Notes under the pieces: generated by a model | The model's input: the letters and a program-made list of their open reading frames with translations, nothing else | The model's database searches: none | Told to the model about the DNA's origin: nothing | Assembly (NCBI GenBank): GCA_903842365.1 | Contig: CAIMLU010000004.1 | Location: forward strand, 1-44,830 | Length of the DNA: 44,830 bases | Reading direction: 5' to 3' | Source: an uncultured bacterium | GTDB taxonomy: Bacteria > Patescibacteriota > Minisyncoccia > Phycocordibacterales > UBA6065 | Part shown: piece after piece, positions 1 through 44,830 of the stretch | Numbering within the stretch: position 1 is the stretch's first letter | Layout: the number at the start of each line of letters is the position of its first letter | Made by a program: the position numbers and the translations under genes

Positions 1-52
1 CCCCTCCTTTTTTATTGCCGAATCATGCACTGTTAGTTATTTATTCCTCCTC

Positions 53-61
53 TGCTACAAT
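53..61 (+). promoter_or_regulatory. extended -10 promoter element for pnp (TGcTACAAT)
   Basis: TGn-TACAAT about 100 nt upstream of the pnp ATG and just before the leader hairpin. Confidence 0.55.
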
Positions 62-84
62 AGAAACACTTACACATAATAAAA

Positions 85-153
85 GTGGTCTTTGGATAGG
101 CAGGTTTGAATCCGAAATAATTCGGTGTTTCAAGTCTGAAATCTGAAGGCCAC
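85..153 (+). promoter_or_regulatory. long pnp 5'-leader hairpin (candidate RNase III autoregulatory stem)
   Basis: GTGGTCTTTGGAT/ATCTGAAGGCCAC (13 bp), CAGGTTTGAA/TTCAAGTCTG (10 bp), CCGAA/TTCGG; multiple G.U pairs favour + strand RNA. Confidence 0.65.
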
Positions 154-163
154 CCTACACACA

Positions 164-2317
164 ATGCAAAGTAAAACATTTTCAACCGAATTGGGTGGTA
201 AAAAATTCGAAGCAATCTTTTCTAACCTCGCCGACCAGGCGCATGGATCAGTCATCGTCCGATATGGAGAAACAGCTGTTATGGCAACAGCAGTTATGTC
301 AGCGCAAGAAAAAAAAGGTGATTTCTTCCCACTCACTGTCGACTTCGAAGAGCGTTTTTATGCGGGTGGAAAAATTGCCGGCTCACGATTTGTACGAAGA
401 GAAGGTAGACCATCAGACGCAGCAATTTTGTCTGGCCGTATTATCGACCGAACTATTCGACCGCTTTTCGATGGGCGTATCCGAAATGAAGTTCAAGTTG
501 TTATGACTGTCCTTGCTCTTGGAACCGAAGATGTAAATGTCGCGTCAGTTCTCGCTGCATCACTTGCACTCTCGACATCTGACATTCCATGGAATGGGCC
601 AGTATCAGCAGCTCGTGTTGCTATCAAAAAAGGAACTGGTGATTTAGTTGTAAACCCAACGTACGTTGAAAAAGAAGGCGAACTCACCTTTGACCTCCTC
701 GCCTGTGGTAAGGATGGGATGATTAATATGATTGAAGTTGGTTCAGATGAAGTTCTTGAATCAGTAATCACAGCAGGACTCACCAAAGCGTCAGAAATAA
801 TTGAGACACTCCAGAAATTCCAAAACGAAATCATTAAAGAGATCGGTAAAGTAAAACGCGCTGTCACCATCAAAGAAATCAGTGCAGATGTCGTCGAGCT
901 TTTCAAAACAGAAATTGAACCAAAAATGTTTGAGTACGTTTTCAGCACGACGCCAGGTAAGGCTCGAATGGGGGAATTGGCGGTATTGTGGGATACACTT
1001 GTTGCTGAAAAACTACCTGACGCTGATGGTGGTCTTGCTGCTGCATATTTGGATAACAAGATAAATGACATCATCCACAAAGAGGCGATCGAAAATGGTC
1101 GTAGGGCTGATGGCCGTGGTATTGACGAGCTCCGCCCGCTCTTTGCTCGTGTTGGTGGCATCTCGAGTATGCTTCATGGTACAGGTATTTTCTATCGCGG
1201 GGGAACACATATATTATCTGTCGCAACACTTGGAGGTCCGCAAGATGCACAGTTAATTGATGGAATGGAAGGTGAAGAAATTCGTAGGTACATGCACCAC
1301 TACAACTTCCCTCCATTTTCAACAGGGGAGACAGGACGCATTGGTGGAACCAACCGTCGCATGATCGGTCACGGAGCACTCGCAGAAAAAGCACTCGTAC
1401 CAGTACTTCCAAGTAAAGAAGAATTTCCATACGTCATTCGCGTTGTCTCAGAAGCCTTTGCATCAAACGGATCAACATCAATGGGATCGGTATGTGGTTC
1501 AACGCTCTCACTTATGGATGCTGGTGTACCTATTAAAAAACCAGTTGCAGGTATTGCGTCAGGACTCATGATGGAAACCGTTGATGGAAAATTGAAATAC
1601 AAAGTACTTACTGATATCCAAGGACCAGAAGACCATCACGGCGATATGGATTTTAAAGTTGCAGGCACTCGTGATGGCGTCACCGCAATGCAGATGGATG
1701 TAAAAGTAGAAGGTGTTCCCGTGTATGTTTTGACTGAGGCGCTCGAAAAAGCAAAAGCTGCTCGATTTAAAATCCTCGACGTCATGACCGAAGCGATTCG
1801 TGCACCCCGTGAAGCAATTTCACCACACGCTCCTCAGATTGTTTCAATAAAAATTAAACCAGATCAAATAGGTCTCGTTATTGGTGGGGGAGGTAAAACG
1901 GTTAATGAAATTAGGGAAAAGACCGGCACAGAAATCGATATTGAAGACGATGGCACTGTTTTCATTACAGGAAAAAACGGTTCAGCAGACAAGGCACGTG
2001 CAATCATCGAAGAAATGACACGTGAGTATAAAATGGGTGATACTTTTACCGGTGAAGTTGTCCGTATCGTCGACTTTGGAGCCTTTGTCAAAATAAGCAG
2101 CCGCGCAGACGGACTTGTACATATTTCGGAAATTGCTCCATGGCGAGTTGAAAAAGTGACTGATTACCTCACAATAGGAGACAAAATACCTGTTATTGTC
2201 AAAGAAGTTGACGCCCTCGGACGCATCAGCCTCTCGATTAAACGTGTTGCACCGGAACAATTTAAAGATAAACGACCAGCCACTGTAGTCGAGACACCAA
2301 AGCCAGAAACGAAATAA
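164..2317 (+). CDS. pnp: polyribonucleotide nucleotidyltransferase (PNPase)
   Basis: FFPLTVDFEER, RREGRPS, HHYNFPPFSTGE, SNGSTSMGS, GDMDFKVAG; C-terminal KH and S1 domains. Confidence 0.98.
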   Translation: MQSKTFSTELGGKKFEAIFSNLADQAHGSVIVRYGETAVMATAVMSAQEKKGDFFPLTVDFEERFYAGGKIAGSRFVRREGRPSDAAILSGRIIDRTIRPLFDGRIRNEVQVVMTVLALGTEDVNVASVLAASLALSTSDIPWNGPVSAARVAIKKGTGDLVVNPTYVEKEGELTFDLLACGKDGMINMIEVGSDEVLESVITAGLTKASEIIETLQKFQNEIIKEIGKVKRAVTIKEISADVVELFKTEIEPKMFEYVFSTTPGKARMGELAVLWDTLVAEKLPDADGGLAAAYLDNKINDIIHKEAIENGRRADGRGIDELRPLFARVGGISSMLHGTGIFYRGGTHILSVATLGGPQDAQLIDGMEGEEIRRYMHHYNFPPFSTGETGRIGGTNRRMIGHGALAEKALVPVLPSKEEFPYVIRVVSEAFASNGSTSMGSVCGSTLSLMDAGVPIKKPVAGIASGLMMETVDGKLKYKVLTDIQGPEDHHGDMDFKVAGTRDGVTAMQMDVKVEGVPVYVLTEALEKAKAARFKILDVMTEAIRAPREAISPHAPQIVSIKIKPDQIGLVIGGGGKTVNEIREKTGTEIDIEDDGTVFITGKNGSADKARAIIEEMTREYKMGDTFTGEVVRIVDFGAFVKISSRADGLVHISEIAPWRVEKVTDYLTIGDKIPVIVKEVDALGRISLSIKRVAPEQFKDKRPATVVETPKPETK

Positions 2318-2381
2318 TCTATATAAACGCTCGGTTGAAGCACAAAAACAAGTTATCGCGTATAATGAAACAACTTACGCT

Positions 2382-3782
2382 ATGGATCCTCAGAACAAAC
2401 CCCAAAAACCAACAGAACAAGCTGACGTCGCTGGACTTGAAAGCGAGGGTGTTGAGATTGTGTCTGATATAGGAGACGAAGACACCGGCCCAAAGCAAAC
2501 ACTCGAAAAAACCCAAGACGATTTACGTGAGACGCTTGCAGAAATAGAGAACGGAGACAGCGACATTTTTGCAAAAGCAAACGCTGTTCCAGCTACCGAC
2601 CCAGGAAGACCTACTGATTCAAAAGCGCCGAAAATGTACTCAGGCGCTTCACCATTTATTGCACCCAAAGAAGAACCTCGTAAGGCTCCTCTGCCTTTTG
2701 TCGCGGCACCACACGAAGGGGCGCTCTCGAGCACGGGAGGTAAGATACTTGGCACCGGACCAGCGGAAGGATTAAAGAGGCCAGTTATCGGAGCGGGTGG
2801 AAAAATAAACCTTCAAAATGCAATCGAAGGGATGCTTGGTAATACCGTCAAACCAACAGAGATACCAAGGACAGTTGTTGAAGAGCAAAAGAAAGCGTTC
2901 GAAAACTTCAACACCACCAACGATCCATCCATAAAGGCAATCCATACGTATCAATCTGACACCAAAGAAATGGTTACGACTCAGAGCATCTCGGTTGCGA
3001 AAATGGCCCTCGCAGAAGCCCGCAAAAATGAATCTGAAGGAACACCGATCGAGTACATCGACGAAGAAAAAAGAATATACAGAAAAAAAATCTTACTTGT
3101 AACACTGTCGTTCTCCCTTGTTTTTATTGGCATTGGGGCTATGGCGTATGTGTATATAACATACATTAACCCAGCACCACTCCCCACTGTAGTAAGTGTC
3201 ACCAACGTGCAATCTATTATTGAATCAGAAAAATCACAAAACGTTGATATAACAAACTCATATAGTCCGATACAGTCATTCGCAAACACGATAAGCACAC
3301 TACCAAGTAATCAAGGGATCGTAGAGAATATTAATCTCATTAAAAAAATTGATGCAGGAGAACGACTTTCCACAACTGATGAAATATTTGGAGGCAACAA
3401 CACCTCAATACCTTTTCGTGTTCTTAAAAATATTGAAGACAATAAAGTAATGTTCGGTGCACTTGTCCTCCGAAGCTCGACACCGTTTATTGTATTTAAA
3501 ATATCCTCGTTCTCGAATGCGTGGGCAGGGATGCTTGAGTGGGAAAAGACTATTGCAAAAGATCTAGAACCAATAATACGTGTAAACCGCCCTGATGCCT
3601 CAATCTCTGGTGGATTTATTGACGAGGTTATATCAAACAAAGACGCTCGTATTATTAAAGATGAACAAGGCGACATACTTCTCTATTCCTTCATTGACTC
3701 TAACACGCTCGTTATTACCACCTCGCGATCAGTTCTCAAAGAATTAGTTCGACGAGTCACGTCAGCAACAATTATTCAGTAA
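2382..3782 (+). CDS. hypothetical single-pass membrane protein (disordered N-terminus, TM near aa 237-260, extracytoplasmic C-terminal domain)
   Basis: 466-aa ORF; TATAAT at 2361; hydrophobic ILLVTLSFSLVFIGIGAMAYVYI. Confidence 0.8.
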   Translation: MDPQNKPQKPTEQADVAGLESEGVEIVSDIGDEDTGPKQTLEKTQDDLRETLAEIENGDSDIFAKANAVPATDPGRPTDSKAPKMYSGASPFIAPKEEPRKAPLPFVAAPHEGALSSTGGKILGTGPAEGLKRPVIGAGGKINLQNAIEGMLGNTVKPTEIPRTVVEEQKKAFENFNTTNDPSIKAIHTYQSDTKEMVTTQSISVAKMALAEARKNESEGTPIEYIDEEKRIYRKKILLVTLSFSLVFIGIGAMAYVYITYINPAPLPTVVSVTNVQSIIESEKSQNVDITNSYSPIQSFANTISTLPSNQGIVENINLIKKIDAGERLSTTDEIFGGNNTSIPFRVLKNIEDNKVMFGALVLRSSTPFIVFKISSFSNAWAGMLEWEKTIAKDLEPIIRVNRPDASISGGFIDEVISNKDARIIKDEQGDILLYSFIDSNTLVITTSRSVLKELVRRVTSATIIQ

Positions 3783-3788
3783 AAAAAT

Positions 3789-3826
3789 AAAAACCACCTC
3801 ATACTACCGTTTGAAGTGGTTTTTTT
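3789..3826 (+). terminator. intrinsic terminator
   Basis: AAAACCACCTCA...TGAAGTGGTTTT followed by a T-run. Confidence 0.6.
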
Positions 3827-3918
3827 AGATTTACCTAATTCAAAAAAGTTTTCCAATTTGCAAACAAGTAATCACCCTTGTATCATGGTGGTGTTAAGAA
3901 AATAACTAAACACTGATC

Positions 3919-4281
3919 ATGATAGATATTACGAAATACGAAAAAGCTCTCCGTGCCGAACTCGAAACACTTGAAACTGAACTCAAGTCAGTGGGACACA
4001 TAAATACAGATAACCCAGGTGATTGGGAATCAGACGCAAAAGACGTTGATATTAATACATCGGATGAAGCTGACATTGCCGATAACATTAATGCATATGA
4101 ATCAAACACTGCACTCTTAAAACAATTTGAGGTACAGTACAACGACGTCAAGTCCGCACTTGAACGTATTACAAAAGGAACATACGGTTTTTGTGAAGTG
4201 TGTAAAAATCCGATTGAAGCAAAGAGGTTAAGTGCAAATGCAGCAGCACGCACCTGCCTCGAACATATGGATCAGAAATAA
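3919..4281 (+). CDS. TraR/DksA family zinc-finger transcription regulator
   Basis: coiled coil with DEADIA tip motif; ALERITKGTYGFCEVC...I...RL...ARTCLEH. Confidence 0.92.
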   Translation: MIDITKYEKALRAELETLETELKSVGHINTDNPGDWESDAKDVDINTSDEADIADNINAYESNTALLKQFEVQYNDVKSALERITKGTYGFCEVCKNPIEAKRLSANAAARTCLEHMDQK

Positions 4282-4283
4282 AT

Positions 4284-5801
4284 ATGGGATTCTCAAAAGT
4301 CCGCAGCGCACAGATTTCGATGCTCGATGCTCATATCATCGATGTTGAAACCGACACCGCTCGCGGACTTTTTGCATTCTCGATTGTTGGTCTTCCTGAT
4401 AAGGCAGTAGAAGAATCACGTGATCGCGTCTCTGCGGCACTCAAAAATTCTGGATTTGAATCACCGAAATCATCTAACAAAAAAATAATAGTATCACTTG
4501 CACCAGCGCATGTGAAAAAAGAAGGCTCAGCTTTTGATGTAGCAATCGCCCTCGGTTATTTGCTTGCAGAAGAAATTATTACCTGTGACCCGGAAGGAAA
4601 ATTGTTTCTTGGTGAGCTATCCCTTGATGGAAAAGTCCGACCGATACGCGGAGTGCTTCCACTCGTCGCAAAAGCAAAAGCTTTGGGTTTCAAAGAAGCC
4701 TATGTGCCAAAAGAAAATGCAGATGAGGCGGCAATAGTGGAAGGCATAACCATCTATTCAATAGACGCACTTACTGACATAACAAATCATCTCGAGAGGA
4801 AAAAACATCTTGAGAAACACGTACGCGCAAATGCTCATTCAAAAATTGACCACGATGCTGATGTTGGAGACATCGCAGGAAACGAACATGCGAAACGTGC
4901 AATCACCATAGCGGCGGCAGGTGGTCATAATATTCTTCTTTATGGGCCACCTGGAACAGGTAAAACAATGCTCGCCCGTGCCCTTGCGTCAATCCTCCCA
5001 CCATTCTCATTCGACGAAATGCTTGAGGTAACAGGTATACACTCAATCGCAGGCACCCTTATAAAAAACACGGTAGACACGCCACAAATCAGGTCACCGC
5101 ACCACACGTCTTCATATGTTGCACTTGTTGGAGGGGGAACAACACCACGGCCAGGGGAAGCAACACTTGCTCACCGAGGAGTACTCTTTCTTGATGAATT
5201 TCCTGAATTCGACCGTAAGGTTATTGAGGCTCTCAGAGAACCTCTTGAGGAAGGGTTTGTAACAATTTCACGCGCAAAAGGCACAGCAAAATTTCCAGCA
5301 CGATTTATGCTCGTTGCGGCAATGAACCCATGTCCATGTGGTAATTTTGGAATAAGTGGTAAAAAATGTGTGTGTTCACCACTTTCAATTGAACGGTATA
5401 AAAAGAAAATATCAGGGCCAATTATTGATCGTATTGATATGTTTATCGAAGTTTCAAAAGTATCGCACGGTGCTGTCATCGACCACAGACGAACAGAAGG
5501 TGAAAGTGACACACTACGCAAAATAGTGACCGAAGCACGAAACAGCGCATTGAAACGAAACGGTAAACCAAACCGAGATATATCCACAAAAGAAATTGCA
5601 GCACAAACACATTTAACAAATTCAGCAAAACAAATTCTCGAGTTATCCGCACAGAAACTCGACCTATCAGCACGGGCATGTCATAGAATTATGCGACTTG
5701 CTCGCACAATCGCTGATATGGAATCAGTCAACGATGTTTCAGATAAACATATTCTCGAAGCACTTCAATACCGACCAAAACACGATTTCCTTTCCATGTA
5801 A
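4284..5801 (+). CDS. comM: YifB/ComM family Mg-chelatase-like AAA+ ATPase
   Basis: IVGLPDKAVEESRDRV, GELSLDG, GPPGTGKTMLAR, LAHRGVLFLDEFPEF, AAMNPCPCG. Confidence 0.95.
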   Translation: MGFSKVRSAQISMLDAHIIDVETDTARGLFAFSIVGLPDKAVEESRDRVSAALKNSGFESPKSSNKKIIVSLAPAHVKKEGSAFDVAIALGYLLAEEIITCDPEGKLFLGELSLDGKVRPIRGVLPLVAKAKALGFKEAYVPKENADEAAIVEGITIYSIDALTDITNHLERKKHLEKHVRANAHSKIDHDADVGDIAGNEHAKRAITIAAAGGHNILLYGPPGTGKTMLARALASILPPFSFDEMLEVTGIHSIAGTLIKNTVDTPQIRSPHHTSSYVALVGGGTTPRPGEATLAHRGVLFLDEFPEFDRKVIEALREPLEEGFVTISRAKGTAKFPARFMLVAAMNPCPCGNFGISGKKCVCSPLSIERYKKKISGPIIDRIDMFIEVSKVSHGAVIDHRRTEGESDTLRKIVTEARNSALKRNGKPNRDISTKEIAAQTHLTNSAKQILELSAQKLDLSARACHRIMRLARTIADMESVNDVSDKHILEALQYRPKHDFLSM

Positions 5802-5838
5802 CAAAAAAACTCTATACCCTATAGAGTTTTTTTGTTAC
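5798..5838. terminator. bidirectional terminator (perfect 19-bp inverted repeat spanning both stop codons)
   Basis: GTAACAAAAAAACTCTATA-CCC-TATAGAGTTTTTTTGTTAC between convergent genes. Confidence 0.85.
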
Positions 5839-6824
5839 TGAAATGGGTTTCGGGCACCACGCACTTCAAAGTGGAGATGAGGTCCTGTTGATTTTCCTGT
5901 ATTTCCAAGAGCACCAATCAGATCGCCTTGATTTACAACATTACCCACAGTAACCCCAACCACACTCATGTGACTATAGAGCGTCTGTGTTCCGTTCGGA
6001 TGGCTTATAACAACATATTTTCCATACCCACCGTTATAACCAGAATCACGAGCAACAATAACCGTACCGGCAGCAGCTGCGAGAATAGGGGATCCAATTG
6101 GCACACCCGCAAAATCAATACCATTATACCCGTGGAGACCTTGAGTTTTAACACCTCCAACAAGGGGGCGGCCGTAGTATCCTTCATAATCAGGACCTGA
6201 TCCACCACGATAAGGGTTGGTGTACGTGGATTTTTTTGTTGCGGGAGTAACAATCATCGGCATTTCACCATCAGGGACAACCACTGTTGAGTTAATAACA
6301 AGTGTTGATGATGCAACAATGTCATTGAAACGCATAATATCATCGATATCAGCTTTATACTTCTTTGCAATCGATCCGATAGTATCACCCTTCTTCACGA
6401 TATGACTAATACCCGTAACTGGAAGTATAACAAGTACATCGCCTTCTTTTATTTTTCTACCAACCAAATCATTGGCCCAAGTAATGGTGTTAATTGATAC
6501 TTTAAACATCTTGGCAATATCACCAAGAGAATCGCCTTTGTGTACGGTGTAGACACTAATCGCGGTTGATTTGATATCCTCTACATCGACAATAGTTCCA
6601 ACAACGCCGGCATCTGGCATAAGCGCAACGTCATCAATAATAGAAACATCTGGTGTTTCTATTGCATCGGGGTCTATTGTATGTGCCGCAGCCAAGACGT
6701 GCATTGAACGAACAGAAATAGGTACGCTATCAACCTGAAGAGCCTCATTCGCATGAGGTCCAAATAAGTCAGATATAAAAGAAAACATTCCCGCATGGAC
6801 GACATAGGGGAAAGAAAAAGCCAC
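5835..6824 (-). CDS. LysM x2 + M23 metallopeptidase; true start possibly ATT at 6911
   Basis: YTVHKGDSLGDIA and HIVKKGDTIGSIA LysM repeats; HGYNGID, YSHM, GKSTGPHLHFEV M23 motifs; frame is open upstream to the stop at 6918-6920. Confidence 0.93.
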   Translation of the reverse strand: MAFSFPYVVHAGMFSFISDLFGPHANEALQVDSVPISVRSMHVLAAAHTIDPDAIETPDVSIIDDVALMPDAGVVGTIVDVEDIKSTAISVYTVHKGDSLGDIAKMFKVSINTITWANDLVGRKIKEGDVLVILPVTGISHIVKKGDTIGSIAKKYKADIDDIMRFNDIVASSTLVINSTVVVPDGEMPMIVTPATKKSTYTNPYRGGSGPDYEGYYGRPLVGGVKTQGLHGYNGIDFAGVPIGSPILAAAAGTVIVARDSGYNGGYGKYVVISHPNGTQTLYSHMSVVGVTVGNVVNQGDLIGALGNTGKSTGPHLHFEVRGARNPFQ

Positions 6825-6882
6825 TCCTAACGTAATAAGTGTAAAAAACCTTGCATATGAGCCCTTTTTCGAATATTTAGAA

Positions 6883-7090
6883 GAAGGGGTATGTGGAACG
6901 AGTCCTGTAATATTTTTTTAAGTTACTCTGACCTACTGATTTTCAGACAATATGGCTTTGTTAAGCCATGGAAATATCGGAATATGCCTCAACACCCCTT
7001 CACTATACCTTTTATAGGTCGAGGGTCAACCGCTGCATACCCACCCTTTGTCCACATGCTAAAAAAAGGCTCAATCAAGCCATTATTATA
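6883..7090 (-). promoter_or_regulatory. TATAAT promoter (7085-7090) and structured 5' leader of the M23 gene
   Basis: GAAGGGGUGU/AUACCCCUUC closing helix, AUGGCUU/AAGCCAU and UCUGA/UCAGA hairpins, GAUAUUU/AAAUAUU helix. Confidence 0.5.
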
Positions 7091-7128
7091 CAATTTGATG
7101 GTGAGGGCTGGGGTGGTATAGTTGTCCC

Positions 7129-9072
7129 GTGCATTATCTTGAAACACTCAACCAAAAACAACGCGAAGCGGTAGAAGCAACTGAAGGACCACTCCTCATC
7201 CTTGCCGGAGCGGGAGCGGGAAAGACAAAAACACTTACCCACAGGATGCTCCACTTGATTCACAAAGGAGTAACACCTGGAAAAATACTTGCAATTACTT
7301 TTACCAACAAAGCTGCTAAAGAAATGCGGGAACGTGTTGGATTACTCATTGAACAAGACCCTTCTCTCAACCTACCCATCTCGTTTGACGAGCGACCATT
7401 CGTCTCAACTTTTCATTCACTAGGTGTCCATATTATACGATCGGAAGCACAAACACTTGGACTACCACGTATGTTTTCAATTTTTGATCGAAGTGATAGC
7501 AAACGCGCGATCAAAGAAGCTCTCGAACAACTTGGATACGATACCAAGGAGTTTGAACCAAACGTTGTTCTTTCAATCATATCGAAGGAAAAAGGACTAG
7601 GAGTAACCCACACAGAATACGGACAGCAGGCCGCAACGAGTTTTATGAGCGACCTTATTAAAAATGTCTGGAGGCTCTATGAAGAACGTCTCAAAAAGGA
7701 AAAAGCGCTTGATTTTGACGACTTACTTCTTAAGACGCTCAAGCTGCTTACTGAAAATACACAGGCACGGGAACGATGGCAAAATACATGGGACTACGTC
7801 CACGTTGATGAATATCAAGACACAAACAAAGTACAGTACCTCATCATGCGAGCACTTGTTGGAGATAGGAATAATATTTGTGTTGTGGGTGATGTTGATC
7901 AAAACATCTACAGTTGGCGTGGCGCGGATATTAAAAATATCCTAAATTTTGAACGTGATTTTCCAAAATCACAAATGATTCTTCTCGAAGAAAACTATCG
8001 TTCATCGAAAACAATCCTCGATGCAGCAAACGCAATCATCAAGAAAAACAAAAATCGATTTGATAAAAATTTATTCACCCAAAAAGGTGTAGGGGAGAAG
8101 ATAGCAGAATATGAAGCTTATGATGGCTCTGATGAGGCACGTTTTGTTGCTGATGAAATAAAAAAACTTGTCGATTCAGGGACAAGACCCGAGGAAATTG
8201 CAGTACTCTACCGCGCCAATTTCCAATCACGAGCAATTGAAGAAGCGTTCCTTGAACGAAATGTTCCCTACCAAGTTCTTGGCACCAAGTTCTTTGATCG
8301 AAAGGAGGTAAAAGATACATTGTCGTTCCTGAGAGCTGCAATGAACCCTGATTCACTTTCTGACATATCACGTGTCATCAACGTACCACCCCGTGGTATT
8401 GGTAAAGCAACCATTGCAAAAATATTTTCAGGGAGCGGTGAGACCCTCACCGGCACAACTGCAAAAAAATGGGAGGATTTCAAACGAATGCTCGAGGTAA
8501 TTAAAACCTCTGCTGAAACTGAAAAACCGTCTGATGTCCTGAAAAAAATTATTGAAATTACAGGCCTTGAAAAAGCATTCCTTGAATCTGGAACCGAAGA
8601 AGATGTCGAACGAGTAGGAAACATGAAAGAACTTGTGACCCTTGCGACCAAGTACGATGCATTACCACTTCTGACAGGTATTGAAAAGCTTCTCGAGGAT
8701 GCGTCGCTCCATAGCGATCAAGACGATTTAGAAGAGACACAACAAGCAACGCGCATGATGACCGTCCACTCTTCGAAAGGACTCGAGTTTGACGCAGTGT
8801 TTATTGTTGGCCTCGAACAAGACCTCTTCCCACACAAACCGATGGATAGAGATGCAAAACGAGACAATGAAGAAGAGAGGCGATTGTTTTACGTCGCAGT
8901 CACACGAGCACGAAAGAAACTGTACCTTTGTCATGCAAGTGTCCGAACTATCTATGGGTCACGTGAATTTACCGCGCCATCAGAATTTCTCTTTGACGTC
9001 CCACCAGACCTGATTCACAAAGAAGAGCGGGTTGAAACAGGAAGGGGGAGGGTTATTTATTTAGAGCTCTAA
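7129..9072 (+). CDS. pcrA: UvrD/PcrA ATP-dependent DNA helicase
   Basis: AGAGAGKT, AITFTNKAA, VDEYQDTN, LEENYRS, MTVHSSKGLEF, EERRLFYVAVTRA; TGgTATAGT 6 nt before GTG (leaderless). Confidence 0.96.
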   Translation: MHYLETLNQKQREAVEATEGPLLILAGAGAGKTKTLTHRMLHLIHKGVTPGKILAITFTNKAAKEMRERVGLLIEQDPSLNLPISFDERPFVSTFHSLGVHIIRSEAQTLGLPRMFSIFDRSDSKRAIKEALEQLGYDTKEFEPNVVLSIISKEKGLGVTHTEYGQQAATSFMSDLIKNVWRLYEERLKKEKALDFDDLLLKTLKLLTENTQARERWQNTWDYVHVDEYQDTNKVQYLIMRALVGDRNNICVVGDVDQNIYSWRGADIKNILNFERDFPKSQMILLEENYRSSKTILDAANAIIKKNKNRFDKNLFTQKGVGEKIAEYEAYDGSDEARFVADEIKKLVDSGTRPEEIAVLYRANFQSRAIEEAFLERNVPYQVLGTKFFDRKEVKDTLSFLRAAMNPDSLSDISRVINVPPRGIGKATIAKIFSGSGETLTGTTAKKWEDFKRMLEVIKTSAETEKPSDVLKKIIEITGLEKAFLESGTEEDVERVGNMKELVTLATKYDALPLLTGIEKLLEDASLHSDQDDLEETQQATRMMTVHSSKGLEFDAVFIVGLEQDLFPHKPMDRDAKRDNEEERRLFYVAVTRARKKLYLCHASVRTIYGSREFTAPSEFLFDVPPDLIHKEERVETGRGRVIYLEL

Positions 9073-9094
9073 AAAAGCAGAGAGTGGCATACAG

Positions 9095-9136
9095 AAAAAG
9101 AGAGGGGTTTTGCTTCGCAAAACCCCTCTCTTTTTT
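9095..9136 (+). terminator. intrinsic terminator
   Basis: AAAAAGAGAGGGGTTTTGC-TTC-GCAAAACCCCTCTCTTTTT. Confidence 0.85.
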
Positions 9137-9241
9137 CCACACACACCTCCAACAATCAATGTTTTTGTTATTAACTGTAACGCATCAACCTTAGCCATCG
9201 GTTTGCCTTTCCTATTAAAATCGAATACCGTAGAGTTATTC

Positions 9242-10027
9242 ATGTTTGCAAAAAAATCACTTGGACAAAATTTCCTCCACGATGAAAGCGCCCTTCGGGC
9301 AATCGTTGAGGCTGGAGATGTACAAGCGGGGGACCATATCCTCGAGATTGGACCAGGACTCGGAGCGCTTACTAAAAAACTCCTTGCAACTGGAGCACGT
9401 ATTGTTGCTATTGAAAAAGATGATCGACTTATAGCAATCCTCAATGAAACATTCAAAGTAGAAATTGAAAACAAAACATTCACCCTTATACATGGTGACG
9501 CGCTTGAGGTTGATATAAAGAAACTTGGTTTTAAAAATAATGCATACAAGTTAATTGCCAATATTCCCTACTACATAACAGGGCAAATCCTCAGGCAGTT
9601 TACCGAAAACACACCACGACCAACATGTGCCGTGATGATGGTTCAAAAAGAGGTCGCTGAACGAGCTGTTGCACGAGATGGAAAGGAAAGTATTCTATCG
9701 ATGTCGATCAAAGCATTTGGAGACCCAAAAAAAATTAAAACGGTCCCGCGTGGAGCGTTCAACCCCGCACCAGGTGTTGATTCAGCAATACTCCTGATCA
9801 AAGACATCTATCCACGTTTTGAAAAACAAGAGGAACAAGAGCTTTTTTTTCTTCTCATGAAAGCAGGTTTTGCTGCAAAACGAAAAATGCTCGCACCAAA
9901 CCTCCGGGAGGTTACGACCAACCCACACACACTACTTGTAAATGCAGGTCTCTCTGAAAAAGTGAGGGCTGAAGACTTACACCTTGAAGATTGGAAAAAA
10001 ATTATTTACTACGCGGCAGGTAAATAG
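9242..10027 (+). CDS. rsmA: 16S rRNA dimethyladenosine transferase
   Basis: KKSLGQNFL, LEIGPGLG, ANIPYYIT, MVQKEVAER; start moved to ATG 9242 (TTGCCT-17-TACCGT upstream). Confidence 0.96.
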   Translation: MFAKKSLGQNFLHDESALRAIVEAGDVQAGDHILEIGPGLGALTKKLLATGARIVAIEKDDRLIAILNETFKVEIENKTFTLIHGDALEVDIKKLGFKNNAYKLIANIPYYITGQILRQFTENTPRPTCAVMMVQKEVAERAVARDGKESILSMSIKAFGDPKKIKTVPRGAFNPAPGVDSAILLIKDIYPRFEKQEEQELFFLLMKAGFAAKRKMLAPNLREVTTNPHTLLVNAGLSEKVRAEDLHLEDWKKIIYYAAGK

Positions 10028-10029
10028 AA

Positions 10030-10065
10030 GGCAAAAAAATACTCCGAAACGGAGTATTTTTTGTC
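10030..10065. terminator. bidirectional terminator
   Basis: AAAAAATACTCCG-AAA-CGGAGTATTTTTT between convergent genes. Confidence 0.85.
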
Positions 10066-10067
10066 TT

Positions 10068-10463
10068 CTATTTACCACCCGGTAAACCAACACCGGCGAA
10101 TGCCATCACACCAACTGAGTAGAGAGGAAAACAACCTGTTCCAGCATACATCCAACACGCCTGGACGCCAGCAAGGTATGCGCCGAGGTGTGGTGCACCT
10201 GGCATGGTAATTGTATAATTTGGAAATGGAACCGTTCCTTCTGGTACGTATACCATAGGACCGGTCATGGGAGCAGAAGAAAGATAGAGCGGTGCAAACC
10301 ATGACCATAAACTTGCACTACATGTGCATGGTATTGGCGTTATAACTGGATACCCACCCCACGAAAGGAGAGGTGGAACTAAAGCGTAACTGTGAAATGG
10401 TGGCATCATAAAGAGCACCATACTTGTTATCAAAACCGAACTTTTCCAAAAAAAGTTTTTCAT
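10068..10463 (-). CDS. small secreted Cys/Pro/Gly-rich hypothetical protein
   Basis: signal-like N-terminus ending SYA; CTCS and CWMYAGTGC. Confidence 0.75.
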   Translation of the reverse strand: MKNFFWKSSVLITSMVLFMMPPFHSYALVPPLLSWGGYPVITPIPCTCSASLWSWFAPLYLSSAPMTGPMVYVPEGTVPFPNYTITMPGAPHLGAYLAGVQACWMYAGTGCFPLYSVGVMAFAGVGLPGGK

Positions 10464-10468
10464 ACTAT

Positions 10469-11662
10469 TTAGAATTGAACTTCAAAAAAGAACGGCTCAT
10501 CACTCATACCGGCGTCTGTCTTTGCATATACCGCAAACTTGAATTTTGACCCACTTTTTACGTATGGTGACTCGGTAAAATTTTTCATATATTGAAGCGA
10601 TTTCAAATTAATTGAATTCGACGAGCCAAGAACCCAACCGACCGAAGTATACAGACCCTCGAGACCTGATAAGGAGTCACCACGAACAACAATGGTGCCG
10701 TCCGGACTCACAACAGATGGTTCAACGCTTGTTATCTTGGGAAGAGGTTTTGGACTATTAGTAACCATTATATGTATAGGCCTCTCTGTCGACAGTGTCG
10801 AACCACGACTATTTTTCACATACACATTATATGAGCCTTCAGAAACAGAAGGAGGAATGGTTGTGGTAAAACTCATACCATCGCCACTCTCAGCCGAGAG
10901 AGATGCGGTGTCACCAACATAGAGCGTGTTACCTTGTGATTGAAAACCCATCCCTTTTACAACGACGACACCACCAGGTCTTACTTGATATGGCGACACT
11001 TGAAAAAGTGATGGCGCGACTTTGTCAGCCACTCTGTTATAAAAACCATCGGCAGTATAACGAGGGTCAGGATGAGAAACAGCCTCTTGATACTTGCCAA
11101 CCTGTTTTGCAATCTCGCTTTGCATGAATGAATTCATGTCAGTGGTAATCGCCTGCGAAGCAGTATTATTTCCTGTTGAAATTGGTGCATCTGGTACAAG
11201 CGATGGAATCTTTGTGTCGACAATCTTTCGATCAACAAGGTCCACACCTTGCGCCACAATACCACCCAAGCATGATTTTTTCGCCTCAGGTTTTGTTAAT
11301 ACATCACATAAACTTTTTGACTGTTTCTCGACCGCGAGTGTTGAAATACATTCATCGGTCTCGATGACTGACAAACCATTACACCTAGAAACAAGAGCGG
11401 GTAAAGATGGCGCCGTAATTATTGTTGAGGTGGTAGTTGCAGTAGGTTTTGCAGGGCGGAAACAAGGCTTCGTTGAGTCATCAAACTGCCACACAATACA
11501 ATCCTTTGAATTACTGAGCGTATTATTCTGAGCAGATCCCACATTAATGTTTTGGGAAGGAGTTCCACCAAGCCCATTCCATAAAAACCAAAATACAAAA
11601 AAAACAAACGCAACAACGGCGATACTAATACCAACCCACAACAAAACGTTCTTTTTATTCAC
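10469..11662 (-). CDS. membrane-anchored protein with a Cys-helical module and two IPT/TIG-like domains
   Basis: start reassigned to GTG 11662 (TATACT 6 nt upstream); N-terminal TM; VSPYQVRPGGVVVVKGMGF and PKITSVEPSVVSPDGTIVVRG resemble IPT/TIG. Confidence 0.75.
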   Translation of the reverse strand: MNKKNVLLWVGISIAVVAFVFFVFWFLWNGLGGTPSQNINVGSAQNNTLSNSKDCIVWQFDDSTKPCFRPAKPTATTTSTIITAPSLPALVSRCNGLSVIETDECISTLAVEKQSKSLCDVLTKPEAKKSCLGGIVAQGVDLVDRKIVDTKIPSLVPDAPISTGNNTASQAITTDMNSFMQSEIAKQVGKYQEAVSHPDPRYTADGFYNRVADKVAPSLFQVSPYQVRPGGVVVVKGMGFQSQGNTLYVGDTASLSAESGDGMSFTTTIPPSVSEGSYNVYVKNSRGSTLSTERPIHIMVTNSPKPLPKITSVEPSVVSPDGTIVVRGDSLSGLEGLYTSVGWVLGSSNSINLKSLQYMKNFTESPYVKSGSKFKFAVYAKTDAGMSDEPFFFEVQF

Positions 11663-11760
11663 ATCACCAGTATATCGAACCCGCACAAAAGAAGCACGTC
11701 TAACATATTGCCACCTTGAACATAGGACAATATTCAGAAACATGAACCAAATGAGTATTC

Positions 11761-12438
11761 TTATTTTCCAATCAAAGATCCATCTGTTGTATACAAGGTT
11801 GGATCGATATCGCTATGGGCATCAGTTGTGTACGTCGTCGCTGTTGCGTCGGTAGAATTTGTCTTTGGAACGTCCCCGGTACCGCCATTTGTTGGCTTTG
11901 AAATAGACACAAGGCTTGTATCTGTCGTTACCGTACTTGGTTTTGTAACAGTATTCTTACAAACACTCTGTGCATTAGCACTTGTAATATACGCACACAA
12001 AGACACCAGTTTCTTGGAGAAGGCAATCGCAGCAATGCACTCATTCCGATTAATTTCAGAGAGATCGCAACAACTACTTAAAGCAGCAGGGAATTGGCAC
12101 TTGGTGGTAACAACTGGTGGTTTTATACTATCCGCAATTGAAAAAGAGCTTGCTGATGGTTTAATCGTTGAAACAGCGGCAACCTGTTTTGGTGTTGCTG
12201 CAATTTCTGAGGTTGTTGTTGCAACAGTAGAATTAAGATCTACATTAAAATCACTTATCGTCGCTCTTGGATCCGGCTTCTTTGCAACCTCTGTTGGCCA
12301 GCCAAGCGAAAGCGTTTGTTCAGTTTTTGAACCAATCACAGAAACGAGTGGTGCTCGCTGCGAGCTGTACCACAACGCTAAACCAACCACACAAAGCAGT
12401 ACGAAGGAAAGACTAATGACAAGAATTTTTTTATTCAC
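11761..12438 (-). CDS. shorter paralog of the neighbouring membrane-anchored Cys-module protein
   Basis: start reassigned to GTG 12438 (TATTAT 6 nt upstream); MNKK+TM; shared C..LS.I...ECI...A......LC...........C and DP-Y-T.DG motifs. Confidence 0.7.
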   Translation of the reverse strand: MNKKILVISLSFVLLCVVGLALWYSSQRAPLVSVIGSKTEQTLSLGWPTEVAKKPDPRATISDFNVDLNSTVATTTSEIAATPKQVAAVSTIKPSASSFSIADSIKPPVVTTKCQFPAALSSCCDLSEINRNECIAAIAFSKKLVSLCAYITSANAQSVCKNTVTKPSTVTTDTSLVSISKPTNGGTGDVPKTNSTDATATTYTTDAHSDIDPTLYTTDGSLIGK

Positions 12439-12495
12439 ACGACAATAATACAACGACGTGCAGAACAGAGCCACCTCAGATATACTGTAACCACA

Positions 12496-13383
12496 ATGCA
12501 ATCGAAAACTAAAATCGCAACGACGTTCGCAATCGCACTTGTTATTATCTCTATCGCCTTTGCTACTCGTGAAAAAAACAAGCCTGCAGTAAAAACCACC
12601 CAAGAAGAAGTTCGTGAAATTGTCCAGGCTGCACTACAAAAATCAATCAAAAATCCAGACGCCGAAGCGGTAAAAGCCTGGGAAGATTCAATCTACAAAA
12701 ATCACCCAGAAATGGATGAATTATTGAACGGTACATCGACCACAATTACACTGAGTAGCACCACACAACCAACAGCAACCGATCTCTTTGCGCGTGATTT
12801 GTTGACAAAATACATGGAAGCCAAGCAACAGGGCAAGGAAATCGATGCTCAGGTGCAAAAAGAAATTGTCGATGCAATCCTTGGAAAGACATATGTTATC
12901 GAAGAACCTGAATACGATGGAGCGGGCCTTACCACTATCGCAAACCCAACCCTCTCTGATTTTAAAATGTACGGAAATAAAATGGGTGTAGTAGCAAAAA
13001 CACCTTATCCAGCAAATGTTGTTCATGAAATTAACATATTTCAACAACTCTCACAGGGAGGGCTGAGCGATATGGACCTTGCAAGTCTTGCGGTTATCAA
13101 AAAACGCTATGAATCAATGCGTAGCGCATTTATTGCCATCTCTATTCCGCAAGAACTTACTGAATTTCACCTAAAAATCATTCGTGGTGTTGATGGAATA
13201 CTCAAAGCACTAGAAGGTGCAACCACCATCGACACTGACCCTATTGGATCTATGTCGAAAATAACAAGGTACCAAGAAGCCCTCGACACCATGACCGCAG
13301 CTATTATGGGCATAAAATCGAGCCTCATTGAAAACAATGTTTCATTCTCCCCAAATGAACCCGGTCATTTATTTATGGAATAA
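12496..13383 (+). CDS. hypothetical membrane-anchored helical protein (start of the T4SS-like locus)
   Basis: 295-aa ORF with N-terminal hydrophobic segment; TATACT at 12481. Confidence 0.8.
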   Translation: MQSKTKIATTFAIALVIISIAFATREKNKPAVKTTQEEVREIVQAALQKSIKNPDAEAVKAWEDSIYKNHPEMDELLNGTSTTITLSSTTQPTATDLFARDLLTKYMEAKQQGKEIDAQVQKEIVDAILGKTYVIEEPEYDGAGLTTIANPTLSDFKMYGNKMGVVAKTPYPANVVHEINIFQQLSQGGLSDMDLASLAVIKKRYESMRSAFIAISIPQELTEFHLKIIRGVDGILKALEGATTIDTDPIGSMSKITRYQEALDTMTAAIMGIKSSLIENNVSFSPNEPGHLFME

Positions 13384-13406
13384 GGTATACTTAAAGGAAT
13401 AATTCT

Positions 13407-15908
13407 ATGACCATGAAGGATGTTTTTAACAAATCAATTGCCGGTGCGCTTGTAGTTGCATTCATCGTGCCAGCGAGTTTCGCCTTCATGCCTAAAAAAG
13501 CGGAAGCTCAGCAGGGAAAAATAAGTGCTTGTGTTGCAGGTTTACTTACAGCAATAGGTGTATCAACGCCAGCATTCCTAAAAGACACCGTAGGGGTCTC
13601 CACAGGACACGGAGGTTCTGTTGTTGATGCAACAGACACTGGAAATTCAGGCGGAATTTCTTTCAACTCCTGTATCCTTCAACCCCTTGCAAAAATAATG
13701 ATTATTACACTCATCCGCCAGATCGGAGCGAGTGTTGTTGATTGGGTTAACAATGGTTTTGAAGGCAAACCGTCCTTTGTCACTGATTTTGAAGGAACCT
13801 TGCGCGATGCTGCTGATAATGCCCTCGGTGAATTTATCGAAGGATCAGAATTAGGTTGGCTCTGTTCAAATTTTTCATTCCAAATCCGCATCGCCCTTGC
13901 GATGAAATATAGCAAACCATGGAAAAGAAAGGCTCAGTGTACCCTTACAAAAATCAATCAAAATATTGATAATTTTGTTCAAAATAACGGAGGTGCTGGT
14001 TGGGATAACTGGTTAGAAGTGACCTCGGAACCTCAAAATAACTGGATCGGCGCTTATTATATGGCCGACTCAGAACTTGCAGCCAGGATGATGAAAGCAA
14101 CGGACATCAAAGAAAAACGCATCACCATGGGCGCGGGTTTTCTTGATTTTGAAACGTGTGACGATTGGGAAACAGACACAGAGGCAATGAACCGCGCATA
14201 TGGTACTCAGGGAGGAACATCTAACACAGTAAACACTAATACGTTTGGTACTCAGGGAGGAACATTTAACACAGTAAACACTAATACGTTTGGTACTCAG
14301 GGAGGAACATCTAACGCAGCAAACACTAATACATTCAATCTTGAACCAGCTTTTGCCCCCGCTGATTTAAGAACAAACGATGAGGTTTTAAATACTAAAT
14401 TTGAGACAACATTACTACCATCATCAAAACCAAAGTGTAAGAAATCATCGACAAAGACCCCAGGAACCATCATCGCAGGAAAATTGAATAGCACCTTTAT
14501 GCAAGGCGATATTCAAGCCGCAGTAGCGCAGGAAATTGATGACGTCATTGCTGCAACCCTGAACCAAATCGCAAAAAAAATGATGACAGGAGCAATGGGG
14601 CTTCTTGGCCTCTCAAAAAAGAAAGGTGGGTCAAATGTAAACTATGGTAAAAAATATGAAGCATTGTATTGGGGAGGACAAACACCCACATCAACAGAGG
14701 CTGCCGATACTGGCGCACAATCAGAAATGGATGCATACCGAAATGAAACGAGTGATTTCAATGCTACCCAGAACTTAATAAACACAAATTCTGACACCGT
14801 TAAAATCAACCAGTATACAGACCAAAAAGCACAAGAAGCGTACAACCAACAACAAGAACAGCTCAACAACATAACAGACCAGTTCACTGGCGTCGTCGAT
14901 GCATCAGAACGAAATGTTGCCCTTGGCAAGACAGCGACACAATCAACAACAGATGCTTCTGCAATGAACGCGGTAAACGGGATCACCACCGAAGGGTCAA
15001 ACACAGTATCAAAACCAGCATCAACCCACCAAGTCACAGCAGACGAAGCTCTTTATAGTGGAAACGCTGGTGACATTCGTCCATGGTGGCAAGTTGACCT
15101 TGGAAGAGTAGAGAAAATAAAAGAGGTTCGTATATACCCAGCTCAAAATAAGCCCGTAAACGTAACACTCGAGACATTTACCATCACTCTTTCAAACAAC
15201 CCAACTGATGCCTCGGCAAGCCCTACTTGGACAAGTGACGTCATTACAGGAACCGCAAACTATCCAATCAAAATTGCAATCCCAGCAACGGGCGCGTGGA
15301 GGTATGCCCGTATAACGAAAAACGCAAAAAAGGACACGTCATGCTACAACAACCCAGCATCATATCAATCTGCCGCATGTTATCACGCACTTGAATTGGC
15401 AGAGGTAGAGGTTATTGTTCCACTTGAAACCACAAACCTATTCCCAGGAACAGCCTCAACAAGTACAAGCTCTGGCACAAACACCGTAAATGGTGATTCA
15501 GGGAAACTTGTGTGGACCACAAATCAAAACAATATCCAGATTTCAAAAGGTAACCTAGTGTCGTTCAACCAAACACTTTCTGGGGCAAATAAATCAAACC
15601 TTACCATTACCACAACGCTCTACGAAGGAACAAAAAATATCACCTTTGGATCGCTTTTTAGCGTCCTAACAGTAGGGTGGGGCAATGGATCAACAGAGCG
15701 AAACTCAATGACGTTTGATAGCACAATGACCCACGGTGCACTCAAATTAACCAATGTATCAACAACAAACGCATCGCAATTTTTCCTCAAATACAACGGC
15801 CTTACCAAAACCTCTACAAAATCAGGAACATACCGAATGGAAGCGATTGTTACCGATGGGGCGGGGAATAACCTTGGCACACTCTCGACACAGTTTGTGA
15901 TACAATAA
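13407..15908 (+). CDS. large secreted protein with an F5/8-type C / F-type lectin-like domain
   Basis: signal peptide (KKAEA); NVALGKTATQS...AVNG...H...PWWQVDLG...RYARI...LELAEVEV. Confidence 0.75.
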   Translation: MTMKDVFNKSIAGALVVAFIVPASFAFMPKKAEAQQGKISACVAGLLTAIGVSTPAFLKDTVGVSTGHGGSVVDATDTGNSGGISFNSCILQPLAKIMIITLIRQIGASVVDWVNNGFEGKPSFVTDFEGTLRDAADNALGEFIEGSELGWLCSNFSFQIRIALAMKYSKPWKRKAQCTLTKINQNIDNFVQNNGGAGWDNWLEVTSEPQNNWIGAYYMADSELAARMMKATDIKEKRITMGAGFLDFETCDDWETDTEAMNRAYGTQGGTSNTVNTNTFGTQGGTFNTVNTNTFGTQGGTSNAANTNTFNLEPAFAPADLRTNDEVLNTKFETTLLPSSKPKCKKSSTKTPGTIIAGKLNSTFMQGDIQAAVAQEIDDVIAATLNQIAKKMMTGAMGLLGLSKKKGGSNVNYGKKYEALYWGGQTPTSTEAADTGAQSEMDAYRNETSDFNATQNLINTNSDTVKINQYTDQKAQEAYNQQQEQLNNITDQFTGVVDASERNVALGKTATQSTTDASAMNAVNGITTEGSNTVSKPASTHQVTADEALYSGNAGDIRPWWQVDLGRVEKIKEVRIYPAQNKPVNVTLETFTITLSNNPTDASASPTWTSDVITGTANYPIKIAIPATGAWRYARITKNAKKDTSCYNNPASYQSAACYHALELAEVEVIVPLETTNLFPGTASTSTSSGTNTVNGDSGKLVWTTNQNNIQISKGNLVSFNQTLSGANKSNLTITTTLYEGTKNITFGSLFSVLTVGWGNGSTERNSMTFDSTMTHGALKLTNVSTTNASQFFLKYNGLTKTSTKSGTYRMEAIVTDGAGNNLGTLSTQFVIQ
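14201..14335 (+). repeat. 3 x 45-bp in-frame tandem repeat (GTQGGTSNTVNTNTF)
   Basis: units start at 14201, 14246 and 14291; near-identical TGGTACTCAGGGAGGAACAT...AAACACTAATAC. Confidence 0.95.
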
Positions 15909-15914
15909 AAACCA

Positions 15915-18656
15915 ATGAAAAAGCTCTTGAGTAAAAAACATTCCATACTTACACTAACTATTATCGTGTTTGTGGTGTTTTTGCTTAGTCCTCAAACAGG
16001 AATTGCAGCTGATACCCTTGATGCACTCGGTACAATAGCAAACGTGCTAACAGCTCCTATGAATTTCATACAAGGTATATTTGGTCAAATACTTTATTTC
16101 GTTGTTCTATGGCCACTCAACCTATACGTACGCGCTAATGGTTTTGCCCTTGATGTTATTATAAGAATGACGTTTGGTTTTTCGGCCTTTTACAAAGATA
16201 GCCCCGCAATAAAAGCTGGTTGGGTCGCTGTACGTGATGTGTGTAACTTGTTCTTTATATTCATACTTATCTTTGCATCAATAAAGACAATCATCTATTC
16301 AAAGGTTCAAAAGGATCTCATCAAAAACACCATTCTTGGTGCCATCGCCATCAACTTTAGTATGTTTGTTGTTTTGGCAATGATTGATATTGGAAACATA
16401 CTTTCCATTTGGATTTATAATGCTATTTTGTCCGCAACAGGTACAAGTGGAGGTTTAGGATCAGCGCTTGGTGCAGCATTTAATCCAGCAAAATTTCTTG
16501 GATCAGGCAGCCTTGTACCAAGTGCAATAACCGATAATAGCGGACTCCAGGCAGTGATTATCCTTTGTGTTATAACATTCCTTATTGCACAAACCTTCAC
16601 AAAAGCAAACGCCCTCTTTATAGGACGAATGATTGCCTTTGTATTTCACATCATCCTTGCCCCCGTTGGAATGCTCTCTCTTTTTAAATTAGCACCGAAA
16701 GAATTTAGTGATGAATATGATTGGTGGAAAAACGTGAAAGAAGACGCCTTGATGCCCGTGTACTACCTCCTGCTTCTCTTTGTCTCAATTTACTTTACGA
16801 TTTCAGTAAAAGACACACTCTCAGCCACGAAGGCCGGTGACCTTATTGGTGCTGGAGGCAAGTTCCTGCAGGGTTCGAGTTTTGGCATTGTTGATTTCAT
16901 TATTTTCTACATTATCTATAAGCTTTTTGATCAAAGCTACACAATCGCAAAAAAACACAGTGGTAGTATCACTAGTAAAATAGGAGGGGCTATTAACGCT
17001 GCATTTGAGGTTGCAAAAGTAGTTGCCATGACCATAGCAACAGCGGGTGTAGGAACTGCTTTGCAGGGTAGTAGGCTAGGGCTAAGCCTTGCAAAAACAG
17101 CTGGTGGAACGGGTATGAGGGCTATGGCAGCGCAGAGAGTGCTTACAGCTGCAAGGGGCGCACGAAGCACCGGAACAATGATGACAAAGATAACAGGCGC
17201 CGTCAGTAAGAACTTTGATAAATACGACCTCAAAAAAGCTCCTGGCGTTGGACAGATCGTTGCTGATGCAACAAAAAGTAAAGCTGACATCTACCAAAAA
17301 GGCATGGGTGTAAAGGGTATAGTAGGCGGACTTGTACTATCGGCAAGAGAGACAGCAAAAAATAATCTCGAAAAATTCACCGAAAACGTTATTGCGCCAA
17401 ACAGTGAAGGTGACCTGGATATCGCAGGAAGACAGCGTATGGCTGAGTATGCCAAGAATTTTGTAGACAAAGACCCATCATCACTTCGAGGTCTTGCAGC
17501 TAAACTCATATCAAAAGCAGGAAAGGGAATAGACGCTGCTGCAAAGAAAGAAGTGGATGAGGCTATTGCTGAACAAATGGAAACAAAAGAGATTGAGGTT
17601 AATGGAGTAAAGACAAAAGTAGCCCCTCTTGAGCAAAAAATCACAGCAGATGTAAGTTCACATAAAACCCAAAGCACAATACGTGCACTTGGTGAAAACA
17701 AGAGTGCGATAAAGGAGCGAGAGGAAAAGATAAATAAAGAAAAAGAACCCATTATTGAGTCAGAGAACAAACTGACCCAAGAGATTGCTAACCTCAATAA
17801 AAACCTTGGGGACGTAAAAAAAACTGGTTCTCAATTAGAAACAAAAATGCGTGCAGAGGGTTTTGAAAAAGACCCAGAGAATCTAGAGGACAACTCAGGA
17901 CTCACGGACACCAGTGGAAAACCTATACCCACAACAATGAAAGGTCCTGGGGACAAAATAATGACAGTCGCTGAATACAAAGCCTTACATGCCGCCGCAA
18001 AAAATCGTATTGAACAAGAACACTCAGCGCGAATTACAGAGCTAGCGGGCGAAATAAGTAAAAAAGAAGAAGCACTGAGAGAAAATGAGGGCAAGAGAAA
18101 ACTGATAGAAAAAGAGACGGAGGACGTTCGCCTCGAGATTGAAGCACTCAATAATAATATCAGCGTTGGAGAGTTAAAAGATTACAAAGAAACAAAAAAG
18201 AAACTGGAAGAGATAGACAAAGGTTTATCCGAGGTTGGGTGGCAGTTTGTTCCTAATGAACCAGCAGAAACGACAAAAAGGAGACATGACCTTCTTGAGG
18301 GAAAGAATAAATTAGGAGAAATGGGTGAAAAAGTTGAACGAGCACGTAATCGTAAAGAAAAACCAAAAGGTGTGGACGGAAAGGAAATAGACACCCAAGG
18401 TATGACTGACGATGAAATTAGATACAAGGCTTCTATTGAACAGGTAAAAATGGAACTTCGTGGAGCTGCACTAAAAAACATAAACAAGGACCTGGGTGGT
18501 ACGAAAACATACAAAAATTACACAGAATTGAGCGAAGGTGTAAAAAAGGCACAAGATGATGAAGTAAAGAAAAATCGAGAATTAGTAGAGAAAAAACAAG
18601 CTGAGGAATACTCTAAACCAAAAGAAGAAAAGCCCCCTGAAGAAGAGAAAAAATAA
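15915..18656 (+). CDS. VirB6/TrbL-like polytopic membrane protein with a long charged coiled-coil tail
   Basis: GWVAVRDVCNLFFIFILIF...AINFSMFVV..MIDIGN pattern; about 7-8 TM segments then K/E-rich tail; T4SS context. Confidence 0.65.
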   Translation: MKKLLSKKHSILTLTIIVFVVFLLSPQTGIAADTLDALGTIANVLTAPMNFIQGIFGQILYFVVLWPLNLYVRANGFALDVIIRMTFGFSAFYKDSPAIKAGWVAVRDVCNLFFIFILIFASIKTIIYSKVQKDLIKNTILGAIAINFSMFVVLAMIDIGNILSIWIYNAILSATGTSGGLGSALGAAFNPAKFLGSGSLVPSAITDNSGLQAVIILCVITFLIAQTFTKANALFIGRMIAFVFHIILAPVGMLSLFKLAPKEFSDEYDWWKNVKEDALMPVYYLLLLFVSIYFTISVKDTLSATKAGDLIGAGGKFLQGSSFGIVDFIIFYIIYKLFDQSYTIAKKHSGSITSKIGGAINAAFEVAKVVAMTIATAGVGTALQGSRLGLSLAKTAGGTGMRAMAAQRVLTAARGARSTGTMMTKITGAVSKNFDKYDLKKAPGVGQIVADATKSKADIYQKGMGVKGIVGGLVLSARETAKNNLEKFTENVIAPNSEGDLDIAGRQRMAEYAKNFVDKDPSSLRGLAAKLISKAGKGIDAAAKKEVDEAIAEQMETKEIEVNGVKTKVAPLEQKITADVSSHKTQSTIRALGENKSAIKEREEKINKEKEPIIESENKLTQEIANLNKNLGDVKKTGSQLETKMRAEGFEKDPENLEDNSGLTDTSGKPIPTTMKGPGDKIMTVAEYKALHAAAKNRIEQEHSARITELAGEISKKEEALRENEGKRKLIEKETEDVRLEIEALNNNISVGELKDYKETKKKLEEIDKGLSEVGWQFVPNEPAETTKRRHDLLEGKNKLGEMGEKVERARNRKEKPKGVDGKEIDTQGMTDDEIRYKASIEQVKMELRGAALKNINKDLGGTKTYKNYTELSEGVKKAQDDEVKKNRELVEKKQAEEYSKPKEEKPPEEEKK

Positions 18657-18679
18657 ACCTGAAACTAAATAAAACAAAC

Positions 18680-19243
18680 ATGGAACCTGATCAGGAATTA
18701 GTAGCAAAAAAGTATGAAACACTACCCCAAGAGCTCAAAGAGCTCTTGGATTCTCCTGATGTTGGCGTTCAATTGCTTGAGATAGGTGCTCAAAACGGCC
18801 TCCATTACGATAAATTAGGGCTCTTGAGTAATGAAGTAATTAATGTGGTTCTTGGTGCAAAGGGACGTGATGATTTTATGTCAAACATAGAATCACTCCT
18901 CTCTATTGATCCACAAACCGCACAAAACATTACAAACGATGTAAACGAGAAAATACTCAAGCCAGTACAACACCTCTTGTTTGGGGAACACGAGGATCAT
19001 AAAGATATCAAAAAAGAAGATTTGCTTGCCGAAATTGAAAACCCAACCCCACACCAAACAAACAAAGTTGTATCGGTAGCAACACAAGTAAAAGCAGACA
19101 TTCCTCTTCCAGAAACCATTGATCCTGTTCAATCAATAATCGAGAAAAAACTATCAGAAGTCGTCTCCACACCGACCGAACACACGATTATTGAAGAAAA
19201 AAAGAAACCAAAGGTTGATCCATACCGAGAACCCATAGTGTAG
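18680..19243 (+). CDS. hypothetical protein with a C-terminal DPYREP motif
   Basis: 187 aa ending KVDPYREPIV. Confidence 0.8.
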   Translation: MEPDQELVAKKYETLPQELKELLDSPDVGVQLLEIGAQNGLHYDKLGLLSNEVINVVLGAKGRDDFMSNIESLLSIDPQTAQNITNDVNEKILKPVQHLLFGEHEDHKDIKKEDLLAEIENPTPHQTNKVVSVATQVKADIPLPETIDPVQSIIEKKLSEVVSTPTEHTIIEEKKKPKVDPYREPIV

Positions 19244-19250
19244 GATATAC

Positions 19251-19284
19251 GCAAAACAGGCCCACGTGGCCTGTTTTGCATTTT
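19251..19284 (+). terminator. intrinsic terminator
   Basis: GCAAAACAGGCC-CACGT-GGCCTGTTTTGC followed by ATTTT. Confidence 0.75.
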
Positions 19285-19312
19285 ATGCAATAGAGGGCGA
19301 TAATAGGTGTAT

Positions 19313-19765
19313 ATGCAGTTTCAAGTTCCCCAATTCATAGAAGTCGAAGATAAAATCTTTGGACCACTTACTTTGAAACAATTTATTTACCTTACAGGTA
19401 CTTTTGGTCTTGCGTTTGCCCTATATTCCCTGATAAGCAAAGTAAGTACTGTGCTGGGTATAATTGCAGGTATTCCATGCGTTGGTTTTGGTCTTGCCTT
19501 GGCATTCTATAAGTTCAACGAAAAACCCTTCCTCAATATTATTGAATCCGCGGTAAAGTTTTACTTCTCTGAAAAACTCTATATCTGGAAAAAGAAAGAG
19601 GAGACGAAACCACAAGAGACAATTCGAATAGTACAACAGATGGTAAATCCAAATTTTGCAATACCAAAACTTTCCGACAGTAGACTCAAAGACCTCACCT
19701 GGAGTCTCGACATCAAACAATCAACAACCCCACTTATGAATCAAAAGGGGCAGAATAACATATAG
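19313..19765 (+). CDS. PrgI family protein (VirB3-like)
   Basis: MQFQVPQFIEVEDKIFGPLTLKQF followed by two TM helices. Confidence 0.85.
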   Translation: MQFQVPQFIEVEDKIFGPLTLKQFIYLTGTFGLAFALYSLISKVSTVLGIIAGIPCVGFGLALAFYKFNEKPFLNIIESAVKFYFSEKLYIWKKKEETKPQETIRIVQQMVNPNFAIPKLSDSRLKDLTWSLDIKQSTTPLMNQKGQNNI

Positions 19766-19770
19766 CATCC

Positions 19771-20421
19771 ATGCCAACACCACCATCAAAAACAACCCAA
19801 GACTTCGTACCCATCAAAGAAATACGCCAAGGTGTGGCCGTTTTAAAAGATGGATCACTTCGTGGCATTGTCATGTGTTCTTCAATCAACTTCGCTCTCA
19901 AGTCATTTGAGGAACAACAATCAATACTCAACCAATTTCAAAGTTTCCTAAATGGACTCGATTTTTCAATCCAAATTTTTATTCAGTCACGAAAACTCGA
20001 CATACGACCATACATCGCCCTCCTCGAAGGTCGTCTCAAAGAGCAGGTGAGTGAGCTTCTTAAAATCCAAACGCGAGAATATATAAAATTTATCAAAGAT
20101 TTTTCCGAGAAGCAGAACATTATGACAAAAACGTTCTTTGTTGTTGTGCCTTATTCACCAACAATAGTGAGCGGCTCATCAAACCCACTCTCAAGTTTTT
20201 TGGGTGGAAACAACACTTCAACGGCAACCAATGCCACAGACAAAAAAATTGAAATCTTTGAGGAACATCGAAGTCAGCTTGAGCAACGTATGGGAATGAT
20301 TGAACAGGGATTGGCGGGATGTGGAGTGCGCACCGCAGAGTTAGGGACTGAAGAAATTGTCGAACTATTTTATAAGATATTCAACCCTGGGGATACGGAA
20401 AAACCTATTCCTTTAAACTAA
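19771..20421 (+). CDS. TraC/VirB4 N-terminal-like protein of the T4SS locus
   Basis: TQDFVPIKEIRQG...SINFALKS.EEQ...QFQSFLNGLDFSIQIFIQSRKLDI; lies between PrgI and the VirB4 ATPase. Confidence 0.7.
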   Translation: MPTPPSKTTQDFVPIKEIRQGVAVLKDGSLRGIVMCSSINFALKSFEEQQSILNQFQSFLNGLDFSIQIFIQSRKLDIRPYIALLEGRLKEQVSELLKIQTREYIKFIKDFSEKQNIMTKTFFVVVPYSPTIVSGSSNPLSSFLGGNNTSTATNATDKKIEIFEEHRSQLEQRMGMIEQGLAGCGVRTAELGTEEIVELFYKIFNPGDTEKPIPLN

Positions 20422-20428
20422 AAACCAC

Positions 20429-22246
20429 ATGGGAATATTTGATTCATTGTTTGGTAAAAAGAATGGCGTACAAAACGTATCCATTGCACCAATTCTTCCT
20501 CAGGAAATATATGAAGCAGGCATCCTTGAACTCAAAGATGTTATTGCACCATCCGCACTCAAAGTCTCACCGCGTGAGCTCAACCTCGGCGACAAGATTT
20601 GTCGTAGTTTTTTCGTTATATCATACCCACGATTTCTCACCGAGAGCTGGTTTGCACCAATCATAAACATTGATAAGGTTTTTAACATATCGATTTACAT
20701 ACACCCAATCGACACAGCAACCGTACTTCGCCAATTTCAAAAAAAAGTTGCAGAGGTTCAAAGCCAGATAGTCGAGCGTGAGAGGAAGGGTCTTGTACGT
20801 GACCCAATGCTCGACACCGCATATCAGGACCTTGAAGGACTTCGTGATCAACTCCAACAAGCACAGGAGAAACTCTTTGAAGTGGGTCTCTATATCACTA
20901 TTTACGCAGAAAAAGAAACAGAGCTCGACAAGATTGAGTCTGAAATCAAATCAATCCTCGAGTCAAAAATGGTATATATTAAACCAGCTCTTTTCCAACA
21001 AGAACAAGGTTTTAAATCAAATATTCCAACAGCATCAGATGAACTCTTGGTCCATTCCAAACTCAATTCAGCGCCACTTTCATCGCTCTTCCCATTTGTC
21101 TCATTTGACCTCACTTCAGACAAGGGGATCCTCTACGGTGTAAATAGACATAATGCATCGCTTGTACTCTTTGATAGGTTTTCACTTGAAAACTATAATT
21201 CGATTACATTTGCAAAATCAGGTTCTGGAAAATCTTACTGTACCAAACTCGAGATCCTTCGAACACTCATGTTTGATACTGAAATTATTATCATTGACCC
21301 TGAAAGGGAATATGAATTCCTTGCGGAATCAGTTGGTGGCAAATACTTCAACATCTCACTCAACTCTGAACACCATATTAATCCATTTGATCTTCCACCT
21401 ATCCAAGAGGATGAATCACCTGCGGATGTGCTTCGTAGCAACATCATTAACCTTGTGGGAATGTTCCGAATAATGATGGGAGGACTCACCTCAGAAGAAG
21501 ACGCGATTGTCGATCGCGCGATCACAGAAACATATGCGCTTAAAGACATTACTCCTGATTCAGATTTTTCAGGTATAGACGCACCACTCCTCTCTGATTT
21601 CGAACTTGTACTTGCGGGAATGGAGGGAGGTGAATCGCTTGCTCAAAAACTTACAAAGTTTACAAAGGGAACATGGGCTGGTTTTATCAACAGACCAACA
21701 AACGTTGATATTAACAGCAAACTTGTGGTCTTCTCACTCCGCGACATGGAAGAAGAAATTAAGCCCGTTGCGATGTATATCGTGACTCACCACATCTGGA
21801 CCGTAGTAAGGAAGAATAAACGAAAGCGCCTCCTTGTTATCGATGAAGCATGGCTCATGATGAAGTCTGATGACACAGCGTCATTCCTCCTCGGGCTCGT
21901 AAAACGTGGTCGTAAATATGGTTTAGGAATAGCAACTATCACCCAAGACGTTGACGACTTCCTAAAATCACAATACGGGCTACCGATTATTACGAACTCA
22001 TCGATGCAAATACTCCTCAAGCAGTCGCCAACATCCATCGATAAACTCCAGCAAATATTTCACCTAACCGACGAAGAGAAATACCTTCTCTTGGAATCAC
22101 AGATAGGTGAGGGAATCTTCTTTGTTGGACTCAAACACGTGGCAATTAAAATTATTGCGTCGTACACCGAAGATCAAATCATCACATCGGACCCATTCCA
22201 AATTCTCGCCATAAAAGAGGCACAGAGAGCGAAAATAGGGCAGTAA
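20429..22246 (+). CDS. VirB4-like conjugal-transfer ATPase
   Basis: Walker A AKSGSGKS, IIIDPEREY, INPFDL, Walker B LLVIDEAW, KRGRKY, TITQDV. Confidence 0.9.
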   Translation: MGIFDSLFGKKNGVQNVSIAPILPQEIYEAGILELKDVIAPSALKVSPRELNLGDKICRSFFVISYPRFLTESWFAPIINIDKVFNISIYIHPIDTATVLRQFQKKVAEVQSQIVERERKGLVRDPMLDTAYQDLEGLRDQLQQAQEKLFEVGLYITIYAEKETELDKIESEIKSILESKMVYIKPALFQQEQGFKSNIPTASDELLVHSKLNSAPLSSLFPFVSFDLTSDKGILYGVNRHNASLVLFDRFSLENYNSITFAKSGSGKSYCTKLEILRTLMFDTEIIIIDPEREYEFLAESVGGKYFNISLNSEHHINPFDLPPIQEDESPADVLRSNIINLVGMFRIMMGGLTSEEDAIVDRAITETYALKDITPDSDFSGIDAPLLSDFELVLAGMEGGESLAQKLTKFTKGTWAGFINRPTNVDINSKLVVFSLRDMEEEIKPVAMYIVTHHIWTVVRKNKRKRLLVIDEAWLMMKSDDTASFLLGLVKRGRKYGLGIATITQDVDDFLKSQYGLPIITNSSMQILLKQSPTSIDKLQQIFHLTDEEKYLLLESQIGEGIFFVGLKHVAIKIIASYTEDQIITSDPFQILAIKEAQRAKIGQ

Positions 22247-22290
22247 ATAACAAAAGAATCCCCAAAATCGGGGATTCTTTTGTTATTTAC
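22243..22290 (+). terminator. terminator (perfect 21-bp inverted repeat)
   Basis: GTAAATAACAAAAGAATCCCC-AAAATC-GGGGATTCTTTTGTTATTTAC. Confidence 0.85.
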
Positions 22291-22322
22291 ACAACCAACC
22301 ACATGGTATACTTGTACGTATC

Positions 22323-23318
22323 ATGAATAGATTTTTCGCTGTTGTTGCTATTTTTTTGGTCAGCATTATTGCAACACCTTTTGTTGTACAAGCCCAAGCA
22401 ATAGGTTTCGATAACGAAGTCACAATCCTCACCATCCCCGAGTACCCAAAACCATTTGAGACAATGACGCTCAAGGCACGAAGTTTTTCAACCGATCTTG
22501 ATATTGCTCAATTTAATTGGATAGTGAACGGAAAAACCTATAAACAGGGTACTGGAGTCAAAGACATTAGCGTAACTATGGGTAAACCAGGAACCCTTAC
22601 TGTCGTAAGCGTGGTGATAAAAACAAAAAACGGACAGACAACAACTCAAACTTTTTCATTTCGACCAGCTGACGTAACACTCCTTTGGGAAGCAGACACA
22701 TACAAACCACCTTTTTACAGAGGACACACCACCGCCGCCTTTGGGAGCACATTCCGTATTACAGCTATCCCAGAATTTTTTGATAAAAAAGGTGTCCGGA
22801 TGAATCCAAAAGACCTTGTCTATACATGGAAAAAGAATTACGAGATTGTTGGTGAAGCATCAGGGTATGGAAAGGATAGTTTTATCACAACGAAAACTGG
22901 ATACCTCGACGAGGACGAAAACATATCCGTGGAAGTTTCTTCTCCACGTGAATCGGTTATAGGTAGTACTCACGTTACCATATCACCTACAACCCCAAAA
23001 GTTCTTTTCTACGAAAATAACCCTGCCCTTGGTGTACTTTTTAATAAGGAATTAGGGGGTAGTGTCAACACAGATGCGAGCAGTATTGACCTATTCACGG
23101 CACCATTCGGTATGTCACAATCTAATAGGAACAACCCTATAAACATAGATTGGTCATCTGGAAACACATCTCTCACCGACTTTTTAAGTAAACGATTTAT
23201 CACCATAGACAACAGACTCAACTTAGTACCACTCTCAGTTCAATTCCAAAGCACTAAAAAATTACTCCAAAGTGCCACTGGACAAATTGTTGTTTCATTC
23301 ACAAAATCAAATGAGTAA
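22323..23318 (+). CDS. secreted beta-rich (Ig/PKD-like repeat) protein
   Basis: signal peptide ending AQA; repeated W-containing strands (FNWIVNG, YTWKKN, IDWSSG); TGgTATACT promoter at 22304. Confidence 0.75.
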   Translation: MNRFFAVVAIFLVSIIATPFVVQAQAIGFDNEVTILTIPEYPKPFETMTLKARSFSTDLDIAQFNWIVNGKTYKQGTGVKDISVTMGKPGTLTVVSVVIKTKNGQTTTQTFSFRPADVTLLWEADTYKPPFYRGHTTAAFGSTFRITAIPEFFDKKGVRMNPKDLVYTWKKNYEIVGEASGYGKDSFITTKTGYLDEDENISVEVSSPRESVIGSTHVTISPTTPKVLFYENNPALGVLFNKELGGSVNTDASSIDLFTAPFGMSQSNRNNPINIDWSSGNTSLTDFLSKRFITIDNRLNLVPLSVQFQSTKKLLQSATGQIVVSFTKSNE

Positions 23319-24792
23319 CATAAAAAAAATACTTTTCATCGTCCTTTTATTTGTGTTAATTGGATCAACACCGGTCTACGCAGAAACAACAAGGAATTCA
23401 ATGCGGATGGTTTTTGATGCGGTTTTTGCTACTGGGCCAATTAAATATGAACCAATCACCAATATTCCCGGTGTTACCGATGTGCACCAAAACGGACAAC
23501 CTGCCAACCAAAATCCTGCTGAAATTTTCACTAGTTTATATAAATTTGCAATCGGAATAGCCACTATACTTGCTGTTATTATGATTATGTGGGGAGGTTT
23601 TGAATACATGACAACAGAAGCCTTTACCGGTAAAAACAGTGCAAAAGATCGTATAACATACTCCTTTGTTGGTCTCATCCTTTTGTTAGGATCATACATA
23701 ATACTCAACACCATCAATAGAAACCTACTCACATTTAAAATTACCTTTCCAACGGCAGGAGAAACTGGGATGAACACTGCTGTTACAGCATCACAAGACG
23801 CTCTCAATAAATTTGAAGAAGATAGGGAGACTGCATTGAACACACTTGCAAAGGTAAATGGAGCAAAACGCCTCCTTGAAGAAACAGAAAAAGATTTAAG
23901 TGACGTCAATGCCCAAATGGCACCGCTTGAGGAACGAATAAAAATGGGTAAAGAACTCTCCAAAACCGAAACAGAACTACTAGAAAACCTCACAACACGA
24001 AAAGAAGAGCTTTTAAAACAACAGACAGAGGATCAATCTTTGTATGCCCAAAATACAGAGGGATTAAAAAAACAACTAGACAATCAGTTTACTACAGCTC
24101 TAGATAGAGGATTAACTGATTCAGCTAAAAACATCATGGCAATTCAAAAAAACCAAACAGTGGTGCTTGAAGAATACATAACTCGCGTAAAACCAGCACT
24201 CCAAAGTCAAAAAACTCAACTTGAGGCAAAAATAGCTCAAGTGGGAGAAAGTAATCCAGAGGCACAAGGGTTAAAAAACCAACTAGCCGTCGTCAACGAA
24301 AAACTTGCAGCTGTTACAAAAAATGAGGATGTGATCAGCTCACAAAAACTTGATGCCTACAAACAAGAAGCGGAGGTTGCAATACTAGAGACAAAAAACG
24401 TACAGTGGTGGCAATCAATCAAAAACACTGTCTATGACGCGGAACAAAGTAAGGAAAGGATAAACGAAAATACAACCTATAAAGCCCTCGAAACACCATA
24501 TCCAGCAGACTTCAAAAATACAGTAAATGAAAAACTAGAGGACGCCCTTACTGATTTTAATGAGAAAAGAATAAACGATAAAATAAAAAATGCAGAAGGG
24601 AAGTATAAAGTTTCTTTAAATTCACCTGAGTTTAAAGAAGTGCGTGGCAAAATAATTGAAGGATCAAGGGCCGCTTTTACGAAAGTGCAGTTGACTATCG
24701 AAAACCGAAAAGATGTTAAAATACAAGAAGATAACAGTATTTTACAAGCAACTATGGTTGAAAACCCTGATGGCACTGTAGACATAAAATAG
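23311..24792 (+). CDS. VirB2/TrbC-like pilin domain fused to a long coiled coil
   Basis: signal ending VYA; LYKFAIGIATILAVIMIMWGGFEYMT...AKDRI...GLILLLGSYIILNTIN two-helix pilin pattern; start set to ATG 23311. Confidence 0.75.
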   Translation: MSNIKKILFIVLLFVLIGSTPVYAETTRNSMRMVFDAVFATGPIKYEPITNIPGVTDVHQNGQPANQNPAEIFTSLYKFAIGIATILAVIMIMWGGFEYMTTEAFTGKNSAKDRITYSFVGLILLLGSYIILNTINRNLLTFKITFPTAGETGMNTAVTASQDALNKFEEDRETALNTLAKVNGAKRLLEETEKDLSDVNAQMAPLEERIKMGKELSKTETELLENLTTRKEELLKQQTEDQSLYAQNTEGLKKQLDNQFTTALDRGLTDSAKNIMAIQKNQTVVLEEYITRVKPALQSQKTQLEAKIAQVGESNPEAQGLKNQLAVVNEKLAAVTKNEDVISSQKLDAYKQEAEVAILETKNVQWWQSIKNTVYDAEQSKERINENTTYKALETPYPADFKNTVNEKLEDALTDFNEKRINDKIKNAEGKYKVSLNSPEFKEVRGKIIEGSRAAFTKVQLTIENRKDVKIQEDNSILQATMVENPDGTVDIK

Positions 24793-24799
24793 AAAAGGT

Positions 24800-26020
24800 A
24801 TGAAAAAAATTCTCATTGGTATAAGCATTTTGTTGTGCGTCGGTATGGTGATATGGTTTTTCTTCTTTCAAGGTAATGTTGAACAAAACAATACCCCCAC
24901 AAAGAGTGATACCTCTAGTAGCATATTCCCTTTTGGGGAAGGAAACATTGTAAAAACAAAGCCTCAAAAACCAAAAACATCTGATATTAGTGAAGTAAAT
25001 AAGACACCTGATCAGGAATACCTTCCAATACTCAGAAAAATTTGGGATAAACCAGTCGCTGGTGGTGTTATTTTTGACGACGGAAAGTCTACTAAAATCA
25101 GATTCGTTGAACGCTCAACGGGCCATATTTATGAGACGGAGAAGTACTTACCAAAAACAACACGTCTCTCGAATACAACCATACCTCGTGTTGGGGAGGC
25201 ATTGTGGCAAAACGATGGATCAAAAGTTCTCTTGCGTTATTTACGTGACGACAACGAAACGATTCGAACCTTTTCTGGAATTGTGCCAACCACGACAAAT
25301 AGCACGATAGATGGTGTTTTTCTAGCGGACAATATTCAATCACCAGCACTTTTCAAAGACAAGATTGCCTACATAACAACCTCGGTTGATGGGGCAACTG
25401 TTATAACGGCGAACATGGATGGGACTAAAAAAACAGCCATCTTTACCTCACCCTCAAACGAATGGGAGATTTCATGGACTAATCCAAACTCATTAGCCTT
25501 ATGGAGTTCACCAAGCATTGTTTCACCTGGGGCTTTATATTCTCTTAACACAACGAAAGGAACGTATAACCGTGTGGCCTCTGAGGTATATGGAGGTGAG
25601 GGTAAGCTAAACAAAAATGGTAGTTTAATGCTCATTACAGGATCAAAAAACAGTGGATTAGGTACAGCGGTATTCGATGTAAAGAGTGGTGATAAAAAAG
25701 TTTTGGATATAGGAACCGTGGTTGATAAGTGTACATGGAGCCCAATCGCCACATCAACCGTATACTGTGCAGTTCCAGATACATTAACACAAGGCAATTA
25801 CCCAGACGATTGGTATCAAGGACTTATATCAACAGGGGACAGTGTGTGGCGAATTGATACAATAACAGGCTCAAAGGAAAGAATCTTTAGCCCAACAAAA
25901 ACTGAACTTGAAGATCCAATTGATGTAACACATCTTACTATAAACAACAAAGGTGATACGTTGTTGTTTATGAACAAAAAGGACCAGACGCTGTGGTCCT
26001 ACGACATATACGCATTTTAA
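24800..26020 (+). CDS. membrane-anchored beta-propeller-like hypothetical protein
   Basis: N-terminal TM, linker, beta-strand repeats; KCTWS...VYCAVP...PDDWYQG. Confidence 0.7.
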   Translation: MKKILIGISILLCVGMVIWFFFFQGNVEQNNTPTKSDTSSSIFPFGEGNIVKTKPQKPKTSDISEVNKTPDQEYLPILRKIWDKPVAGGVIFDDGKSTKIRFVERSTGHIYETEKYLPKTTRLSNTTIPRVGEALWQNDGSKVLLRYLRDDNETIRTFSGIVPTTTNSTIDGVFLADNIQSPALFKDKIAYITTSVDGATVITANMDGTKKTAIFTSPSNEWEISWTNPNSLALWSSPSIVSPGALYSLNTTKGTYNRVASEVYGGEGKLNKNGSLMLITGSKNSGLGTAVFDVKSGDKKVLDIGTVVDKCTWSPIATSTVYCAVPDTLTQGNYPDDWYQGLISTGDSVWRIDTITGSKERIFSPTKTELEDPIDVTHLTINNKGDTLLFMNKKDQTLWSYDIYAF

Positions 26021-26075
26021 ATCACAACAAAATACCCCTGGCACCAATTGGTGCCAGGGGTATTTTGTTGTGATT
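26020..26075. terminator. bidirectional terminator; perfect 56-bp spacerless palindrome
   Basis: AATCACAACAAAATACCCCTGGCACCAA|TTGGTGCCAGGGGTATTTTGTTGTGATT. Confidence 0.85.
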
Positions 26076-26079
26076 ACCC

Positions 26080-26808
26080 TTAAGCTTTCTTCAAACCTTC
26101 TTTTTCCAACTGCTTTCTAACAACATATTCCTGACCAATCATAAACACATTGCTCGTGATAAAGTATATAGCAACAGCGGCGGTGGCATTGTATGCAATA
26201 AAAAGCATCATAATAGGAAAAACGTACTTCATTTGAAACTGAAGCATGGCATTCATATCACCCATAACAGATGCCCCCATTTTCTCCTTCTTTTGTGCTT
26301 TCGGCATAACCATAACACTTTGAATGTACTGTGTAACAGCCGTCACAACAGCAAGAGGGATGTTTTTAGACGTTATATCAACAAGGCCAAGGAAAGACGT
26401 TTTAATGACCTCTGGAACATGTATGAAAGAGTAAAGGATACTTGTATTGATTTCTGTTAAACCATGTGAGGAAAAAATCTGATACAGAGCCAAGAGGATT
26501 GGAATTTGTATAAACAAAACAACAATTCCGGCGAACGGGTTAATTCCTTTTGTTTTATAGAGAGCCATTGTTTGTCGTGCCTGCTCTTCTTTGTTGTCTT
26601 TATGCTTTTCTTTAATAGCATTGAGCTCTGGCTCTACTGTTTTCATTAAAATCTGCGTGCGGGCTGATTTTTTAGAAAGGGGAAACAAAACAACCTTTAC
26701 AAATATAGTAAAAACAATAATCACCATACCTGCATCAAGGAAGGAAAATTTACCGAGCAAAAACACCAAAGCATTGTAGAGCGGGTTGAATATAATGGTA
26801 CTGAACAT
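26080..26808 (-). CDS. yidC: membrane protein insertase YidC
   Basis: IIVFTIFVKVVLFPL, PELNAIKEK, GINPFAG, IQIPILLALY, AIYFITSN; start ATG 26808; synteny. Confidence 0.95.
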   Translation of the reverse strand: MFSTIIFNPLYNALVFLLGKFSFLDAGMVIIVFTIFVKVVLFPLSKKSARTQILMKTVEPELNAIKEKHKDNKEEQARQTMALYKTKGINPFAGIVVLFIQIPILLALYQIFSSHGLTEINTSILYSFIHVPEVIKTSFLGLVDITSKNIPLAVVTAVTQYIQSVMVMPKAQKKEKMGASVMGDMNAMLQFQMKYVFPIMMLFIAYNATAAVAIYFITSNVFMIGQEYVVRKQLEKEGLKKA

Positions 26809-26818
26809 GGTGTGTATA

Positions 26819-27172
26819 TTATATGATATTTGTTTTTTTAGACAGTGAACCGCTCTTTTCCAGAAGACCCGTAACATCTGGTGTTATGGAACAAATAGAA
26901 ACACCTTTGTTTATCTTAAAAACAAAGCAGTATAGGCCTGGATTTATAGAGTATGTCTTTTGAATTTGCTCAACAACAGCATACCCAACCCTCCTTAAAC
27001 GATGCCTTAATACAGATGTTGGTGCTACTTTTTTTGAAGTAGAAAAAGAGAACCTTGGAACAAGGCCCTCTTTTTTGTATGCAAGCATCGTATAAGTACC
27101 CGATACTTTTTTACCGCTCGAAAAAACCATATTAACGAGCGCAGTATTCATGCGCGCAGATGTGCGCAACAT
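26819..27172 (-). CDS. rnpA: ribonuclease P protein component (divergent)
   Basis: RFSFSTSKKV...VLRHRLRR (RNR motif variant); lies between rpmH and yidC. Confidence 0.8.
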   Translation of the reverse strand: MLRTSARMNTALVNMVFSSGKKVSGTYTMLAYKKEGLVPRFSFSTSKKVAPTSVLRHRLRRVGYAVVEQIQKTYSINPGLYCFVFKINKGVSICSITPDVTGLLEKSGSLSKKTNII

Positions 27173-27186
27173 AGATAGGTGGTAAA

Positions 27187-27321
27187 TTATGCAGAAAGCT
27201 TCTTGCGGCCTTTGTGCATCCTACGCTTTATGGTGTTTTTACCATTTGTCGATGACATCCTCTTTAGGAAGCCGTGAGAGCGTGCGTGTTTACGAACCTT
27301 TGGTTTTGTTTTGATTGCCAT
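27187..27321 (-). CDS. rpmH: 50S ribosomal protein L34
   Basis: 44 aa, HGFLKRMSSTNG...RRMHKGRKKLS; divergent from dnaA. Confidence 0.92.
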   Translation of the reverse strand: MAIKTKPKVRKHARSHGFLKRMSSTNGKNTIKRRMHKGRKKLSA

Positions 27322-27474
27322 ATATAGTGTGAAAATGATTTCAAAGTATCGGTTGTATGTACAGCAAATGTCATAACCGATTGCTTGTAGACATATTATT
27401 AACACACTTAATGATTGTTCACAAGTTTTAAAAAAGGAACAAGACCGTATACTTCAGATAACCAAACAAACTCG

Positions 27475-28812
27475 ATGTCTGACCAAAAAAAACTCTGGGA
27501 TAGCGTCCTCGGAAGCGTAGAGCTTCAGGTGTCGAAAGCAAATTTCAATACATGGTTTAAAGATACCTATATTTTGAAAAACGATGACGGTATTATTTAT
27601 GTAGCAGTCCCAAACGCCTTTGTACGTGATTGGCTTTTTAACAAGTACCACAAATGTATCCTGAAGAGCCTGCGTGATTATGGTGGTGATATACGATCAG
27701 TTGAATACGTTATAACAAGGAGCGAACAGAAGAAAGAAACAGACCTACCTAAAAAACAAGAAGTGGGGGAGCTACCACTTCAGGAACCTATTATAAACAA
27801 GGACGACAACCTAAACCCACGATACGTGTTTGAATCTTTCGTTGTGGGACCATTTAACGAACTCGCTCACGCCGCCTCTCAAGCAGTTATAAAGAAACCA
27901 GGTATTGCATACAACCCACTCTTTATTTATGGGGATACAGGACGCGGAAAAACACACCTTATCCAGGCCGTTGGAAACCACCTTAAAAATCACTCAAACC
28001 AGAGGGTTATTTATATAACATCTGAAAAATTTGTCGTTGAGTATGTAAACGCCCTCCAATCAAACAAAATCAACCAATTTAAGGAAAAATACCGAAAATA
28101 CGATGTGTTTATTATGGATGATATTCAATTCCTATCAGGAAAAGAGAAGAGTCAAGAAGAGTTATTCCACCTATTCAACACTCTCTATGACAACAACAAA
28201 CAAATACTCTTTTCTTCAGATAGGCACCCAAACTATATAGACAACCTCGAAGCACGCCTTAAATCACGTTTTAGCGCAGGAATGACGGTTGATATATCAG
28301 CACCAGATCACGAATCCCGCATCGCAATTCTTAAAACGAAAATCAAGACAGTGGGAATCAACCTAACTGACGATGTTATTGATTTTATAGCAAGTAACGT
28401 TGATTCAAACATCAGGGAACTTGAAGGAACCTTCAACTCAATTGTTGTACAATCGCAATTAAAAGGAAGAACCCTTAATTTAATTGAAGTAAAAAACCTC
28501 ATAAAAGACTCATCTAAACCTAAAAAAGCACTCTCGGTAAAGGATGTGGTTAAAACAGTGAGTGGTTATTACAACATAGCAGAGGAGAGTATTTATGAAA
28601 AAACACGTAAAAAGGAGGTTGTTAAGCCGCGCCAAGTTATTATGTTTATTTTGAGGGAAAATTTAAGCATTTCATATCCATCAATAGGAGAAAAGCTGGG
28701 CGGAAGAGATCACACCACGGTCATTCACTCATGTGAAAAGATAAAAGGTGACATCAAGATTGACCAAAAACTTGCACAGGAAATTGAGCACATTAAATCC
28801 TTGTTGTTTTAA
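27475..28812 (+). CDS. dnaA: chromosomal replication initiator DnaA
   Basis: LNPRYVFESFVVG, YNPLFIYGDTGRGKTHL, DDIQFL, NIRELEG, GGRDHTTVIH. Confidence 0.98.
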   Translation: MSDQKKLWDSVLGSVELQVSKANFNTWFKDTYILKNDDGIIYVAVPNAFVRDWLFNKYHKCILKSLRDYGGDIRSVEYVITRSEQKKETDLPKKQEVGELPLQEPIINKDDNLNPRYVFESFVVGPFNELAHAASQAVIKKPGIAYNPLFIYGDTGRGKTHLIQAVGNHLKNHSNQRVIYITSEKFVVEYVNALQSNKINQFKEKYRKYDVFIMDDIQFLSGKEKSQEELFHLFNTLYDNNKQILFSSDRHPNYIDNLEARLKSRFSAGMTVDISAPDHESRIAILKTKIKTVGINLTDDVIDFIASNVDSNIRELEGTFNSIVVQSQLKGRTLNLIEVKNLIKDSSKPKKALSVKDVVKTVSGYYNIAEESIYEKTRKKEVVKPRQVIMFILRENLSISYPSIGEKLGGRDHTTVIHSCEKIKGDIKIDQKLAQEIEHIKSLLF

Positions 28813-29030
28813 GTGGATAACTATGTGGATAGTGTGTGGGTATACTGTAATAACCGTGTGGGTAAAAAGTTGAAAAAGAGCGCATGTGACGAGAAAGAAG
28901 AAAAAGATACACAAATAAAACAAAGTAATCAACAAAATCTTATAGTTTTTTTTCAGAAAAAAGGCTTCAACGTTGAATAAAAAAAGAAATCCACATATTC
29001 GACCTCTTAATAGGGAAGTAAGGGTTTATA
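28812..29030. other. probable oriC with degenerate DnaA boxes
   Basis: AGTGGATAA 28812, TGTGGATAG 28824, TGTGGGTAT 28835, TGTGGGTAA 28857; opposite-sense TAATCAACA 28926 and AAATCCACA 28987; AT-rich; visible switch from A/C-rich to G/T-rich plus strand. Confidence 0.8.
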
Positions 29031-30140
29031 ATGAAAAATATGAAATTAGAATGTGTACGAGAAAGACTGAGTGCTCAGTTGTCTAAAATAGATAAAATTC
29101 CATCAAAGAATGCAAACCTACCGATTCTTTCTTGTATTCTTATTTCTGCTCGAAAAGGTGAACTTGTTTTAAGGGCAACAAACCTTGATGTTGGTGTTGA
29201 AGTTTCATTGCCAGCCCATGTTGATATTGAGGGTTCTGTTGCTGTTCCAGCCCAGATGTTTTCTAGTCTCATTTCTCAACTTAAAGGTGATAAGTCTGTT
29301 GTGTTGGAATCGGTTGAGGGAAACGTGAAGGTCTCTTGTGGGGGGGTTGTGTCTGTCGTGAAAGGTCTGTCTCCTGATGATTTTCCTGTGATCCCAGAGG
29401 TTGATTCTGTTGCGAGTACAACTATAAACCCAGAATCTTTTACTAAGGGTATTCTTTCTGTTTCTTTTGCTGCTTCTCAATCGCAGGTTAAACCGGAGCT
29501 GGCTTCTGTGTATGTTTATTCGTTGGATGAATCCCTTGTTTTTGTTTCAACGGATTCTTTTAGACTTGCGGAGAAGAAGGTAAAAATTAAAAACGCCGCT
29601 GATTTTAACCCTGTTATTATTCCGTCTAAAAACGTTGCTGATATTGCCCGCGTGCTTGCTGGTGTCGATGAGGATGTTGTTGTTTGTTTTGATAAATCAC
29701 AGATTCAATTCAAATCAAATTCTTTTATTTTTGTAAGCAGGGTTATTGAGGGAACGTTTCCAAATTATGCTCAGATTATTCCAAAAGAATACAGTACTGA
29801 GGCTATTGTATTAAAATCCGAATTTATTGAGGCTCTTAAAACATCGTCGCTTTTTTCTGATAAGTTTAATCAGATAAAAATGATAATAAGCCCATCGGAG
29901 AAAAAATTTGAAACCCAAGTTAAAAATGGTGATATTGGTGAAATCATATCACGTATACACACCTCGTTGTCAGGTGAGGATGTTGAACTTTCTTTTAACC
30001 AACGTTATATAACCGACTCAATGCAAGCTATTTCATCGGATAGCATTGTATTATCTTTTGTCGGTGCAACTAAGCCGTTGGTTATGAGGGGGGTTGGTGA
30101 TAAAACCTTCCTTTATTTGGTAATGCCTATGAATAAATAG
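29031..30140 (+). CDS. dnaN: DNA polymerase III beta clamp
   Basis: LPILSC, ATNLD, DDFPVIP, STDSFRLAE, SRVIEGTFPNY, YLVMPM. Confidence 0.97.
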   Translation: MKNMKLECVRERLSAQLSKIDKIPSKNANLPILSCILISARKGELVLRATNLDVGVEVSLPAHVDIEGSVAVPAQMFSSLISQLKGDKSVVLESVEGNVKVSCGGVVSVVKGLSPDDFPVIPEVDSVASTTINPESFTKGILSVSFAASQSQVKPELASVYVYSLDESLVFVSTDSFRLAEKKVKIKNAADFNPVIIPSKNVADIARVLAGVDEDVVVCFDKSQIQFKSNSFIFVSRVIEGTFPNYAQIIPKEYSTEAIVLKSEFIEALKTSSLFSDKFNQIKMIISPSEKKFETQVKNGDIGEIISRIHTSLSGEDVELSFNQRYITDSMQAISSDSIVLSFVGATKPLVMRGVGDKTFLYLVMPMNK

Positions 30141-30144
30141 GTGT

Positions 30145-30399
30145 ATGAATGGTATTGGTGATTATTTAAAGAGATACGTAGGGATTCATAGTGCTCTTGA
30201 ACAAAAAAAAAATATTTTTAGCGGTGTTGTTTTTGATGTGTTGCATGTTGATATTTCAAAAAAAACAATTCAATTTAAAGACACGACCGTTTCTATTTCT
30301 GGTTTAAATTCAAGCGAGCGAACTCTTCTGTTCTTAAAGAAGAAAAACCTCATTGAAGGGTGTTTGAAAAAAGGATTGGTTATTATTGAAATACGATAA
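30145..30399 (+). CDS. small DciA/DUF721-like protein (tentative)
   Basis: 84 aa directly after dnaN; helix-strand-strand-helix-strand pattern similar to the DciA KH-like domain. Confidence 0.5.
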   Translation: MNGIGDYLKRYVGIHSALEQKKNIFSGVVFDVLHVDISKKTIQFKDTTVSISGLNSSERTLLFLKKKNLIEGCLKKGLVIIEIR

Positions 30400-30443
30400 A
30401 AAAATCTCCCCTAAGGGAGATTTTTTTATCGTATTTCAATAAT
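30382..30443. terminator. bidirectional terminator; perfect 29-bp inverted repeat
   Basis: ATTATTGAAATACGATAAAAAAATCTCCC-CTAA-GGGAGATTTTTTTATCGTATTTCAATAAT. Confidence 0.85.
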
Positions 30444-32949
30444 TGAATGATATGGTTTTTTCTGTTTTGTTAAATATTGAATCCGTTACCTCAAAAGTGA
30501 GTTTGTTTACCCCTGCTTTTGCGTTCAACATTTTTTTTCCATCGAGTGTTATTTTTTGATTTTGACCAATTGCTGAGCCTATATACATATCGTTGAGGTA
30601 TATGTTTGTTTTTGTGATAGGGAACCTTCGTTCATTTGCGATATGTATTTCATATACCGAGTCCCCATTTAAAGTGTCGTTTTCATTAATACCTGTTATT
30701 TGAATTACAGGCATATTTTCTGGTACATGAACATTGTCATATCCTGTTGGCTGTGCAATATTTGCTTGGCTTATATTGTTGTTCTGTACCCATTTTTGGA
30801 CACCCGCTTCCCAATGTTCAAACTGAGAATCTTTTGTTGGGTCTTCGGGTTTTTCACCTCGTGGGTTATTTTTATTAACCCAATAAAGAATGCTATGGAT
30901 ATTTGGTAGTACTCGATCCTCCTTTGTTTCTTCTGGTGTTAGGTTTGTTGCAAGCTTTCCTGATATAGAATCAATGGTGTATACATCACCACCTTCCCAA
31001 ACACCACGGAGGACTGGTTTAAGGCGTGGTGGAATATCCTCTGGTTTCTTGAAGTATTCTTTTGGGACGGTATCGAGTGCTATTTTCATAATATCACTCC
31101 AGATCGGAGCAACTATTTGACCGGCAACCTTTTTCTCCATAGGACTATTGTTGTTGTTTCCAGCCCACACACCTACGGCGATATTGGGACTAAATCCAAT
31201 CGTCCAAGCATCGCGATAATCATTCGTGGTACCTGTCTTAACAGCAATATCACGGTTGTTGAAATAGAGTACTGATCGTGGTCCGTATGCGGGTGTTCGC
31301 GCTGTGTTGTCACTCAATACATCTGCTATTGTACGTGCTGTGTTCGGTGATAGAACAGATCCCTCGTTTGTTCTTCGTACATATAATTCTTCGCCCGCTT
31401 GGTTTTTAACCGAGAGAATTGCATTGTGTGTTTTATAATATCCATCCGACGCAAATACGGCGTATGCATTTGTCATATTAAGGAGTGAAACTTCACCACC
31501 ACCAAGCACAAGGGTTAATCCATATCTATCTGGATCATCAAGGGAAGATAGTCCCATTGCTTGGGCAGTTTTTATTGCATTAGGAAGACCTGCAAGATAG
31601 AGCGTTTTAATCGCTGGTATGTTGATTGATTGCGCAAGTGCGTTACGCATGGTGATGGGTCCTCTAAAAATCCCATCATAATTTTCTGGGTGGTAGCATG
31701 TTTTTGGATCGATATCTCTGTAGTTCTTCGGTGTACCATCAATGGTACATTCAGTGCTAAATTCTGTTGGAACATCAAAAAGAACAGTATCTGGTGTAAA
31801 CCCTTTTTCAAATGCGGTTGCATACACAATGGGTTTCATGGTTGAACCTGGTTGCCTATTTGCAGTTGTTATATTGAAGTTTCCATCAATTTCTTTGTCA
31901 AAGTAATTCCTTGACCCAACCATGGTTTGAATATTTCCTGTTTTAGGATCAAGTATGACGATACCCAAATTCTCAGCGTTAAAATTTTTCTCATTACTTA
32001 ATGCACGTTCTTTCGCAAGCTTCTCAACCTTGTCTTGTAGCTCGTAATTTAGGGTTGTTTTTATGGTCAATCCACCACTATTGATTATATCTACGCCAAA
32101 TTCTTTTTCTAATTCATCTTTTACAAACATTACAAAATGAGGTGCTTTTATTCCAAAACTACGTTGTGTTTTAAATTCAACTTTTTCAGCACGTGCAGCA
32201 GCATGGGTTTTATTATCAATAAAACCAATCTCAAGCATTTTGTTCAATACGAGATTTTTACGGGCATCGAGTTTATCTTTATTGTTTCCATAAGGAGAGT
32301 AGGTTGTTGGTGCTTGTGGGATTGCTGCAAGATATGCCGCTTCTGCAACAGAAACATCTTTTGCCGTTTTACCAAAAAATTCTTGAGAGGCTTCTTCTAC
32401 GCCATAAACATTGCCACCATATGGTGATTCATTTAGATACACCCCTAAAATCTCATCTTTTGAAATTGTTTGTGTGAGTTTGATTGCAAGCACCCACTCT
32501 TTAATTTTTCGTGTGATTGATTTGTCCTGAGTAAGGAGTGAATTTTTTATTACTTGCTGTGTAATGGTTGACCCACCTTGAGAATACCCACCACTGGTAA
32601 TATTTGCGAGAATTGCACGTAGAAAGGAAATTGGACGAATTCCCATATTTTCATAAAAAGTATCATCCTCAATTGCTACAGCAGCCTTTTTTATGTTATC
32701 TGATATATCGTCTGTGGGAACAACTGTTCTTCGTGATCCTTTAAAAATGTCATAGAGGAGTATCGTACCTGTATTATCGTAAATTTTTGTTGATTGTGAT
32801 ACTTTGCGTTGCTCAAATGAGTTAAGATCGGGTATTCGAAATGTAGAGAGCCAGATTAGGACACATGCGCATGTAATAAATACAAAAGAGGCGAGTGTTA
32901 AAGCGATGTGATGTCTACGAGTATTTTTGTGGTGTGCATGTTTCTTCAT
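30436..32949 (-). CDS. class A penicillin-binding protein (PBP1A family)
   Basis: EDDTFY, QGGSTITQQ, RKIKE transglycosylase motifs; STMK, SIN, KTGT transpeptidase motifs. Confidence 0.95.
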   Translation of the reverse strand: MKKHAHHKNTRRHHIALTLASFVFITCACVLIWLSTFRIPDLNSFEQRKVSQSTKIYDNTGTILLYDIFKGSRRTVVPTDDISDNIKKAAVAIEDDTFYENMGIRPISFLRAILANITSGGYSQGGSTITQQVIKNSLLTQDKSITRKIKEWVLAIKLTQTISKDEILGVYLNESPYGGNVYGVEEASQEFFGKTAKDVSVAEAAYLAAIPQAPTTYSPYGNNKDKLDARKNLVLNKMLEIGFIDNKTHAAARAEKVEFKTQRSFGIKAPHFVMFVKDELEKEFGVDIINSGGLTIKTTLNYELQDKVEKLAKERALSNEKNFNAENLGIVILDPKTGNIQTMVGSRNYFDKEIDGNFNITTANRQPGSTMKPIVYATAFEKGFTPDTVLFDVPTEFSTECTIDGTPKNYRDIDPKTCYHPENYDGIFRGPITMRNALAQSINIPAIKTLYLAGLPNAIKTAQAMGLSSLDDPDRYGLTLVLGGGEVSLLNMTNAYAVFASDGYYKTHNAILSVKNQAGEELYVRRTNEGSVLSPNTARTIADVLSDNTARTPAYGPRSVLYFNNRDIAVKTGTTNDYRDAWTIGFSPNIAVGVWAGNNNNSPMEKKVAGQIVAPIWSDIMKIALDTVPKEYFKKPEDIPPRLKPVLRGVWEGGDVYTIDSISGKLATNLTPEETKEDRVLPNIHSILYWVNKNNPRGEKPEDPTKDSQFEHWEAGVQKWVQNNNISQANIAQPTGYDNVHVPENMPVIQITGINENDTLNGDSVYEIHIANERRFPITKTNIYLNDMYIGSAIGQNQKITLDGKKMLNAKAGVNKLTFEVTDSIFNKTEKTISFNY

Positions 32950-33019
32950 AGGTGTAATAATACGCTAAACACGCAAGGTAACAAGACAAAGGGCTCCGTT
33001 TCTGATAAATTTTTAACCT

Positions 33020-34252
33020 ATGATAGGAATGTTTAAAAAACACACGGTTGTGATTGATGAGTTTCGTATAAACGAATTGCTGGAACGCTCTGTTGAAAAT
33101 ATCTTTCCAAACAAAGAAGTTTTAAAAAAAGCACTCATGTCTGGAAAGAAGCTTTCTTTTTATTTTGGTATTGATCCAACGGGCCCAACTATACATATGG
33201 GTCACCTTATCCCTATATTGGTAGCACAGAAGCTTCAAAACTTGGGGCACCACATTATTCTCCTTATGGGTGATTTTACAGCAATGATTGGTGATCCAAC
33301 AGACAAATCAACAACCCGAAAACAACTCACCAGAAAAGAGGTTTTAATAAACCTGTCTGCGTACAAAAAACAACTTGCTCGATTTATTCGCCTTACCGGT
33401 CACAATAAGGCTCAAATTGTTTTTAACAGCACATGGTTGGGTCAAATGAGATTTGATGATGTTGTTCGTTTAACATCACTTATGACGGTTGATCAAATGC
33501 TCAAACGAGATATGTTTGATAAACGTGTGCAAGAAGGAAAACCAATTTTTATCCATGAGTTTTTATACCCCTTAATGCAGGGGTATGACAGTGTTGCGCT
33601 TGATGTTGATGGTGAAATTGGTGGGAATGATCAAACGTTCAACATGCTTACCGGTCGTGACCTTATGAAAACCATTAAAAAGAAGGAGAAGTTTGTGATT
33701 GCAACAAAACTCCTCGTAGACCCTTCTGGTAAGAAGATGGGTAAAAGTGAGGGTAATATGATTATGCTCTCTGATTCACCAAGTGATATGTTTGGAAAAG
33801 TGATGAGTTGGTCGGATGCGATGATTATTCCAGGATTTACGTACTGCACCTCAGTGCCTATGAAAAATATTCACGCTGCACAAGAACGCCTTAATCAAGG
33901 CAATAACCCTCGTGATGAGAAAGCGTCTCTTGCTGAAGCTTTTGTCGAGATGAATTACGGTAAGGAGGCGGCACAAAAAGCACAAACCTCATTTTTTAAT
34001 TCATTCTCAAAAAAAGAAATGAGTGAAGATGCATTGGTTGTTGTGTGTGAGGAAGGTGATGATCTTGCGACAAAACTTATCGAAGCGAACATTATTCCAT
34101 CAAAATCAGAATTACGCCGTCTTATTTTAGCTGGTTCTATTTTTAATGTCTCACAAAATGAAAAAGTATCACTTGAGTCATTTAAGATATTTAAGTCTGG
34201 TAATCTTAAAATAGGGAAGCATCGATTTGTAAGGATTGAGTGTGCTGAGTAA
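33020..34252 (+). CDS. tyrS: tyrosine--tRNA ligase
   Basis: GIDPTG..IHMGH, IGDPT, YPLMQGYD, GGNDQ, KMGKS, C-terminal S4-like domain. Confidence 0.96.
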   Translation: MIGMFKKHTVVIDEFRINELLERSVENIFPNKEVLKKALMSGKKLSFYFGIDPTGPTIHMGHLIPILVAQKLQNLGHHIILLMGDFTAMIGDPTDKSTTRKQLTRKEVLINLSAYKKQLARFIRLTGHNKAQIVFNSTWLGQMRFDDVVRLTSLMTVDQMLKRDMFDKRVQEGKPIFIHEFLYPLMQGYDSVALDVDGEIGGNDQTFNMLTGRDLMKTIKKKEKFVIATKLLVDPSGKKMGKSEGNMIMLSDSPSDMFGKVMSWSDAMIIPGFTYCTSVPMKNIHAAQERLNQGNNPRDEKASLAEAFVEMNYGKEAAQKAQTSFFNSFSKKEMSEDALVVVCEEGDDLATKLIEANIIPSKSELRRLILAGSIFNVSQNEKVSLESFKIFKSGNLKIGKHRFVRIECAE

Positions 34253-34285
34253 CAAAAAAGCCCTTATGAGGGCTTTTTTGTTACT
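34248..34285. terminator. bidirectional terminator
   Basis: AGTAACAAAAAAGCCCT-TATG-AGGGCTTTTTTGTTACT. Confidence 0.85.
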
Positions 34286-34589
34286 ACCAATTATTTTCCT
34301 TGAATTCTTCTGGTAAAAAATCATCTGTATCGGTTTCAAGTCCATTGTTTGCCGTGCTATTTTCATCAGATCCATAGTACGCATCTTGCTCGTCCTCACC
34401 CTCATCGCTTGTTATTTTTTTTGGATCAAAATCCTCCTCTGCTTCCTCAAGTGGAACCACCCCTTCTTTAAACTCTTTTGGTTCAGGTGGTTCAGTTTCA
34501 GTTATCTTTTCTTCACCTTCTGTAACCTCAACGTCTTTTTCGACAAATTTATTTTCCGTTGCAGTTTTTTTTGTTGTTTTTGTTGCCAT
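34284..34589 (-). CDS. small highly acidic, probably disordered protein
   Basis: basic N-terminus (MATKTTKK) then E/D-rich, ending DDFLPEEFKENNW; alternative start 34607. Confidence 0.7.
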   Translation of the reverse strand: MATKTTKKTATENKFVEKDVEVTEGEEKITETEPPEPKEFKEGVVPLEEAEEDFDPKKITSDEGEDEQDAYYGSDENSTANNGLETDTDDFLPEEFKENNW

Positions 34590-34664
34590 AATTCGTTGCG
34601 TGATCATTATCTATGGGTTTAAATGTATTTTTACCAAATGGTTTTTCCCTTGGGAAGTGGTTTG

Positions 34665-34673
34665 TGTGGATAA
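34665..34673. promoter_or_regulatory. perfect DnaA box (TGTGGATAA)
   Basis: exact consensus match in the intergenic gap between ruvC and the acidic-protein gene. Confidence 0.45.
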
Positions 34674-34678
34674 GTGGT

Positions 34679-35161
34679 TTATAAAAACAAAAAACGTTCT
34701 GTGGCAAATAGTGTGAGCCCTATTGCGATTGCGTCATACTCATCATCGAGCGCGTCTTTCTCAAACCTTGTAAGTTTTTTTACCATAAAAACAACTTGTT
34801 TTTTATCGCTTTTTCCATATCCTGTTACAGCGATTTTTATATGTGCTGGGCTGTATTCAAACACCTGTAGTCCTGATTGAACACACGTTGCTAATAGTGC
34901 ACCCCGTGCCTCAGCTACAAGGAGCGCTGTTTTTTTGTTTGCGGAAAAGAAGAGTGTTTCAATTGCGAGTGCCGTTGGTTTGTATTCCTCAATAATTCTT
35001 ACCACCTCTTGTGCAATAAGGTTAAGCCTCTTTGGGTGTGATTCTTTGATTGATGTATGAAAACAGTCCGAATACACGATGGTTTCTTTTGTTGATTGTG
35101 TTTTTTCTAAAATAGCGATGCCTAAACGTTCGTATCCAGGGTCAATTGCGAGTATCCTCAT
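34679..35161 (-). CDS. ruvC: Holliday junction resolvase RuvC
   Basis: MRILAIDPG, AIETLFF, EARG, VTGYGKSDK, DDEYDAIAI; TATAGT 6 nt before ATG. Confidence 0.96.
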   Translation of the reverse strand: MRILAIDPGYERLGIAILEKTQSTKETIVYSDCFHTSIKESHPKRLNLIAQEVVRIIEEYKPTALAIETLFFSANKKTALLVAEARGALLATCVQSGLQVFEYSPAHIKIAVTGYGKSDKKQVVFMVKKLTRFEKDALDDEYDAIAIGLTLFATERFLFL

Positions 35162-35202
35162 ATGGTGACTATACACTGGGTGCTATTACAAATACAAGCA
35201 AT

Positions 35203-35230
35203 ATAAAACCGCTTACATAAGCGGTTTTAT
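35203..35230 (-). terminator. terminator after yebC
   Basis: ATAAAACCGCTT-ACAT-AAGCGGTTTTAT. Confidence 0.7.
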
Positions 35231-35233
35231 TGA

Positions 35234-35761
35234 TTAGTCAACATTAGTGAACACTTCTTGCACCTCATCGTTATCTTCAAGTGCATCAACAAGTTTTTCA
35301 AGAAGGATTAGATCTTCATCAGAGAGGGGAACGGTTGTTGATGCTGTCCATGAGGAACCTTCTCGTTTGAATGCCCACGACGCACTCCCTATTGCGGCGA
35401 GAGCAAACCCGTTCTCGGTAAGTATATGTTTTATTTCTTGAGCCGCTTTGTTTTTATTCGACGTAAGCGCTTCAATAATAATTGCTGATCCACCCGGACC
35501 GTATGTTTCATAGGTTATAGATTCAAGTCCAACTGATCCTTCTGTTGCTTTTTTTATCGCACGATCAATTGCATCGTTTGGCATGTTAACCTCTCTTGCC
35601 CTTTCGATTGCCGTTCGGAGTCCTGGGGCGTCTTTATTTCCTTTTGCTTTACGCGCTTCATCGGTTATAAGTCTTGAAAATTTTGAGAAGTGTTTCGATT
35701 TTTGAGCGTCAGTCTTGGCTTTCTTATGCTTTATCTGTGACCATTTATTATGTCCTGACAT
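35234..35761 (-). CDS. yebC: YebC/PmpR family protein (short form)
   Basis: MSGHNKWSQIKHKK, YETYGPGG, LEDNDEVQEVFTN. Confidence 0.95.
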   Translation of the reverse strand: MSGHNKWSQIKHKKAKTDAQKSKHFSKFSRLITDEARKAKGNKDAPGLRTAIERAREVNMPNDAIDRAIKKATEGSVGLESITYETYGPGGSAIIIEALTSNKNKAAQEIKHILTENGFALAAIGSASWAFKREGSSWTASTTVPLSDEDLILLEKLVDALEDNDEVQEVFTNVD

Positions 35762-35798
35762 TTTTTTAAATGTTACTTTTCTGTGTAATAGAAGTTAC

Positions 35799-36827
35799 CT
35801 ATATGGTATCGCGCATGTGATCGTATCCTTTTGCTGTTACGGTACGTCCGCGAGGTGTTCTTTCTATAAGGCCCAGCTTGAGAAGGTATGGCTCATATAC
35901 TTCCTCAACTGTTTCTTGTTCTTCGGAAAGTGAGGCGGCAACTGTATTGAGTCCAACAGGACCACCTCCAAAAGTATTAATGATGGCATGGAGTAGTTCG
36001 CGATCGGACTTATTGAGTCCCAAAGAGTCAATACCGAGCATTGTGAGGGTTTCTTCGACGATACTACGTGATATGGTTGTTTTTCGTATTTGTGCCAAAT
36101 CACGAACGCGTTTAAGAAGAAAGTTCGCGGTTCGCGGTGTAAACCTACTTCGTTCGGCAATTACAAGTGCTGATGGTGTATCCATTTCTACACCCAAGAG
36201 CTTTGCAGATCGTTTAATAATCTCCTCTATTTCGTTTTTTGAATAAAATTCAAGTTTGTGTACGCCTCCAGAAAATCGTGATCGAAGTGGGGAAGAGAGG
36301 AGTGCGACTTTTGTTGTAGCACCAACAAGTGTAAAAGGTGGAAGGTCGAGCTGGATGGTTCGCGCCGAGGGGCCTTTGCCGATAATGATATCAAGTACCC
36401 CTGATTCCATTGCTGGATAAAGGACTTCCTCGATTGATTTATTAAGTCTATGTATTTCATCTATAAAAAGAACGTCTCCTGAGGATAGATTAGTGAGTAT
36501 TGATGCTAAATCACCAACTTTTTCAATTGCAGGGCCTGAGGTTTGTTTCATTTGAGCACCAAGTTCTTTTGCAACAAGGTGTGCGAGTGTTGTTTTTCCA
36601 AGACCTGGTGGACCGTAAAAAAGGATGTGTTCAGGTGGGTGATTACGTTCTTTTGCAGCAGATAAAAGGATTTTAAGATTCTCTTTTATTGATACCTGTC
36701 CAACGTATTCATCCCACGAGGAAGGTCGTAGTGTTTGGTCAAGAAAAAGAGAGTCGCCTTTAGAAAAGGCTTGATTTTCCTTGCTATTATTGGCATCTAG
36801 AGGTTGAGGGCGAGAAGGGCTTGACAT
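35799..36827 (-). CDS. ruvB: Holliday junction branch-migration helicase RuvB
   Basis: LRP..WDEYVGQ, GPPGLGKTTLA, FIDEIHRL, LYPAME, GGPVG, ERTPRGR. Confidence 0.97.
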   Translation of the reverse strand: MSSPSRPQPLDANNSKENQAFSKGDSLFLDQTLRPSSWDEYVGQVSIKENLKILLSAAKERNHPPEHILFYGPPGLGKTTLAHLVAKELGAQMKQTSGPAIEKVGDLASILTNLSSGDVLFIDEIHRLNKSIEEVLYPAMESGVLDIIIGKGPSARTIQLDLPPFTLVGATTKVALLSSPLRSRFSGGVHKLEFYSKNEIEEIIKRSAKLLGVEMDTPSALVIAERSRFTPRTANFLLKRVRDLAQIRKTTISRSIVEETLTMLGIDSLGLNKSDRELLHAIINTFGGGPVGLNTVAASLSEEQETVEEVYEPYLLKLGLIERTPRGRTVTAKGYDHMRDTI

Positions 36828-36849
36828 ATAAAATACTTTATGCTAGACT
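36821..36849 (+). promoter_or_regulatory. near-consensus sigma70 promoter for the intergenic RNA
   Basis: TTGACA-17 bp-TAGACT with extended TG. Confidence 0.75.
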
Positions 36850-36855
36850 ACAAGT

Positions 36856-37092
36856 ACAAGCTCGATTGGTAAGAGCTTGTCTCGTTTCAGAGCTATGAAT
36901 CTCTAAGGAATTAAGTCTTCACGGCTTACTAGTGTTTCCTTTGAGGACGTTCTGGTTAATACTTCGGTATTTTACTGGGCCTATCCTTGAAACAACATTT
37001 AACTTACGCGGGCGTCGCTTAAGTATTCCTTGGAGATTTATGGCCCGGAATCTCTTTCAAACCTCGCCCTCATGTGTGCGGGGTTTGTTGTT
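36856..37092 (+). ncRNA. structured ncRNA, 6S-RNA-like rod (core about 36885-37051)
   Basis: 20-bp G.U-containing closing helix 36892-36911/37025-37044, apical cUUCGg loop at 36963, own promoter, downstream GC hairpin with U-rich tail. Confidence 0.55.
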
Positions 37093-37330
37093 TGAACTGT
37101 ACTCTCTGTTTCAAAAGAGTGCAATGTGTACAACGTAAAAGGACACAAAAGTCTGTTAAAATCAAAAAACACCAGGAATTTCCTCATGTTTTTTGATTTG
37201 TCTTTTAATCTGACGGGTGACCTAATTCTTCTGAGTGAAGCTGTTGGTGATTGAAAGCGTTCCTGTTGTGCGAGGTTTCTTTGGGCGAATCTTATATATG
37301 TTGTCTGGGTGATGTTAAACCAAGTTTGGT

Positions 37331-39013
37331 CTATTCAGTTTCAAGGTCGACAACTCGACCAAGTTCATCAAGCGATGTTAAACCCTTTAAAACTTTAAGA
37401 ATTCCATCTTCACGAAGAGTTGGAATACCTTGGTGTTTTGTTGCCGCCCGTACTTCTCGTTCCGATGGATTTTTAATAAGGACATCTTCAAGTGTTTGGT
37501 CTGCAAGTATCGCCTCATAAATACCAATACGGCCCTTGTATCCAAGACCGTTACATATAAGGCAGCCTTTTGCACGGAATATTTTTTTTGAGTTTACACC
37601 TTCAATAAGTGTTTTATCAAAAATGGTATTAAGTGAGTCTTCAATAATTTTTCTCTCCTCATCAGTTGGAGTGTCTTCTGTTTTACAGCTTGAACAAAGT
37701 GTTCGAACAAGACGTTGTGCGAGTGCGATGTTTAATGCTGAGATGAGTGTTTTAGGACTGATACCAAGGTCGATTAATCGTGGAAATGTACCTGCGGCTG
37801 AATTTGTGTGGAGTGTTGAAAACACAAGGTGACCCGTGAGAGCTGCGTTCACTGCCGTTTCTGCTGTCTCGGAATCGCGGATTTCACCAACCATAATAAC
37901 ATCAGGGTCTTGACGGAGTGCTGCGCGGAGCCCAAGTGCGAACGTGTATCCTTTGTCTGCATTTGTTTGGGTTTGAGTAATTCCTTTTAAGTGATACTCA
38001 ATTGGGTCTTCGATAGTGAGAACTTTTACACCTGGATCATACACTTTACTCAAGAAAGCATAGAGTGTTGTTGTTTTTCCAGATCCAGTTGGCCCAGTGG
38101 TGAGGAGTAATCCTTTTGGTCGCCCTATTTCATGGGTAAGTATTCCTAGGAGTTTTTCGGGAATACCCATCGCTTCTAAAGGAACCTGGATAGACTTTGG
38201 ATTGAGGATTCGCATAACAATTGATTCGTTGTATGCACCAGGGAGGAGGGAGGTTCGGATCTCGATTTCTTCACTATCTAATTTAATACTAAAACGGCCG
38301 TCTTGAGCCTCGGATTTAACATTTAACTTTAGACCAGAAAGGAGTTTTATGCGCGAGAGCACGAGTGGATATGTTTCTACATCAAGACCTATAATATCTG
38401 TTAAAACACCATCAAGACGATATCGTAATCGTGTTGATGTTTCTTCAGGTTCGATGTGTATGTCTGATGCCTTGGTTGCAAGTGCTCCACCAAGAATGAT
38501 CTCGAGTATTTTTGAAATACGAAGACCTTTCTTCATTTTTAAAATATCACTCACGATTCGCTTAACATCTTCGGTCGAGTGAATTTCACTTAAGAATGTC
38601 TTGATTTCCTCACTTGATATTTCAAGGGCCCCAGCCTTACTTTGTTCTGAATGAGAAAGGTCTGCATAGCGGACCCATGCTTTCTCAAGGCTATTCTGAG
38701 AGACAACAACCTGGGTTACTTCGTAATTTTGGTTTTCAAGTGATGTAAGAATCTCACCCAGTTTTGGGTGGTTAGGGGAGAGTACTCCTACTTTAATTTT
38801 TTTTCCAATAAGTGAAAAACCAACGACTCTTGTTTCGCGGGCAATGTGTTCAGGAATAACACGCAAAGCATCCATGTTTATAGGAATGGGGCCAAGGTCT
38901 GCGTATTCAAGACCATTTCTTCCTGCAACAATTTGGGCAAGATCCTCCTCCTCTTTTTTCTTGAATTCCTCAAGTTGTTTTATCTGCTTTTCCTCATCAA
39001 ATATAACTGTCAT
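37331..39013 (-). CDS. GspE/PilB type IV pilus assembly ATPase
   Basis: ASDIHIEP, RYRLDG, QDGRF, GPTGSGKTTTLY, TIEDPIEY, LRQDPDVIMVGEIRD, TGHLVFSTLHTN, CxxC...CxxC; start ATG 39013 with TACAAT 7 nt upstream. Confidence 0.95.
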   Translation of the reverse strand: MTVIFDEEKQIKQLEEFKKKEEEDLAQIVAGRNGLEYADLGPIPINMDALRVIPEHIARETRVVGFSLIGKKIKVGVLSPNHPKLGEILTSLENQNYEVTQVVVSQNSLEKAWVRYADLSHSEQSKAGALEISSEEIKTFLSEIHSTEDVKRIVSDILKMKKGLRISKILEIILGGALATKASDIHIEPEETSTRLRYRLDGVLTDIIGLDVETYPLVLSRIKLLSGLKLNVKSEAQDGRFSIKLDSEEIEIRTSLLPGAYNESIVMRILNPKSIQVPLEAMGIPEKLLGILTHEIGRPKGLLLTTGPTGSGKTTTLYAFLSKVYDPGVKVLTIEDPIEYHLKGITQTQTNADKGYTFALGLRAALRQDPDVIMVGEIRDSETAETAVNAALTGHLVFSTLHTNSAAGTFPRLIDLGISPKTLISALNIALAQRLVRTLCSSCKTEDTPTDEERKIIEDSLNTIFDKTLIEGVNSKKIFRAKGCLICNGLGYKGRIGIYEAILADQTLEDVLIKNPSEREVRAATKHQGIPTLREDGILKVLKGLTSLDELGRVVDLETE

Positions 39014-39094
39014 GGCGTCTATTGTATCGTGTTTGGGTTGGTAAACGATGCTTGACAAATTCTATTTTTGTAGTACTATTAAATACAGAAATTT

Positions 39095-39619
39095 ATGAAA
39101 AACATAATAGATAGGGTGTTCTTTATCATCAGCATCGGAACGGTTTTTTTGCTGTTCCTGGGTGGGTGCGCAGTTGGAGTGCGTCCTGTAGGACCCCTCG
39201 TTCTTGAGGGTGGTTCACCTATGGCGCAGCTGAATAGCCCTTCAAGAAACTTCAGGGACACGATGCGTCGTCCCTCCTATGATTGGAGGTACACCACCTT
39301 CTGTTACAGGGCCATACGGGGGAGTATTGGTGGCGATTCGCTCGCTATCACCTACACCAATCCAAATTATGTTGCTGTACTTAATCAAGGCAATATAGTT
39401 TTGTCCGACAAGGAGACCTTTATAGGTGACTTGTCAAAAATTCCAAGCGCTTTTCGTGGTGACAATATTATTATCGTCATCGACTTCTATGAAAAGGGTA
39501 CGGGAAATTGGGTGGGTGATGCGCATATCTCCGTGCACATTAATGGTGCTGATAATTTTCAGCGCTACAACGTGCACATTCAAGGTCCGTGTGATCGGAC
39601 AATATACGCATCTTATTGA
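39095..39619 (+). CDS. hypothetical lipoprotein
   Basis: lipobox-like FLLFLGG-C; TTGACA-16-TACTAT promoter at 39052-39079. Confidence 0.65.
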   Translation: MKNIIDRVFFIISIGTVFLLFLGGCAVGVRPVGPLVLEGGSPMAQLNSPSRNFRDTMRRPSYDWRYTTFCYRAIRGSIGGDSLAITYTNPNYVAVLNQGNIVLSDKETFIGDLSKIPSAFRGDNIIIVIDFYEKGTGNWVGDAHISVHINGADNFQRYNVHIQGPCDRTIYASY

Positions 39620-39635
39620 TTAGGGTTAGTTTTGC

Positions 39636-39668
39636 GAGGAGGCTATTTTAACGAGTAGCCTCTTTTTT
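39636..39668 (+). terminator. intrinsic terminator
   Basis: GAGGCTATT...AGTAGCCTC followed by TTTTTT. Confidence 0.7.
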
Positions 39669-39718
39669 ATTCTGACCAGCGAGGAGTGTGGGCGAGCATC
39701 CTCGCACACAACGTCAGA

Positions 39719-39772
39719 GCGACCAAAATCTCTTGAGCAAAGCGATTAGAGATTGGAAGTACTCTTGTGGTG
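39719..39772 (+). repeat. structured repeat module A, copy 1
   Basis: near-identical to 43946-44000, with a compensatory base-pair change. Confidence 0.85.
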
Positions 39773-39861
39773 CGACGTCAGAACAAATTGGTTTGTTCTT
39801 CGAATTCCACAAGCGTCAGCCCAAGGTGGTTTATTGCCTATATTTATGGATAATGGGGGAT

Positions 39862-40293
39862 ATGTTTATACGCTCAATTGGAGAGTTAAAAGATTTTGCC
39901 AAAGAGATAGTTGATTCACTTAAGGCAAATGAGAGGGCAACTATTATTGCCCTTGATGGAGATTTAGGTTCTGGAAAGACGACTTTTTCAAAGTGTATTG
40001 CAGCCCTTTTGGGGGTTAAGAATCAAGTACAAAGCCCCACTTTTGTTATTATGAAATCCTATAACATAGAAGACGATAAGCGTTTTAATAACCTTATCCA
40101 TATTGATGCGTATCGTTTTGATGATCCTAAAGAGGCAGACCAAATACGATGGAATGAACTTGTTTTGGAACCAAGAAACCTTGTGTTGGTGGAGTGGCCC
40201 GAGAAATTAGGTGACAGACTTCCAATTGGAACTATGCGTATTTGTTTCTCCTTTGTCGATGAGACAACCCGTGAGATTTCCGTAGTAGAATAG
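39862..40293 (+). CDS. tsaE: tRNA threonylcarbamoyladenosine biosynthesis ATPase TsaE
   Basis: LDGDLGSGKTTF, VQSPTFVI, HIDAYR, LVEWPE. Confidence 0.95.
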   Translation: MFIRSIGELKDFAKEIVDSLKANERATIIALDGDLGSGKTTFSKCIAALLGVKNQVQSPTFVIMKSYNIEDDKRFNNLIHIDAYRFDDPKEADQIRWNELVLEPRNLVLVEWPEKLGDRLPIGTMRICFSFVDETTREISVVE

Positions 40294-40297
40294 GGTT

Positions 40298-42682
40298 ATG
40301 AAAAAAAAGAGCAGGGAACGACTTGTCATTCTTGATACACACGCAATTCTTCATCGTGCGTACCACGCTGTGCCTGACTTTGTCACGTCGACAGGGGTTC
40401 CCACAGGCGCTTTGTTTGGACTTGTGTCGATGGTGCTTTCTATAGTTGAAACACTTAAACCTGATTACGTTGTTGCTGCTTTTGATTTACCAAAACCAAC
40501 ACATAGACATGAGGCATATAAAGAATACAAAGCAGGACGTTTGAAGACTGACGGTGCTCTTGTTGAACAGATAAAACGAGCGCGAGATGTGCTGGGAGCC
40601 CTATCGATCCCAACATATGACCGTGAAGGATTTGAGGCTGATGATATTTTGGGGACTATTGTTGAAAATGAAAAAAATAACAGTGATTTAGAAATTATTA
40701 TTGCAACAGGTGACGCGGATGCATTTCAACTTGTCTCAGGTAATAAGGTGCAAGTCTTTACCATGAGAAAAGGTGTAAAGGATGTTGTTTTATATGATGA
40801 AGCGGCCGTTGTTGAGCGTTATGGTTTTATTCCAACCCTCCTTCCTGATTACAAAGGCCTCCGTGGTGACCCTTCTGATAACATTATTGGTATTAAAGGC
40901 ATTGGTGAAAAAACAGCAACAATCCTCATAAAAGAGTTTGGAACTATTGAATCAATGTATGAAGCGCTTAAAAAAAGTGAGGAGCGTTTCAAGACGGCTG
41001 GTATTACGCCCCGTGTTATAGGTTTGTTACGTGACGGTGAAGAAGAGGCTCTCTTTTCAAAAACACTGGCAACAATTCGTCGTGATGCACCTATTGAATG
41101 GTCTCTTCCTGAAAAGAGGTGGGTTGAAACAATTTCGGTTGATGAGGCTGGTGCACTTTTTATGCAACTTGAATTTCGTGCAATGAAGTCACGGCTTGAA
41201 AGTGCTTTAAAAAAGGTGTCAGGGGGTAGTGTGATTACCGCTTTTGCGGTTGAGCCCGCAAAAACAGTGAATGAAATTTCCGAGCAGGAACTTAAAGAAC
41301 TTTGTGTTGCTTTATGGGTATTTGATTCAAATATTACAAACCCCAACACCGAAGATATTCTTTCGTTTGCAAACACAAAAACACTTAGAGAAGCACAGCC
41401 ACTTGTACTGGAAGCTCTCACGAGGAGAAATGCCGTACGTATATTTGAGGATATTGAAAAACCTCTTATCCCTGTTGTTTCTGCAATGGAAAAACACGGT
41501 GTACTGATCGATAAAACATTTTTACAAGAGCTTGGTGTTACATATCGTGCTGAACTTGAAAAACTAGAAAAATCTATTTATATCCATGCTGGGTGTGAAT
41601 TCAATGTTGCGTCGCCAAAACAGCTCGGTGAAGTTTTGTTTTCCAAAATGGGTCTCAAGGTTGCTCGGCAGAAAAAAACCGCAGGAGGAGCCCTTTCAAC
41701 AAAAGAGTCAGAGCTTGAAAAAATGCGCGACCTCCATCCAATTATTGGAGAAATTTTACAGTTTCGTGAGTTGGCAAAATTATTGGGTACGTACATCGAG
41801 GCAATACCACCGCTTCTTGATGGGGGAGACCGACTCCATGCTCGATTTATTCAAACGGGTACGGTCACGGGTCGAATGGCGTCAGAAAATCCAAACCTTC
41901 AAAATATTCCAAATAAAACAAACCTTGGTCGTGCAATACGAAAAGCTTTTATTGCACCTAAAGGACGAGTGCTCCTTTCTCTCGATTATTCACAGATTGA
42001 ATTACGAATTGCCGCCTTCTTGTCCAAGGATCCATCGTTTATAGAAATTTTTACAAGTGGGCAAGATGTTCACACTGCTGTTGCGGCAAAAGTGTTTAAT
42101 GTCTCCATTGATGATGTTACAAAAGAAATGCGTTCAAGGGCGAAGGTTATAAATTTTGGCATCTTGTATGGTATGGGGACCCTTGCACTCAAACAGAATT
42201 TAAATTCCTCTCGCGAAGAAGCGCAAACATTCATGGACGAGTATTTTGCACGCTTTCCTGAGCTTGCAGGGTATCTCAATAGAACAAAAGAAGAGGCGGG
42301 GAGGCTTGGTTACACTGAAACGTATTTTGGACGCCGTCGTTATTTTGAGGGACTCAAATCACACCTTTCGTTTGTAAAAGCAACTGCGGAACGTATGGCC
42401 ATAAACGCACCAATACAAGGGACGTGTGCTGATATGGTTAAAATAGCCATGCGTCGTATTAATGAGTGTATCCAGGAACGTTTTACACACAAAGCTGACC
42501 TAGTGCTCCAGGTGCATGATGAATTGGTGTATGAAGTTGATAAAGATATATCAGTTGAGTGTTCATGTGCCTTTAAATCAATTATGGAATCAGTTATACC
42601 TGCAAAAGACATTTCGGGTATTGTTTGTGTCGCAGAAGCGCGAGTTGGTACGAGTTGGGAGGATATGGAAAAGGTGAAATAA
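40298..42682 (+). CDS. polA: DNA polymerase I (5'-3' exonuclease + polymerase; 3'-5' exonuclease region shortened)
   Basis: RAYHA, EADDILGT, GDPSDNI.GIKGIGEKTA, TGRMAS..PNLQNIP, DYSQIELR, AKVINFGILYG, LQVHDEL. Confidence 0.97.
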   Translation: MKKKSRERLVILDTHAILHRAYHAVPDFVTSTGVPTGALFGLVSMVLSIVETLKPDYVVAAFDLPKPTHRHEAYKEYKAGRLKTDGALVEQIKRARDVLGALSIPTYDREGFEADDILGTIVENEKNNSDLEIIIATGDADAFQLVSGNKVQVFTMRKGVKDVVLYDEAAVVERYGFIPTLLPDYKGLRGDPSDNIIGIKGIGEKTATILIKEFGTIESMYEALKKSEERFKTAGITPRVIGLLRDGEEEALFSKTLATIRRDAPIEWSLPEKRWVETISVDEAGALFMQLEFRAMKSRLESALKKVSGGSVITAFAVEPAKTVNEISEQELKELCVALWVFDSNITNPNTEDILSFANTKTLREAQPLVLEALTRRNAVRIFEDIEKPLIPVVSAMEKHGVLIDKTFLQELGVTYRAELEKLEKSIYIHAGCEFNVASPKQLGEVLFSKMGLKVARQKKTAGGALSTKESELEKMRDLHPIIGEILQFRELAKLLGTYIEAIPPLLDGGDRLHARFIQTGTVTGRMASENPNLQNIPNKTNLGRAIRKAFIAPKGRVLLSLDYSQIELRIAAFLSKDPSFIEIFTSGQDVHTAVAAKVFNVSIDDVTKEMRSRAKVINFGILYGMGTLALKQNLNSSREEAQTFMDEYFARFPELAGYLNRTKEEAGRLGYTETYFGRRRYFEGLKSHLSFVKATAERMAINAPIQGTCADMVKIAMRRINECIQERFTHKADLVLQVHDELVYEVDKDISVECSCAFKSIMESVIPAKDISGIVCVAEARVGTSWEDMEKVK

Positions 42683-42689
42683 TACACAT

Positions 42690-43421
42690 ATGTTTTTTCT
42701 TGTTACTGGAACAGATACAGATAAGGCCCGTGCAAAAGCGCGTGAACTCATTTCGCTCATGGAAAAAAAGCGCCCTGACGCAACGTCAATCCGTGTTCTT
42801 GCTGACACAGCAACAATGAGTATGGTGGATGAATTGGTATTATCTCAAGGCTTATTTGAAGCCAAGACGATCACTTTTTTTGATGAGGTGTTTGAAAATG
42901 AAGACGTTGGAGCACGGGTGATTGCTGTTGTTGATGCGCTTAAATTGTCACAAAACGGTTTTGTTCTTTTCGAAGAAAAACTTTCAAAGAAAAATCTCGA
43001 GATATTGTCGGGTTCTGCAGAGAAAGTGTTTCATTTTGATTCAACAGAACCATCAAGTGATTATTCAATGTTTCCAATCGCTGACGCTTTTGGTTCGTGT
43101 GACAAACGTTCCTTATGGCTCCTTATTCGTGAGGCACTCGATCACGGTTCACCAGCAGAAGAAATTCACGGGATCATGTGGTGGCAGGTGAAGGCAATTG
43201 CAATAGTTCGTATTGCAAAAGATGCTAAATCAGCGGGGCTTGCACCTTTTGTTTTTACAAAAGCAAAACGCTTTAGCATGGCTTTTTCATCAGAACAAAT
43301 TGAAAAAATCATGTGTGATTTGGTCGCCATATACCACAAGGCTCATAGGGGAGAGATTGATTTCAATGTTGCGCTTGAACGCTTTGCTCTCGATTTTCCA
43401 GTGTCACATGTTGAAAAGTAA
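42690..43421 (+). CDS. holA: DNA polymerase III delta subunit-like
   Basis: FLVTGTD, SQGLF..K, FPIADA, helical C-terminal collar (LERF). Confidence 0.7.
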   Translation: MFFLVTGTDTDKARAKARELISLMEKKRPDATSIRVLADTATMSMVDELVLSQGLFEAKTITFFDEVFENEDVGARVIAVVDALKLSQNGFVLFEEKLSKKNLEILSGSAEKVFHFDSTEPSSDYSMFPIADAFGSCDKRSLWLLIREALDHGSPAEEIHGIMWWQVKAIAIVRIAKDAKSAGLAPFVFTKAKRFSMAFSSEQIEKIMCDLVAIYHKAHRGEIDFNVALERFALDFPVSHVEK

Positions 43422-43466
43422 TTAAAACGCTGATAGTATGCCACATACGCACTCAAAACCTCTTTG

Positions 43467-43497
43467 GGTAGAGCGTCTCCCTTTTAAAGGGTGGGTC
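43467..43497 (+). repeat. degenerate internal fragment of tRNA-Lys
   Basis: 28/31 identity to 43539-43569 (3' D-arm, anticodon arm, variable loop). Confidence 0.85.
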
Positions 43498-43521
43498 TGG
43501 AATAGTTACATATAAACACAT

Positions 43522-43594
43522 GCGCCCTTAGCTCAGTTGGTAGAGCATCTCCCTTTTAAGGAGTGGGTCGTTGGTTCGATTCCAACAGGGCGCA
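43522..43594 (+). tRNA. tRNA-Lys(UUU), CCA not encoded
   Basis: GCGCCCT/AGGGCGC acceptor stem, GCTC/GAGC D-stem, CT-TTT-AA anticodon loop, GTTGG-TTCGATT-CCAAC T-arm. Confidence 0.97.
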
Positions 43595-44050
43595 CAAACG
43601 CGATCCAAGAAAACCTGCACTGCTGCAGGTTTTTGCGTTTGTGCGAACCGGAGCGATGTTTGTTCAGTAGAACAAACCGCGAGGTAGGGCCGAGGAAATT
43701 CTGGTTCGACAGAACCAGAATTATCCGTGGCCACAAATCATATGGTGGTTTTCGGTTGTGCTGTGCGAGCCGGAGGCCGACGGGCCGAGGCGGGTGAGTT
43801 CGGGATAAGGGACCCGAACGTAAAACCTTCTTGAGACGGTACTCCGTCCAAAAGGTGTACTGACCATGTAATGGTCGCGAGATTTTTCAGCAGAAAAATA
43901 CTTGTGACCACATCCATGCGAGCCAGGGCCGAGGAATTTTCGAGCGCGACCAAAATTTCTTGAGCGATAGCGATTAGAAATTGGAAGTACTCCTGTGGTG
44001 GCGGCGAGAAAATATCCGTGGCCACAAACTGCCAGTGGCAGTCTTTTTTC
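43591..44050 (+). other. tRNA-trailing nested structured repeat region (candidate ncRNA or non-autonomous element)
   Basis: three GGYCGMGRR-stem-A-YYYGTGRCCACA modules, one copy of module A, many hairpins, ending in ACTGCC-AGT-GGCAGT-CTTTTTT terminator. Confidence 0.6.
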
Positions 44051-44060
44051 CCCCAAACCC

Positions 44061-44088
44061 TTGACACCCCCCTATTTTCCATTACCAT
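44061..44088 (+). promoter_or_regulatory. sigma70 promoter
   Basis: TTGACA-16-TACCAT upstream of the last ORF. Confidence 0.6.
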
Positions 44089-44171
44089 CCCTCCCCGGAT
44101 GAACCTTGTTGTGCATTTTTGCACGACATTGTCTCTGTTCTTCCACAACACAATCAGACTGCCTTAGTTAA

Positions 44172-44830
44172 ATGAAAACCAAATTATTTGGTTCAGTATT
44201 TGTATTAACGAGCGCTCTTCTTCTGAAGAGCGCTTTTGCTGGGACTGTTATATATCAACCGAGTCCATTCAATGGACGAGACATCTGGATTACGAGCCAC
44301 TACCCATACAGCTCAAACGGTGGAGACTACGGACTTGATAATGGTGACATCACTGTCGGTGGTTGGGGCGACTGGTATAACGGCGCGATCAAGTTCGATC
44401 TCGAAGGATTACCAAACACACCAACCAACGTCGAAATGTGGCTTTTGCCCCATACATATCCGAACAGTACCTCTCAACGCGTTGGTATGAAATTCTACGT
44501 TCTCACCAATACTTGGAATACTAGTTCGGGTTGGTATAACACATCGTGGACAGGCATGCTGCTCGGTACTGCACCTGCTCCGGTAGTTGATAGGTGGAAC
44601 CCGTACGGGATTACCGTCACGTACAACCAGTGGAAAAGTGGAAGCAGGGTAAACCAGGGATTCATGCTTGCTCCAACAGGCAATAATAACCAGTTTAACT
44701 ACTTCTACGCTTCCAATCACACGGTTCCGTCTCAGCGGCCCAAGCTTGTGATTACGTACAATGATGCCTCGTATCCTACGCCTCCCGCCTTCAAGTTACC
44801 GCTTCCAAGTGGTTACAAGTGGTGTGTGAC
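44172..44830 (+). CDS. secreted DNRLRE/CBM96-like domain protein, probably followed by an M23 peptidase domain; truncated by the window end
   Basis: manual translation MKTKLFGSVFVLTSALLLKSAFA|GTVIYQP...DIWI...IKFDLEGLP...W...NQGFML...FYASNH....RPKLVITY...FKLPLPSGYKWCV; absent from the ORF track because there is no stop. Confidence 0.75.
   Translation, partial: MKTKLFGSVFVLTSALLLKSAFAGTVIYQPSPFNGRDIWITSHYPYSSNGGDYGLDNGDITVGGWGDWYNGAIKFDLEGLPNTPTNVEMWLLPHTYPNSTSQRVGMKFYVLTNTWNTSSGWYNTSWTGMLLGTAPAPVVDRWNPYGITVTYNQWKSGSRVNQGFMLAPTGNNNQFNYFYASNHTVPSQRPKLVITYNDASYPTPPAFKLPLPSGYKWCV

Follow-up and report, generated by a model that had tools for sequence, protein, structure and literature searches.

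Two questions are raised by this locus: at which codon does translation of its M23/LysM peptidase gene begin, and what does the leader in front of that gene do? The window (the whole 44,830-nt stretch of DNA analyzed here) belongs to a genome of 0.81 Mb and 41.6% G+C in 66 contigs, and the closest named records carrying the peptidase gene are Parcubacteria/Paceibacterota genomes assembled from metagenomes. The peptidase gene (minus strand) and a PcrA/UvrD-type helicase gene (plus strand, from 7129) are divergent, with the leader between them. A mechanical ORF listing gives the peptidase ORF as 5835..6824 on the minus strand with a GTG start at 6824-6822, leaving 11 residues (MAFSFPYVVHA) before an Ala-x-Ala-like site, VHA/G. 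An earlier note on this DNA judged that start to be too short for a signal peptide, named an ATT at 6911 as the probable start, and proposed that the ATT is hidden within a riboswitch- or attenuator-like RNA of several stems. As set out below, comparison across loci bears out the start codon and leaves the multi-stem RNA without support.

The assignment of the gene product is based on Pfam, which finds a Peptidase_M23 domain (PF01551; E 4e-28, 97.8 bits versus a curated cut-off of 28.7) and two LysM domains (PF01476; E 1e-21, 76.8 bits versus a curated cut-off of 20.9). The H-x-H residues H345/H347 of the peptidase are invariant in 18 orthologs, and peptidase orthologs are present in 41 of 41 related genomes. 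Upstream of the GTG, the frame stays open for 31 codons on the minus strand, up to a TAA at 6920-6918, with no ATG, GTG, or TTG and with an ATT at 6911-6909, just as had been described. The features that bear on the start are as follows.

5835..6911, minus strand: M23/LysM peptidase gene read from the AUU, 358 codons plus the stop at 5837-5835 (Pfam)
6909..6911, minus strand: AUU initiation codon, inferred from conservation, frame, and codon-position bias
6918..6920, minus strand: in-frame TAA, two codons before the AUU, beyond which no start can lie
6792..6911, minus strand: N-terminal 40-residue tail and hydrophobic helix, ending in VHA before G (translation; protein alignment)
6822..6824, minus strand: GTG called by the ORF listing, inside the conserved hydrophobic helix; rejected as start

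By eye, the N-terminus reads KYSKKGSYAR, then FFTLITLGVAFSFPYVV, then VHA/G, a signal-peptide-like pattern. The hydrophobic helix and the A-G-x-F-S site are conserved in a protein alignment of orthologs, and the helix is, by this inspection, a candidate signal peptide or signal anchor.

To compare starts, 30 loci from a related-genome search were examined, and a cleavage motif could be recognised in 46 of 80 further loci taken from named records. Forty-five leaders were aligned with MAFFT, blind to reading frame. The alignment contains one column of invariant A followed by a column of near-invariant U, and the codon beginning at that A is ATT in 36 leaders, ATA in 6, ATC in 2, and ACA in 1. 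It is in frame with the peptidase ORF in 42 of the 45, the exceptions (L059, L063, and L066) being poorly aligned there. The distance from this AUH codon (AUU, AUA, or AUC) to the A-G-x-F-S cleavage site takes 15 different values between 36 and 63 codons, all of them in frame. No in-frame stop lies between the two in 42 of 42 loci, compared with ~2-3 in each of the other two frames. Both the ATT, as AUH, and the N-terminal extension, for which the earlier note had suggested a conservation check, are retained in these loci. The nearest in-frame stop upstream of AUH is 1-53 codons away (at most 3 codons in 8 of 42), and in 9 of 42 loci, the window among them, no ATG, GTG, or TTG precedes the membrane helix. 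Some orthologs have an in-frame ATG or GTG near AUH, and alternative starts are possible in these.

Substitution patterns delimit the coding region more closely. Among nine close pairs, substitutions after AUH fall 37/27/63 on codon positions 1/2/3 (chi-square ~16, p ~3e-4), and those in the membrane helix region fall 42/14/69. The same pairs give a flat 27/38/36 in the 39 nt before AUH. Because the codon-position bias is present after AUH and absent before it, coding begins at or very near AUH, and the true start of the peptidase gene is, with high probability, the in-frame ATT. It is scarcely credible that translation instead begins at GTG 6824 or ATG 6788, with the upstream open frame arising by chance and the protein lacking a signal peptide. 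The GTG is the first canonical start codon in frame, and an AGGAG directly precedes it; however, the AGGAG abuts the GTG without spacing, the organism has no anti-Shine-Dalgarno (anti-SD) sequence (see below), the hydrophobic helix that surrounds the GTG is conserved at the protein level, and the frame, stop-codon, and codon-position evidence carries coding up to AUH. Mechanical ORF calling thus places the start inside the peptidase gene with the loss of the signal/anchor helix, which would mislead a prediction of localisation.

What is transcribed ahead of the AUU depends on the promoter, for which the following features were found.

7002..7029, minus strand: promoter P1, TTGACC, 16 nt, TATAGT, sigma-70-type, with 10 of 12 consensus positions matched
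6993..6997, minus strand: likely transcript start, inferred at ~7 nt after the -10 box of P1
7048..7056, minus strand: TGTGGACAA, a 9-mer resembling a DnaA box, shortly before the -35 box

A TTGAC(N) / TA...T promoter is present at the place of P1 in 44 of 45 leaders, and its -10 box ends 29-39 nt before the hairpin that we refer to as hairpin-1 (listed below). A motif similar to TGTGGACAA was found by regular expression in 23 of the 45; the 9-mer at 7048-7056 looks like a DnaA box. A second promoter, which would act leaderless before the AUU with a conserved UAA ~16 nt upstream as its -10 box, was set aside because the key last-position T is present, by eye, in about half of the leaders and because leaderless initiation is, to our knowledge, not known to use AUU.

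The position of P1 matters for the multi-stem fold, for which the following helices had been named.

7001-6992 with 6892-6883, minus strand: closing helix, GAAGGGGUGU with AUACCCCUUC, 10 bp, window-specific
6947-6943 with 6931-6927, minus strand: UCUGA with UCAGA
6978-6972 with 6915-6909, minus strand: GAUAUUU with AAAUAUU, the supposed ATT-sequestering helix

All of the helices in the earlier proposal, these and the AUGGCUU/AAGCCAU hairpin treated below, are present on the minus strand, as is the GGCUU/GAGCC hairpin (7081-7068) with its U-run just after a TATAAT (7090-7085). Taken alone, the fold in the window is only marginally better than chance. A 136-nt core (6875-7010) reaches -33 kcal/mol with a z of -2.3, and 2 of 200 shuffles fold as well; the opposite strand of this core folds equally well. 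A 291-nt region gives a folding z of -0.76, and the RNA from the predicted transcript start (6996) gives a z of -0.5, with the closing helix lost and two local hairpins kept.

Comparison with other loci is unfavorable to the two helices on which the multi-stem proposal turns. The closing helix is strong in the window (-21.7 kcal/mol, z -2.5), but when the first 28 leader bases are paired with the 36 bases after the start in 44 orthologs, the mean z is +0.19 and z falls below -2 in 3 of 44, the window included, so the helix is not conserved. Its 5' arm begins right after the -10 box of P1, and most of the arm (7001-6992) is thus probably not transcribed. Its 3' arm overlaps the 5' arm of hairpin-2, a conserved coding-region hairpin that pairs downstream. 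Conservation is likewise lacking for the ATT-sequestering helix, which is weak and scores -2.59 kcal/mol for arms of the same locus versus -2.46 between loci (permutation 0.29). RNAalifold applied to the 45 leaders returned 0 consensus pairs and no multi-stem fold, and a position-anchored scan for covarying column pairs found none beyond hairpin-1.

Database comparison points the same way. An Rfam scan, as the earlier note had suggested, matched no relevant family in the window, the leader, or 17 orthologous loci. That no consensus elements of ydaO, the c-di-AMP riboswitch, had been recognised agrees with this result: the ydaO model gave no match at gathering score in the window, none at E<=10 in 6700-7200, and none at E<=1 in the 17 loci. 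The lysM-TM7, lysM-Actino, lysM-Prevotella, and M23 RNA motifs, which we take to be families of Rfam 15, were also absent from the scans of the window, the leader, and the 17 loci. These four motifs are among the systems closest to the element described here. In the available text of Weinberg et al. 2017 (PMC5737381), they are candidate 5' UTR cis elements of lysM or M23 genes, with no ligand or mechanism assigned to them; unlike them, the present element takes in the start codon, extends to a hairpin in the coding region, and occurs in Parcubacteria-type genomes. The same text notes that the ydaO riboswitch is often found upstream of cell-wall hydrolase genes (PMC5737381), but no comparable multi-helix consensus fold is seen in the leader here.

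A ligand-responsive, riboswitch- or attenuator-like RNA, closed by GAAGGGGUGU/AUACCCCUUC and hiding the AUU in a helix, is accordingly very improbable. The strength of the closing helix in the window, the folding z of -2.3 for the 136-nt core, and the candidate leader RNAs reported upstream of lysM and M23 genes in other phyla (PMC5737381, as far as its available text goes) speak in its favor. They are outweighed by the poor conservation of the closing and sequestering helices, the empty RNAalifold consensus, the absence of further covarying columns in the position-anchored scan, the conserved promoter P1 that cuts into the 5' arm of the closing helix, and the lack of an Rfam match, ydaO included. 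The loci compared show no conserved aptamer of several helices in which stems covary and junction nucleotides are conserved, and nothing points to an aptamer that would bind a ligand. Of the suggestion that the region holds a possibly undescribed cis-regulatory RNA, what survives is a conserved leader element without an Rfam family; the multi-stem fold does not.

One of the inner hairpins that had been named, AUGGCUU/AAGCCAU, is conserved across leaders and forms the upstream half of this element.

6952..6969, minus strand: hairpin-1, AUGGCUU-AACA-AAGCCAU (AUGGCUU 6969-6963, AAGCCAU 6958-6952), in the 5' UTR; core of model R1
6912..6951, minus strand: A-rich spacer of 40 nt from hairpin-1 to the AUU, predicted to be little structured
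7061..7083, minus strand: upstream copy of the hairpin-1 repeat, AUGGCUU-GAUU-GAGCCUU plus a U-run, terminator-like, upstream of P1

Hairpin-1 (AUGGCUY-N4-RAGCCAU) is paired in 92% of cells across the 45 leaders, and its first base lies 54-63 nt, mostly 58-60 nt, from the start codon. The folding z of the spacer averages +0.28. Since the hairpin hardly varies, its covariation is not significant (74-111 of 500 shuffles reach the observed values in the 45 leaders). As an intrinsic terminator or attenuator, hairpin-1 finds no backing, being followed by AUAUUGUCUGAAAA and receiving no call in a terminator scan of the leader region, which called only the upstream copy at 7081-7068.

Outside the peptidase leader, some genomes have one or two further copies of the 18-nt repeat ATGGCTY-N4-RAGCCAT (C52:33423-33440; loci L112-L121). 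These extra copies are mostly flanked by A- and T-runs in the manner of two-way terminators and sometimes stand directly before a -35 box. In the genome studied here, a copy is found between adk and map on contig C52, where, by eye on translations, two adenylate-kinase-like ORFs lie in tandem between secY and map (C52:32106-33404); the stems of this genome's other terminator-like hairpins are unrelated to that of the repeat. Some loci (L007, L008, L011, L014, L016, L020, and others) have a second copy of AUAUGGCUUAAC, the 5' half of hairpin-1, in the coding region ~60-75 nt after the AUU. This coding-region copy belongs to one genus and is in another frame in L010; downstream of it, where the membrane helix begins, lies a covarying hairpin (GCUUUAC-N3-GUAAAGC and variants). 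We considered and rejected a +1 frameshift at the out-of-frame AUG GCU UAA of this copy, as the AUG or the stop is missing in some members (L005 and L015).

The absence of significant covariation in hairpin-1 means that the repeat could act as DNA, and this is the main rival to a role in RNA. The AUU start would hold, and hairpin-1 would serve in double-stranded form as an ATGGCT-N6-AGCCAT operator for a dimeric regulator, flanking P1 together with the inverted copy at 7083-7066 to control transcription. The nearly invariant arms would suit an operator, as would the inverted second copy that stands upstream of the promoter in ~16 of 76 loci (289-372 nt upstream of the cleavage site) and the occurrence of the same repeat beside the -35 boxes of further promoters (before map on C52, and in G027 and G029). 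However, where only one side of an outer pair has changed, the RNA of the gene strand can in most cases still pair (G-U or U-G in 12 cells versus 6 unpaired). At other sites, A- and T-runs border the copies as in two-way terminators, a function exerted in RNA. Most loci lack the upstream copy, and the spacing of the two copies, which varies from 117 to 127 bp, is not in helical phase. We regard a DNA operator as unlikely. An invertible promoter between the inverted-repeat copies was rejected because P1 faces the gene in 45 of 45 leaders and the upstream copy is missing in most.

The first bases of hairpin-1 allow another reading, in which the AUG in its 5' arm (in the window, AUG GCU UAA) is the loading site for ribosomes, a mini-ORF is translated, and re-initiation follows at the AUU ~48 nt downstream. 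The first three bases of the hairpin are AUG in 37 leaders, GUG in 5, and other triplets in 3; upstream of them comes an A-rich tract, with a U at -1, as is usual for starts in this genome. According to the available text of PMC2268962, re-initiation does take place in E. coli, where high IF3 lowers it and it falls with intercistronic distance. That last property counts against re-initiation at the AUU, as do the burial of the AUG in a stable stem and the mini-ORF itself, whose length and stop are unconserved (it has 2 or 3 codons or continues, either in frame or out of it). Such a route to the AUU is quite improbable.

The preferred role of hairpin-1, as the upstream border of a start region, has its counterpart on the other side of the AUU in a hairpin that the earlier note did not list.

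6862..6888, minus strand: hairpin-2, CCCUUCUUC (6888-6880) with GAAAAAGGG (6870-6862), beginning 23 nt after the A of the AUU

In the window, hairpin-2 is present in both the MFE and the centroid folds. Its position was examined across loci in MFE folds of 60 nt from offset +10, the A of the start being 0. In 27 of 41 leaders, the first stem begins at offset 19-23, and in the remaining 14 of 41 it does not; the corresponding figures are 220 of 1638 (13%) for shuffled windows and 35 of 205 for interior coding windows, and because the leader loci are related to one another, binomial figures drawn from these counts overstate independence. Outside the window's own family, 14 of 25 loci still start the stem at offset 19-23. 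Mean pairing probability is low (~0.35-0.57) between about -34 and +21, rises abruptly to 0.73-0.76 over +22..+29, and peaks again for the partner arm at +46..+57.

The stems of hairpin-2 differ completely between families. Even so, the 5' arm pairs better with its own partner (-10.5 kcal/mol) than with the partners of other loci (-6.85 kcal/mol), a mean that 0 of 5000 permutations reach, a figure that the relatedness of the loci likewise inflates. From locus to locus the stem is displaced by 1-2 nt in register, and in L007 and L014, which are short-tail variants, pairing at the fixed position is poor. With -7.9 kcal/mol and rank 9 of 41, the hairpin-2 of the window itself is a modest one. By these sequence comparisons, the arms of hairpin-2 co-vary and its position is conserved.

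How far does this arrangement extend? A covariance model, R1, built from hairpin-1 through the start codon, has sense-strand matches in 53 of 100 M23 loci, of which 40 were seeds. In 151 evenly sampled genomes of the order, it matches 49, nearly always once per genome, and in all 10 matched genomes with a known gene position, the match lies directly upstream of the peptidase gene. At E<=0.001, R1 found no match in 8 gene-carrying genomes (G025-G028, G031, G034, G035, and G038). For 260 other ORFs of the genome, mean pairing dips only slightly at the start and does not peak near +22. As judged from predicted pairing, the bracket of two hairpins around the start is specific to the peptidase gene. 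Taken together, the comparisons indicate a conserved, putatively cis-acting leader element that is specific to the hydrolase gene and matches no Rfam family. In the available text of the literature found on CPR/Parcubacteria start codons, or on AUU starts and peptidoglycan hydrolases, the element is not described.

The setting in which such an element would operate is unusual. The 3' tail of the 16S rRNA (contig C41, locus L122:1-418) reads GGAAUAUUUCAAAG where the Rfam consensus is GGAUcACCUCCUUu, with no CCUCC core; the 16S rRNA of this organism has no anti-SD sequence. Anti-SD loss has already been published for a Parcubacteria subgroup, with no mechanism noted in the available text (PMC9297842), and our search found no paper with both 'Patescibacteria' and 'anti-Shine-Dalgarno'. 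No SD-like k-mers are enriched upstream of the genome's starts. The 16S tail was considered as a new anti-SD and set aside, its complement not being among the k-mers enriched before starts. Across the genome, -10-like boxes peak 6-11 nt before ATG, which, together with the lack of SD-like enrichment, suggests that many of its mRNAs are leaderless. The divergent helicase gene may be such a case, its GTG at 7129 lying 6 nt after a TATAGT (ending at 7122; region 7095-7131). IF3 is encoded in the genome. The start of its gene, infC (contig C13, locus L111), is itself ambiguous, as the frame opens right after a TAA, with a TTG at codon 15 as the first canonical start codon and an ATT at codon 20.

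With no anti-SD sequence and many genes apparently leaderless, we propose that a single-stranded window positions the ribosome at the AUU. The peptidase gene would be transcribed from P1 (7029-7002) with a leader of ~85 nt, and translation would begin at the near-cognate AUU at 6911-6909, giving a protein with the 40-residue N-terminal tail and signal/anchor helix that is lost from the GTG. The AUU sits in a ~63-nt stretch that is predicted to be unstructured, between hairpin-1, which ends ~40 nt upstream, and hairpin-2, which begins ~21-23 nt downstream. A 30S subunit protects roughly -35 to +19. A single-stranded stretch of about this footprint size, with the hairpins as its borders, would place the ribosome on a weak start codon, and the expected outcome would be low, IF3-sensitive translation of a potentially lytic enzyme, that is, its rationing. 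An AUU start with two positionally conserved hairpins and structure-guided weak initiation is the best overall explanation that we can offer, and we hold to it with slightly better than even confidence.

The two hairpins could also be unrelated to the choice of start. The AUU would then hold and set low expression, and the hairpins would serve mRNA stability, processing, or a pacing of elongation related to secretion. Stem-loops at the 5' end commonly stabilise bacterial mRNAs, and our data give fixed positions and no mechanism, both of which fit this account. Across many families, however, both hairpins keep closely to their distances from the start, even though the hairpin-2 stems are unrelated to one another. 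This goes beyond the needs of a stability element, and we think such a purely ancillary role rather unlikely.

Structure-guided initiation at the AUU shares features with several known systems. In genes without a Shine-Dalgarno sequence, the start is recognised through a local lack of mRNA structure. The AUU in its unstructured window conforms to this principle, in a lineage for which anti-SD loss is on record (PMC9297842, available text), but the sharp hairpin borders and the non-AUG codon go beyond it, other genes of the genome having only a shallow dip. The AUU-initiated genes under IF3 discrimination, of which E. coli infC is an example and pcnB is reportedly another, resemble this gene in a conserved near-cognate start (AUU/AUA/AUC here), which IF3 is expected to disfavor, and in a low output tied to initiation fidelity. 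They differ in that the gene at this locus encodes a cell-wall hydrolase, no anti-SD is available, and the start is bracketed by two hairpins; an effect of IF3 here would be by analogy with them. High IF3 inhibits non-canonical starts, according to the available text of PMC2268962.

The downstream hairpin has its nearest likeness in eukaryotes, where coding-region hairpins such as the dengue capsid hairpin (cHP) act by position and not by sequence at a short fixed distance past a weak start. A downstream hairpin is reportedly also the subject of work by Kozak in 1990 on start-codon choice in eukaryotic scanning. The available text of PMC6765113 describes how such a hairpin fixes the choice of start for scanning ribosomes. 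These hairpins rely on 40S subunits that scan from the cap, and the parallel is only an analogy. We know of no established bacterial precedent for start selection by a downstream hairpin, nor of anything established in bacteria that is comparable to eukaryotic scanning in this respect.

A bolder form of the proposal is that, in anti-SD-less Parcubacteria, the start may be specified by structure alone, with the two hairpins (ending near -41 and starting near +22) holding the ribosome over the AUU. We consider this possible and, at present, doubtful. If true, it would be a bacterial counterpart of downstream-hairpin start-codon selection, here rationing a lytic cell-wall enzyme. How start codons are chosen in anti-SD-less Parcubacteria is the question on which this compact, conserved, and gene-specific arrangement bears. 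The leader further contributes a candidate cis-acting element, without an Rfam entry, to the few orphan motifs known from leaders of peptidoglycan hydrolase genes.

What the first reader, a model, noticed from the sequence alone, without database searches (positions are those of the whole stretch)
12496..26020. Chromosomal, relaxase-free T4SS-like machine next to oriC, with unusual accessory subunits
Seen: co-oriented VirB6-like, PrgI, TraC-N-like, VirB4 ATPase and pilin genes mixed with lectin-, Ig- and propeller-like exported proteins and a DPYREP protein. It is split into several units by terminators and promoters, sits between rsmA and yidC, and has no integrase, relaxase, VirD4 or att repeats in the window. 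Known: Patescibacteria carry a conserved T4SS related to monoderm conjugation systems, of unresolved function. Inference: a domesticated host-contact or uptake apparatus rather than an ICE. The uncharacterised flanking genes are candidate new subunits.
Basis: partly seen in the sequence, partly recalled or inferred. Interest (0 to 1): 0.7.

Follow-up and report, generated by a model that had tools for sequence, protein, structure and literature searches.

The report
Known Patescibacteria secretion machine beside origin
This is the chromosomal, non-conjugative type IV secretion gene cluster that ultra-small Patescibacteria carry next to their replication origin, already described in 2023-2025, here with five conserved but still unnamed partner genes.

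Summary
Window 12496-26020 carries ten co-oriented genes: a VirB6-like protein, PrgI/VirB3, TrsD, VirB4, a VirB2-type pilin-domain protein and five unannotated proteins. They lie beside yidC-rnpA-rpmH-dnaA-dnaN. The genome is a 0.81-Mb Paceibacteria-type MAG.

The interpretation (domesticated, relaxase-free, origin-proximal T4SS) is supported but already published (PMC12102498; PMC10633639; PMC12857230). This scan has reached the same verdict on other genomes.

What I add:
- All ten genes are syntenic wherever the flank allows a test: 49/49 upstream and 57-58/58 downstream, among 80 related loci.
- VirB4 is the best-conserved protein of the neighbourhood (median 77.5% identity, against 58% for DnaA).
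- TrsD plus VirB4 tile one VirB4 model, so this is a split ATPase.
- The 187-aa protein belongs to a large family with a C-terminal DxYREP[IV] tail. I found no description of that motif.
- The machine is dispersed. A five-gene pilin array and two VirD4-like ATPase genes lie on other contigs, so the genome is not VirD4-free.
- No relaxase was found with five Pfam families.
- A small membrane gene that follows virB4 in most relatives is missing here.

Function was not tested. A host-contact conduit is inferred.

The parts
12496..13383 (+). 295-aa membrane-anchored helical protein (one N-terminal TM helix; C-terminal four-helix bundle); no known family
   Evidence: No Pfam or NCBIfam family. TM helix at 5-23. 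AF2 model mean pLDDT 83.4. Residues 150-283 match generic four-helix bundles at Z 8.5-10.5, and Foldseek gives nothing at E<=0.001. Found in 49/49 loci that keep rsmA upstream.
13407..15908 (+). 833-aa exported protein: conserved Cys-containing N-domain (about residues 95-400) of no known family, a 3 x 15-residue repeat, then an F5/8 type C (discoidin) lectin domain and a beta-rich tail
   Evidence: Pfam F5_F8_type_C_2 27.8 bits, equal to the cut-off. N-domain invariant W113 G117 G120 P122 N211 G244 T351-P352-G353, and four nearly invariant Cys. AF2 model poor, pLDDT 57. Lectin domain in 3/40 order-level members but in 40/49 closer relatives. Found in 49/49 loci.
15915..18656 (+). 913-aa extended VirB6-like polytopic membrane protein with a roughly 400-aa highly charged C-terminal region
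   Evidence: Six hydrophobic helices at 14-296. Residues 520-913 hold 79 K+R and 83 D+E. The N-terminal profile's only PDB hit at E<=1 is TrwI (VirB6 of R388), E 0.0018. Found in 49/49 loci and 16/20 phylum-level loci.
18680..19243 (+). 187-aa cytoplasmic protein: helical N-domain, disordered linker, C-terminal DPYREP motif
   Evidence: No TM helix. Alignment A3. The motif is unique in the genome. Family of 9050 representative clusters at E<=0.001 and 1367 at E<=1e-30. Strict motif in 100 of the best 150. Found in 49/49 loci.
19251..19279 (+). terminator-like hairpin between the 187-aa gene and prgI
   Evidence: 12-bp stem followed by a T-rich tail. Fold -22.4 kcal/mol, z -4.0, 0 of 200 shuffles as good.
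19307..19765 (+). PrgI / VirB3-like small membrane protein
   Evidence: Pfam PrgI E 2.8e-10, 41 bits against cut-off 27. Median 50.5% identity in relatives.
19771..20421 (+). TrsD: the detached N-terminal domain of VirB4
   Evidence: NCBIfam VirB4_plasma positions 101-233/894, E 3.5e-12; TrsD E 1.8e-9; conju_CD1110 positions 2-117/752, E 2.2e-5. Median 63% identity.
20429..22246 (+). VirB4 ATPase (C-terminal two thirds of a canonical VirB4)
   Evidence: NCBIfam conju_CD1110 382 bits against cut-off 325, positions 185-732/752. PDB 4ag5 E 7.3e-49 and TrwK E 8e-5. Median 77.5% identity.
22244..22289 (+). 20-bp perfect hairpin directly after the virB4 stop codon
   Evidence: Fold -31.9 kcal/mol, z -8.6, 0 of 200 shuffles as good. 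Sequence read.
22323..23318 (+). 331-aa exported protein of tandem Ig/PKD-like domains
   Evidence: Signal-like helix at 4-22. The Atlas model (pLDDT 0.81) matches Minisyncoccota-only clusters at TM 0.80-0.88 and PKD/Y_Y_Y proteins only weakly. Found in 58/58 loci that keep yidC downstream.
23311..24792 (+). pilin-domain protein: signal peptide, VirB2-type two-helix pilin module, then a 340-aa charged extension. The ORF list starts it at GTG 23272; ATG 23311 is the more likely start.
   Evidence: Pfam T4SS_pilin 28.7 bits against cut-off 26.6; TrbC E 1.9e-4. Helices at 92-110 and 128-146; C-terminal region 49 K+R and 59 D+E. Found in 57/58 loci; length in relatives 110-487 aa.
24800..26020 (+). 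406-aa membrane-anchored PD40/TolB-like beta-propeller
   Evidence: Helix at 4-22. NCBIfam TolB E 2.2e-4, below cut-off. Atlas structure matches to PD40/DPP-IV-N-like clusters, TM 0.66-0.73. Found in 58/58 loci and 8/20 phylum-level loci.
26080..30140 (.). flank: yidC(-), rnpA(-), rpmH(-), dnaA(+), dnaN(+), with three DnaA-box-like sites at 28812-28865
   Evidence: Pfam. DnaA-box search. Cumulative GC-skew minimum at about 23-28 kb.
9110..10027 (+). flank: rsmA/ksgA
   Evidence: Pfam RrnaAD E 8.2e-49.

Best explanation
[quoted passage not shown] It is not a mobile element.

Shown by homology:
- A cytoplasmic-membrane core of an extended VirB6-like channel protein, PrgI/VirB3 and a VirB4 ATPase split into TrsD plus VirB4.
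- VirB2-type pilin proteins: one in the locus, five in an array on contig C9.
- Two VirD4-like ATPase genes elsewhere (C18, C52).

Inferred:
- The four exported or membrane-anchored unannotated proteins (helical-bundle 295 aa, Cys-domain/lectin 833 aa, Ig-tandem 331 aa, propeller 406 aa) form or decorate the wall-spanning, host-facing part.
- The cytoplasmic 187-aa protein docks on a partner through its C-terminal DxYREP[IV] peptide.
- The genes are transcribed as about three units.

For the mechanism, I judge a pilus-tipped conduit that takes up host macromolecules (nucleic acids) most likely, at about 0.45. Export of effector proteins follows at about 0.3, and adhesion only at about 0.15.
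For: Component homologies.

Split VirB4: TrsD and VirB4 hit positions 2-117 and 185-732 of the same 752-position CD1110 model.

Synteny across 80 loci: 49/49 for each of the six upstream genes; 58/58, 57/58 and 58/58 for the three downstream genes; colinear in 79/80.

Vertical, near-universal presence: 59/61 relatives at 71-85% identity. 192/201 phylum-sample genomes at 43-57% outside the order (the count includes one unpublished genome, G214; without it 191/200).

VirB4 and TrsD are better conserved than DnaA, DnaN, RsmA and YidC in the same loci: 77.5 and 63 against 58, 45, 47 and 40%.

No relaxase. No att-like repeats. No GC anomaly.

Gaps of 5-23 nt inside the units, and two strong hairpins between them.

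In five phylum-level loci that lack the yidC/dnaA context (L089, L092, L093, L094, L097), the propeller gene still lies 4.6-7.8 kb downstream of virB4.

Literature:
- The same system was described phylum-wide (PMC12102498, sections 13-15 read).
- The T4SS locus SEML1_0006-0019 is essential for epibiotic growth of S. epibionticum (PMC10633639, passages read).
- Tubular structures that may be T4SS pili, and host RNA uptake, in a cultivated member (bioRxiv 10.64898/2026.06.21.733656, abstract, section 10 and passages read).
Against: - No function was tested here, and no RNA data could be found for this organism.
- The 80 loci were the best 80 of 349 VirB4-confirmed relatives, so VirB4 identity in that set is selected upward.
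- The whole rsmA-to-dnaN block is syntenic in the order, so synteny alone does not prove that the accessory genes belong to the machine.
- Outside the order the accessory families were detected only patchily: 2-8 of 20 loci.
- VirB6 homology rests on a weak profile hit, E 0.0018.
- The 833-aa N-domain could not be modelled, pLDDT 57.
- The direction of transport and the substrate are unknown. In S. epibionticum the authors favoured protein export or another role (PMC10633639, passage read).
Confidence: 0.85

Rival explanations
1. The locus is an integrated conjugative element or its decayed remnant.
For: The components derive from monoderm conjugation systems: CD1110-family VirB4 and TrsD. VirD4-like ATPase genes exist in the genome.
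Against: No relaxase with PF03432, PF01076, PF08751, PF03389 or PF02486 in a 99%-complete genome. The only tyrosine recombinase is on contig C58. No bounding repeats. GC equals the flanks. The locus sits at the same site between rsmA and yidC-dnaA across the order. All ten ORFs are intact, and VirB4 is more conserved than DnaA. The VirD4-like gene sits among glycosyltransferase genes, not mobile-element genes.
Confidence: 0.03
2. It is the same machine, but it works outward: it exports effector proteins or toxins into the host cell rather than importing host material.
For: T4SSs without a relaxase are usually protein translocators (established knowledge). Wang et al. suggested protein export or an alternative role because no coupling or relaxase proteins were recognised (PMC10633639, passage read). 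The 187-aa protein, with a disordered region and a conserved C-terminal peptide, could itself be a substrate or an adaptor for substrates (inference).
Against: No candidate effector genes lie in the locus. Patescibacteria lack nucleotide synthesis, and a cultivated member takes up host RNA (bioRxiv 10.64898/2026.06.21.733656, abstract read). ComEC is dispensable for growth in S. epibionticum, so another import route is needed (PMC12102498 section 15; PMC12857230 passages). None of this is direct evidence on direction.
Confidence: 0.3
3. The five unannotated genes are ordinary surface or envelope proteins that merely sit in a conserved origin-proximal block. They are not T4SS subunits.
For: The whole block from rsmA to dnaN is syntenic, so co-occurrence is partly explained by conserved gene order. 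The accessory proteins evolve fast, at 24-35% median identity. Their C-terminal parts vary: the lectin is in 3/40 members, and the pilin-protein length ranges 110-487 aa. The order-level profiles found them in only 2-8 of 20 phylum-level loci.
Against: They are interleaved with core genes, co-oriented, with 5-23-nt gaps. The propeller, the 187-aa and the 295-aa families stay next to virB4 in other classes where the flanks differ. The 187-aa family is very large, 1367 clusters at E<=1e-30, as expected of a phylum-wide partner. Fast evolution of exposed parts beside a frozen ATPase is typical of host-contact machines (inference).
Confidence: 0.2

Closest known systems
Patescibacteria-clade T4SS (Quinonero-Coronel et al. 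2025, PMC12102498; experimental example Southlakia epibionticum SEML1_0006-0019, Wang et al. 2023, PMC10633639)
   Same: VirB4 + TrsD + PrgI/VirB3 + VirB6 + VirB2-like pilin. Chromosomal. No relaxase. T4CP homologues far from virB4. Next to dnaA, dnaN, rnpA, rpmH and ksgA. A separate pilin array.
   Different: Nothing in the core differs. The five accessory families are not named in the text I read; Fig. 6 shows unannotated neighbours in grey, and Tables S3/S4 could not be opened. This family lacks the small membrane gene that follows virB4 in 60 of 73 relatives. The in-locus pilin module carries a 340-aa charged extension.
MPF-FATA conjugation systems of monoderms (pGO1 TrsC/TrsD/TrsE, pCF10 PrgH/PrgI/PrgJ, CTn2 CD1110)
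   Same: VirB4 passes the CD1110 model (382 bits against cut-off 325). TrsD-type separate N-domain gene. PrgI. No outer-membrane core.
   Different: No relaxase. No adjacent coupling protein. No recognisable VirB1 hydrolase or VirB8-like protein in the locus. VirB2-type pilins are present, which Gram-positive systems lack (PMC12857230 passages). Not on a mobile element.
Mycoplasma ICE transfer genes (NCBIfam VirB4_plasma Mbov_0397 family; Mbov_0395 pilin-like protein)
   Same: TrsD and VirB4 tile the Mbov_0397 model (positions 101-233 and 279-893 of 894; E 3.5e-12 and 7.3e-78). The pilin module hits the Mbov_0395 pilin-like model weakly, E 0.0027.
   Different: All these scores are below the curated cut-offs. 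The window's system is not on an ICE.
DNA-uptake T4SS relatives (archaeal Ced system; Helicobacter ComB; the comparison with ComB is recalled, not tested)
   Same: The proposed inward direction of transport, and the absence of a relaxase. Weak hits to CedB (VirB4, E 4e-11) and CedD (VirD4-like protein, E 1.2e-7).
   Different: Scores are far below cut-off (42 against 700 bits). No other Ced or ComB components were tested or found. Works-like only, not membership.

Membership tests
Patescibacteria-clade T4SS (as described in PMC12102498) | VirB4 ATPase related to MPF-FATA VirB4 | tested here: met
   conju_CD1110 382 bits against cut-off 325. PDB 4ag5 E 7.3e-49. 43-85% identity to VirB4 across the phylum sample. 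No tree was built.
Patescibacteria-clade T4SS (as described in PMC12102498) | TrsD gene next to virB4 | tested here: met
   19771-20421, 7 nt upstream of virB4. NCBIfam TrsD E 1.8e-9 (below cut-off); VirB4_plasma E 3.5e-12. TraC_F_IV in 7/30 members.
Patescibacteria-clade T4SS (as described in PMC12102498) | PrgI/VirB3 next to virB4 | tested here: met
   Pfam PrgI 41 bits against cut-off 27.
Patescibacteria-clade T4SS (as described in PMC12102498) | VirB6-like polytopic membrane protein | tested here: met
   Six hydrophobic helices. The only PDB profile hit is TrwI, E 0.0018. Weak but specific. No Pfam hit.
Patescibacteria-clade T4SS (as described in PMC12102498) | VirB2-like pilin(s) | tested here: met
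   T4SS_pilin 28.7 bits against cut-off 26.6 in the locus. Five more pilin genes in tandem on C9, four of them over the cut-off.
Patescibacteria-clade T4SS (as described in PMC12102498) | No relaxase; T4CP homologue, if any, far from virB4 | tested here: met
   0 hits with five relaxase Pfam families. MOBC, MOBH, MOBB and MOBM profiles were not available. VirD4-like genes on C18 and C52.
Patescibacteria-clade T4SS (as described in PMC12102498) | Chromosomal position near dnaA/dnaN/rnpA/rpmH/ksgA (Paceibacteria) | tested here: met
   Pfam on the flanks. Same order in the relatives.
Integrated conjugative element (MPF-FATA type) | Relaxase and coupling protein in or next to the T4SS genes | tested here: not met
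   The VirD4-like genes are on other contigs, one of them among glycosyltransferase genes.
Integrated conjugative element (MPF-FATA type) | Integrase and att repeats bounding the element; patchy distribution | tested here: not met
   No recombinase in the window. One on C58. No flanking repeats. virB4 present in 59/61 relatives.
Diderm VirB/D4 (MPF-T) T4SS | Outer-membrane core VirB7/9/10 and VirB11 ATPase | tested here: not met
   No such Pfam family on any ORF of the cluster. The T2SSE ATPase at 37331-39058 carries an MshEN domain and is read as a type IV pilus ATPase.
VirB8-like / PrgL-like component | N-terminal TM helix plus NTF2-like alpha+beta domain | tested here: inconclusive
   The 295-aa TM protein models as all-helical. 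The 331-aa protein is Ig-like. The other accessory proteins were not modelled or gave a poor model.

The most novel reading that the evidence does not exclude
The five unannotated families are true, order-wide subunits of a ten-gene Paceibacteria T4SS module. The 187-aa family, with at least 1367 clusters, is a so far undescribed cytoplasmic T4SS adaptor. Its invariant C-terminal DxYREP[IV] peptide would dock on the split VirB4 ATPase or on one of the orphan VirD4-like ATPases, linking the channel to the cargo (host nucleic acid coming in, or proteins going out).
Probability: 0.35. Interest if true: 0.6.

Novelty: new member of a known kind. Interest (0 to 1): 0.3.

Why it matters
The Patescibacteria T4SS is essential for epibiotic growth in the one species tested, and its substrate and direction of transport are unknown. 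This window adds nothing to the published core picture.

It does give a clean ten-gene parts list that is syntenic across a whole order. It also shows an ATPase frozen at about 78% identity beside fast-evolving exposed proteins.

Finally, it points to a large family of cytoplasmic proteins with a conserved C-terminal docking peptide. These are concrete candidates for pull-downs, cryo-ET assignment and depletion experiments in the few cultivable relatives.

Tried and rejected
- Complex prediction (VirB4 + TrsD + the 187-aa protein) was not available. No binding test was made.
- The AF2 model of the 833-aa N-domain was too poor to search, pLDDT 57.
- PDB profile searches for the 295-, 331-, 187-aa and TrsD families gave nothing meaningful.
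- For the 295-aa model, Foldseek found no match at E<=0.001. VIA-align gave only generic four-helix bundles, Z<=10.5, in the range the tool itself calls common for helical bundles. I therefore name no fold family, and VirB5- or IpaD-like ideas were dropped.
- hhalign of TrsD against VirB4 showed no internal paralogy, probability 0.2. I read TrsD as the detached N-domain, not a duplicate.
- Pfam on the 41 propeller-family members and the 40 lectin-family members gave no shared family.
- The small membrane gene that follows virB4 in relatives was sought in the genome. tblastn gave one 48-residue hit at E 2e-4, and the best hmmsearch hit was E 0.004. Neither is convincing.
- No RNA holder was listed for this DNA.
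- The supplements of PMC12102498 could not be read. I therefore cannot say whether the accessory families equal its PrgF, TrsJ, Gbs1347, Gbs1350 or Orf17 hits.
- DnaA-box matches are not above chance window-wide: 20 found against 14 +/- 4 in shuffles. Only the cluster of three at 28812-28865 is used.
- One script timed out and one failed on a missing file. Both were rerun with faster settings.
Full report
**What is there**

The window is a whole 44.8-kb contig (C4) of an 813-kb, 66-contig genome rated 99% complete. The nearest public relatives are MAGs labelled Paceibacterota, Parcubacteria or Taylorbacteria.

Between 12496 and 26020 lie ten + strand ORFs. The gaps are 5-23 nt, except for 63 nt after 19243 and 76 nt after 22246, and there is one overlap.

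Pfam and NCBIfam give these assignments:
- PrgI/VirB3: 41 bits, cut-off 27.
- VirB4: conju_CD1110 382 bits, cut-off 325. PDB 4ag5 E 7.3e-49 and TrwK E 8e-5.
- TrsD: E 1.8e-9, below cut-off.
- VirB2-type pilin module: 28.7 bits, cut-off 26.6.
- F5/8 type C lectin domain: 27.8 bits, exactly at cut-off.

TrsD and VirB4 match positions 2-117 and 185-732 of the same 752-position CD1110 model. They also match positions 101-233 and 279-893 of the 894-position Mycoplasma VirB4 model. Together they are a split VirB4. hhalign finds no paralogy between them.

The 913-aa protein has six hydrophobic helices and a roughly 400-aa highly charged tail. A profile of its N-terminal 420 residues hits one PDB sequence only: TrwI, the VirB6 of R388, at E 0.0018.

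**Surroundings**

Downstream lie yidC(-), rnpA(-), rpmH(-), dnaA and dnaN. Three DnaA-box-like sites cluster in the dnaA-dnaN spacer. The cumulative GC-skew minimum falls at about 23-28 kb.

Upstream, rsmA is not adjacent. Three reverse-strand genes for membrane or exported proteins (10068-12603, one with a TIG domain) lie in between.

Two intergenic hairpins stand out:
- 19251-19279: z -4.0.
- 22244-22289: a perfect 20-bp stem, z -8.6.

They suggest three units: 295-833-913-187, then prgI-trsD-virB4, then 331-pilin-406. Promoter-like matches are fewer than in shuffles, 33 against 41, so I claim no promoters.

**Not a mobile element**

- Five relaxase Pfam families give no hit in the genome.
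- The one tyrosine recombinase is on C58.
- No att-like repeats flank the cluster.
- GC is 0.407 against 0.428 and 0.401 in the flanks.
- virB4 is found in 59 of 61 relatives of the order at 71-85% identity.
- It is found in 192 of 201 genomes drawn from the phylum, at 43-57% identity outside the order. One of these, G214, is flagged unpublished; without it the count is 191 of 200.

**The genome is not VirD4-free**

A 698-aa protein on C18 passes the cut-offs of TrwB_AAD_bind, T4SS-DNA_transf and TraG-D_C. It lies among glycosyltransferase genes and is found in 41 of 41 relatives. A 43%-identical paralogue sits on C52.

Five further VirB2-type pilin genes lie in tandem on C9. ComEC is on C15. 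The machine is therefore dispersed over at least four loci, as the 2025 survey reports for the phylum.

**Do the accessory genes travel with virB4?**

I fetched the best 80 of 349 VirB4-confirmed loci. This set is selected by VirB4 similarity. I searched their ORFs with jackhmmer.

- In the 49 loci that keep rsmA upstream, each of the six upstream genes is found in 49/49.
- In the 58 loci that keep yidC downstream, the Ig protein is found in 58/58, the pilin protein in 57/58 and the propeller in 58/58.
- Order is colinear in 79 of 80 loci.

Median best-HSP identities:

| Protein | Median identity |
|---|---|
| VirB4 | 77.5% |
| TrsD | 63% |
| DnaA | 58% |
| PrgI | 50.5% |
| RsmA | 47% |
| DnaN | 45% |
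| YidC | 40% |
| Accessory proteins | 24-35% |

I then picked 20 loci from the phylum sample for long contigs: 6 of the same class and 14 of other classes. Order-level profiles found the following:

| Family | Loci with a hit (of 20) |
|---|---|
| TrsD | 18 |
| PrgI | 17 |
| VirB6-like | 16 |
| Pilin | 14 |
| Propeller (406 aa) | 8 |
| 187-aa family | 7 |
| 295-aa family | 6 |
| Ig family (331 aa) | 3 |
| 833-aa family | 2 |

In five of these loci the propeller gene accompanies virB4 without the yidC/dnaA context. This argues for a link to the T4SS rather than to the origin region.

I also picked eight loci from the relatives: seven of the window's own family and one of another family of the order. 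Seven of the eight hold all ten genes; the eighth is cut by a contig end.

**What the accessory proteins look like**

- 295 aa: one N-terminal TM helix and a confident all-helical model (pLDDT 83.4). Its last 135 residues form a four-helix bundle. The matches are generic, and it is not NTF2/VirB8-like.
- 833 aa: a conserved N-domain with invariant W, G, G, P, N, G and TPG positions and four nearly invariant cysteines. It has no Pfam, NCBIfam or PDB relative and only a poor model. Its C-terminal lectin part is variable: 3 of 40 order-level members carry it, against 40 of 49 closer relatives.
- 331 aa: tandem Ig/PKD-like domains, in clusters known only from Minisyncoccota.
- 406 aa: a membrane-anchored PD40/TolB-like propeller.
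- 187 aa: no TM helix. It has a helical N-domain of about 110 residues, a disordered P/K-rich linker of variable length and a C-terminal DPYREP motif. The motif occurs once in the genome.

A profile search of 1.84 billion representatives with the 187-aa family finds 9050 proteins at E<=0.001 and 1367 at E<=1e-30. The disordered linker may inflate the weaker tier. Of the best 150, 100 end in DP[YF][RK][ED] within 13 residues of the C-terminus, and of the 25 others that I printed, 23 show close variants such as DSYREPI or DPYHEPI. Among order-level homologues the strict motif is present in 45 of 65.

A full-text search for 'DPYREP' found only unrelated software papers.

**How it most likely works**

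Shown: the homology-based core, the synteny, the vertical inheritance and the absence of conjugation genes.

Inferred:
- VirB6-like, PrgI and TrsD+VirB4 form the membrane translocon and motor.
- Pilins build an external tube.
- The four exported proteins form or decorate the wall-crossing, host-facing part. Their fast evolution fits host contact.
- The 187-aa protein is a cytoplasmic adaptor, or a substrate, that docks through its tail.

Direction and cargo are open. I favour uptake of host nucleic acid (about 0.45). The phylum lacks nucleotide synthesis. ComEC is dispensable in S. epibionticum (PMC12102498 section 15; PMC12857230 passages). A cultivated member takes up host RNA and shows tubular structures that may be T4SS pili (bioRxiv 10.64898/2026.06.21.733656, abstract, section 10 and passages).

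Effector export (about 0.3) was the option Wang et al. leaned to (PMC10633639, passage). A metatranscriptome study of Paceibacteria enrichments lists T4SS pilins and a galactose-binding-fold protein among the most expressed unknown genes (PMC10936435, one passage read).

**Comparison with what is known**

PMC12102498 (outline and sections 13-15 read) already reports the following:
- VirB4, TrsD, PrgI/VirB3, VirB6 and VirB2-like pilins.
- Pilin arrays.
- T4CP homologues far from virB4.
- Relaxases in only 103 genomes.
- Enrichment of dnaA, dnaN, rnpA, ksgA and rpmH near virB4 in Paceibacteria.

The FEMS review PMC12857230 (passages read) repeats this. Six earlier reports of this scan on other genomes reached the same verdict. 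I had formed mine from the papers before reading them.

The finding is therefore a correct reading of a known system.

What I could not find in print:
- The order-wide ten-gene synteny.
- The DxYREP-tailed family.
- The family-level absence of the small membrane gene after virB4.

That small gene is present in 60 of 73 relatives. After virB4 it is absent in all seven loci of the window's own family and present in the one locus from another family. It was not found in this genome.

The paper's supplementary tables were unreadable here and may cover some of this.

**Verdict**

Novelty is low: a new member of a known kind. Interest is 0.3. The residual value lies in the accessory parts list and the C-terminal motif family.

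Noticed in passing
window 22246-22323; relatives L002-L081: In 60 of 73 related loci, an ORF of about 150 aa lies directly after virB4. It has 2-3 TM helices and a tail with GGVRxP-like repeats. The window has only a 76-nt spacer with a 20-bp hairpin there, and no convincing homologue was found in the genome. After virB4 the gene is also missing in all seven loci of the window's own family; one of them (L118) has a hit 2.2 kb upstream of virB4 instead.
   Followed up: partly
window 10068-12603 (- strand): Three reverse-strand genes lie between rsmA and the T4SS cluster: 131 aa, 424 aa with a TIG/IPT domain, and about 225-280 aa. The latter two each have one predicted N-terminal hydrophobic helix. 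Homologues of the first two were found in 4 of 8 close-relative loci and rarely in the wider order. The listed TTG start of the third overlaps the first T4SS gene and is probably too far upstream.
   Followed up: partly
G000:C9:3861-6055 (- strand): A tandem array of five VirB2-type pilin genes (81-184 aa, each with a signal peptide and two helices), downstream of a 430-aa exported protein and near gyrA.
   Followed up: partly
G000:C18:5899-7995 and G000:C52:21823-23079: Two VirD4/TraD-like ATPase genes far from the T4SS locus. The C18 copy sits inside a block of glycosyltransferase and methyltransferase genes and is found in 41 of 41 relatives. Its Pfam match starts at residue 37, which leaves little room for the usual N-terminal membrane anchor.
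   Followed up: partly
window 20429-22246 versus 27415-28812: Across the same related loci, VirB4 (median 77.5% identity) and TrsD (63%) are better conserved than DnaA (58%), DnaN (45%), RsmA (47%) and YidC (40%). The locus set was chosen by VirB4 similarity, so the gap is somewhat inflated. The unselected sample gives 71-85%.
   Followed up: partly
window 14201-14335: Three tandem copies of a 45-nt unit (93-100% identical) inside the 833-aa gene. They encode a 15-residue G/T/N-rich repeat between the conserved N-domain and the lectin domain.
   Followed up: no
window 5835-6824 (- strand): A LysM x2 + M23 peptidase gene 5.7 kb upstream of the cluster. PMC12102498 notes that VirB1-like candidates in Patescibacteria often carry exactly these domains, so it could be the wall-opening enzyme of the system (paper section 13).
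   Followed up: no
window 164-2317 and 37331-39058: A polynucleotide phosphorylase gene (RNase_PH, KH, S1) and a PilB-like T2SSE/MshEN ATPase gene lie in the same contig. The first is relevant to the host-RNA-feeding hypothesis of the 2026 preprint, the second to type IV pili.
   Followed up: no
window 28812-28865: Three DnaA-box-like 9-mers, one mismatch each, lie within 54 bp of the dnaA-dnaN spacer. This is a likely oriC position, about 2.8 kb from the end of the T4SS cluster. Window-wide the motif count is not above chance.
   Followed up: no

Follow-up and report, generated by a model that had tools for sequence, protein, structure and literature searches.

The window, i.e., the whole 44,830-nt stretch of DNA analysed, carries a transcription unit on its plus strand (positions 36821–37095) comprising a near-consensus promoter, a leader hairpin, a folded core of about 169 nt, and a terminator (Table 1). 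The unit lies between ruvB, which is transcribed divergently and shares an operon with ruvC, and a gene for a PilB-like secretion ATPase; no ruvA gene is present within the window. An A/T-rich hairpin located beyond the terminator is probably a two-way terminator outside the RNA core, and attracted spurious matches to miRNA models in a relaxed Rfam scan. The only RNA gene identified in the whole window by ARAGORN, as well as by an Rfam search at the gathering threshold, was tRNA-Lys.

Table 1. Features of the ruvB-side RNA gene and its surroundings (positions in the window; P1–P4, helices and arms of the predicted core).
Feature	Position	Strand	Basis or remarks
ruvB	35799..36827	-	Divergent neighbour; ATG inside the -35 element of the RNA promoter
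Promoter: TTGACA, 17-nt spacer, TG-extended -10 (TGcTAGACT)	36821..36849	+	10/12 matches plus TG
5' leader hairpin, 8 bp, 9-nt loop, ACAAGCUC / GAGCUUGU	36856..36880	+	Sequence and fold
P1 closing helix, 5' strand	36884..36911	+	Fold, covariation; inner part AAUCUCUAAGsAAU, family-wide
P2 5' side hairpin, 6 bp, optional in the family	36912..36928	+	Energy fold
P3 long irregular arm	36931..36999	+	Fold, alignment, extended-structure covariation
AGGAC motif	36944..36948	+	Invariant columns A58 G59 G60 A61 C62, 14 seed sequences
3'-strand motif ACUGGnYCUAUCCU	36974..36987	+	Kept even in the most divergent members, L021 and L049
P4 3' side hairpin, stacked directly on P1, conserved CUU/AAG base	37002..37024	+	20/20 folds
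P1 closing helix, 3' strand (AUUsCUUrGAGAUU...)	37025..37052	+	Fold, covariation
Intrinsic-terminator-like hairpin and U-rich tail	37056..37095 (hairpin 37056–37085)	+	Fold; terminator-only partial isrJ match
A/T-rich perfect hairpin, 13 bp	37159..37199		Located after the RNA terminator and before the pilB stop
PilB-like type II/IV secretion ATPase	37331..39058	-	Convergent neighbour of the RNA gene

The elements that an earlier note on this sequence had described at the borders of the unit, namely an extended TTGACA-17-TAGACT promoter over the ruvB start, a 5' hairpin, and a terminator-like hairpin, were all found. Three promoter-like sites were detected in the 1-kb region, versus 1.2 ± 1.2 in shuffled sequences. 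A strict scan also detected an equivalent of the form TTGACA-16/17-TGnTAnnnT in 18 of the 20 members of the RNA family described below, and the two others, L004 and L015, have TTGACA and a weaker TG-extended -10 element, as judged by eye. The 5' hairpin is specific to the species of the window and lies outside the conserved core; the leader, counted from the predicted start site to the core, is about 0–126 nt long depending on the species and also differs in sequence, and such variation in length fits a precursor, as proposed in the earlier note, or trimming. A U-rich run comes after the terminator hairpin of the window. Eleven of 20 relatives have the U-tract directly after P1, implying that P1 itself is the terminator stem there, and among the other relatives at least L003, L004, and L016 have a separate downstream hairpin with a U-run, recognised by eye.

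The earlier note had suggested building a covariance model from the ruvB-upstream regions of CPR bacteria, and the resulting model, R1, revealed the RNA directly upstream of ruvB, on the opposite strand, in the window and in 19 of 25 CPR loci; all loci were fetched through ruvB, so that the counts cover ruvB-linked copies. The hosts beyond the window are 19 further CPR/Minisyncoccota species. Six of the 19 loci were outside the model build and scored 62.3 (L014), 54.8 (L003), 46.4 (L017), 44.3 (L011), 31.0 (L039), and 24.7 bits (L021). When the six CPR loci without a default match were searched with filters off, matches at the expected place were obtained in L027 (28.5 bits) and L049 (21.0 bits, which is at the noise level, as this locus also carries unrelated hairpin matches of 19–25 bits); both are tentatively regarded as further members. 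No RNA was found near ruvB by this search in L018, L019, L022, and L063.

Compensatory changes were observed in 24 of 39 pairs, and 94.3% of 579 cells are paired, versus 79.0% in shuffles, none of 500 of which reached this value; slid controls gave 39–51%. For an extended structure of 51 pairs, 87.4% versus 72.8% of cells are paired, with 34 compensatory pairs. The G.U combination occupies 57 cells and A.C only 10, which places the structure on the plus strand. The model scores are 100–144 bits in the sense orientation versus 30–51 bits in antisense. Energy folding of the region 36850–37100 yielded -86.8 kcal/mol for the plus strand (z = -5.45; none of 200 shuffles was as stable) and a z-score of -3.8 for the minus strand. 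Altogether, the 19 further loci, the covariation, and the G.U bias of the plus strand bear out the view that a real, promoter-driven, conserved structured ncRNA is encoded here.

The same region could instead be read at the level of DNA, as an inverted repeat (an operator, a recombination site, or a MITE), or as a small protein gene, considering that the P1 strands constitute an inverted repeat of 20–28 bp in DNA and that a 68-aa ORF (36932–37138), the sole one in this part of the window, overlaps it. However, the excess of G.U over A.C cells indicates selection on one RNA strand, the RNA is present in one copy per locus, and copies of the P1 and P3 motifs occur in the window at chance level (10 versus 10.3 and 8 versus 12.4 expected, respectively). 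The 68-aa ORF has no counterpart in the 19 relatives, in line with the earlier statement that there is no credible ORF, and no ORF is common to the 20 sequences, as the lengths, frames, and strands all differ. This reading, which we consider exceedingly improbable, is largely refuted by these counts.

The core is predicted to be branched, with P1, an optional P2, P3, and P4 meeting in a tight three- or four-way junction; energy folding and covariation form the basis for P1, P3, and P4, and energy folding for P2. From the nearly symmetric rod envisaged in the earlier note, the 20-bp closing helix with G.U pairs and the apical c-UUCG-g loop were retained, but the predicted core is branched rather than rod-like, since side hairpins flank the arm. 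In the window, P1 consists of 20 continuous base pairs (36892–36911 with 37025–37044), three of them G.U, and outer irregular pairs extend it to 36884/37052. Across the family it is a nearly perfect helix of 19–28 bp, with 0–6 unpaired nucleotides located mostly in its outer part (20 folds) and at least 20 continuous base pairs in many members; 17 of its 25 pairs show compensatory changes and six never vary. A stable hairpin at the position of P2 is predicted in 16 of the 20 members, with unrelated sequences and in several cases UUCG loops. On the 3' side, three of the five modelled pairs of P4 show compensatory changes. The length of the core varies from 127 to 181 nt across the family.

P3 is an arm of 57–84 nt in all 20 folds, built in the order of a base helix, small internal loops, an AGGA/UCCU helix, a 1x2 loop (C versus YA), an 8-bp G.U-rich helix, and an apical hairpin, which is variable in length across the family and has its UUCG loop at 36963–36966 in the window. 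Its lower two thirds are free of indels except for one single-sequence insertion column per strand, column 56 (the window) and column 107 (L014). The pair 71/109 of this arm is formed in all 15 sequences (G-C in 10, A-U in three, G-U and U-A in one each). The motif ACUGGnYCUAUCCU of its 3' strand occurs once in the window without mismatches, and looser matches are at chance level. Conservation is concentrated in the inner P1 duplex, at the junction, and in the P3 loop, which lies roughly one helical turn away from the latter; the invariant columns belong to inner P1 and to AGGAC/AUCCU, and the hairpin tips all vary freely.

In 15 of the 20 folds, the junction is a four-way one in which two arms are long and two are short, and, along with the conserved linkage to ruvB and the fact that ruvB and ruvC of the window share an operon, it could be taken for an RNA mimic of the Holliday junction that titrates or guides RuvA, RuvB, or RuvC. 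However, Ruv proteins act on DNA junctions and nothing found here ties them to RNA, ruvA is missing from the window, and L011, L014, L015, and L016, in which P2 is absent, form a three-way junction only. Such a role is very improbable.

The genomic setting could also point to a function in cis. The strong promoter and the transcript, which is antisense to any read-through from pilB to ruvB, could control ruvB-yebC-ruvC through antisense action or transcription interference, with the fold serving mainly for stability. In the window, the ruvB start codon (36825–36827) is the complement of CAT within TTGACAT, and an overlap of ATGTCAA (Met-Ser-...) with the -35 element was also found in 12 of the 19 other loci, making this tight arrangement a conserved trait of 13 of the 20 members. 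A promoter scan of the family loci revealed nothing consistent in the ruvB sense within the spacer; therefore, ruvB transcripts probably cross the RNA gene. The pilB-like gene occupies the far side of the RNA, in convergent orientation, in 16 of the 19 loci, and in L009, L010, and L016, where it is not the far neighbour, the RNA still adjoins ruvB. Nevertheless, seven of the 20 members keep the RNA without the start-codon overlap, and antisense action does not need a conserved internal loop, a length-invariant arm, and G.U-tolerant pairing, so that we regard control in cis as improbable. A cis role and a trans role are not mutually exclusive.

In a search at E ≤ 10, no Rfam family, including 6S, SRP, RNase P, and Y RNA, matched the RNA in any of three members (window 36700–37400, L012, and L021); only chance matches to a terminator fragment of isrJ, LPR69, miRNA models on the A/T-rich hairpin, bxd_5, and rivX were recorded. 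SRP RNA, RNase P RNA, tmRNA, 5S rRNA, and Y RNA were found neither at the gathering threshold in the whole window nor at E ≤ 10 in these three members. According to PMC8172020, diverged RNase P RNAs of CPR bacteria are still detected once thresholds are lowered. 5S rRNA, SRP domain IV, and the conserved regions of RNase P, as well as the k-turn, the 11-nt tetraloop receptor, and the T-loop, were also considered by sequence inspection and rejected, and none had a model match. A translational switch of the SD/anti-SD type was rejected, as no start codon follows AGGA. The RNA family is new in that it has no detectable relative in Rfam (E ≤ 10, three members), and it is the family that is called new here.

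A multi-stem junction with conserved internal-loop nucleotides would also suit a riboswitch or leader, a self-cleaving ribozyme, or a mobile-element guide RNA (retron, IS110 bridge RNA, or omega RNA), and retron ncRNAs are superficially similar in that they, too, combine a closing stem with hairpins and a long arm. However, the RNA is followed by a terminator and a convergent gene, pilB-like in the window and in 16 of the 19 loci, and there is consequently nothing downstream to regulate; at E ≤ 10, the three members had no match to any model of a riboswitch or ribozyme. Reverse transcriptase, recombinase, and TnpB/IscB domains were found neither next to the RNA nor in the 36 window ORFs scanned, blastn searches of phage and plasmid collections gave no match, and the RNA keeps a syntenic core-genome position across species with 58–74% RuvB identity. 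We therefore give very little credence to any of these roles.

The earlier note had offered two identities, a divergent 6S RNA or a new class of ncRNA, and the second fits the evidence better. No homology between the ruvB-side RNA and 6S RNA is detectable: the proposed search with RF00013 at a relaxed threshold gave no match at E ≤ 10 in three of three members (the threshold of the model is 46.4 bits, and the E. coli 6S control scores 139.8 bits), and in the reciprocal search R1 scored no more than 4.4 bits over the entire ssrS locus of E. coli. Both strings with which the earlier note had compared the window, CCUUGAACC and GCGGCGGC, do occur in E. coli 6S. Their look-alikes in the window, located in the strand after UCCU and in the P4 loop, are at positions that vary across the family, so that the resemblance is coincidental. 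Together with the missing bubble and refolding helix discussed below, these results give no support to the 6S identity.

A functional analogue of 6S RNA is a separate matter. Such an RNA would bind the housekeeping RNAP holoenzyme as a mimic of an open promoter; P3 would correspond to the upstream arm and P1 to the downstream duplex, and the junction would stand in for the bubble. Like 6S RNA, the ruvB-side RNA is a stand-alone, strongly promoted molecule of about 130–180 nt with a variable leader, which would fit a processed abundant RNA; its two ends are base-paired with each other in a long closing helix, and the apical arm on the other side contains small internal loops. The features of 6S RNA used for comparison were drawn from PMC8876501 and PMC1242208; the size of the core, the two-arm layout with paired ends, and the lengths of P1 and P3 agree with them in all 20 folds. 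As described in PMC8876501, 6S arms are likewise broken by small internal loops, as P3 is, and in B. subtilis 6S-1, too, a hairpin is located 3' in the bubble region. The closing strands, which are rich in pyrimidines on the 5' side and in purines on the 3' side, bear a loose resemblance to the RF00013 consensus and to E. coli 6S. A literature search for 6S or other structured RNAs in CPR bacteria found nothing relevant, including no report of a 6S RNA, and the niche may be open.

However, besides the lack of covariance-model similarity in both directions, the centre of the molecule is different. Instead of the large unstructured bubble of 6S RNA, a multi-branch junction was predicted in all 20 minimum-energy folds, which are predictions and not probing data; the 5' linker has 0–3 nt in every fold and all linkers have 6 nt or less. 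The P2 hairpins are stable, and the four members without them have only about 0–3 unpaired nucleotides on the would-be template side. Both arms of 6S RNA are non-continuous, with small loops and bulges; here P3 is irregular, and the closing helix is almost perfect and for the most part continuous, with its inner 13–15 bp conserved in sequence. Finally, opening this helix is not offset by a refolding element: when the top of the P1 5' strand, the would-be pRNA template, was masked, the cost was 17–24 kcal/mol and no shared new helix formed in the 11 correctly masked sequences (L002, L012, and L016, with a misplaced mask, are uninformative), while in the E. coli 6S control the loss is 2.7 kcal/mol and the known 9-bp hairpin appears. 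On balance, we consider a very divergent 6S analogue unlikely, although less so than the other roles weighed above.

A precedent for a 6S-like RNA without sequence homology to 6S is Ms1 of actinobacteria, which binds the RNAP core, is structurally related to 6S, and was found through synteny, as stated in PMC9130861. The ruvB-side RNA is similarly lineage-restricted, 6S-like in its general shape, without 6S sequence homology, and traceable through synteny, but it lacks the bubble and, in the three members searched at E ≤ 10, had no match anywhere in Rfam.

Two other groups of RNAs are instructive with regard to P1. In Y RNAs and YrlA, both ends form a terminal helix with conserved sequence, attached to a branched module, which is a typical pattern of a protein-docking helix. 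The ruvB-side RNA shares this architecture but has no conserved bulge in P1 and no tRNA-like T or D loops; no rsr gene was found nearby among the window ORFs scanned. In the RNase III processing stems of rRNA and B. subtilis scRNA precursors, flanking sequences form a long near-perfect helix, and the leader and trailer are discarded; a perfect helix of at least 20 bp is an expected RNase III target. The ruvB-side RNA is also closed by a long, nearly perfect helix around a folded core, but the inner part of P1 is its most sequence-conserved part, and therefore P1 is probably retained and recognised, not merely cut away.

The reading we favour, with about even confidence, is that of a stand-alone trans-acting structured RNA representing an uncatalogued family of the class Minisyncoccia (Paceibacteria/'Parcubacteria'), probably a protein-binding scaffold or decoy. 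According to this proposal, a near-consensus sigma-70-type promoter would drive transcription away from ruvB, and transcription would stop at P1 and its U-tract or at a separate terminator. The transcript would fold into P1, an optional P2, the length-invariant irregular P3 with its invariant AGGA-C / YA-UCCU loop, and P4 around the tight three- or four-way junction. The variable 5' leader could be trimmed back to P1, which would shield both ends and may serve as an RNase III processing site. The conserved and rigidly spaced elements could provide a housekeeping protein with a docking surface in two parts, so that the RNA would serve as a ribonucleoprotein scaffold or decoy; the putative partner would recognise the sequence-conserved perfect duplex and the AGGA-C/YA-UCCU loop one helical turn from the junction. 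Somewhat more tentatively, with confidence just short of even, it could be hypothesised that this is a new class of Minisyncoccia/CPR housekeeping RNA, an RNP subunit or decoy without a counterpart among 6S, SRP, RNase P, tmRNA, and Y RNAs.

Much of bacterial diversity belongs to CPR bacteria, whose genomes are tiny and most of which have not been cultured, and to our knowledge their ncRNA repertoire is almost undescribed beyond rRNA, tRNA, RNase P, SRP, and tmRNA. The occurrence of a strongly promoted, covariation-backed RNA at one genomic position in about 20 species-level lineages makes a central role likely. If it replaces 6S RNA, it would demonstrate that sequestration of RNAP can use a junction in place of a bubble; if its partner is another protein, the RNA would mark a ribonucleoprotein not yet known in a reduced genome.

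The 503-nt spacer between ruvB and the gene for a PilB-like ATPase houses a conserved, strongly promoted, terminated, non-coding, structured RNA, present as a single copy per locus. In the window the RNA gene (36821–37095, +) points away from ruvB and towards the 3' end of pilB, and no gene follows it on the same strand. Folding of region 36850–37100 (+) gave −86.8 kcal/mol (z = −5.45), a stability equalled by none of 200 shuffles, and the opposite (−) strand of the same region gave z = −3.8. The TG-extended promoter, 5' hairpin, 20-bp closing helix with G.U pairs, apical UUCG and terminator-like hairpin that the earlier note had described are all present. Of the nearly symmetric rod proposed there, the closing helix (P1) and a long irregular arm (P3) stand, while the rod shape does not, since two side hairpins (P2 and P4) flank the arm in the predicted fold.

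Coordinates of the RNA gene elements and of other annotated features in the window
Feature	Position	Strand	Basis or context
Promoter TTGACA-17-TAGACT, TG before −10	36821–36849	+	Promoter scan, 10/12 matches
Leader hairpin, 8 bp	36856–36880	+	Sequence, RNA fold
Closing helix P1, 20 continuous bp, three G.U	36892–36911 with 37025–37044	+	RNA fold
Side hairpin P2	36912–36928	+	Predicted fold
Apical UUCG loop of P3	36963–36966	+	Predicted fold
Side hairpin P4	37002–37024	+	Predicted fold
Terminator hairpin, then U-rich run	37056–37085 (hairpin)	+	Sequence, RNA fold
ruvC	34679–35176	−	Gene annotation
yebC, short	35234–35761	−	Gene annotation
ruvB	35799–36827	−	Gene annotation
PilB-like secretion ATPase (3' end faces RNA)	37331–39058	−	Gene annotation
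yidC	within 26080–30140	−	Pfam scan of ORFs
dnaA	27415–28812		ORF scan
dnaN	29031–30140		ORF scan
PrgI-family protein	19307–19765		T4SS-like cluster
TraG/VirB4-like ATPase	20429–22246		T4SS-like cluster
T4SS-pilin-like protein	23272–24792		T4SS-like cluster

The order ruvB-yebC-ruvC occupies 34679–36827 on the − strand, and ruvA was absent among the 36 scanned ORFs of the window. The YebC/TACO1-like ORF encodes 175 aa, and its best match to a 160-position second/third-domain model spans positions 1–57 only; judged by its sequence, the protein may be shortened. A perfect 13-bp A/T-rich hairpin with further inner pairs (37159–37199) separates the RNA terminator from the pilB stop; it is bordered by A and T runs on both sides, is probably a two-way terminator and was the source of spurious miRNA-model matches in the relaxed Rfam scan. 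A 540-nt gap (26878–27414), some 9 kb away from the RNA gene, is a likely replication origin. A cluster of type IV secretion or conjugation-like genes extends over 13407–26020 and contains several large ORFs without a Pfam match (e.g., 15915–18656, 913 aa).

A RuvB-based scan of species-representative genomes yielded 80 loci (L001–L080), of which 25 were treated as CPR on the basis of record title and rank (L001–L019, L021, L022, L027, L039, L049, and L063) and their upstream regions read by eye. An RNA in the spacer upstream of ruvB was already detected in several loci by blastn and nhmmer. Fourteen clear cases were aligned with MAFFT (seed alignment A1, mean column identity 59%); their RNAalifold consensus has compensatory changes in 23 of 39 pairs. 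The covariance model built from it, R1, was searched against 1.35 Mb comprising the window, all 80 loci and the E. coli ssrS locus, and gave 38 matches at E≤10. Twenty are in the sense orientation directly upstream of ruvB, in the window (124.5 bits), 13 seed loci (101–144 bits) and six non-seed loci (L014 62.3, L003 54.8, L017 46.4, L011 44.3, L039 31.0, and L021 24.7 bits); 15 are antisense matches to the same sites (30–51 bits), and the last three, in L044, L072, and L049, are weak matches elsewhere to hairpins rich in A/T. The model of CPR ruvB-upstream regions suggested by the earlier note thus places the RNA in 19 of 25 CPR loci, while the equivalent position in the 55 non-CPR loci had no match at E≤10. 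With filters off, candidates appeared at the expected position in L027 (28.5 bits) and in L049 (21.0 bits, the noise level for that locus), and none in L018, L019, L022, or L063. All family loci were reached via ruvB, so that these counts refer to ruvB-linked copies. By their record titles, the carriers belong to Minisyncoccia and to the candidate groups Nomura-, Zambryski-, Kaiser-, Ryan-, Sungii-, and Moranii-bacteria. On the side away from ruvB, the RNA is followed by a PilB-like gene in 16 of the 19 loci; in the other three (L009, L010, and L016) the RNA still adjoins ruvB.

By a strict scan, 18 of the 20 members have TTGACA and a TG-extended −10 separated by a 16–17-nt spacer, and inspection by eye found TTGACA with a weaker TG-extended −10 in L004 and L015. 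The −35 lies 37 to 162 nt from the conserved core, implying leaders of about 0–126 nt. A U-tract immediately follows the 3' strand of P1 in 11 of 20 members, where P1 is therefore also the terminator stem; among the remainder, at least L003, L004, and L016 have, by eye, a separate downstream hairpin and U-run as in the window. In L004 and L006 the long 5' leader carries its own terminator-like hairpin and U-run upstream of the core, which hints at attenuation or leftover terminators. In the window, the final three bases of TTGACAT in the RNA promoter read as the ruvB ATG on the opposite strand. The window and 12 of 19 loci, together 13 of the 20 members, have a −35 complementary to ATG-TCA-A, so that RuvB starts with Met-Ser-(Ser/Arg/Thr) in those members. 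L010 retains a relic, ATGTCAAGC, but with a stop after 13 codons, and L003 has an additional TTGACA promoter nearer to the RNA. Such overlap could suit a role at ruvB that is mainly in cis, by antisense action or interference; it is confined to those 13 members, and we regard this role as quite improbable. Across the 20 members, the promoter scan found no consistent ruvB-sense promoter in the spacer.

In alignment A3, which holds 15 sequences and was guided by the model, 94.3% of 579 cells are paired versus 79.0 ± 1.0% in shuffles, and both sides change in 24 of 39 pairs; none of 500 shuffles attains any of five measures, and slid registers pair 39–51%. Twelve pairs were added by reading the alignment (87.4% paired versus 72.8%), and 34 of 51 pairs are compensatory. 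Among the added pairs, 71/109 is paired in 15/15 sequences (G-C 10, A-U 3, G-U 1, U-A 1), which reduces the conserved P3 'loop' to one C facing Y-A beside an invariant AGGA/UCCU helix. Modelled pairs include 57 G.U cells versus 10 A.C cells, and pairing falls from 94.3% on the + strand to 86.2% in the complement; the G.U excess and the orientation of promoter and terminator indicate a functional RNA on the + strand. No protein is encoded, in line with the earlier reading, because the 20 sequences disagree in the strand, frame, length and peptide of their longest ORFs.

Single-sequence folds gave the common architecture in all 20 members, with a P1 of 19–28 bp containing 0–6 unpaired nt. Fifteen members have three branches at the predicted junction; L011, L014, L015, and L016 lack P2 and have two, and L039 alone has four. 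Invariant A1 columns lie in inner P1 (CUC.AA..A / U..UU.GAG) and in AGGAC...AUCCU. Apart from one single-sequence insertion column per strand, A3 shows no indels in the lower two thirds of P3; length and sequence vary freely in the apical hairpin, in P2 and in the loop of P4. With the register fixed, mid-P3 is paired only about half of the time, so that the arm is broken by small, shifting internal loops.

The ruvB-adjacent RNA reached no Rfam 15 family threshold, and at E≤10 three members gave only chance fragments, with no 6S, 6S-like, SRP, RNase P, Y, riboswitch or ribozyme match; the relaxed 6S scan proposed earlier was thus negative, while E. coli 6S scored 139.8 bits against RF00013 (threshold 46.4). 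R1 did not match the E. coli ssrS locus at E≤10 (maximum 4.4 bits anywhere). Parts of two papers on 6S RNA give as its hallmarks a rod of ~200 nt with two arms, both non-continuous, and a central bubble that is relatively unstructured (PMC8876501, PMC1242208). The RNA shares the size and paired ends, and irregularity is seen in P3 but not in P1. The central bubble by which the earlier note would judge 6S identity is missing from all 20 predicted folds, in which the junction is tight (linkers ≤6 nt, the 5' linker 0–3 nt). As a computed proxy for 6S release, the 5' strand of P1 was masked at its top and the RNA refolded: E. coli 6S lost 2.7 kcal/mol and formed its known 9-bp hairpin, and the CPR RNAs lost 17–24 kcal/mol and formed no shared new helix, the mask being misplaced in 3 of 14 sequences. 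Both strings likened to 6S by the earlier note exist in E. coli 6S but map to non-conserved family positions. In both RNAs the 5' strand of the closing stem is rich in pyrimidines and the 3' strand in purines, a weak resemblance. A very divergent 6S analogue is unlikely. In the literature searched we found nothing relevant on 6S RNA in CPR/Patescibacteria, and the part of the literature on RNA motifs or ncRNA in Parcubacteria/Patescibacteria that was covered contained only TIGR-Tas work. Main-text passages of a study of circularised CPR genomes describe RNase P RNAs as diverged yet detectable and report no RNA like this one (PMC8172020).

The window also encodes a 120-aa DksA/TraR-type zinc-finger protein directly upstream of a ComM/Mg-chelatase-like ATPase (3919–5801). 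This class of proteins binds RNA polymerase, and the protein could be relevant to an RNA polymerase-related reading of the RNA; no link between the two was found.

Conservation is focused on paired inner P1 and on a small loop at a fixed distance from the tight junction, while all tips drift, which makes protein recognition along one face most likely. The RNA would then be a trans-acting scaffold or decoy; we give this model about an even chance, the rivals other than the 6S analogue and the cis role each being very improbable. Long perfect helices are RNase III targets, and P1 may be cut by this enzyme. The long P1 would also shield the RNA ends and, in about half of the species, would serve as the terminator.

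Follow-up and report, generated by a model that had tools for sequence, protein, structure and literature searches.

Structured repeats with an RNA-like core at tRNA gene ends of CPR bacteria: a nested array behind a tRNA-Lys gene and a candidate new RNA family

Described repeats and tRNA-linked RNAs

REP sequences and their BIME mosaics, found in enterobacteria and pseudomonads, are short extragenic hairpin-forming repeats that occur in multiple copies and often lie behind genes; the genome carries a gene for RAYT, a Y1 transposase, typically flanked by the repeats. The MITE-like elements Correia, RPE and ERIC are non-coding, shorter than 300 nt, multi-copy and structured when transcribed. 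Small RNAs that are flanked by tRNAs or resemble them include tRNA-snoRNA dicistrons, tmRNA and bacterial Y-RNA-like RNAs, and group II introns of class C have the intron RNA domains, usually a reverse transcriptase, and a habit of inserting behind terminators.

The locus analysed here, positions 43596-44050 of the window (the whole 44,830-nt stretch of DNA under study), follows a tRNA-Lys(UUU) gene. It is best explained as a lineage-specific stack of one canonical and two variant units with two secondary hairpin modules nested in them, and the units as members of a family of dispersed non-coding elements confined to genomes of the CPR/Patescibacteria type. The core of a canonical unit, about 70 nt long, consists of a GA-rich internal loop (the bracket) and two hairpins, P2 of 4 bp and the bulged P3 of 16 bp, and it is accompanied by arms that correspond to the end of the adjoining tRNA gene.

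Like REP/BIME sequences, the units are short, extragenic, hairpin-forming and present in many copies and in mosaic clusters, often behind genes; the criterion of that class, dispersed extragenic imperfect palindromes in many copies, describes them well. They differ in that their orientation is fixed relative to the tRNA genes, their core of an internal loop and two hairpins is more complex than a hairpin, their arms are copied from the neighbouring tRNA, and the conservation of their core reaches across much more distant lineages. An intact RAYT-type transposase was also missing from the genome, where the single Y1_Tnp match is a broken 58-aa fragment with an internal stop, and a REP/RAYT origin was rejected on this ground; the site of the fragment has no listed match to the modules of the region and does not belong to the 70 largest repeat islands listed. 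With MITE-like elements the units share their non-coding nature, a length below 300 nt, multiple copies, filled and empty sites and nested insertion, but their inverted arms come from the adjacent tRNA instead of being intrinsic to the element, target duplications of fixed length are absent from them, and no related insertion sequence or autonomous transposase element was found among the families searched in the source genome or around 80 CPR loci. We know of no REP, MITE or SINE element with arms copied from a neighbouring tRNA.

As for tRNA-flanked and tRNA-like RNAs, a place beside tRNAs may allow processing enzymes to set the ends of the units, and their closing stem imitates the acceptor and T stems; the units are unlike them in copying the particular neighbour tRNA, in carrying the core in place of the T-loop, in having a processing that is only predicted, and in matching none of the Rfam models of those RNAs. 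Class C introns share only the position behind a terminator, since neither an Rfam intron model nor, in the source genome, the reverse transcriptase family RVT_1 gave a match. In the rRNA operons of E. coli, the available part of PMC8144298 describes sRNA genes that lie between dual terminators and are read by read-through; this order of stable-RNA gene, terminator, read-through structured RNA and second terminator is the layout of 43522-44049, although the RNA described there is a different one, which has a single copy in each operon, lacks a modular build and carries no arms derived from the gene before it. TIGR arrays, according to the available part of PMC12045711, consist of repeats of 8-12 nt alternating with 9-nt spacers, next to a gene with a Nop domain. 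They resemble our array as tandem structured non-coding units of parasitic bacteria with a terminator at the end, but our units are much larger and linked to tRNAs; a TIGR array or TIGR-Tas system as described there was rejected because such periodicity is absent from the sequence and no Nop-domain match was obtained in the source genome.

The array downstream of tRNA-Lys(UUU)

The features of the locus are listed below, with R1 denoting the model used in the search for cores and C followed by a number denoting other contigs of the source genome.

43411..43439, + strand: promoter-like site, 9/12 hexamer matches and a TG extension (consensus match only)
43460..43497, + strand: partial degenerate tRNA-Lys copy (D-arm to anticodon-arm region), 38 nt, 84% identity to 43532-43569, 72 nt upstream of the real gene
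43522..43595, + strand: tRNA-Lys(UUU), CCA not encoded; Rfam tRNA match, 72.2 bits
43591..43645, + strand: trailer hairpin, its outer 11-bp stem made of the last 4 tRNA nt and trailer (11-nt inverted repeat 43591-43601 / 43635-43645)
43610-43633, + strand: inner trailer hairpin of 10 bp, A-tract/GC/T-tract (inverted-repeat search)
43646..43737, + strand: unit 1 with variant core (sequence and fold; weak R1 match, 16.1 bits)
43648-43653 with 43680-43684, + strand: GA-rich bracket of unit 1, enclosing the long P2 hairpin 43654-43679
43688-43732, + strand: P3-variant hairpin of unit 1, then an ACAAA tail
43738..43761, + strand: linker of units 1 and 2, a weak hairpin and T-run (sequence reading)
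43762..43793, + strand: canonical core of unit 2, 5' half with bracket and P2 (stem 4 bp, loop 4 nt); R1 match 43760-43802, 21.8 bits
43794..43872, + strand: 79-nt insert in unit 2 between P2 and P3, three small hairpins (empty site on C43)
43873..43912, + strand: P3 of unit 2, bulged canonical hairpin of 16 bp, two G-U pairs conserved (R1, 56.3 bits)
43917..44028, + strand: unit 3, a P3-variant hairpin without bracket and P2; stem 43927-43935 with 44015-44023 (repeat search)
43946..44000, + strand: 55-nt module in the loop of unit 3 (other copies in the source genome; empty site on C41)
44028..44049, + strand: closing intrinsic-terminator-like hairpin and T-run (terminator scan)

A first-pass annotation, made from the sequence alone, had pointed out an ORF-less, GC-richer stretch of about 450 nt composed of recurring modules, and its description of the locus was confirmed, every feature being present where it had been placed. 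The stretch 43596-44050 is ORF-poor with a GC content of 51% against 42%, and the proposed two-part module recurs, 43679-43700 resembling 43918-43939 at 86% and 43719-43737 resembling 44010-44028 at 95%. The covariant hairpin is present at 43873-43912, the 55-nt module carried by the third copy could be located, and the first helix, thought to capture the tRNA 3' end, corresponds to the 11-nt inverted repeat that overlaps this end. The terminator expected to close the region is the only clean one that the terminator scan gave in the tRNA-plus-array stretch, with the GC-rich hairpin and following T-run that define an intrinsic terminator. Hairpin 43610-43633 also looks terminator-like to the eye, and it is absent from the scan list because its T-run pairs with the A-tract. 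The promoter-like site in the list has no second one beside it, either before the tRNA or within tRNA and array; the promoter scan gave none in 43440-44060. The predicted folding energy of 43596-44050 is -192.3 kcal/mol on the + strand versus a shuffle mean of -142.6 (z -7.3; 0/100 shuffles fold as well) and only -164.2 kcal/mol on the - strand.

The units of the window are partly truncated and interrupted by inserts, and their parts can be found elsewhere in the source genome. Paralogues of unit 1 lie 3' of tRNA-Ile on contig C41 and 3' of tRNA-Lys(CUU) on contig C5, and the linker with the start of unit 2 recurs on contigs C65 and C41. The 5' half of unit 2 is 100% identical to C43:12341-12305, and an empty site of the 79-nt insert, with both flanks contiguous and 100% identical, is found at C43:12265-12341, while a second filled copy lies at C10:12480-12558. 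The 55-nt module occurs seven times in the source genome, including a tandem pair and a copy at 39719-39772 of the window; it is missing at C41:1437-1439, the uninterrupted version of unit 3 being C41:1409-1465, and an empty site for the copy on C38 is found in C63. Target duplication was absent at both the 55-nt and the 79-nt modules beyond 1-2 ambiguous bases. These modules, which recur, covary and nest with exact filled and empty sites, agree with the earlier idea of a family of composable structured repeats. In two relatives (G013 and G003) the homologous neighbourhood of the gene and tRNA-Lys(UUU) has no array; the protein adjacent to the locus is 39-43% identical between the source genome and four of five compared genomes, and 29% in G003.

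The conserved core and the copied tRNA arms

The secondary structure of the core is kept by covariation, and on one strand only. In alignment A1 (72 sequences, with pair counts over 69) the covariation score is 0.186 versus a shuffle mean of 0.064, and a score as high was reached in 0/500 shuffles. Pairs of P2 have changed on both sides in 10-27 of the 69 sequences, the bracket pair occurs as CG in 32, AU in 19, UA in 5 and GC in 3, and the G-U pairs of P3 are kept in 66-69 of 69. In alignment A2, whose 36 matches were picked without the 25-mer from the P3 centre but were fitted to the model, double changes are found at 19/22 pairs, and 95.3% of cells are paired versus 75.4% in shuffles. Model R1 gives the P3 of unit 2 its 56.3 bits on the + strand and 26 bits on the - strand. 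Kink-turns, in which tandem G-A pairs adjoin a helix with a 3-nt bulge, are bound by L7Ae-type proteins; in the alignment the bracket has room for two G-A pairs beside P2, with a 1-nt bulge, and a search of the source genome for an L7Ae-family protein as partner of the GA bracket gave no match.

A model search for further copies, as the first-pass annotation had proposed, gave 27 R1 matches at about 25 places in the source genome, and the region has 42 BLAST matches, its self-match included, in the same genome. The core was also found in 30/39 other genomes of the same order with 1-11 copies each versus 23 in the source genome, so copies per genome range from 0 to 23. Exact matches to the 25-nt centre of P3 were obtained in more than 119 CPR stretches among the genome contigs searched, and among the 80 matches listed all belong to CPR groups or to an unnamed bacterium, in line with the earlier guess of a CPR origin. 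Other sampled genomes of the phylum match the model in at least 4 of 150 cases, a lower bound because stricter filters were used and only 32 candidates were scored per genome; a pattern scan for the 25-mer with up to two mismatches found it in 1/400 sampled genomes. Rfam 15 gave only tRNA at the gathering score over the window, nothing near threshold and chance-level matches at E up to 10 in 43400-44250, and only tRNA and tmRNA at fifteen further unit-bearing loci; its models for GOLLD, ROOL, OLE, HEARO, raiA, ribozymes and group II introns did not match. No description of the core was found in the openly searchable literature either (subscription journals and supplements lay outside this search). 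The family is thus apparently undescribed, as had been proposed, and its conserved, covarying, RNA-like and Rfam-unmatched core, linked to tRNAs in several groups of CPR bacteria, makes it a candidate for a new RNA family.

The predicted association of the modules with tRNAs is evident in many genomes. A tRNA or tmRNA gene lies within 400 nt on the same strand at 62/80 CPR loci and on the opposite strand at 1, and in the source genome 19/25 places are near such a gene on the same strand and 1 is near one on the opposite strand. Twelve of the 80 CPR loci are situated between two co-oriented tRNAs 110-219 nt apart, 7 of the 80 are in the spacer from tRNA-Lys(CUU) to tRNA-Leu(UAG), and units occupy spacers of tRNA clusters, e.g. 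in the four-tRNA cluster of locus L042. The arms of the units are copies of whichever tRNA end adjoins, the near arm inverted and the far arm direct. Among CPR loci with a tRNA upstream, and with an exact copy of at least 8 nt as the criterion, the near arm is an inverted copy of the 3' end of the upstream tRNA at 20/40 loci versus 3/40 for the control with other tRNAs, and the far arm is a direct copy at 22/40 versus 0/40; both arms align to the tRNA end at 21 of 50 CPR loci examined. In the source genome, a direct copy of the last 12 nt lies 127-304 nt downstream of 12/42 tRNA/tmRNA genes, and such copies extend 1-8 nt into the trailer with a length of about 14 to more than 20 nt. The trailer-hairpin design, whose inverted copies are cognate to each tRNA and run on through trailer and hairpin, follows 22/39 tRNA/tmRNA genes versus 26/2000 random places in the source genome; it is seen 3' of tmRNA and of many different tRNAs, and some units are flanked by incomplete tRNA duplicates up to 42-46 nt long. 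Twelve source-genome units have the inverted copy at their start and a direct copy of T-stem and acceptor strand at their end, while the closing stems of the window's own units comprise only the last tRNA bases and trailer and form no acceptor/T minihelix.

Of 248 aligned arm columns (21 cases) 39 vary, but never with both arms sharing a base that differs from the tRNA; because compensatory change is absent, there is no sign of RNA-level selection on the closing stem. Because the arms include trailer bases, they have been copied from DNA or the primary transcript, not from mature tRNA. Two other origins of the arms were rejected: tRNA-primed reverse transcription with a primer-binding-site-like arm, because the copies run into genomic trailer and not into CCA, and a duplicated tRNA with the core inserted in its T-loop, since the T-loop is inverted in the near arm.

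The P3 hairpin with flanking core was found in RNA-library contigs of three studies, which is weak evidence of transcription because such libraries can hold DNA. On the region itself such contigs cover no more than the tRNA, the hairpin P3 and a portion of the 55-nt module (uncovered parts being uninformative), and one contig joins 43793 directly to 43873, i.e. lacks the 79-nt insert. In the source genome, which has an RNase P RNA gene, a terminator-like hairpin usually stands between tRNA and unit, and co-transcription therefore needs read-through. The three-segment layout of tRNA end, inverted copy and direct copy would allow a switch that gates tRNA 3' maturation, as the first-pass annotation had suggested. 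Runs from peat, soil, wastewater and gut held small shares of the words of the region and give no evidence of habitat.

Explanations for the repeats and their significance

The reading that we prefer, with a probability of roughly 0.5, is that of a non-autonomous, structure-constrained element which colonises tRNA gene ends and is co-transcribed as trailer or spacer RNA. Such an element would spread or duplicate at tRNA gene ends, probably via recombination or template switching anchored on the tRNA sequence, and the resulting RNA would be a very stable structured trailer or spacer. The co-occurring mobilising enzyme that had been suggested as worth looking for was found neither among the families searched in the source genome nor among the ORFs around 80 CPR loci. 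The only integrase-family gene of the source genome, presumably of Xer type, is on another contig (C58), and IS110 with a bridge RNA was rejected since the weak DEDD match, below the family cut-off, is by reading a 130-aa RuvX/YqgF-like ORF. No protein recurs as a neighbour among 489 ORFs around the 80 loci, where the commonest neighbour families occur at only 11 and 8 loci and by reading resemble RbfA and IF2, ordinary operon neighbours. A search of 2.9 million viral contigs for carriage by phages found no exact match to the 25-mer.

Whether the RNA serves the cell or is merely tolerated has roughly even odds, and the presence in most genomes of the order together with the strong conservation of the core is as compatible with a useful RNA as with a selfish one. 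The leading alternative, less probable than the element but worth keeping in mind, is a beneficial small RNA family that RNase P and RNase Z cut out of tRNA transcripts via acceptor/T-stem mimicry, its core binding a protein or ligand, or else a three-segment switch that retains or frees the tRNA 3' end. It can draw on a core whose sequence and structure are both conserved, its G-U pairs being in the tRNA-sense strand, on 30/39 genomes of the order that carry the core although the adjacent protein is only 39-43% identical (29% in G003), on the co-orientation of 62 to 1, on occupied spacers such as those of L042, on the RNase P RNA gene and, weakly, on the RNA-library contigs; the dual-terminator sRNA genes in the available part of PMC8144298 provide an analogue by design. 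Against it stand a copy number between 0 and 23, the empty tRNA-Lys locus of the relatives, arms that decay without compensation, the truncated and insert-interrupted units of the window, the few matches in phylum-wide samples (4/150 by the model under stricter filters, 1/400 by the 25-mer with up to two mismatches), and the failure to find an L7Ae-type or Nop-type partner protein in the source genome.

The direct copies of tRNA 3' ends behind 12/42 genes and the partial tRNA duplicates would also be expected of scars left by a site-specifically integrated phage, satellite or island, with the direct copy as the old attachment site and the rest as decayed cargo. We consider this improbable: the bounded segments are 130-320 nt long and gene-free, with neither integrase nor cargo, the lone integrase-family gene lies elsewhere, viral contigs lack the 25-mer, an inverted near arm and a conserved core are foreign to attachment-site scars, and tmRNA and many different tRNAs show the same design. 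More improbable still is the growth of palindromes without any element, in which template switching occurs at the terminator hairpins that follow highly transcribed tRNA genes, copies flanking sequence across to the opposite side and makes ever longer nested hairpins devoid of function or mobility; cognate inverted copies running through trailer and hairpin, plainly decaying arms and the missing enzyme suit it, but the conserved core largely refutes it, because it explains neither the same core of about 70 nt at about 25 places of the genome, in other families and other CPR groups, nor its covariation and conserved G-U pairs, nor how identical modules of 55 nt and 79 nt came to be inserted precisely at sites unrelated to each other. 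The first-pass annotation had also considered one large ncRNA dedicated to the locus, which would be of the GOLLD, ROOL or OLE kind and to which the length of about 450 nt, the very strong predicted folding and the adjoining tRNA lend some appeal. This claim is not supported as worded and is the least credible of all, contradicted because the parts are dispersed: the region splits into units that occur elsewhere in the genome separately and in other arrangements, the array is absent beside tRNA-Lys in the two relatives, and Rfam gave no match even at E up to 10.

For the non-autonomous element, the closing stem of the compact form (an example is locus L057 at about 1630-1760) mimics tRNA acceptor and T stems, and tRNA-processing enzymes could therefore release the unit. 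A bolder and rather doubtful version is that an RNA core of about 70 nt colonises tRNA and tmRNA ends, dresses itself in inverted and direct copies of the top half of the host tRNA, is excised by tRNA-processing enzymes as a stable tRNA-mimicking small RNA, and spreads within and between CPR lineages without an enzyme of its own by using the universally conserved tRNA sequence as a recombination anchor. If true, it would combine a mobile element with a natural system for "tRNA-guided RNA release", and it might also regulate the tRNA next to it.

The copied arms suggest that DNA is made or moved at tRNA genes by a so far unrecognised route. CPR genomes are tiny, yet short structured repeats make up about 4.6% of the source genome (813 kb), and about half of its tRNA genes carry them. 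Assemblies also break at the repeats (of the 70 largest islands of repeats listed, at least 13 abut a contig start), and tRNA and gene calling in CPR genomes can be misled by them. If tRNA-processing enzymes do excise the units, these would be a natural counterpart of engineered tRNA-flanked RNA release.

Anatomy of the locus and its dispersed modules

The ~455 nt lying 3' of tRNA-Lys(UUU) hold short mechanical ORFs only and have a GC content of 51%, against 41.6% for the genome; the folding energy of the plus strand is -192.3 kcal/mol, with shuffles averaging -142.6 (z -7.3; equalled by 0 of 100 shuffles), and that of the minus strand is -164.2 kcal/mol. The first-pass annotation had read this region as a nest of recurring modules, and every repeat that it listed was found in place. 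The core of a unit, about 70 nt long, is a GA-rich bracket around a 4-bp hairpin (P2), followed by a 16-bp bulged hairpin (P3).

Features of the window locus
43411-43439: promoter-like site upstream of tRNA-Lys
43522-43595, plus strand: tRNA-Lys(UUU), followed by the region
43646-43737: unit 1, variant core
43762-43912: unit 2, canonical core interrupted by a 79-nt insert
43917-44028: unit 3, P3-variant hairpin without bracket and P2, with a 55-nt module within its loop
44028-44049: terminator-like site, the sole clean one in the region

R1, a model of the core, confirmed this three-unit anatomy with scores of 56.3 bits (43826-43910), 21.8 bits (43760-43802) and 16.1 bits (43667-43733); on the minus strand P3 reached just 26 bits. 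Positions 43460-43497, 72 nt upstream of the gene, carry a degenerate tRNA-Lys copy spanning the D-arm to the anticodon arm (84% over 38 nt), which may be a remnant of a unit of the type that precedes a tRNA and duplicates its 5' part in direct orientation. On the 3' side of the array, positions 44050-44183, which take in a promoter-like site (44061-88) and, from 44172, the first part of a gene for a signal-peptide protein, are repeated at 91-95% on C46:1-160 and C22:317-434, and look like an upstream region common to a paralogous secreted-protein family.

The genome (G000; 813 kb, 66 contigs including the window as C4, 99% complete) gave 42 BLAST matches to the region, the self-match counted, and a finer search found a separate copy set for each part of it. 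Two adjoining stretches of C43 reproduce 43758-43794 and 43873-43913, each at 100% identity; a further adjoining pair, on C41, matches 43918-43946 and 44002-44028; C10 matches 43769-43897 at 97% identity; 43946-44000 has six further copies in the genome, one at 39719-39772 of the window and two in tandem on C63. Because the copy sets are separate and the flanks adjoin each other elsewhere, the 79 nt at 43794-43872 and the 55 nt at 43946-44000 are inserts, and precise empty sites occur in the genome for both, with a target duplication of at most 1-2 ambiguous bases. The 55-nt copy at 39719-39772 indicates that modules occur beyond tRNA trailers too; it lies in the intergenic stretch 39620-39850, 5' of a P-loop ATPase gene that we take to be TsaE/YjeE-like, within a longer segment common to C52:20160-20300 and C63:13760-13950.

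Short repeats occupy 37,105 bases genome-wide (4.6%) in 232 islands, and no fewer than 13 of the 70 largest islands listed abut a contig start (C46, C27, C25, C15, C44, C65, C50, C31, C62, C22, C29, C3 and C59). The repeat family is probably a main cause of the assembly's fragmentation into 66 contigs.

Structure and spread of the core

In the sequences flanking the 25-nt P3 centre in other CPR genomes, a compact canonical unit runs from a near arm through a short GA-rich junction, the bracket around the 4-bp hairpin (4-nt loop) and the 16-bp bulged hairpin to a far arm, which a small extra hairpin sometimes precedes. Alignment A1 comprised 72 such sequences (69 distinct rows). In it, P2 pairs were changed on both sides in 10-27 of 69 rows, the bracket-closing pair was CG in 32, AU in 19, UA in 5 and GC in 3, and two G-U pairs of P3 were retained in 66-69 of 69. 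Its covariation score was 0.186; shuffles averaged 0.064, none of the 500 reaching the observed score, and slid controls gave 0.009-0.038. Since the search pattern had fixed inner P3 in A1, we built R1 and a second alignment, A2, of 36 R1 matches from the genome and its relatives; fitted to the model and including a few overlapping antisense matches, it showed double changes in 19 of 22 pairs overall and in 13 of the 16 P3 pairs, with 95.3% of cells paired against 75.4% in shuffles. Judged from these substitution patterns, the core structure is real and lies on the tRNA-sense strand.

The 27 R1 matches in G000 fall at about 25 places. Of the 39 other members of the order scanned with normal filters, 30 matched with 1-11 copies each, G000 being highest with 23 in that run; BLAST, run on 40 other members, detected parts of the region in 21. 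BLAST also found the 37-40-nt hairpin in other families at 95-100% identity, and an exact scan for the 25-nt P3 centre, one genome per species, found more than 119 stretches; the titles of the 80 matches listed name Saccharibacteria, Paceibacterota, Parcubacteria, Nomurabacteria, Vogelbacteria, Adlerbacteria, Minisyncoccia, Levyibacteriota, the Patescibacteria group, or simply bacterium. An even phylum sample yielded R1 matches in 4 of 150 other genomes (stricter filters, 32 candidates scored per genome), the 25-mer with up to 2 mismatches was found in 1 of 400 other genomes, and the exact 25-mer was absent from the viral contigs scanned. The family is thus common in the window's order and scattered elsewhere in the phylum.

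Association with tRNA genes and origin of the arms

A same-strand tRNA or tmRNA gene lies within 400 nt at 62 of the 80 CPR loci listed (upstream only at 38, on both sides at 12, downstream only at 12), and the nearest tRNA is on the opposite strand at 1 of the 80. The two-sided loci are 110-219-nt spacers between co-oriented tRNAs, 7 of the 12 between tRNA-Lys(CUU) and tRNA-Leu(UAG) and one in a four-tRNA cluster. Within 700 nt in G000, 19 of 25 places have a same-strand tRNA or tmRNA, one an opposite-strand gene and five none.

ARAGORN called 41 tRNAs and a tmRNA in G000. Behind most of these genes come an A-rich spacer, a GC hairpin with a T-run, and an inverted copy of the tRNA's own 3' end, in this order. 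Of the 39 genes with enough downstream sequence, 22 have a perfect inverted repeat of 9 nt or more across the 3' end, against 26 of 2000 random places. In 12 of 42 genes the last 12 nt occur again in direct orientation (up to 1 mismatch), 127-304 nt downstream; the inverted and the direct copy together close a unit with a stem that repeats the tRNA acceptor and T stems. The direct copies extend 1-8 nt past the discriminator base into the genomic trailer, indicating that their source was not a mature CCA-ended tRNA. The window's trailer type was found again behind tRNA-Lys(CUU) on C5, where the inverted copy carries the counterpart of a base change in the tRNA end, and behind tRNA-Ile(GAU) on C41. 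The tmRNA gene (C63:1080-1479) has a trailer of the tRNA type (hairpin, inverted copy of the 3' end, core unit at C63:875-987), and a unit stands behind a tmRNA at 2 of the 80 CPR loci also. In tRNA-Thr(CGU) (C18:30431-30504), the gene as called has a mismatched first acceptor pair, whereas perfect pairing is expected of the copies in the unit behind it; this points either to a change in the tRNA later than the copying or to a slightly inaccurate gene call.

Where the tRNA is upstream of a CPR locus, 8 nt or more of the tRNA 3' end recur exactly, in inverted orientation, in the near arm at 20 of 40 loci, against 3 of 40 for an other-tRNA control, and the far arm has a direct copy at 22 of 40 (control 0 of 40); where the tRNA is downstream, its 5' part recurs in direct orientation, over up to 42 nt, in the far (left) arm at 9 of 22 loci (control 1 of 22). 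In a three-way comparison of 21 cases with both arms alignable (248 columns), all three sequences agreed in 209 columns, the near arm alone differed in 30, the far arm alone in 7 and all differed in 2; both arms agreed against the tRNA in 0 of 248. This pattern points to decaying copies of the tRNA end rather than a stem maintained through compensatory changes of its own. Some units in other CPR genomes (L055, L072 and L097) lie within long partial duplicates of the adjacent tRNA (5' part up to 42-46 nt), the core coming after the D-arm or variable region of the duplicate, and look like disrupted second tRNA gene copies.

Turnover, machinery and interpretation

The protein encoded upstream of the window tRNA is 39-43% identical to homologues in two genomes of the same genus (G001, G002) and two of the same family (G006, G013), and 29% in a fifth (G003). 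G013 and G003 have the same gene followed by tRNA-Lys(UUU) without the array, and in G002 the tRNA is inverted with a different unit; the window array is therefore lineage-specific. Searches of G000 gave no match to RVT_1, Nop-domain or L7Ae-family proteins, one integrase-family gene (C58), and one broken IS200/IS605-type Y1 transposase remnant (C29:25728-25886, or 1477-1653 of locus L020; the ORF has 58 aa and the matched stretch contains a stop), at which the module searches list no match to the region. An IS110-type candidate was rejected as a sub-threshold match in an ORF that is presumably RuvX/YqgF-like. The proteins beside the core at the 80 CPR loci include no recurring family.

RNase P RNA is present in G000. 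As indirect evidence of expression, RNA-library contigs of other organisms from three studies (wastewater, peat and gut) carry P3 with the canonical upstream flank, although such libraries can hold DNA, and one P3-bearing contig has no 79-nt insert; the summed depth in one run was ~220 for P3 and ~2800 for the tRNA, contig depth being a poor measure of expression.

An Rfam scan, which the first-pass annotation had proposed, matched the tRNA alone in the region at gathering scores and at E values up to 10, and the family itself is without an Rfam match. The full-text literature, with subscription journals and supplementary files outside its scope, gave no description of the family, and an earlier one is possible. 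The TIGR arrays of TIGR-Tas described in PMC12045711 differ from the window's units.

The family may have a selfish, mobile-like history, as suggested by differences in copy number, arrays present or absent at matching loci through gain and loss, nested modules, uncompensated arms, and near-identical cores scattered across distant lineages. It may equally be a useful RNA, for its covariation is strand-specific, its co-orientation with the tRNA strict, its location inside tRNA operons, and its presence extends to most genomes of the order. The two readings fit the data alike, and we assign a probability of about one half to the composite reading: a non-autonomous element whose conserved core would need a single-strand fold, which would settle at the ends of tRNA genes with arms templated by its target, presumably by target-anchored recombination or template switching, and which would be transcribed with the tRNA as trailer or spacer. 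The gate on tRNA 3' maturation put forward in the first-pass annotation is possible, since the tRNA end and the far arm are alternative pairing partners of the inverted copy.
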